The position numbers and the translations under genes are program-made. A DNA stretch of 34,392 nucleotides from Chiloscyllium plagiosum (taxonomy: Eukaryota). The stretch is from NCBI RefSeq assembly GCF_004010195.1, contig NC_057758.1, positions 9,729,481 to 9,763,872 on the forward strand, written 5' to 3'. The notes under the pieces are model-generated. The model was not told where the DNA came from. It did no database searches and saw only the letters and a program-made list of their open reading frames with translations. Positions 1-34,392 of the stretch are shown here, piece by piece; the stretch's first letter is position 1, and every line of letters starts with the position of its first letter.

Positions 1-94
1 AGGCACAGGTGAGTGATGCTGTATGGGAACATGAGGAAGAGGGACAAGGGAGTGAGGGAAGGGGAGAAAGAGTGTAAACCTACACCACAGGGAT

Positions 95-765
95 TTGGGA
101 GTCCTTGTGTATGAATGCCAAAACAGTCACAAAATTCTCCAGGGTAATGGGGAAGACAAATGGGGGTGGGGAATGTTACTAAAACTATCCCACAGCCCAC
201 AGTTGGGACACTGTGGACAGTTTTGGTCATTGTATTATAAAGAAAGATGTACTGGTGTTGAAAGGAGTCCAGGGAAAGTGCACTCAGTTGATCCTGGGTA
301 TGAAAAGATTGTTAAAAATGGAGAGGTTGAGTAGGTTGGGCTTGTCATCATTGGAGTTTAGAAGAGTGAAAGGAAATCTTACTGAAACATACAAGATTCT
401 TTGAGAACTTAACAGAGTAGACGTGGAGCGGTTGTTTTGCTTTAAGATCAGTGAGCAACATCTCAGCGTAAAGCGTTGCCTGGTTAGGAGAGAGATGTGG
501 AGGAATTTCTTCTTTGAGAGTACGGGATCTGTGGAATTCTTCACCACAGAGGACTGTAAAGGCTAAGTTGTTGCATATGTTCAAGGCTGAGATAGGCTTT
601 GAATCAGTAAAGGAATCAAAGTTTATGGGTAAAAGGCAGGAAAGTGGAGTTGAGGGTTATGGGTAAAAGGCAGGAAAGTGGAGTTGAGGGTTATTACATC
701 ACGGTAGTATAAACCTGGTAGACCAAATGGCCACCTTCTGCTTCTGCATCATCTGGCCCTATCGA
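95..765 (+). mobile_element. Decayed CR1 LINE 3' fragment (RT C-terminus and 3'UTR)
   Basis: Frameshifted CR1 ORF2 C-terminal motifs (RLSRLGLSSLEFRRVKGNLTETYKIL; RNFFFE...LWNS) and a CR1-type 3' end (AATGGCCACCTTCTGCTTC). Confidence 0.8.
623..694 (+). repeat. Perfect 34-bp tandem duplication inside a CR1 3' region
   Basis: TTATGGGTAAAAGGCAGGAAAGTGGAGTTGAGGG at 623-656 and 657-690, plus TTAT. Confidence 0.9.
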
Positions 766-849
766 CAAATGGCTGTAGACCAAGGATGGATTGAAGTCAG
801 TTAGTTGAGGAAACGACAAACACTGTTACTGACCAAACTATTGGAGCTG

Positions 850-1240
850 CAGTTAGACAAGTCCCTGTATCATAATGGACTACTCTTTCAAAGAAGCAAA
901 AGAGACAGTTGGTGCATTTTCAGGTTGACAGAAATAATGACCAATGTGCCACAGGGTCAGTACTGGAGCCTCAACTTTTTACAACTTGTAGAAATGACTA
1001 GGATGAAGAAATGGAAATTACCAAATTTGCTGGTAACAGGTAAATAGGAGAGTAACTTGTGAAGGTGACAAAGACGACAGAGGGATATAAACAAGGGCTT
1101 GGATAAAGCTATGGGAAGTCAAACATGCTGTGGTAAATGTATAATTGTTCAGATTGGCCGGAAAAGTTTTTAAAAGGAGCATATGATCTTAATGGTGAGA
1201 GGTAGCAAAGCTCTGAGATGCAGACAGGTCTGGGTCTCCT
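850..1240 (+). mobile_element. Highly decayed CR1 RT fragment
   Basis: Residual VPQG motif (GTGCCACAGGGTCAGTACTGG) and KFA motif (AAATTTGCTGG), with many indels. Confidence 0.6.
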
Positions 1241-1254
1241 TGTTTAATAGTTGC

Positions 1255-1800
1255 AGAAGGAAAGAAGGGCAAAGGAGGGGTGGTAAGAGAATGGGCAAGA
1301 GGGGAGGATAGGGAGGAAATGAGGGCAGAGTGGAAGGGCGAGCTTGGAGGGGAGCTTGATGAGTGAGGGATTAGGATGCAAGTTGGGAGAAAAGAGTGGT
1401 GAGTGTAGGTGGGTAGGGGAAAGGAAGAAGGTGAATGAGGAAGGGAGAAAGACAGAGGAGGAGGAGGAATACCAGCAATGGGAAGGCAGATCAGGAGGTG
1501 GGAGACAGAGTGGAAGTGAAAGAGTGGAAGAGCAAATGGAGATGGAGAAAGGGTGAGAGGAGGGTAGGAAAGGAGAATAGAATGGGACAAGAGAGATGGC
1601 TGTGGTGAAGGGTGAGGTCAGAGGTCAGGAACATAAAAAATAGTGAGGGATGTGGGGAGAGGAGCAGAGAAAGCACATGATTTGGAAAGTAGGACGGATG
1701 GGGAAGGATATGCAAGAGTTTAGAAGGAGAGAGGAGGGAGAGAGCAGGATAGGAAAGTACAGCTGAATAAGGGAGAGAGTGGGAGAAACAGAGGGAAGTT
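1255..1800 (+). repeat. Purine-rich (GA) low-complexity tract
   Basis: About 550 bp of G/A-dominated sequence; the overlapping ORFs are low-complexity artefacts. Confidence 0.8.
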
Positions 1801-1974
1801 GAGATTAACTGTTAGCTGTCACTGAAAAGTATGTACATATTTGTACCGTGAATACAGAAACATTATTCCTCTTGTTCACACTAGGCTGCTGATTTGCAGA
1901 GAGCAATTTTGTAGATACTTAGAAATAGAACCTGCTGGATATGCTGACAAAAGGTAAGGTGCTGATTTCACTTT

Positions 1975-2345
1975 GTTTTCATTCATTTCAGCAGTTATTG
2001 CCCATCCGTAGTTGCCCGTGAAAAGGTGGTGGTCAGCTCCCTTCTTAAAACACTGCAGTCCATGTGCTGACAGTAGGGAATTCCGTCCCTACACTACTCA
2101 CAGAGATGGGGTTCCAGGATTTTGAGCTATTGACTGTAAAAGGACGGCAATATATTTCCAAGTCAGGATGGTGAGAGGCTTGGAGGGGGACTTGCAGATG
2201 GTGATGTTCCAATGTTTCTATTGCCCTTGTCCTTCCAGATGGAAGTGGTCGTGGGTTTGGAAGGTGCTGCTTAAGGATCATTGATGAATTTCTGAGCCGC
2301 AACTTGTCAATAGTACACGTTGCTACTGCTGACCATCTGTGGTGA
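1975..2345 (-). mobile_element. CR1/L2-group (Zenon-like) LINE 3' fragment
   Basis: Minus-strand peptide LKQHLPNPRPLPSGRTRA...SKSWN resembles a LINE ORF2 C-terminus; probably the same group as the fragments at 31015-34110. Subfamily name is tentative. Confidence 0.55.
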
Positions 2346-5210
2346 ATAGAAACCAGGGGCAGGCCATTCAGCCCTTAGCCTGTCGCAAAGATATTACTAC
2401 AGTTGTTATGGGGGAGAATCAGGATGGTACTGGACCCCAAGAAAGGGAGTTTGTGGAGTGCCTCTGAGATAGATTCTTAGAACAGCTTAGAACAGCTGGT
2501 GCTGGAGCCAACCAGGGAGAAGGCAATTCTGGATCTGGTGTTGTGCAGGGACCTCGAAATAAAGGAGCCATTAGGAGGTAGTGACCATAATACAATAAGC
2601 TTTAATCTGCAGTTTGAAAGGGAGAGGGTACAATCGGAAGTGACAATATTTCAGTTGAATAAGGGGAACTATGGAGCTATGAGGGAGGAGCTGGCCAAAG
2701 TTCAATGGTGCAATACCCTAGGGAAGCTTTTGAAGAACAACAGAGGATAACTAAAAAGGAAATACACGCCAAAGAAAAAAATGAAGTATGAAGGTAAATT
2801 GGCCAAAAATATAAAGGAGGATAGTAAAGGCTTTTTTAGGTATGTGAAAAGAAAAAAAAAATGGTTAAGACTAAAATTGGGCCCTTGAAGACAGAAACGG
2901 TGAATTTATTATGGGGAGCAAAGAAATGGCAGAAGAGTTGAATTGGTACTTTAGTTCTGTCTTCACTGGGGAAGACACGAGCAATCTCCCAGATGTAACA
3001 GCGACTGAAGGACCTGAACTGAAGGGAATTTATATTAGGCAGGAAATGGTGTTGGAGAGACTGTTAGGTCTGAAGGCTGATACGTCCCCGGGACCTAATG
3101 GTCTACATCCCAGGGTTCTGAAGGAGGTGGCTCTAGAAATCGTGGATGCATTGGTAATCATTTTCTAATGTTCTATAGATTCAGGATCAGTTCCTGCGGT
3201 TTGGAGAGTGGCTAATGTTGCCCCACTTTTTAAGAAAGAAGAGAGAGAGAAAACAGAGAATTATAGACCAGTCAGTCTGACCTCAGTGGTGGGAAAAATG
3301 CTGGAGTCAATTATAAAGGATGAAATTACGATACATTTGGATAGCAGTAACAGGATAGGTCAGAGTCAGCATGGATTTATGAAAGGGAAATCATGCTTGA
3401 CTAATCTTCTGGAATTCTTTGAGGATGTAACTCTGAAGATGAACAAGGGAGATCCAGTGGATGTAGTATACCTGGACTTTTACATAGGAGGTTAGTGAGC
3501 AAACTTAGAGCACATGGTATTAGGGGCAAAATACTGACATGGATTGAAAATTGGTTGGCTGACAGGAAACAAAGAGTAGTGATAAACGGCTCCCTTTTGG
3601 AATGGCAGGAGGTGACCAGTGGTGTGCCGCAGGGATCAGTGCTGGGACCACAGCTTTTTACAATGTACATTAATGATATAGATGAAGGTATTAAAAGTAA
3701 TATTAGCAAATTTGCTGATGACACAAAACTGGGTGACACTGTGAAATGTGAGGAGGATGTTAGGAGAATGCAGGGTGATCTGAACAGGCTAAGTGAGTGG
3801 ACAGATGCATGGCAGATGCAGTTTAATGTGGATAAATATATGGTTATCCACTTTGGTGGCAAGAACAGAAAGGCAGATTACTGCCTAAATGGAGTCAAGT
3901 TAGGTAAAGGGGCAGTACAACGAAATCTAGGTGTTCTTGTACACCAGTCAATGAAGGTAAGCATGCAGGTACAGCAGGTAGTGAAGAAAGCTAATAGCAT
4001 GCTGGCCTTCATAACAAGAGGGATTGAGTATAGAAGCAAAGAGGTTCTTCTGCAGCTATACAGGGCCCTGGTGAGACTATACCTGGAATATTGTGCACAG
4101 TTTTGGTCTCCAAATTTGAGGGAAGACATTCTGGCTATTGAGGGAGTGCAACGTAGGTCACAAGGTCAATTCCTGGAATGGCAGGGCTATCTTACGCTTA
4201 TGTGATTGAGACGTATAAGATTATTAAAGGATTGGACACTCTGGAGGCAGGAAACATGTTTCCGCTGATGGGTGAGTGCCGAACCAGAGGACACAGTTTA
4301 AAAATAAGGGGTAGGCCACTTAGAACAGAGTTGAGGAGAAACTTCTTCACCCAGAGAGTGGTTGGTGTGTGGAATGCTCTGCCCCAGAGGGCTGTGGAGG
4401 CCCAGTCTCTGGATACTTTCAAGAAAGAGTTGGATAGAGCTCTTAAGGATAGTGGAATCAAGGGCTATGGAGAGAAGGCAGGAACAAGATACTGATTGAG
4501 GATGATCAGCCATGATCATATTGAATGGTGGTGCAGGCTCGAAGGGCAGAATGGCCTACTCCTGCACCTATTGTTTATTGTCTGCTCTGTCATTCAACGT
4601 GGTCATGACTAATCCTCTACTTCAACGTCATATTCCTGCTTTCTCTTCACATTGTTTGATGCCTTTAAATTCTAAAAAGGTATGTATATCTCTCTTCAAT
4701 ATATTCTTGCCTCCTCTTGCAATCATCTTGTAATGAAAGCCAATATATTGTTTGCTTTCCTAATTGCTTGCTGCACATGTGTTTCTAAATTCATTAATGT
4801 ACATCACACTAGATTCCTTTGTACCTCCACATTTCCTAATATCACCATTGAAATAAGATGATTTATTTTGTCTTTCACACTGATGTGTATAACTTCACGT
4901 TTAGCCATGTGTTTCTGACTTGCTCAATTTGTCTAAATCACATGAAAATACCCTTGCAACCTCCTTACGATTCTCAGCTCTGTCCAGTTTTCCGTTGTCA
5001 GCAAAGTTAGAAATGTTGCATTTGCTTCCCTCATCCAAGTCATCAGTTTATGTTGTGAATAGCTGGGTCACAATCACTGATCCTTGGGGACTAGCCGCTG
5101 CCTGCCACTTGGAAAAAAGACCCATTTGTTTCCATTTTCTGATCCTATGTACAAATTCGTGACCCATGCAAATACATTATCTCCCAATCCGTGTCCCTAA
5201 AAACCTTTTC
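2346..5210 (-). mobile_element. Old minus-strand CR1 (3' end at 2346-2383, body at 4583-5210), split by a younger CR1
   Basis: GGCCATTCAGCCCTTAGCCTG (about 2362-2382) continues naturally as GCTCTGTCATTCAA at about 4584; a decayed RT region (FADN, PQGSV) lies at 4980-5110. Confidence 0.65.
2405..4583 (+). mobile_element. 5'-truncated CR1 LINE (endonuclease C-terminus, RT, 3'UTR), pseudogenised
   Basis: ORF pieces ILDLVL..PLGGSDHN, NYRPVSLTSVVGKMLE, QHGF, GVPQGSVLGP, KFADDTKL, RRNFFTQRVV; 3' tail ACTCCTGCACCTATTGTTTATTGTCT; stops, frameshifts and internal deletions. Confidence 0.95.
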
Positions 5211-5212
5211 TG

Positions 5213-5815
5213 TAGCAGGCCTGTCATTTTGATAGAGCGGTGAGAAGAGAAGGTGAAGTGAAGCGAGGGCTGCCGGGAAGGGTAAGTTTTCCCACTTAAA
5301 AAGGGACTTAACTCAGGAGTCTTGCTTGCCTTCATTAGCCAGTGAATTGAGTATAGGAGTTGGGAGGTCATGTTGCAGCTGTGCAGTAATTTGGTTAGGC
5401 CATTTTTTTGGAATTCGGCATTCAATTCTGGTCTCCCTGCTATAGGAAAGATGTTATAAATGTTGAAAGGGTTCAGAAAAGAATTACAAAAACGTTTCCA
5501 GGTTTGGAAGATTTGAGGAAGAGGGAAAGGTTGAATAGGCTGGGGCTATTTTCCCTGGAGATTGGAGGCTGAGGGGTGATGTTATAGACGTTTACAAAAT
5601 CATGAGCGATATGGATAGAGTGAATACCCAAAGTCTTTTCCACAGGGTAGGGGGAGCCCAAAACTAGAGGGCATAGGTTTAAGGTGAGAAGGGAAAGATT
5701 GAAAAGGGACATCTATTTTGTTCACAAAGATGGTGGTGCATGTGTGGAATGAGCAGCCAGGCACGGTGGCGACGTCTGGTACTGATATAACATCTAAAAG
5801 GCATCTGGATGGTGA
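5213..5815 (+). mobile_element. CR1 3' fragment preceded by a CR1 5'UTR-like monomer (candidate bipartite element)
   Basis: 5320-5815 is a CR1 ORF2 C-terminus; 5213-5319 resembles the 5'UTR monomer at 24928-25050 (GCGAGGGCTGCCGGGAAGGGTAAGT...TTAAAAAGGGACTTAACTCAGG). Confidence 0.7.
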
Positions 5816-5951
5816 CAGTGACTGACTGTCCACCCAAACCCATTACCGGCGACTCCACATCATGAGTTGGATATTGATAGGGCTGCCATAATCCTGCCAG
5901 ATCAGGTGCCTAAACTAGAGATGACTGGTGATGATTTAACCTGAGGGTCAC

Positions 5952-6617
5952 GTCTTGCAGCGTCTACCATGACAGGGTTGTATGGTATTGTCCTGAAAGC
6001 TGGGCAGTTTGTTACGAACAATGATCTGTTTGAGGTTTGGTGGCTGTTTAAAGTAAGAAGTGGAGATGGGGGGGGGGGGGGGGGGTGGGGGGGGTGGAGG
6101 TTCAGGCCTTAGTGAGGTGCTCATCCTCATTGATAATGTGTTGCAGGCTCTGAATAACTTGTGCTTCGCAGAATTAAATTTTGCTTTTTGCTCAAAAACT
6201 GCATGAATCCATGTAAGATTCTGTAAATCCGTTTTTTAGATTACAATGAGTCTGACCATTGTGGCACAGACAGCCTCACAGGGAGCTAACACCTTCAATA
6301 CATTATCTGGGCCAATATGACATCAATTGTTATAATTCACTTGAGAACGTAACTTTTAAAAAACATTTTGCGATTTACATATGAAAGAACTGAAACCAAC
6401 ATGGTCATTCTAAAAGATGAGAGATTTAACAAACAATCCAGATCTTTTTCAATATATAATTTCAGTTACATCACACTGTAAACTTTTGCTATAAATTCTG
6501 TGTCATAGAATCTTATTCTCCACAATCACCTGATGAAACAGCAGTGTGATGAAGCTCCGAAAGCTAGTGCTTCCAAATAAACCTGTTGGACTATAAAGTG
6601 GTGTTGTGTGATTTTTA
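5952..6617. mobile_element. Penelope-like element fragment: inverted ORF piece (5952-6160, -) joined to a 3'UTR/pseudo-LTR (6165-6617, +)
   Basis: Minus peptide FKQPPNLKQIIVRNKLP...PCHGRRCKT is the PLE linker with Cys motif before GIY-YIG; the plus part ends in CTGATGA...GAAAGCTA followed by AATAAACCTGTTGGACTAT. Confidence 0.8.
6527..6569 (+). ncRNA. Decayed minimal type I hammerhead ribozyme motif in a PLE terminal repeat
   Basis: CAC-CTGATGA-(stem II disrupted, contains an extra TGATGAA)-GAAA-GC-TA-GTG; stem I CAC/GTG; palindromic AGCT stem III. Confidence 0.6.
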
Positions 6618-7159
6618 TCTGTGGAATTATGGCGACTTTACCTTAATTATACAATAATACAGTTGCTGTTTATGCCTGTCTGTAGAGCAGAATTTGGGAT
6701 TAAATAGTGAAACGTGTTTCAAAAAAGGAGTTTAGTATACAACAATGTATTGTTTAGATGATAAACTTTTATGTAAATTTTAAAAAGTCAATACAAATTG
6801 TGCATGTATCATTGTTGGAATTGTCTAAAATATGTTCGTATTGGAATGATGTTCCGAAAGACCTGAGAGGGATTTCAGTAAGTGTCTGACTTAAGTTTAA
6901 GTAGTAAGTTTGTGGAGAGCTCTACTGAGCAGGTTAAGAAATGTCCTTTGACGTAGATATCCTGTTAGTCTGGCCGCAAGGGGCTAATAATACAGAGGAG
7001 GGGTTGGGTGGAGCAATGCAGTAGACTCAGACACAGCATTATGTGTTCACAAGCCAGACTGAAGAAATGGAACTTGGCAGCACTTGAGTTTGGTCACTGA
7101 CCTCCTTGTTGGTTGTTTTACCCTCATCATGTCAGCAGTTTGATGGAAAGTAGATCCTA

Positions 7160-7172
7160 GTTACCAGGCAAC
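7160..7172. promoter_or_regulatory. RFX X-box motif
   Basis: GTTACC-A-GGCAAC fits GTNRCC(N0-3)RGYAAC and lies in apparently non-repetitive sequence; motif match only. Confidence 0.35.
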
Positions 7173-7486
7173 AAACCCTCTAACTCAATAACAGAGACCG
7201 TACCTTGGAGCAGCAGGTCCACAGGAATATTATTTTATCAGCAAATAATTTTATTTATATGCTGACTCAAAACAACTAATTGGTTACATTAACACACAAA
7301 TCCTGATACAGTTTCCAGTTGTAGAGGAATTCACTGTTTCTCTTTTTGGATTTACTCAATAATTCTTCTCATCACTGGAGTGTTTATGGATAAACATACC
7401 AGATTGTGGGGGTGGGAGTTGATTCTCATTCCAGAAAGCAGTCACAGTCTGTGTGTTTACTTACCACCTGGTACCTACCGCCGGCT

Positions 7487-7685
7487 CCTCTCCTCTCTCC
7501 GTCTTTCCCTGTGGTCTCCCTCTTGCCCATCCTTTCTTCCCTCCACTCCTCCCTCTCTGTCTCTCAGTCTATCACTCACTCACTCACAGACTCTAGACCT
7601 TGCTCTCTCTTTCTCTCCCACTTTCACTCATTCTCTCAATCTCTTCCATACACTCTAGCTCACTGGCACACTCAATCTGTCTGAA
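7487..7685 (+). repeat. CT/CA-rich low-complexity tract
   Basis: Pyrimidine-rich run with (CT)n and CACT units. Confidence 0.7.
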
Positions 7686-7789
7686 CATAGTGAACAGGCC
7701 CCATGACAAGTTGAATTGACTAAGTGAAGTCACCATGAGTTGGTGAAAGCACAATTGTGTTGAGGCAGACGTTTACATAAAGTCAGCGG

Positions 7790-8260
7790 AGTGTAAGGAA
7801 ATCATAGTGGCTAACTTTTTTTCTCGGATTGGAGAAAGCTATGTTGTGGGGCTATTCAGAAGCTGCTTTTCTTGATTGACATCAATGTTTTCGAGCAGTT
7901 TCAAACTTTGCAGTTGACAAAAAAAACTCTGAAGCATACTGAGCTGTGCAAAGGATATGGATCGACTTCAGTCAGACATAAACTGATGTAGTTAAATGGA
8001 TTTGGAGTAGCTGAGAGAAGTAGGCAGTGGTCCATCTTATTGGTGATGCAACATGAAATAAGGAGTATAATTCTAAATCAAGACGATTGGATAAATTGAT
8101 GAAGTTGATAAGTAGGATAAGAAGGTGGTTTTAAGTCAATAGGTATCCTATAAACAGAAAGGTGTTGTGTACAGAAGCTCAAAGCAAGACACTGGCCATC
8201 TCACAATTGTTTGATTCAGAGAGCACATCCGAGGGAGGATGTTAAAGATAGGAAAGGGCT
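7790..8260 (+). mobile_element. Very old CR1 RT remnant
   Basis: Faint motifs (TTTGCAGTTGACA for FADD; TTGTGTACAGAAGCT...AGAGCAC for LYKSLVRPHLEYC). Confidence 0.45.
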
Positions 8261-8361
8261 GATCATGAGGGATGTTACAATGTAAAATGCACCAGTTCTT
8301 GTTCTTTGCAGACAGAGGGAGCAATTGCAAACACTGCTCTGTTCAACTCAAGAGTAAAACA

Positions 8362-8468
8362 AAAACTGGAATCCAGGGTAGACAAGCAGGACACTGGAAG
8401 AACACAGCAAGCCAGGCAGGCAGCATTAGAAGGTGGAGAAGTCAATGATTCGGGTGTAACCCTTCTTC
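8362..8468 (-). mobile_element. Decayed PLE pseudo-LTR fragment with hammerhead remnant
   Basis: Resembles the termini at 15880-15960 and 18035-18112; the minus strand reads GAAGA-A-GGGT-TAC-ACCC-GAAT. Confidence 0.7.
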
Positions 8469-8472
8469 CTGC

Positions 8473-8608
8473 CATCAGACTTCAGGTGAGGGAAAAGGTT
8501 GAGAAGTAAAGTCTTTTATGGTAACCTCAAACCGGTGATGGCCATTGAACCCACGCTGTTGGCAGCACATTGCCCTGAAAACCAACCATCCAACTAACTG
8601 CTAAACCA
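8473..8608 (-). mobile_element. Old tRNA-derived SINE head
   Basis: Minus strand has an A-box-like GGTTTAGCAGTTAGTTGG and a B-box-like GGGTTCAATGGCC. Confidence 0.55.
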
Positions 8609-8854
8609 ATGCCTGAGACTGACATGCAGCCTGAAAAACAATAAAACGATTCTGAAAATCTCTTTTGGTGGAGCTTTTTTGACTCCTAATCAAACAGTTC
8701 TTCATTTCTATAAGAAGCCACTGTAGATAGTTCTGAATCAGAGATGTTACTCCACGCGTGTGGAGGAGTTGAGACTTGAGCCACGTCAACCAAAGCTCAG
8801 AGGTGGGGAGAGTATCACTGTGTGTTGACCTCAACTCTTAAATACAAATCTCTT

Positions 8855-11800
8855 TTTGTAGTCTCAGCTTACCTGCCCTCTCACCACAACCCTTACTTTT
8901 TTGAACAGGAAAGGAATTATTTAACTTAGCTTTAAAAACATTCAATGAGGAAGCCTCAACTACTTCAGTGGGCATGGAATTCGACCGATTCACAACCCTC
9001 TGGGTGAAGACGTTGCTTATTAATTCGGTCCTAAAGTACATTTGCTGTTTTCCGATCTGTGGAAAGTACTCCAGAGTCCAGAAAATTTTGGAAAATTACC
9101 AGAAATGCATTTGCTTCTTGTCCTGCCATCTCCTTTAGTACCCTGGAATACATGCAAGTGAAGCCAGGAGACTTGTCTACATTCAGCCCCATGAGCTCGC
9201 CCAAAACTACGTCTTTCATGATAATGATTGTTCCCAGATCATCACCTACCTTCGTCTCCTTGTCAATTACTGACGTGTTATTCGTGTCCTCCACTGTCAA
9301 GACTGACACAAAATACTTGCTTCGGGCATTGGGATCTCCATTTGCCGAGAGGTGCGAAGGAGGAGCAAAGGACTGCTGGGAAGATCTAAACCCGAAACCC
9401 TAAACCACAGGGCGTCTCTCCCACCCACCTCCTCTAACCTTACAAAGAGTCTGTAAACTCAATAAGTTTTCAGGTTTCTCTTTTTTTTTCTTCCTTTGTT
9501 TAGTCCTGTGTGGAGTTTCAACGTAGCAGGATATGGATGTTAGGGCAGTTGCATGTTCCTCCTGCAGAATGTGGCAGGTGAGAGACACTTCTGCTGACTC
9601 TGCAGATGTTTCTGCTGACTACATCTGTGGGAAGTGCACCCAACTCCAGCTCCTCGAAAACCGAGTTAGGGAATTGAAGCTGGTGCTGGATGGACTACAG
9701 ATCATCTGTGAGGCTGAGGGAGTAATTGAGAGGATGTACAGGAAGGTGGTGACTCCCCAGACACAGGTTAAGGACAGTTGGGGAGGAAAGGGAACCGATG
9801 GTCAGAGCAGGATCCCCTGTTGCTGTTCCCCTCAGCAATAAGTATAACCATTTTTGATACTGCTGGTGGGGACGACCTATCAGGGGAAAGCCATAGTTGT
9901 CAGGTCTCTGGCACTGAGCCTGGCACTGTTGCTCAGAAGGGAAATGGGGAAAATAGAAAAGCGCTTGTGGTTGGGGATTCAATAGTTAGATGAATTGACA
10001 GGAAATTTTGTGGTCAGGAACAGGACTCCCGGAAGGTATGTTGCCTCCCTGGTGCCAGGGTCCAGGATGTCACCGATCGAGTTCACAGCTACAGAAACGA
10101 AGGTTGTAGAGGAAACTTTGTCTACTGAGTGAGTCAGTATGGGGGGAGGTTAGGAACAGCAAGGGAACAGCCACCGCACTGGGGGTTTTCTACAGACCAC
10201 TATTAGCAGTAGAGAGATTGAAGAACTTATAGGCAGGCAGATTCTGGAAAAATGCAGATGTAGCAGGGTTATTGTTATGGGTGATTTCAACTTTCCCAAT
10301 ATCAAGTGGAACCTCCTTACTGCAGATGGTTTGGATGGAGCCGTTTTTGTCAGGTGCATTCAGGAGGGTTTCCTCACTCAGTATGTAGACAGACCGACAA
10401 GGGGAGAGGCCATTTTGGATTTGGTGCTCGGCAATGAGCCAGGACAGGTGTCAGATCTCATGGTGGGAGAGCACTTTGGTGACGGTGATCAGAGCTGCCT
10501 CACATTTACCATAGTCTTGGAGAGGGAAAGGAGCAGTTACCGAGGCAAGATATTTAATTGGGGGAAAGAAGTTATGACGCTATCAGACAGGAGTTGGGAA
10601 GTACAGACTGGGAGCAATTGTTCCACAGAAAGGGCACAGGAGAGATGTGGAGACTACTTAAGGAGCAGTTGTTGTGAGTGATGCACAAATTTGTTCCTCT
10701 GAGACAGGTAAGAAGGGGTAAGATTAAGGAGCCTTGGATGACGAGTGCAGAGGATCTTCTCATCAAAAGGAAGAAGGCAGCTTACATAAGGTGGAGGAAG
10801 CAAGGATCTAGCACAGCTTTAGAGGATTATAGGCTTACAAGAAAGGAGCTCAGAAATGAGCTGAGGAGAGCCAGGAGGGAGCACAAAAAAGGCTTGGCAA
10901 AAAGGATTAGGAAGAATCCAAAGGCATTTTACTCATACGTGAGGAATAAGAGAAAGATCAGGGAGAAAGTAGGGCCAATCAAGGATAGCAGAAGGAAATT
11001 GTGCATTGAGTCTGAACAGATAGGGGAGCCCTAAATGAGTTTTTTGCTTTGGTTTTCACCAAGGAAAGGGACCTTGTTGTGAATGAAAACTTCGAGGAGT
11101 TGGGATACAGTCTTGACCGGATCAAGATTGATGAAGATGATGTGCAAGAAATTTTGGAAAACATTCAGGTTGATAAGTCCCCAGGGCAGGACCAGATTTC
11201 TCCTCGGCTGCTCCAGGAAGCGAGAAAGGAGGTTGCTAAGCCGCTGGCGAGGATATTTGCCTCCTCACTCTCCACAGGAGTCGTACCGGAGGATTGGAGG
11301 GAGGTGAATGTTGTCCCTCTTTTCAAGAAAGGTAATCGGGAAATCCCTCGCAATTACAGACCAGTCAGTCTTATGTCTATGGCCAGCAAAGTTTTGGAAA
11401 GAATTTTGAGGGATAGGATGAATGACTATTTGGCAAAGTATAGTGTGACTAAAGTGGTCAGCATGGCTTTATGAGGGACAGGTCGTGCCTCACAAATCTT
11501 ATTGAGTTCTTTGAGGAAGTGACAAGACAGGTTGACGAAGGTTGAGCAGTGGATGTGGTGTATGTGGACTTCAACAAGGCATTTGATAAGATTCCCCATG
11601 ATAGGCTCATTTATAAAGTCAGGAAGTATAGGATACAGGGAGATTTGGCTATCTGGATTCAGAATTGGCTGGCTGACAGAAGGCAGAGAGTGGTTGTCGA
11701 TGGAAAGCATTCTGCCTGGAGGACAGTGTTGAGTGGGGCCCCGCAGGGCTCTGTTCTTGGGCCTCTGCTCTTTGTAGTTTTTATAAATAACTTGGATGAG

Positions 11801-13620
11801 ATGGTTGAGGGGTGGGTTAGTAAATTTGCAGATGACACAATGGTTGGAGGTGTCATCAATAGTCTCGAGGGCTACTGCAGGTTACAGCGCCACATAAATA
11901 GGATGCAGAACTTGGCTGAGAAATGGCAAAGGGAGTTCAGGCTGGATAAATGTGAAGTGATGCATTTTGGAAGGTCGAACTCGAATGCTGAATATAGGAT
12001 TAAAGACAGGATTCTTGGCAGTGTGGAGGAACAGAGGGATCTGGGTGTGCAAGTACATAGATCCCTCAAAGTTGCCACCCAAGTGGATAGAGTTGTTAAG
12101 AAAACCTATGGTGTTTTGGCTTTCATTAACAGGGGGATCGAGTTTAAGAGCCACGAGGTTTTGCTGCAGCTCTACAAGTCCCTGGTGAGACCACACTCGG
12201 AATATTGTGTTCAGTTCAGGTTGCCCTGCTATAGGAAAGATACAGTGGCTTTGGAGAGGGTGCAAAGAAGGTTTATCAGGATGCTGCCTGGGTTGAAGTC
12301 TTGCCTTATGAAGAAAGGTTGAATAAGCTCAGACTTTTCTCTCTGGAGAGAAGGAGGAAGAGAGGAGACCTGATCGAGTTATACAAGATAATGAGTGGAA
12401 TAGATAGAGTGAATAGCCAGAGACTTTTCCTCAGGGCAGGATTGACTGGTACAAGGAGTCATAGTTTGAAGATATTAGAAGGAAGTTATAAAGGAGACGT
12501 CAGAGGTAGGTAATTTATGCAGAGAGTTGTGAATGCATGGAATGAGTTGCCAGCGGTGGTGGTGGAAGCAGAGTCATTAGGGACATTTAAGCGACTGCTG
12601 GACATGCACATGGATAGCAGTGAGTTGAGGGGCGCGTAGGTTAAGTCACTACAGTTGACATTAGGATTAAACTTCAGCACAACATCATGAGCCAAAGGGC
12701 CTGTTCTGTGCTATACTTTTCTATGTTCTCTGTTCTATACCTGTTCATGTCTGGGCTCAGTCCTCATATCTCTTTACTAAATCTCCCTTCTCATCCTCTA
12801 AAAACTATTGTTTATCTTAGTCACTCTTTTTCATTTTATATATTTATAGAAACGTTTGCTATCTGGCTTTATATTCTGAGCTAGTTTACACTCATAATCT
12901 ATCTTACTTTTCTTTATAAGCTATTTTTGTGGCTTTCTGTTAACCTTTAAAATATTCACAATCTTCTAGTTTCCTGCTGGTCTTTGCTAGTTTGTCTGCC
13001 TTCTCCTACAATTTGATAAACTCCTATATTTCCTGACACATCCAGAGCAGATTACCCCCTTTCCTACAATCCTTTCTTTTAAGTAGTATATACTTTTGCT
13101 GAGCACTTTGGAAAATTGCTTTGAAAGTCCTCCACTGCCTATGAACTGTCCCACCACAAAGTATTTGCTTCCAGTCAACTTTAGACAAGTTCTTCCCCAT
13201 CCTACTGTAGTCTCCTTTCTGAAAGCACAGGACCCTGGTTTTGGATTATATCTTCTTGCTTCTCCATTTGTATTCTAAACGTCACCATATGGTGATTGCT
13301 CCTTCCAAGTGGAACGCTAACTATGAGATTATTAATTATTCCTGTCTCGGGACCAGATCTAGGATTGATTGCTCCCCCATTGCTTCCATGACATATTGTT
13401 CAAGAAAAGTATCGTGGAAACATTCAACGAACTCCTCCTCAAGACTACCCTGACCAACCTGGTTCGAACGATAGACGTTAAAATGAAAATCCCTCATGAT
13501 AATTGCTGTACCAATTTTACAGGCTTTAGTTATTTCTTTGCTTATTGCCCGCCCCACTGTGGTATTATTATTTGGTAACCTATAGACTATGCATATCAGT
13601 AACATTTTCTTCGTAGAATT
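8855..13620 (-). mobile_element. Older minus-strand CR1 (8855-9316 and 12737-13620), interrupted by a younger CR1
   Basis: Endonuclease motifs VYRLPN, IIMRDF and ILDLV at 13336-13605; SVLTVED..DKSPG..RVLKE at 9031-9309; FTQRVV 3' part at 8855-9030. The sequence resumes after 12737. Confidence 0.85.
9311..12737 (+). mobile_element. Near-full-length CR1 LINE (5'UTR, ORF1, ORF2, (TTCTATG)-type tail) with an internal deletion
   Basis: ORF1 from 9533 has a CxxC..CxxC zinc finger, leucine zipper and esterase motif VVGDSIVR. ORF2 has MGDFNFP, ILDLVL, NYRPVSL, PQGSVLGP, KFADDT. ORF1 jumps to mid-endonuclease at about 10088. Possible TSD ATAC(T/C)TG at 9313 and 12737. Confidence 0.95.
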
Positions 13621-13736
13621 TCTAATTTACACAGATATTAACATCTAGATTGGGCAGGTTGCCTTATGAAAAGTATGTTTTAACTCAGCTTTTATCCAGA
13701 AAGAGAGAATATATAGTGACAGAATTTTGTGGCACT

Positions 13737-14096
13737 GTTGTGGCTTTGAGAGGTGTGTTTTGTCATGGTTTCTTTTGGAGAGAGTTTGGGGGACAGGGTC
13801 CAAGGATTCTATGAGAAGACAAACGAGTTGTGAGGCCTTGGCATTTTTCATTAATAATTGGAGCAATAGAAGCAACCCTGAATGGGTGTGATCACCCTCT
13901 GAAGCAGGGATTTAAGATTCAGCTTTCCATAGTTGTTGCTGAGGTCTCAGCAGAATTGGAGGGTAGTGAATCTCTCCTGGCTGATAAACACTTTCTCTCT
14001 GCATTTTCTGTGACTATTATTCCTCCTGAGCAAAATTTGCCTTTGGCCAAGGCGTTGTCCATGGCATGTTGCTATATTGTAACAGTTCCTGTTTAG
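13737..14096 (+). mobile_element. Probable older LTR fragment of a different family
   Basis: Starts TGTTGTGGCTTTG, is non-coding and abuts the solo LTR; assignment is from recalled resemblance only. Confidence 0.35.
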
Positions 14097-14813
14097 TGTT
14101 ATGAAGATATGAGTGTACTGTACTTTTAAGAGAATTACAAGCTGGCAAAAACTACCTGACAGCACCAAGTGTTTCGAAAAAAAGATAAATGTAACATTTG
14201 GTTGAACAACTCAATTAGATGGTTGCCTGGAGACAAAAACAAATTCAAATTCAGGCAATCTGTTTAAATTATACTCCAAAATACCCACCTCCAATCAAGT
14301 TTGAATTGAGTATATTAACAATGTTAAAAGCCAATGACACAATCTGATGCTTTGGGGGTAAAAGACCAGGGAAACTTGAACAGTTGGGAAAAGGACTGCC
14401 AAGCCCAGCATGTAAACAGACTGCCTGAACAATAGCTCTCTTAAATGTACCTCTACTGATCAGAAACCTCTGACACAGAATTTCTAAGAAGAAGAAAAGA
14501 AGACACAGGAAAATCCAAATAGAAGAACTGAAAGCTGCCTGGTTCTGAGATAAGAAGCTTAGTTTTGTAAATCTCAATTGGGAGTTTTATTGAACTAGAA
14601 TTATACAATGGAAGGTAAAAGATAGGTTAGAGTAAGGACTTGTAAATAGTTGTTAGCTAATTATTCTCTGTTATACGTTAAGAAATAAAATTGTTAATTT
14701 TTACTTTAACTAGTTCTTGGTCTATCGAATTTTTACAGATTACTGAACAGGATAAATCTTTTCTGTGTTGCCGGTTTTAAATTAAGCAGGAGAGTTTACC
14801 CCGTGTCGTAACA
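14097..14813 (+). mobile_element. Solo LTR of the Gmr1-like Gypsy family (717 bp)
   Basis: TGTTA...TAACA termini; colinear with the LTR at 28064-28783 (-); flanks TTAG/TTAA (degenerate 4-bp TSD); CCAAT at 14291, AATAAA at 14684. Confidence 0.9.
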
Positions 14814-15869
14814 TTAATTACAGAGTCATAGGTTCCAACAGCATGGAGACAGACCAAACAGACCCAAACCGGTTCACGCCGACCAAAATGTACGTTCATG
14901 CTAAACCCATTTCCCTGCGCTTGGCCAATATCCTTCTAATCCTTTCCGATCCATGTATTTGTCTAAATGCCTTTTAAGTATTGTTAATGGATCTGGCTCA
15001 GCCATTTCCACTGGCTGCTCATTCCATATATGTACCACCCTCTGTGTAAAACAGTTGTGTCTCAGATTCTCTTTTGTTCTTTCCCCGAACCTTAAATTGA
15101 TGTCCTCCAGTTCTTGATTCCTCGGCCTGGGAATAAGATTGGATGCATTCACTATATCCATGCTACTCATCATCTTATACACTTCCGTAAGGTCCCCCCT
15201 CAGTATCCTATGCTCTAAAGAAAAATAATTCTAGCTTGTCAAACCTGTCCCTTCAACTCAGACCATTGAGTCCAGGCAACATCTTTGTAATTTTTACCTG
15301 CACTCTTTCTAGTTTAATAATATCCCTCCTATAGCAAAGTGCGCAAAACTGAGCACAATGCTCCAAGTTCAGTCTGAACAACATTCTGTACAACTGCAAA
15401 ATAACTTTCCAACTTCTGCACTCACTGTCCTGTGTGATGAAGGCTAGTGTGTCACAAGCCTTCTTCACTGTCCTGTCTACCCGTGACTCCACTTTCAGAG
15501 AACCAAACATCTGAATTCCAACGTCCCTCTGTTCCACTACACTGCTAAAGGCCCTGCCATTCACCATTAAACTCCTACTTTGATTGGACTTTCCAAAATG
15601 CAAGACCTCACACTTATCTACATTAAATCTCATTTGCCATTTCCTGGCCCACTTCCCCAGCTGATCAAGGTTCTGCTGCAATTTCTGATAACCTTCTTGA
15701 CTTTCCCTATTGCCGTCTATTTTAGTGTCATCAGCAAATGTACAAATCATGCCTTGTCCTTTCTCATCTAAATCATTGATATTGATAACAACAGCAAAAG
15801 GCCCAGCACCAACCCCTGAGGTACTTCATTAGTCACAGCTTTCAGTCCAACAGGTATTCCTCCACTATT

Positions 15870-16437
15870 CTGGATCAATGGTGCTGGAAGAGCACAGCAA
15901 TTCAGGCAGCATCCGAGGAGCTTCGAAATCGACGTTTCGGGCAAAAGCCCTTCATCAGGAATAAAGGCAGAGAGCCTGAAGCGTGGAGAGATAAGCTAGA
16001 GGAGGGTGGGGGTGGGGATAGAGTAGCATAGAGTACAATAGGTCAGTGGGGGAGGAGATGAAGGTGATAGGTCAGGGAGGAGAGGGTGGAGTGGATAGGT
16101 GGAAAAGGAGCTGGGCAGGTCGGACAAGTCCGGACAAGTCAAGGGGGACAGTGTTGCTGGAGGTTAGAAACTAGGATGAGGTGGGGGAAGGGGAAATGAG
16201 GAAACTGTTGAAATCCACATTGATGCCCTGGGGTTGAAGTGTTCCGAGGCGGAAGATGAGGCGTTCTTCCTCCAGGCGTCTGGTGGTGAGGGAGCAGCGG
16301 TGAAGGAGGCCCAGCACCTCCATATCCTCGGCAGAGTGGGAGGGGGAGTTGAAATGTTGAGCCACGGGGCGGTTTGGTTGATTGGTGCGGGTGTCTCGGA
16401 GATGTTCCCTAAAGCGCTCTGCTAGGAGGCGCCCAGT
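15870..16437 (-). mobile_element. 5'-truncated Penelope-like element (GIY-YIG C-terminus and pseudo-LTR)
   Basis: AQHFNSPSHS..EEERLIFRLGTLQPQGIN; hammerhead in the terminus; flanking direct repeat TCCACTATT at 15861-15869 and 16449-16457. Confidence 0.9.
15927..15962 (-). ncRNA. Minimal type I hammerhead ribozyme motif
   Basis: Minus strand ATTC-CTGATGA-A-GGGC-TTTT-GCCC-GAAA-CG-TC-GATT: intact core, 4-bp stem II, ACGT palindrome. Confidence 0.8.
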
Positions 16438-16950
16438 ACCTTTATCCTTCCACTATTACCCTCTGCTTCCTACCATCAAGCCAATTGCGTATCCAATTTG
16501 CCAGCTCCCCAATGATTCCACGGAATCTAACATTCACGAGCAGCCTAACATGTGAAAACTTACAAAGGCCTTAATGCAATCCATTTCAATTATGTCTACC
16601 AACCTCCCCTCATCAACCTTCCTGGTCACTTCATCAAAGAGCTCGAACAAATTAGTAAGGCATGATGTCACATTCACAAAACCATGTTGCCTACTGCTCA
16701 TGAAACAGGGTCTTTCCAAACCAATGTATATCTTATCCCTCAGAACCTTGTCAAGTAACTTACCTACCACAAATGTTAGGCTTATTGGTTTATAGTTCCC
16801 AGGCTTCCCTTGCAGCTCTTCTTGAATAATGGCACAAGTTTAACAACAAGATGTAAAATAATATTTTTCTGTTAAGTTTTCCATTAAAGTTATCCCAAGT
16901 TCCTCCTTCATTTGTTGTATTTTATCTATATTGTTTGAATAACTTAGGTT

Positions 16951-17290
16951 GAGTGGGACAACACACATCCTAGGACAGGCGAATCAAAAACATGCAGGAG
17001 AATTCTTAGAGGCATGGAACCTTAACCAGAACTACATCAATAAACACATCGACTTAGATCCTATCTACCTTTCCTTGAAAAAGAGAACCAGAAATGACAT
17101 CACCCACCTTAAGAAACCAAGACCTATAAATAGGGAGGCGGGACATACCACCAGCACTTCACCAGAGACTCTCACTGATGATGTTACCTAATATGATTCT
17201 GAAACATCTGAAAACAAATCTTCAAGTTCAAAGAGCTAACTTACAGACTTATCATCAACCTGAGTTACACATCTTCTCAAAAATCACTAA
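16951..17290 (+). mobile_element. Second PLE family 3' fragment with a decayed hammerhead (17172-17211)
   Basis: ILGQANQKHAGEFLEAW...INKHIDLDPIY (GIY-YIG C-terminus); TCA-CTGATGA-...-GAAA-CA-TC-TGA. Confidence 0.8.
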
Positions 17291-17449
17291 TGTAGGTTTT
17301 GCTTAACATCGAGTAATTTGTCTAAATGAATCACAACTCAAACGCAGCATCTTACATTTTCTTGTAAAATAAGAAAACAATACTGCCTGGGCTATCTTCT
17401 AAATGTATTTTCAGAGGGTCTGGTATGGTCAAGTAAAACACAAGACTGC

Positions 17450-17760
17450 GCTAAGGGATCTTGTCAGGATGCATGTAGGGAGCTTGTTTCCTCTGGTGCA
17501 CCAATCTAGAATCTGGGTACTGTTTAAAGTTAACCGGTTTGAGACATAGGTTAGAATCATTTATATTTTCTTGCAATTCTTTAAAATGTAATAGAATCAA
17601 AGTCGTGTATATTTCTAAGGCAAAAGTAAACAGGCAAAGAGGTAAGGAGAGGAAGGCAGAAAGATGGAGTAACCAAGTTAGCCACTTATTGAATGAGCGA
17701 CAGAGCATTCTCGAGAGGCTAAGAGGCCTACAGCTCTCCTAATTTGTACGTTCTTGTGTA
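17450..17760 (+). mobile_element. Old CR1 3' end remnant
   Basis: TTGTTTCCTCTGG..TCTAGAA and terminal GGCCTACAGCTCTCCTAATTTGTACGTTCTTGTG. Confidence 0.55.
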
Positions 17761-17986
17761 TGCGTTCAGAGAAGATTGAATGAGCAGAAAAACCACAGGG
17801 AGCTTTGTGAATTAAAGATGACATTGGTATAATGGAGAAAGATGACTTTAGTTCTGAAGATCAGATGTAGCAAAAATGTTCAGTTAGAGATCAGAATTAG
17901 TGAAGTTAGAAATTTCTTGTGGGAGTGGTTTCTGCCCTCCTAAGAGTAATCACACAGTAGATGGGGTATTCAGAAAGAAATCTTCG

Positions 17987-18633
17987 AGGAGAAAGTGAGG
18001 TCTGCAGATGCTGGAGATCAAAGTTGAAACTTTATTGCTGGAACAGCACAGCAGGTCAGGCAGCATCCAGGGAACAGGAGATTCGACGTTTCGGGCACAG
18101 GCCCTTCTTCAGAGAGCACCTCTGGGCCACCCGGACGAACCAACCCAACCAACCTGTGGCACAGCATTTCAACTCCCCCTCCCACTCCACCGAGGATATG
18201 CAGGTCATTGGACTCATCCACCGCCAAACCACAACAACCCGACGGTCGGAGGAGGAGCGTCTTATCTTCCGACTGGGAACCCTCCAACCGCAGGGGATGA
18301 ACTTGGACTTCACCAGCTTCTTCATCCCCCCTCCCCCCACCTTGTCTCAGCCGGATCCCTCCAGCCCAGCACCGCCTTCCTGACCTGCAGTCTTCTTCTT
18401 GACCTCTCCGCCTCCATCCTACTCCGACCTATCACCCTCACCTTGACCTCTTTCCACCTATCACATTTCCAACGCCCCTCCTCCAAGTCCCTCCTCCCTA
18501 CCTTTTATCTTCTCCTGCTGAACACTCTCTGCTCATTCCTGAAGAAGGGCCTGTGCCCGAAACGTCGAATCTCCTGTTCCCTGGATGCTGCCTGACCTGC
18601 TGTGCTGTTCCAGCAATAAAGTTTCAACTTTGA
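17987..18633 (+). mobile_element. Young Penelope-like element with an inverted partial pseudo-LTR at its 5' end
   Basis: About 95-bp perfect inverted repeat (about 18018-18112 vs 18539-18633); FREHL..VAQHFNSPSHS..LIFRLGTLQPQGMN in between; about 30-nt extra tail only on the left arm. Confidence 0.95.
18535..18570 (+). ncRNA. Minimal type I hammerhead ribozyme motif (predicted cleavage after GUC at 18566)
   Basis: ATTC-CTGAAGA-A-GGGC-CTGT-GCCC-GAAA-CG-TC-GAAT: stem I ATTC/GAAT, stem II GGGC/GCCC, palindromic ACGT stem III. Confidence 0.85.
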
Positions 18634-19504
18634 TATCCAAATGAATCCAACAAGAACTGGACCAAGCATATGTGGTACTCATAATCTTCTTCATCCTAAG
18701 TATACGCATGATTTTACTACAACTGCTAAGTATTTCATCAGTAATATTTTCAGCAACATAACACAAAACATCGCAGATAAGAAAAACTGCAGCATATTAA
18801 CATGCCAAATTTCCCCTAAAGTAAATGCATTAAAATTCCATCAAATTTGACAATATTGTTATGTATTTGGCTTTAAGGGGTTAACACGTAGGGGGTTCCA
18901 TACAACAGCCAAGCAGGGTGAGATCAATAGTTGTGATGTTGAGAAGATATGCTCTTCTTCATTAGGGTAAATAAAACCACAGAAAGTAGACAAAATCAAA
19001 CACAAAATATTGCTGAGGAAAGGAGTGAACAAAGACAGAAATGGGAACTATTTAAATGTAAATCTATGATTCGCTCCAGTAATAATATCTAACAATATTC
19101 AATATCTAGGATCATACCAAAAGAGTACTTTGAAGTATTAAAGGGATTTTCTGCTATCTAGTGATCTCTGAGGCATGAAGTTTCCCTTTCTTGATATGTG
19201 CAAGATCAAGACAAACACTAGGCATACAGTAACAGTGATATCACCGCAGGGAGTTGGCAGCCAATTACACTGAAGTATTCTCAAACAGCAAATCAGAAAG
19301 TAAAATGCAGTAAAATCTTCTACTCAATTAAAATTTCCACAGAGTAAATACAAATCATCAGTGATACACATGGGATTAAAGTAGCTGAAATATCATAACT
19401 TTTTTTTAAATTTGAAAAAAACATTATTGCCATAATAATGGCAAAAAAGCATCCCAGTGATATAACATTAGATTTCTATGAGTAACTATTGAGTTATTAA
19501 AATT

Positions 19505-20040
19505 AAATTGCATTTATATAGTAACTGTTATGGCCACAGAAAGATCCAAAATGCTTTACAGCCAATAAAGTACTTTGGAAGTACAGTCAGTGTTGACACA
19601 TAGCAGGCAATTTACATGTAGCAAGCTCCCACAAAAAGAAATGCTGTACTAATTATTGAAAAAATATTGACTATGACACCTGGAACAACTTTCTCATCAG
19701 TGGTGAGGTTCTGGAACCCACGAGTTCAAAGGGTAATACAGGCAAAAACCATAATCACATTAAAACATGCGGTGGAACAGTCAATGGGTTTAGGAATCAA
19801 AATTTGGAGAGTGGGATTAGTGTGACGAGGTATTCATCGACTGGTATGGACATAATGTGCCAGACGACTACCTTCTGTGCATGAAATCTTACTGTGTTTT
19901 CTATGTATCTATAACTCTTATTAAAAATAGTGCCATTGGCTCTTCTATGTCTACATTAGAGGACAGACAGGCCTTCACTTAGTAGGCTCTCGTCAAAAAG
20001 ATAGCAGCTTAAATCTTCCAACTTCCCTCACTGGATTGGA
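19505..20040 (-). mobile_element. Ancient Deu-domain SINE (SacSINE1/AmnSINE1-like), interrupted by an old CR1 3' piece at about 19695-19915
   Basis: TTGCATTTATATAG, AATGCTTTACAGCCAATAAAGTACTTTGGAAGT, GCAAGCTCCCACAAA and AAATAGTGCCATTGGCTCTT match my recollection of the DeuSINE consensus. Confidence 0.7.
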
Positions 20041-20387
20041 ATGTGTTGCTGGAAAAGCGCAGCAGGTCAGGCAGCATCCAGGGAACAGGAGAATCGACGT
20101 TTCGGGCATAAACCCTTCTTCAGGAATGAGGAAAGTTTGTCCAGCAGGCTAAGATAAAAGGTAGGGAGGAGGGACTTGGGGGAGGGGCGTCGGAAATGTG
20201 ATAGGTGGAAAGAGGTCAAGGTGAGGGTGATAGGCCAGACTGGGGTGGGGGCGGAGAGGTCGGGAAGAAGATTGCAGGTTAGGAAGGCGGTGCTGAGTTC
20301 GATGGATTTGACTGAGACAAGGTGGGAGGAGGGGAAATGAAATTTTCAGCTCTGATCTCCAGCATCTGCAGACCTCACTTTCTCCTA
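20040..20387 (-). mobile_element. Short PLE copy (pseudo-LTR only) with the terminal tail inverted at the opposite end
   Basis: 20040-20340 is the reverse complement of the 18330-18615 type sequence; 20342-20387 (ATTTTCAGCTCTGATCTCCAGCATCTGCAGACCTCACTTTCTCCT) is the missing tail in the opposite orientation. Confidence 0.9.
20092..20127 (-). ncRNA. Minimal type I hammerhead ribozyme motif
   Basis: Minus strand ATTC-CTGAAGA-A-GGGT-TTAT-GCCC-GAAA-CG-TC-GATT. Confidence 0.75.
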
Positions 20388-20474
20388 GCCATAGTGAAGC
20401 CACACAGTGTCTAACTCAATGACTCGTCTCTGGTAAATACGAACGTTGTTGATCTCCTCTTGTGTTGAAATCAG

Positions 20475-20606
20475 AAACAGACATGAAGGTGACAATTGGA
20501 AGCCACCCACCCTGCACTGAGACTGAAGCCAGCCGTCTCTGGTTTGATGTTTTCAAGAAAGACCTTTATATCTGCGATGGGAAGATTTGGGTGTCAATCT
20601 TACAAG
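20475..20606 (+). CDS. TSPEAR: Internal coding exon of thrombospondin-type laminin G domain and EAR repeat-containing protein (linker between TSP-N/LamG and EAR repeats)
   Basis: Acceptor ..TCTCCTCTTGTGTTGAAATCAG| and donor AAG|GTAATG; 132 nt, phase 1-1. Translates (E)TDMKVTIGSHPPCTETEASRLWFDVFKKDLYICDGKIWVSILQ, which aligns without gaps to human [50 protein letters not shown] (human sequence recalled from memory). Confidence 0.93.
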
Positions 20607-20739
20607 GTAATGCAACAATATCATTAAGGTAGAGATGGATTGTTTGTAGTGCCACCCCTCAGTGAAGTTGTTAATGAATAAATAGAATACATAAAGAAAG
20701 AAAGTCACATTTGTATGAACCTCAGCAAGGCTCATTACG

Positions 20740-21320
20740 GTCAATGAAATTTTTTTTACTCAGCCAATGAAACAGGGCACAATAAGCTCCCACAAACAGC
20801 AATATGATAGTTGCCAAGTGACCTGCTTTTGCAATGTTGATTGGTCAGGACTCCAGGGTTAACTCCCTTACTATTCTTTAAAATTGTGCTATGGTATCTT
20901 CTCCCTCCACTTGAGAGGATAGAATCATAGAATCCCTACAGTGTGGAAACAGGCCCTTCAGCTCAACAAATCCACACCAATCTTCTGAAGATCCATTCCC
21001 CTATCCTATTATCCTATACTTACCCGTGACTAATGCACCTAACCTGAACATTATGACAATTTAGCATGACCAGTTCACGTACCCTGCATGTCTTTGGATT
21101 GTGGGAGGAAACCTGAGCACCCAGAGGAAACCCACACAGACATGGGGAGAATGTACTGTCGCCCAACGGTAGAATCAAATGCAATACCCTGGTGCTGTGA
21201 GACAGCAGTGCTAACCACTGAGCTACCATGCCAGATAGATGCGACCTTTTTTCTTAACAATTCGCCTCTGACTGCACACCCCTGCTCAGGACTACACTGG
21301 GGTATCAACCCAGATTAGAA
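20740..21320 (-). mobile_element. Second Deu-domain SINE, split by an HE1 SINE
   Basis: CAGCCAATGAA, AAGCTCCCACAAACAGCAAT and AAATTGTGCTATGGTATCTT parallel the 19505-20040 copy; it resumes after 21233. Confidence 0.65.
20920..21232 (-). mobile_element. HE1 V-SINE (older copy)
   Basis: tRNA-like head (GGTAGCTCAGTGGTTAGCACTGCTG), V-domain, CR1-type tail; possible TSD GATAG at 20918 and 21234. Confidence 0.9.
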
Positions 21321-21482
21321 CTTTCTAAAGAGGCATTTTGCCCACAATATTGTAAATCAGCGTTCAGGGTTCAAGTAGTGAGTCACGCTAATTCAGAGTG
21401 CATCAGTGCTGAACGGTACTGTCTTCCATGTGCGTCAATGATCAGATAAAGGTCTCTGAGTGTTGAATAAATTATCCCCTCC

Positions 21483-21551
21483 CCACACAACACATACACA
21501 CACACCCACTCTCTTTCTGTTTCACACACACACGTATACACACACACACAC
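21483..21551 (+). repeat. Imperfect (CA)n microsatellite running into the gap
   Basis: CACACA runs visible directly in the sequence. Confidence 0.9.
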
Positions 21552-22345
21552 NNNNNNNNNNNNNNNNNNNNNNNNNNNNNNNNNNNNNNNNNNNNNNNNN
21601 NNNNNNNNNNNNNNNNNNNNNNNNNNNNNNNNNNNNNNNNNNNNNNNNNNNNNNNNNNNNNNNNNNNNNNNNNNNNNNNNNNNNNNNNNNNNNNNNNNNN
21701 NNNNNNNNNNNNNNNNNNNNNNNNNNNNNNNNNNNNNNNNNNNNNNNNNNNNNNNNNNNNNNNNNNNNNNNNNNNNNNNNNNNNNNNNNNNNNNNNNNNN
21801 NNNNNNNNNNNNNNNNNNNNNNNNNNNNNNNNNNNNNNNNNNNNNNNNNNNNNNNNNNNNNNNNNNNNNNNNNNNNNNNNNNNNNNNNNNNNNNNNNNNN
21901 NNNNNNNNNNNNNNNNNNNNNNNNNNNNNNNNNNNNNNNNNNNNNNNNNNNNNNNNNNNNNNNNNNNNNNNNNNNNNNNNNNNNNNNNNNNNNNNNNNNN
22001 NNNNNNNNNNNNNNNNNNNNNNNNNNNNNNNNNNNNNNNNNNNNNNNNNNNNNNNNNNNNNNNNNNNNNNNNNNNNNNNNNNNNNNNNNNNNNNNNNNNN
22101 NNNNNNNNNNNNNNNNNNNNNNNNNNNNNNNNNNNNNNNNNNNNNNNNNNNNNNNNNNNNNNNNNNNNNNNNNNNNNNNNNNNNNNNNNNNNNNNNNNNN
22201 NNNNNNNNNNNNNNNNNNNNNNNNNNNNNNNNNNNNNNNNNNNNNNNNNNNNNNNNNNNNNNNNNNNNNNNNNNNNNNNNNNNNNNNNNNNNNNNNNNNN
22301 NNNNNNNNNNNNNNNNNNNNNNNNNNNNNNNNNNNNNNNNNNNNN
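21552..22345. other. Assembly gap (794 N)
   Basis: Run of N. Confidence 1.
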
Positions 22346-22559
22346 AGGGGTAGGTTCTTCACTCAGTGAGTCGTAAGTTCATGGAATGCCCTGCCAGTAG
22401 CAGTGGTGGACTCTCCCTCTTTATGGGCATTTAAGCGGGCATTGGATAGGTATATGGAGGATAGTGGGTTAGTATAGGTTAGGTGGGCTTGGATCGGCGC
22501 AACATCGAGGGCCAAAGGGCCTGTACTGCGCTGTATTCTTCTATGTTCTATGTTCTATG
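22346..22559 (+). mobile_element. Young CR1 3' end with (TTCTATG)n tail
   Basis: CpG-retaining 3'UTR ending TTCTATGTTCTATGTTCTATG; closely similar to 34208-34392 (-). Confidence 0.9.
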
Positions 22560-22609
22560 ACTGTTTTTGAGAATGTTTCTCACAGCGGCGTGTTTTGCAG
22601 CCAGTTGGC

Positions 22610-23190
22610 TGGCTATTCTAAATTTGGTAATGTGAAATGAGACTGGAATGACCCGATAGTGAAGGTGCCCCTAGGTAGCAATGACTAGAATGTAATTGAC
22701 TTTCATATTTAGTTTGAGGGAGAAATTAGTGAAGCAAAGGCGTCAATTTTAATTTTAAATAAGATTATAACTGCAGAGCTAAGGTTAACTGCGAAATTAG
22801 GTGATGGGTAAAGGTACAGAGAAAAGGCTCCAAGGGAAGAACACACTTTCCATGACTCATAAAGGTATTTCTAGATGGTATCGCAGGATTATTTCAGAAG
22901 AAGGCCATTCAGTCTTTTATTTCTGTAATAAGCATTTTGACTTGCAGTCAATTGTTTGCCTTTTCCCTGTATCCTGAACATTGTTTCTGTTTAAACGATC
23001 ACCTTACCAAATTGAACCTGCTTCTAACACATCTGCAGGCAGTGCATTCCAGACCCAGCAACTTGCTACGTGAAAATGGTCTTTTTTAAAATTCTTCCAT
23101 CTTACACTTAACTCTTTGTAAAAGCTGTTCAAAACTGTTTCCTGATTCTTTTATGAGTAGGAATGACTTCTCCTAATGTAAATCTGTCCA
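22610..23190. mobile_element. Decayed CR1 remnants (endonuclease piece +, 3' piece -)
   Basis: VKVPLGSND-like motif at about 22660-22690; GAAGGCCATTC and GCAGTGCATTCCAG on the opposite strand. Confidence 0.5.
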
Positions 23191-23304
23191 GAAAGAGAAT
23201 AATCAGAGATTGGAAATAATGAAGATAAGAATTTGCTTGTGGGGTGGTCTCTTCCCTCTGAACCATAATCACACTCTAAATGGGGTGTTCATGAAGAAAT
23301 AATG

Positions 23305-24233
23305 GAGATCTGCTTGATGTGCTGTATGTGGATTTCAGCAAGGCATTCGATAAGGTTCCCCACAGTAGGCTATTGTACAAAATGCGGAGGAATGGGATTG
23401 TGGGAGATATAGCAGTTTGGATCAGTAATTGGCTTCCTGAAAGAAGACCGAGGGTAGTGGTTGATGGGAAATGTTCATCCTGGAGTCCAGTTCCCAGTGG
23501 TGTACTGCAAGGGTCGGTGTTGGGTCCACTGCTGTTCCTCATTTTTATAAACGGCCTGGATGAGGGCGTAGAAGGGTGGGTTAGTAAATTTGCAGATAAC
23601 ACTAAGGTCAGTGGAGTTGTGGATAGTGACAAAGGATGTTGTAGGTTACAGAGAGACATAGATAAGCTGCAGAGCTGGGCNNNNNNNNNNNNNNNNNNNN
23701 NNNNNNNNNNNNNNNNNNNNNNNNNNNNNNNNNNNNNNNNNNNNNNNNNNNNNNNNNNNNNNNNNNNNNNNNNNNNNNNNNNNNNNNNNNNNNNNNNNNN
23801 NNNNNNNNNNNNNNNNNNNNNNNNNNNNNNNNNNNNNNNNNNNNNNNNNNNNNNNNNNNNNNNNNNNNNNNNNNNNNNNNNNNNNNNNNNNNNNNNNNNN
23901 NNNNAAGATAATCAGAGGGTTAGATAGGGTGGACAGGGAGAGCCTTTTTCCAAGTATGGGGACGGTGAGCACGAGGGGGCATAGCTTTAAATTGAGGGGT
24001 GATAGATATAGGACAGGTGTCAGAGGTAGTTTCTTTACTCAGAGAGTAGTAAGGGTATGGAATGCTTTGCCTGCAACGGTAGTATGTTCACCAACTTTAA
24101 GTACATTGGACAAGCATATGGACGTACATGGAATAGTGTAGGTTAGATGGAGTTCAGGTTGGTATGACAGATCGGTGCAACATCGAGAGCTGAAGGGCCT
24201 CTACTGCACTGTAATGTTCTATGTTTTATGTCT
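23305..24233 (+). mobile_element. 5'-truncated CR1 spanning a gap
   Basis: [27 protein letters not shown] before the gap; FFTQRVV and a TTCTATG-type tail after it. Confidence 0.92.
23681..23904. other. Assembly gap (224 N)
   Basis: Run of N. Confidence 1.
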
Positions 24234-24925
24234 ATGGGAAAGATGTAGGGAATATCTTATAATCATTCTGTCCTTCTATACCTCAATTGCACGTCTGTCA
24301 GAATTGCTCACGATGTTCTCTTCAATCTACTTGCATGTTTAAAGATTTTACAATCAATGAGGCTCGACTACTGTTGCTGAAATTGCAAGCCCAAGGGAAA
24401 TAAGGGCCTACCGGCGTCCTGGGCACCTGACCTCTTTGTGGAAACCCAGAACTGTGGACTGACCTGCTTGTGAACAAGACCTGACCCCAGAGTAAGCTGA
24501 CATTCACGAGGTTCGACCTAATCAACCACATGATCCCCCCTGCACCTCCAAGAAACGCTCAAGGCCTCGACTAGTGCCCAGGACCCCATTGGGAGAGCAC
24601 AGACACCTCTCGGAACAGCAGACTTCCTTCACCAATACCAAGGATATAAGCAGTCAGCTACCCAGGAAATGTGGGAGACACTTTGAACTTCAGTGCGAAT
24701 GAAACTTCAGAGTTTCCAACATACCCCTGACAAATTTCCAAGCCATTGAGAACAAAATTGATTAACTTGAAGCTACACTCATCTTTGAAAGTGAACTGAG
24801 AGACTGCTGTGTGTTCTGTTTTACAGAGGCATGGCTCACCCTTGCTAAACAGGACTGCCTTATGTTACGACTTGGTAAACCCCACCCTGCTAATCTAAAC
24901 CAGCCACACAGCATTAAAAGTTCTT

Positions 24926-25268
24926 CAATTTGCCGAGAGGTGTGAGGGACGAGCGAAGGTCTTCTGGGAAGGTGAGTCTGACTGTTTAAAACACTTACTT
25001 AGGCGTCGGGGCCTCCATTTGCCGAGAGGTGTGAGGGACGAGCGAAGGACTTGTGAATCCATTGAATGCGCTGTCAGCTGTGGTGCTGGAAGCAGAGTCA
25101 TTTGGGACATTTAAACGACTGCAGAACAATCACATGGATAGCAGTGAGTTGAGGGGTGTGTAGGTTAAGCTTTTATATTTTACATTAGGATTAAACCTCA
25201 GCACAACATCATGAGCCAAAGGGCCTGTTCTGTGATGTACCTTTCTATGTTCTATGTTCTATGTTCTA
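24926..25268 (+). mobile_element. Bipartite non-autonomous CR1 derivative (5'UTR monomers plus 3' end)
   Basis: ATTTGCCGAGAGGTGTGAGGGACGAGCGAAGG at 24928 and 25017 (89-bp period) matches 9340-9372; 25051-25268 matches 12526-12737; tail (TTCTATG)x3. Confidence 0.88.
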
Positions 25269-26542
25269 ATTGTGGGGATTGGCAACAAAGGTGCTGCTTT
25301 TATCACTGCCTATGACTTACCTGCCATTTGGTGTGTATGACACATACAGCAAAAGGTAACCACATCCTTGTGCAGTCCAGGCCAATAAAAATGTTTATGT
25401 ACCTTAGCCTGAGTCTTTCATACCCCTAGGTAACCTCCTTCGGGTAGTTCACGTGCTACTCGTAACATCTTCTGTGTGTATGCTACTGGCAGCACAATCT
25501 GGTGCACTTCGTCCCATTTCTCCTCTGCACCAACCTGCCATGGTCTCCATTTCCATCTTAGGATTCTATCTTTAAGATAATAACCCGAAGGAATATTCTC
25601 TGCTTCCTTTTCGAAATACACGTCCACAAAAATATCTTTTATCATCTTGTCTTGCCGTTGCAAATCTCTCAGACCTTCAGGGCAAACCACTTCTGTCTGA
25701 CCCTCTGCCTGTTCAGGTTTTTCCTGCACCATTACGTCAAACAGGATATCCATTAACTGAACCTAAACACCTTCATCCTTCTCTTCATTTTTTGCTTCAT
25801 ACTGTGACTTATGATAGTGGGATCTGGGTACCACTCAGTCTGAGAAAATACTAGGATATTTCTTCTTTAACTCCTCAGGTTCACAACAAGGGGTGTCACT
25901 CCCAATTTGGATCCTCTGATGTCATTCCCAAAAACAAACTGAATTCCTGTAACCGACACTCTGTCAATCACACCCATTGTTACCTCCCCAGTCTTGAATT
26001 GGCACTCCAGCCTGATCTTACATCGGTACACTATCTAAATTTCTGTCTATATATCCCACCAATTACCGCACTCTCTGTTAACAGATCTGAAAGAGTGCAG
26101 ATGCCTAATCCCTTACTATCAACGACTGGTTAGATCATGCATCTCGAGAAATTGTAACTTCTTGTTCTTCTCCCCCGTTCTTTCTGAGTAAATGTTTTAC
26201 CCACAGAGGAAAATTCTTTGTCGAGATCAGCTACTAACTCTATACCAACCCCCTGCTTTGTGCTGTGCACACTCCTGTAGCTCCTCGGCTCTTCTTGGGA
26301 TATCCTTTACCACCTTAACTAATGCCACTGGCTTAGGTTCTTTTAACACATCTTTTCCCACAGTACCTTTCTTTAACAACCAGCACTGTGACATGACGTT
26401 TCCGATTTTACCACAGTGGAAACACCTGAGGCCTTTCAACTCCTTTCCACCCACTTGGGCTTCTTTTTTATCCTGTGGTAAATTCGTACCAGTGCTCTCT
26501 ACTCTTGGTTTCTGAGTGTACGATCTCCCCTTCTCCCAACAT

Positions 26543-26865
26543 GGGCGGCATGTGGGCGGCATGCTGGCACAGTGGTTAGCACTGCTGCCTCACAGCACCA
26601 GAGACCCGGGTTCAGGCGACTGTCTGTGTGGAGTTTGCACATTCTCCCCGTGTCTGCGTGGGTTTCCTCCGGTTGCTCTGGTTTCCTCCCACAGTCCAAA
26701 GATGTGCAGGGTCAGGTGAATTGGCCATGCTAAATTGCCTGTAGTGTTAGGTAAGAGGTAAATGTAGGGGCATGGGTGGGTTGCGCTTCGGCAGGTCGGT
26801 GTGGACTTGTTGGGCCGAAGGGCCTGTTTCCACACTGTAATGTAATCTAAAAAAAAATCTAATCT
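26543..26865 (+). mobile_element. HE1 V-SINE inserted in the Gypsy gag
   Basis: tRNA head, V-domain and AATCT-type tail; TSD AACAT at 26538-26542 and 26866-26870. Confidence 0.95.
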
Positions 26866-28042
26866 AACATCTATCCCTCACAGGAAGCAATTATGGTCAG
26901 AAGCTTGTCTTATATATCAACATGTACTCATCTGCTAATTCTGCTGCCCTGCTGAATTCCTGAACTTTCTGGTCCTCAGCGTTGAATTCTTACCATCTCT
27001 GGAAGTGTGTTTTTAAAGTCTTCCAGCTGAATAATCTCTCGTAGAGCCTCAAAGACCTTAGTGTCCGCACCCAACTGTCAAAATGACTATGTTTAATTCT
27101 TTCGAACTCAACATAAGTCTGACGTGGTTCACTGTTTGTGTTTCTGAACTGCTGTCTATATGCTTCTGATACCAGTTCATAAGCACTTAAAATAGCCTGC
27201 TTAACCTCTTCCTAATCTCTTGACCCCTCATCTGACAGTACGGCAAATACCTCACTCGCTCTGCCTAACAATTTAGTCTGAACTAGCACTACCCATAAAT
27301 CCTCGGACCACTCCGTCTGCCAGCCTTTCTTTCAGATGAAATAAAGAAAGCTTCCTTAAAATGTGACAGAGTTTCAATATCACTACCTTCTCTTTTAATC
27401 TCCATCCAGTTAACTGGACATTGCTGACTAAGTTACAACTTCTCAAGTTGAAATTGTTTTCTTTTTGTCTCTCTCTTTCTTCTCTCTCTTTCTCTATCAC
27501 TTTCTTCACTCTCTCTCTTCCTCTCACTTTTTTCTCTCTCTTGCTCTCTTTGCTCATCTAAGAACCTTCTATTTCTCTCTTTTACCTCTGTCTCTCCTCC
27601 CTCTCTTTCTCTTTCTCTCTCCCTCTGTTTATCTCCCAACTCTATTTTCCTCAATTGTAATTTAACTTTTTCTTCCACTACTGCATTTTTCTGTTTCTCT
27701 GATGCACCGAAGTGTTTGAGGAACTCCCCTACAATTTCAGCTTTACTTTTGTCCTTGGTTCAAACCTAATCTAACCTATTTGCTAATCCTAAGAGTATGA
27801 CCTTTTTCTTTCCTTCTAAACGCCCTTGGCAAATTTGAGAATTGTCTTCAAATCCGAGAACCTCTTTAGCAAATTTAAGAGCCATTTCTCTCAATTTTAA
27901 TTTAATCAACCTCAAGTCACTGAAATTAAGTTGTCTCACCTACGTTTTATTTAAAGATCTAGGACACAAACCTGCAAGTGTTTAAATCTGCTGGGACCTT
28001 TAGTAACCCCAAATCTATTCAAATCTGCCTAAACCAGTTCAA

Positions 28043-28060
28043 ATTCAAGATGAGCTCCCA
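28043..28060 (-). promoter_or_regulatory. Degenerate tRNA-Pro primer-binding site
   Basis: TGGGAGCTCATCTTGAAT vs TGGGGGCTCGTCCGGGAT (13/18 match), 3 nt after the 5' LTR. Confidence 0.65.
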
Positions 28061-28063
28061 AAC

Positions 28064-28783
28064 TTTTATGACACGGGTAAACCCCACACCCCCAACCCCG
28101 CTAATTTAAACAAGCAACACAAAGATTTATCCTGTGCAGTATTCTTTGAAAATTCGAGAGGCCAAGAACTATTTAAAGCAAAAATTAATAACTTTATTTC
28201 TTAAAGTATAACAGAGAGTTATTAATTAACAACTATTTAAAACTCCTTCCTCTAACCCAACTTTTACTTTCCCCGCTATAATACTAATCCGATAACAGCC
28301 CCCGAGTAAGATTGACCAAACATTCAAATTTCAAACCGTGGTAGCTGTCAAATCTTCTCTTTGCATCTTCCTCTGTAGATTTTCTTCTTCTTCAGGATTT
28401 CTTTTTCACAGGTCATTGATAGATAATGATACCTTTAAGAGAGCTGTATTTCGGGCGACTTGTACATGCTGGTAGATTGGCAGTTCTCCCCCAAATATTC
28501 AGATTTTTCCGGTATTATACCCCAAAAGAATCGAATGGTGTCATTTTTAAAAAATTCTCAACATCCTAAATTCAAACTTGATTGGAGTTTGGATATTTTT
28601 GTGTGTACAATTTAAACTGATTAGGCTAATTCGAATTTGATATTGTCTCCAGGCAACCAGCTACACTAGCTACTGGACCAAAAGGTTACATTGTGTCTTG
28701 TTCAGAACACCTCGTGTTGTCAGGTAGTTCTCCCAGCTTTTAACTTTCTTAAAGGTACAGTACACTTCTATACCTTCATAACA
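28064..28783 (-). repeat. 5' LTR of the Gypsy element (720 bp)
   Basis: Starts TGTTATGAAG; homologous to 14097-14813; CCAAT at 28581-28585, TATA-like at 28513-28519, AATAAA at 28193-28198. Confidence 0.9.
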
Positions 28784-29784
28784 TTTGCAAGCTGAGGGTT
28801 TTCTCCATACATCCCATGGATCGCACATTGTCCTCAGGTAAGGCAAGTAGTCTGGAGTCTACCTCCTAATCAACACACCCTGGGGCTCCGACATGGTGAC
28901 TCCGATTACAGTTCCACCTTCAATGCCATAATTTAAAACAAGCTAATCTCTAAAATCTGATACTTAAGTCTCAGTTCCCCCCTCTGTAACTGGATCCCCG
29001 ATTTCCCAAACTATAGATCGCTATCACGAAGAAGGGAAGGTGACAAAACCTCCTCCATTTTAATGCTCAACACCACTGGCTTGCAAGGCAGCACACTCAG
29101 CCCCTTACTGTACTTGTTATACACCAATGACTGAGTGGCCAAATTCCACTCCAACTCCATCTACAAGTTTGCTGGTGACACCGACATTTTGCGTCAGCTC
29201 TCAAATAATGACGAGCTGGAATACAGAAAAGAGATTGACTGTTTAGCGGCATGCCATGTACAACAATCTCACCGTTTACATCAGGGTGATCAAGGAGATG
29301 GTGATTGCCTTAAGCAAGCAAAGTGAATTGCACACCCTGTCTACATCAGTGGTGCTGAAGTGGAGATGTTCAACACCATCCAGCTCCTGGGAGTGACGAT
29401 CACCAGCAAATCTGTCCTGATTGACCAACATCAACGTGATGATCAAGAAAGCACAACAATGTATCTACATCCTCAGGAGGTTTAAAAAAATTCAGCATGT
29501 CCCTGAGGAGTCTTAACAATTTTTACAGATGGACCATGGAAAGCATCCTATCTGATTGCATCACACTGTGGAATAGGAAATGCTCTTCCCAAGACGACAA
29601 AAAAACTAGAGAGTCATGAACGCAGCTCAGTCCATCGCACAAAATCAGCTTTCCATCCATTGACTGTATATTTATTGCTGCCTTGGCAAAAATAACTAAC
29701 ATAACCAAAGACCCCAACCGCTCTAGTTATACTTTCTTCCACCTTTGGAATAAACATATGAATGCATTAACATCTTCTTTATAG

Positions 29785-30450
29785 AATCGTACCATTAGCC
29801 CAGTACTCTGCATTCATATGAAGATTCATCCAAAGTGAATCATCTCACACTTTTATGCATTAAACTCCATTTGTCATCTCTCAACCCAGCTCTGCAGTTT
29901 ATCTATGTCTCTCTGTAACCTATAATATCATTTGTCAGTATCCACAACTCTAACAACCTTAGTGTCACCTGCAAATTTACTAACCCATCCTTCTATGCCC
30001 TCATCCAGTTCATTTATAAAAATGACAAACAACTCTGGACCCAAAACAGATTCTTGCAGTACGCCACTAGTAACTGAACTCCAGAATTAATATTTCCCAT
30101 CAACTACCAGCCTCTGTCTTCTTCCAGCTAACCAATTGCTGATCCAAACCGCTAAATCACCCTGAATCCCATGCTTCTGTATTTTGTGCAATAGCCTACA
30201 CTGGGGAACCATTTCAAACATCTTTCTGAAATCCACATACACCACATCAACCGCTTTACCCTCATCCACCTGTTTGGTCACCTCCTCAAAGAACTCAAGT
30301 CACAACCTACCCTTCACAAAAATCATGTTGACAATCCCTAATCAACGTATTCCTTTCTAGATCCTATCTCCTATAAACTTTTCCAACACTTTACCTACAA
30401 CTGAAGTAAGGTTCACAGATCTATAATTTCCAGGGTTGTCTCTACTCCCA
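29785..30450 (-). mobile_element. CR1 RT fragment
   Basis: VDEGKAVDVVYVDF..WISNWLAGRRQRLVVDGKY; KFAGDTK. Confidence 0.88.
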
Positions 30451-30639
30451 CCATAACTGAAGCTTCTCATCCCGAGATCTATTCCCACAAAACGAGGGAT
30501 ATAAAGTGGGGTCTAAACTAAACTGTGGTATATCAAACAATAAAGAAAATGCAACAAAGAAAGGAATTAATGTGTGAAATGATAAACAGCCAATAACAGG
30601 AAGAAACAGAGATTGCAGATTTTAGAGTGAATTGGCAGA

Positions 30640-31015
30640 TATGAATAAAATAATAAAAAGGACAAAACTTAAGGCACTGCATTTGGATGTCAGTGGCATC
30701 TGAAGCAAAACAGACAAACTAATAATACAAATTGAAATATATAATTACAATCTATTGGCCATAACTTCGACATGGATAAGGAAGAACAAACATGAGGAAT
30801 GGTGCAGGAATAGCTATATCAATTAAAGATAAATTCAGGAAGCTAGGATATAGCAGCAGTCTTGAGATAAGGAATGATAAAGGCAAGAGATCAATTGTGG
30901 CAGCTATATACAGGCCCCTCTAACATTAACCAAATGTTCGAACAGGGTATCAAGGAAGAAATAATGAGAATTGCCAAAAGGATACAACAATTATTGTGGA
31001 GGATTTCCATTTAGA
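30640..31015 (+). mobile_element. Decayed CR1 endonuclease fragment
   Basis: LKALHLD..KTDKL..LLAIT; IYRPL; IIVEDF. Confidence 0.65.
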
Positions 31016-31565
31016 CTGTGACACTGGTTTGCCCTGGATGCTGTCAAGCGTTTTGAGTAATGTTGGGTTGCACATATCCAGGTACATGGTGAGTATTCCA
31101 TCACACTCCTGACATGTGCCTTAGGAGAGTCAGGTGATGAGTTGCTCAGTGCAGTTTTCCTATCCTCTGACCTGCTCTTGCAGCCGTTATGTTTATGTGA
31201 GTCATCCAGTTGAGTGTTTGGTCAAGGTAAACCCCAGGACGTTGTCAATAGGGGATTCATTGATGGCTGTTGAAAATCAAGAGAAGGTGGGCAGATTGTC
31301 TTTCACTGGAGATGGTAATTGTATGGCATCTGTGTGGTGTGATTGCTACTTGCTGCTTTTCCGCCCAAGCGGAGATATTGTCCAGGTCTTGCTACATTCG
31401 GACATGGATTGCTTCAGTATCTGAAACATGAAAGATGCTGAACATTGCGCAATTATCAGTGAACAACCCCACTTCTGACCTTTGATGGAAGGAAGATTAT
31501 TGATGAAACGCTTGAAGACAATTTGTCCTCAGGCATATTATTCAGTCAGTTGCAGTATTGTAACT

Positions 31566-31779
31566 ATGATGTGAAAGTCCCGTGCTGGATTGAGGTGGAC
31601 AAAGTCAGAAGTCACATGACACCAAGTTCTCATCCAAACACTTTATTTGAAATCACTAGCATTTGAAGCCTTACTCCTTCTTCAGCTGGAGTGTTCACCT
31701 GACAAAGAAGCAACACTCTGAAAACTTAAGATTTCAAATAAACTTGTTGGGCTAAAACCTGGTATTGTGCAACTTCTGA
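31566..31779. mobile_element. ORF-less fold-back element made of two inverted PLE termini
   Basis: Arms 31605-31688 and 31697-31779 are imperfect inverted repeats, both similar to 6527-6617; each has a decayed hammerhead; tail 31566-31604 on the left arm only. Confidence 0.75.
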
Positions 31780-32695
31780 GTGTTTGAACTGTACTAGTAT
31801 AGCTTAGATGGGAGTGTGGCAATTTGTGAAGCACGAAACCTTTCTACTATTGCCAAATTTTGTCAGGATTCATAGCCTTTGCAAATCCAGTCTTCTAGAC
31901 ATTTCTTGAGGGACTGGCTGAAAACTGGCATTTCTGATGCTGGGGACCACCAGAGGAAGCCAAGAAAGATGATCTATTTGGCACCTCTGGCTGAATATTG
32001 TTGCAAACTCTTCAGCCTTGTCTTTTGCACTATGTGTTTGACTCTTCCCTCATGCTTCTCCGGTAAGTTGTTTAATTATCCCCCATCATTATTATTGAAT
32101 GTGACAGAACTGAAGAGCTTACATCTGATCTAATGGTTGTGTCTGTCAATCGCTTGCTGCTTATGGTGTTAGACATGCAAGTAATACTGTTGGTAGTTTC
32201 ACCAAGTTGACACCTCATTTTCAGGTATGATTTGTGCTGTTCGTGGCAGGCCCTCATATACTCTCCATTGAACAAGGGTTAATCCCCTGGCTTGAAGATA
32301 TTGATTAAGTTGGGAATATGCTAGGCCATGAGGTTATAGATTGTGCTGGAATAGAATTCTGCTGTTGATGTCTCACAGCGCCGAATGGATGCCGAGTCTT
32401 ACCTTGTTAGATCTAAAAATAAGAACAAATAATAATACATCACAGGAACAGGCCTTTTGCCACTCTAAACCTGCACTGACAGATTTTGCTCTTCCATACT
32501 AAAATTGTCTTCAATTACAGGATCCATATCCCTGTATACACATCTGATTCTTTTTTCCACCTGTTCAAAGTCTGTTCCAGTTAGGATGATGCTAATGCCA
32601 CACAATACGATAGAGATTATTCTCAATATGAAGGCAGGACTTCGTCACAATAAGGACTGTGCAGTGGTCATTCTTATCAATATTGTCATGGACAG

Positions 32696-33003
32696 ATTAG
32701 ATTACATTACAGTGTGGAAACAGGCCCTTCGGCCCAACAAGTCCACACCGACCCGCCGAAGCGAAACCCACCCATACCCCTACATTTACCCCTTACCTAA
32801 CACTACGGGCAATTTAGCATGGCCAATTCACCTGACCCTGCACATCTTTGGACTGTGGGAGGAAACCGGAGCACCCGGAGGAAACCCACGCAGACACGGG
32901 GAGAACGTGCAAACTCCACACAGTCAGTCGCCTGAGGCGGGAATTGAACCCGGGTCTCAGGCGCTGTGAGGCAGCAGTGCTAACCACTGTGCCACCGTGC
33001 TGC
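32696..33003 (-). mobile_element. HE1 V-SINE (young, intact A and B boxes)
   Basis: GGTGGCACAGTGGTTAGC...GGGTTCAATTCCCG; CpG-rich; TSD GACAG at 32691-32695 and 33005-33009. Confidence 0.95.
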
Positions 33004-33139
33004 AGACAGCAGATTGATGAAGATGAGTTCATGTATGTGTTTCCCTCTTGTTAGTTCCCTCAACATCTGCTGCAGATTCAGTCTAGCACCCATGTCCTTT
33101 CAGACCAAACCAACTGAATCTGTTGTGCTGCTGGAAAAA

Positions 33140-33855
33140 ACCTTGGGGAAAATGAATCTACAGAGAGATCTGGGTGTTCAGATCCATTGTACCCTGAAAG
33201 GGGAAACGCTAGTCGATAGAGTGATCAAGAAGATATACAACATACTTTCCTGCATCGGACAGGGTAGAGAGTAAAACATGTGGCAAGTCATGTTACAGTT
33301 GGAAAGGACTTTGGTTCAGCCACATTTGGAATATTGCGTACTTTTCTGTTCACCAATTACCAAAAGGATGTGGATGCTTTGGAGAGGGTGCAGAGGAGGT
33401 TCACACATAGGTTGCCTGATATGGAGAGTGCTAGCTATGAACAGAAGTTGAGTAGATTAGGAGTATTTTCAGTAGAAAGACGGAGATTGAGGGTCTACAA
33501 AATCACAAGAATTTTATGCAGGGTGGATAGCAAGGAGCCTTTTCCCAGAGTGGGTGATACAATTACTATGGGGTCACAGTTTCAAGATGAGAAGGGAAAA
33601 GTTTAAAGGAGATACACGTGTAAAGTTCTTTATGCAGAGGGTGGTGGGTGCCTGGAACACGATGCCAGCAGAGGTGGTAGACGTGGGCACTATAGAGTCA
33701 TTTAAGATGTATCTAGACAGATAAATGAATGGGCAGGGAGCAGAGGGATACAGACCCTGGGAAAATAGGTGACAGGTTTAGATAGAGGATCAGAAATAGA
33801 GCAGGTTAGGACAGCTGAATGGCCTCTTCCTTTGCTGCAATTTTCTTTGTTCTTT
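33140..33855 (+). mobile_element. CR1 3' fragment
   Basis: QRDLGVQIH..; DVDALERVQRRFT..LSRLGVFSVERRRLR; 3'UTR GAATGGCCTCTTC. Confidence 0.88.
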
Positions 33856-33859
33856 TTTC

Positions 33860-34110
33860 TTTGATGTTAGTCAGGAGAGCTTTACAACACCAACAAAGCT
33901 ATTTCTGCCATTGGCTTTTTGGAGGCTTTGTCAATGTCAGGTGGTCCATTCAGATTCACTTATTTGTTAAGGTTTAGTAGCGATTGACACAACTGAAAGG
34001 CTTGTTTATCCAGTTCAGAGATCAGTCGAACGTCAACCCATTCCTGTGGCTGTGAAGTCATATAGAGGCCAGACCAGGTAAGGATAGCAGATTTCTTCCC
34101 ATGAAGGATA
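33860..34110 (-). mobile_element. Further decayed CR1/L2-group LINE fragment
   Basis: GGCCAGACCAGGTAAGGATAGCAGATTTCTTCCC-type sequence; recalled resemblance only. Confidence 0.4.
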
Positions 34111-34207
34111 TTTGTGTAATTTTATTCTATGAAGCAGCATTTAGGATTAACAGTAAATCTAAGAAATACTCAAATAATTTTTAAAGGTCTTTGGACTTCT
34201 GGGGTGG

Positions 34208-34392
34208 ATGTTGCGCCGATCCAAGCCCACCTAACCTACACAAGCCCACTATCCTCCATATGCCTATCCAATGCCCGCTTAAATGCCCATAATGAGGGAG
34301 AGTCCACCACTGCTACTGGCAGGGCATTCCATGAACTCACGACACGCTGAGTAAAGAACCTACCCCTAACATCTGCCCTATACCTACCCCCC
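34208..34392 (-). mobile_element. Young CR1 3' region lacking its tail, runs off the window
   Basis: Reverse complement closely matches 22346-22506. Confidence 0.9.

Follow-up and report, generated by a model that had tools for sequence, protein, structure and literature searches.

The window analysed here, a stretch of 34,392 nucleotides from the shark Chiloscyllium plagiosum, carries hammerhead ribozyme motifs in the vicinity of a TSPEAR-like exon, which raises the question of where these motifs come from and whether one of them could cleave the transcript of a host gene. Very probably, they are minimal hammerheads (min-HHRs) of Penelope-like elements (PLEs) residing in truncated, likely inert insertions, and the exon beside them is most likely a product of gap-filling by the assembler.

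Hammerhead motifs and their abundance

Four intact cores of the form CUGANGA-A-stem II(4 bp)-GAAA-CG-UC are present in the window (Table 1; hereafter the 15958, 18112, 18539 and 20123 copies). The earlier note had recognised them correctly, its positions denoting the outer ends of helix I, and the cut it predicted after 18566 agrees in position with the core at 18539-18562. A descriptor search requiring a stem II of at least 4 bp found 4 motifs in the window, compared with a mean of 0.11 and a maximum of 2 in 200 dinucleotide shuffles of it, while an Rfam scan of the window matched none of the four hammerheads and returned 2 unrelated chance matches to snoRNAs. The decayed relatives named in the earlier note are also present, those on the minus strand at approximate positions, yet the core or stem II is broken in each.

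All four motifs possess the CUGANGA, GAAA and NUH boxes and, in place of helix III, a palindrome at 15.2-16.2, which reads ACGU in four of four. In addition, they show the unpaired nucleotide that separates position 9 from 10.1, the G10.1-C11.1 pair and a helix II of at least 4 bp that characterize min-HHRs. A helix I of 4-5 bp is found in the 18539 copy and is missing in the 18112 copy, whose core begins exactly at C3 without a helix I partner; pair 3 of helix I is a U.U mismatch in both the 20123 and the 15958 copies, the latter with a predicted cut 3' of 15931. The computed energy of the 4-bp intermolecular ACGU duplex is -3.1 kcal/mol, and a dimer cofolded through ACGU reaches -19.5 versus 2 x -7.7 kcal/mol.

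In the 3.56-Gb genome, the 28-nt hammerhead pattern is matched exactly at least 88,717 times, which corresponds to 0.86 expected per window. The supposed cluster therefore dissolves: only two independent events are left, because a single insertion has both the 18112 and the 18539 copy as its arms, and the 20123 copy is part of a probably mis-filled stretch; two or more events have a probability of about 0.2 at this density. As to the covariation claimed for stem II, variants of the stem do exist, but compensation is scarce (37 compensated versus 861 broken). For one stem II pair in motifs with a 4-nt loop, counted without a formal alignment test, C-G occurs 86,254 times, U.G 1,565 times, the broken C.A 861 times and U-A 37 times, the last against 15.6 expected from independent changes; this excess is small, over a background of neutral decay. 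The GGGU/GCCC variant of the 20123 copy is a one-sided wobble shared with locus L074, and GGGU/ACCC belongs to the core-broken copy near 8440. In other PLE families the same hammerhead fold is kept with other letters. The motif is thus abundant and already known, and the hammerhead finding itself is ordinary.

Table 1. Features of the window in order of position (PLE-A, PLE-B and PLE-C denote PLE families).
Feature	Position	Strand	Remarks
Decayed hammerhead, other family	6530..6570	+	AGCU palindrome; stem II disrupted
Decayed hammerhead	8444..8470	-	GGGU/ACCC stem; both core boxes broken
PLE-C (older family), 5'-truncated 3' end	15866..16437	-	remnant of GIY-YIG C-terminus; polypyrimidine 3' region; hammerhead-bearing pLTR
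Minimal hammerhead	15927..15962	-	core 15935-15958; stem II GGGC/GCCC; palindrome ACGU
Decayed hammerhead, further PLE family	17175..17208	+	follows endonuclease-like ORF remnant 16943-17188
Left flank, single-copy old CR1-like fossil piece	17795..17981	+	colinear with 22562-22820
PLE-A short inverted arm	17982..18112	-	young insertion; 35-nt tail; core 18089-18112 cut off at C3
PLE-A 5'-truncated 3' end	18108..18633	+	includes endonuclease C-terminus and pLTR; 99% to at least 40 further copies
Only complete minimal hammerhead	18535..18570	+	core 18539-18562 with a 4-bp helix I (AUUC/GAAU); cut predicted after 18566
Segment X, 1.4 kb	18634..20039		native at C10:63.56 Mb (L074)
PLE-B fragment with short inverted tail piece	20040..20386	-	core 20100-20123; joins X to TSPEAR intron
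C7 intron-exon-intron copy	20387..21551	+	TSPEAR-like exon about 20475-20606; ends in (CA)n run
Assembly gap, 794 N	21552..22345		directly after (CA)n run
Right flank	22346..22820	+	young CR1-like 3' end; old fossil resumes from 22562
Decayed hammerhead	31656..31685	-	GAAA box lost

Penelope-like elements as carriers of the motifs

The attribution of the motifs to PLE terminal repeats, where minimal type I hammerheads reside, was supported: they lie 3' of ORF remnants of the GIY-YIG C-terminus, which in the window are 77-80% identical to the C-terminus of a long ORF that combines RT and GIY-YIG in this genome. For the PLE-C remnant, tblastn gave 80% to residues 651-731 of the ORF at locus L153. 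Frames of 749 and 893 aa with a YIDD motif occur at L153 and L152, and the Pfam GIY-YIG domain exceeded its cut-off at L062; three further 'long ORF' matches proved to be N gaps. A Cys motif between RT and endonuclease, recognised by eye, suggests the Neptune rather than the Poseidon clade.

The ends of the elements display a pLTR with hammerhead, an inverted 5' piece, a tail at one end and a TSD. TSDs of at least 10 nt flank 55 of 108 loci, a sample that leaves out 12 of 100 junction matches (unplaced contigs) and takes 20 of about 200 shorter copies. Of the TSD-verified loci, 52 could be classified, and 52 of these have exactly one tailed end (Fisher p 2e-13), a rule that is independent of any gap-filling and fits the idea that the two start sites identified in vitro for an anole PLE are used as a pair. 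For the PLE-A insertion of the window itself no TSD partner was found, which was presumably lost in the fill or the gap. This insertion is polymorphic; runs X2 and X5 contain at least one allele without it.

Within the PLE cycle, the hammerhead would, according to the literature, cut only as two copies paired through ACGU or together with the element's protein. Each insertion would involve two reverse transcriptions, one per side of a staggered cut that yields the TSD of 13-18 nt, one starting from the tail end and the other from 35 nt inside, so that every copy would end with one or two hammerheads. As far as modelling shows, the hammerheads carried in these 5'-truncated insertions are likely inert.

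Origin of the exon beside the PLE-A insertion

The complete hammerhead had been assigned to the pre-mRNA of the exon's gene, which we take to be TSPEAR. The window, on contig C49, is not that gene, which resides on C7: EPTP exons follow only the exon copy at C7:22329480, and no EPTP match was found in the window. The 59-aa exon frame gave no useful match in the ESM Atlas; the next C7 exon gave EPTP clusters. Across the genome, 96 full-length sequences match the exon identically, and in the window it lies within 2.9 kb stitched from C10 and C7 sequence, which recurs at 100-302 sites behind the end of a PLE. A real 5'-truncated passenger, too, would be expected to show the TSDs, fixed left end and rightward decay of these copies. 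The idea that the window is the master of a chimeric family was discarded, its insertion having no TSD with X, whereas at the native locus of X (L074) both adjoining PLE insertions carry TSDs. The two flanks of the window's insertion, in turn, stem from a single old CR1-like fossil, whose halves lie 88 nt apart in the homolog L046. In the window, segment X and the C7 copy are probably wrong fill-ins, and the PLE-B fragment is probably foreign to the locus.

According to the proposed course of events, the fossil would harbour a PLE-A insertion that is real and polymorphic (17982 to about 18633), and the assembly would leave the locus past the 3' end of PLE-A via one real PLE-A/X junction at C10, pass through X, cross by shared PLE-B sequence into the TSPEAR intron of C7 and halt at the (CA)n run. 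The same path has probably filled 100-302 PLE-A insertions, each up to about the size of its gap.

The foremost alternative, albeit an unlikely one, is a real and recent burst confined to the lineage of the assembled individual, in which the PLE-A reverse transcriptase, via template switching, copied about 300 times a passenger RNA that was a chimera of an antisense TSPEAR exon, X and an antisense PLE-A arm. There is only a small chance that a Neptune-type PLE amplified a three-locus chimera with an antisense TSPEAR exon into about 300 identical TSD-flanked copies in one shark lineage, each copy starting on a separate autonomous RNA and switching onto the passenger by antisense pairing. Such a burst would be vertebrate exon shuffling caught in the act, and much at these loci resembles it: host DNA lies between pLTRs with TSDs of 13-18 nt, both donors are identified, each with its own TSDs, the copies have fixed 3' and random 5' ends, their flank-side arms vary as template switching predicts, and PLE trans-mobilisation of intron-containing DNA has been described in a rotifer (available parts of PMC3846280).

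Against the burst, the sequencing depth in two other samples is that of single-copy DNA. In runs X2 and X5, which represent these samples and not the best-matching sample S1 (X1, X3, X4), probably the assembled individual, X and the exon have a depth of 9-31, with three bins over small repeats at 41-85, compared with 16-30 for single-copy flanks and 1e5-1e6 for PLE bins; such Logan depth does not amount to a formal copy number, and a contig attests that a sequence is present but cannot attest that one is absent. In run X2, X forms one unbranched contig of 3,203 nt that includes its native upstream DNA, and the exon-region haplotype of the copies equals an allele seen in this run. Furthermore, the burst is opposed by the near absence of private mutations: the copies differ at 23 of 225,257 core bases, of which 21 are alignment run-over at L057, one is a donor's allele and one lies 4 nt from a copy end, amounting to about 1 private difference in 225 kb. 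Rare SNPs number 33 in about 20 kb of flank-anchored arms versus 1 in the inner arms.

The cargo also matches the missing middle of the PLE in length, which template switching does not predict. At loci bounded on the right by the 5' end of that minus-strand PLE itself, filled and missing length correlate with r 0.85 (14 loci), rho 0.94 (19 loci, five of them placed by rank with an assumed offset) and rho 0.99 (10 loci with a TSD of at least 12 nt), the last with a median error of 223 nt and a permutation p of 0.007; L128 is an outlier (1107 vs 2008). Six right-side-hairpin loci, all longer than expected, were set aside; their inclusion yields r 0.06 (n 20). At L074, the putative master, the exon part is missing, as is most of the PLE-A arm, and in 2% of run X21 neither X nor the exon had any RNA reads, a weak argument. 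Real capture by template switching was dropped on the evidence of depth and filled length.

The ends of the fills also speak for an artefact: 22 of the 108 copies stop at the identical (CA)n base, many of them before N, and an identical or nearly identical stretch of 738 nt (100% and 99.9% alike) borders each of three PLE-A gaps left unfilled. Join overlaps of 0/1/2/3 nt occur 20/9/5/1 times versus about 20/10/4/1 by chance, genuine PLE junctions not being the comparator. A correspondence of the hammerhead cut site with the 5' end of the copies was rejected, as there is no pile-up and the private SNPs of 10 exon-only copies extend past the cut.

With the exon outside its gene and most likely a gap-fill, the suggestion that the 18535 hammerhead cleaves a TSPEAR intron falls, and cleavage in another spanning gene is included in our judgement that host intron cleavage is very unlikely. 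The motif is, to be sure, the only complete one, with a 4-bp helix I and a stem II pairing probability of 0.9 in a 74-nt context; in plus-strand RNA that includes the upstream 101-bp inverted arm, however, the 18539 core is fully paired to the arm, stem II pairing drops to 0.0, and a same-sense partner for a dimer was not found nearby. Among 142 of the 327 stop-free frames of at least 45 aa, no host exon had a Pfam match over the cut-off, only retroelement domains coming near or over it. The alleles without the insertion in X2 and X5 likewise speak against such a role, as does the fact that no pile-up of RNA ends is listed. In the available portions of the literature, single minimal motifs remained uncleaved (PMC4209133) and the anole motif required protein (PMC11167929).

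Scarcely credible is a non-LTR retrozyme, excised between the same-sense 20123 and 18112 (or 15958) copies and circularised: the three minus-strand motifs are about 2 kb apart and could pair as ACGU dimers, but the window has no tandem array of complete-hammerhead units, the motifs derive from three separate PLE families, helix I is missing in the 18112 copy, the 20123 copy probably does not belong to this locus, and the ends of the 108 copies do not pile up at the cut site, those at 20084 and 20090 coming closest to it.

The preferred reading, gap-filling, carries a warning that goes beyond this locus, namely that the assembly appears to fill PLE insertions with foreign single-copy DNA along paths of shared repeats, and that such fills, with their real TSDs, convincingly mimic exon captures.

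Comparison with known systems

The literature, covered mostly without subscription journals and supplements, yielded nothing on shark PLE hammerheads, though sharks may figure in the motif tables of PMC4209133, and nothing on a PLE gap-fill artefact of this kind; Craig et al. 2021 do caution, in the available text, that PLE structures break short-read assemblies (PMC8557442). As far as published accounts of type I min-HHRs were accessible, the window motifs share their core boxes, the extra nucleotide between 9 and 10.1, G10.1-C11.1, the palindrome without helix III, the short helix I where one is present, the prevalence of lone motifs in truncated copies and opposite-strand pairs 100-700 bp apart. 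They differ in a helix II of only 4 bp and in number, with at least 88,717 exact copies here versus a published 4,000-9,000 for coelacanth and Xenopus.

Compared with EN+ Neptune-type PLEs, in the accessible parts of PMC8557442 and, for the mechanism, PMC11167929, the shark elements agree in the RT followed by a C-terminal GIY-YIG in one ORF, in 5' truncation, the inverted 5' piece and a one-end tail of 30-40 nt, and in two 3' end positions 35 nt apart, whereas the strictness of the one-tail rule and the TSDs of 13-18 nt set them apart. Non-LTR retrozymes, in the portions available (bioRxiv 10.64898/2026.07.22.740005; PMC7229834), likewise bear type I hammerheads related to those of PLE pLTRs, but the window has no tandem units and its motifs end truncated coding elements. 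Finally, the trans-mobilisation by PLEs that Arkhipova et al. (2013, PMC3846280) describe for Adineta vaga, as far as the available text goes, resembles the shark loci in that pLTRs and a TSD enclose host DNA with introns. Unlike in that case, the shark 'cargo' is identical at about 100-300 sites, is sized to the missing PLE body and is not repeated in two other samples, which together point to a gap-fill error.

Hammerhead motifs and their carrier elements

Four intact minimal hammerhead cores exist in the window, as the earlier note had stated. A descriptor requiring four or more base pairs in stem II yielded four matches versus 0.11 in shuffles (n=200); an Rfam search of the window recovered none of the four. 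The decayed relatives listed in the earlier note are likewise present, with cores or stems broken.

Hammerhead cores, decayed relatives and the composite stretch in the window
Feature	Position	Strand	Basis or remark
Intact minimal hammerhead core	15935-15958	-	Sequence pattern
Intact minimal hammerhead core	18089-18112	-	Sequence pattern; starts at C3, without helix I
Intact minimal hammerhead core	18539-18562	+	Sequence pattern; clean 4-bp helix I, alone among the four intact cores
Intact minimal hammerhead core	20100-20123	-	Sequence pattern
Decayed hammerhead relatives	6530; 8444-8470; 17175; 31656-31685		Core or stem broken
Composite stretch: segment X, PLE-B piece, C7 intron-exon DNA	18634-21551

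The assignment of these motifs to terminal repeats of Penelope-like elements (PLEs) was supported: a GIY-YIG C-terminal remnant lies 5' of both the 18539 and 15958 motifs and is 77-80% identical to a 749-aa frame of reverse transcriptase (RT) and endonuclease elsewhere in the genome, a sister copy of which gave a Pfam GIY-YIG match. The 20123 motif resides in an 88% related 3' end devoid of this remnant. The motifs are the minimal hammerheads of PLE pseudo-LTRs described in PMC4209133. A Cys motif that separates RT from endonuclease, judged by eye by a criterion from PMC8557442, suggests the Neptune clade. The window holds PLE hammerheads from four or more families, and PLE-A, the young family, comprises many 99% identical copies all ending at a common tail. 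The motif is already known, has 88,717 exact matches genome-wide (one per 40 kb), and is present here as an ordinary copy; literature searches turned up no publication devoted to these shark motifs.

The purported cluster was not borne out. Per window, 0.86 matches are expected (hand arithmetic from the genome-wide count). A single insertion accounts for two of the cores, 18112 being its inverted and 18539 its direct arm (101 bp, 99% complementary), and the sequence around the 20123 copy is probably foreign to this locus, so that four cores reduce to two independent events. In stem II, the pair that had been named reads C-G 86,254, U.G 1,565, C.A 861 and U-A 37 times in the genome, the last against 15.6 expected, which amounts to a small excess of compensated change and mostly decay. 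Other PLE families keep the same fold with different letters.

Window 16930-17260 is the 3' end of another PLE family, with an endonuclease-like remnant ending DLDPIY and its own decayed hammerhead. Numerous CR1-like LINE pieces and SINE-like repeats occupy both strands at 3365-5760, 10154-12750, 23269-24240, 29829-30298 and 32984-34392. At L037, another genomic locus, 5243-6690 holds the 5' pseudo-LTR and the beginning of the ORF of a PLE-A that is probably full-length, and the open frame continues through the tail region.

The composite stretch and its exon

Of 106 matches to the exon frame at 20453-20629, 96 are full-length and identical, and EPTP exons follow only the copy at C7:22329480, in a gene that we take to be TSPEAR. 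No EPTP match was found in the window, no host exon was recognised in 142 window frames scanned, and the flanks (17795-17981 and 22562-22820) each represent half of a single old CR1-like fossil; in a homolog only 88 nt separate them. Moreover, the 18539 core is predicted to pair fully with the upstream arm in plus-strand RNA. Cleavage of a TSPEAR intron by this copy, as had been proposed, is thus unsupported, and the host-gene inference is wrong.

The 1.4-kb segment X is native at a C10 locus (L074), between PLE-A and PLE-B insertions each with target-site duplications (TSDs), and at the C7 donor the PLE-B adjoining the intron-exon DNA has its own TSD. Genome-wide counts are 302 for the PLE-A/X junction and 100 for the X/PLE-B junction. 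We examined 108 loci, namely 88 of those 100 (including the window and L074) and 20 shorter ones, as well as 10 exon-only loci. The left side is at a PLE end in all 108, right-hand stops are scattered (22 at one and the same (CA)n base, often before N), and 55 carry a TSD of at least 10 nt, mostly 13-18 nt.

Real PLE-mediated exon capture, the first reading, was displaced by depth, private differences and length, and the repeated stretch is most likely an assembly artefact, in which the assembler would have passed from PLE-A through X and PLE-B into C7. In Logan runs of two other samples (X2, X5), compared over window 17300-21100, X and exon have a depth of 9-31, rising to 41-85 in three bins that cover small repeats; the flank is similar at 16-30, and PLE bins reach 1e5-1e6. 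These depths are no formal copy number and come from two samples other than the best-matching one; a private burst of real exon-capture copies keeps a small probability. X2 carries X together with the native DNA upstream of it on a single unbranched contig of 3,203 nt, which has the donor's allele at 19154. Core private differences number about 1 in 225 kb after removal of run-over and donor allele, and rare SNPs 33 in about 20 kb of flank-anchored arms vs 1 in inner arms.

In support of an artefact, filled length matches missing PLE length at loci whose right side consists of that minus-strand PLE's own 5' end (r 0.85, 14 loci including one outlier; rho 0.94, 19 loci, five placed by rank; rho 0.99, 10 loci with TSD of at least 12 nt; median error 223 nt). 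Inclusion of six set-aside loci with a right-hand hairpin lowers the correlation to 0.06 (n=20), which counts against an artefact. Also in its support, overlap at the joins is at chance level, and three unfilled PLE gaps are lined with the same 738-nt sequence.

Another group of exon copies (L027, L032, L118-L125) lacks X and starts at a PLE-B tail, and its private SNPs are confined to the first ~100 nt; this same signature probably marks the same artefact, with PLE-B insertions as the point of entry. At L148-L150, L152 and L037, gap edges with the same 738 nt, a 120-nt ORF piece four times in tandem and a 36-nt unit repeated ~14 times are probable further gap-fill loops; "open frames" of 1,000-1,700 aa from the genome search are N runs. 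At L074 (C10:63.556-63.562 Mb), the PLE-A insertion has a TSD of 12 nt. Contigs of X2 and X5 lack this insertion, and in the assembly it shows an internal deletion of ~520 nt.

One-tailed insertions and known systems

A right-hand piece is present at 54 TSD-verified loci (L025-L145; TSDs mostly 14-15 nt). At these, the 35-nt tail is on the left only in 37 and on the right only in 15, with both or neither end tailed in none and two unclassified; one tail-tail insertion falls outside this set. As insertion ends are anchored in unique flanks, this one-tail rule should be real, and it probably reflects reverse transcription from both ends, with 35 nt between the two start sites. In both other samples an allele continues past 17981 without the PLE-A insertion, and this empty allele at window 17982 indicates that PLE-A was recently active and is polymorphic. 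The value of the finding lies mostly in an artefact warning and the one-tail count; literature searches found no paper describing this artefact.

PLE-mediated capture is known in a rotifer (PMC3846280, PMC6431247), iterative gap closers make wrong choices among similar repeats (PMC3626529), and PLE structures break short-read assemblies (PMC8557442). The hammerhead copies here are presumably inert. Dimer or protein-assisted cleavage is known from PMC4209133, where a single motif stayed uncleaved and dimers cleaved weakly, and from PMC11167929, where an anole motif required the element's protein for cleavage and was dispensable for insertion in vitro.
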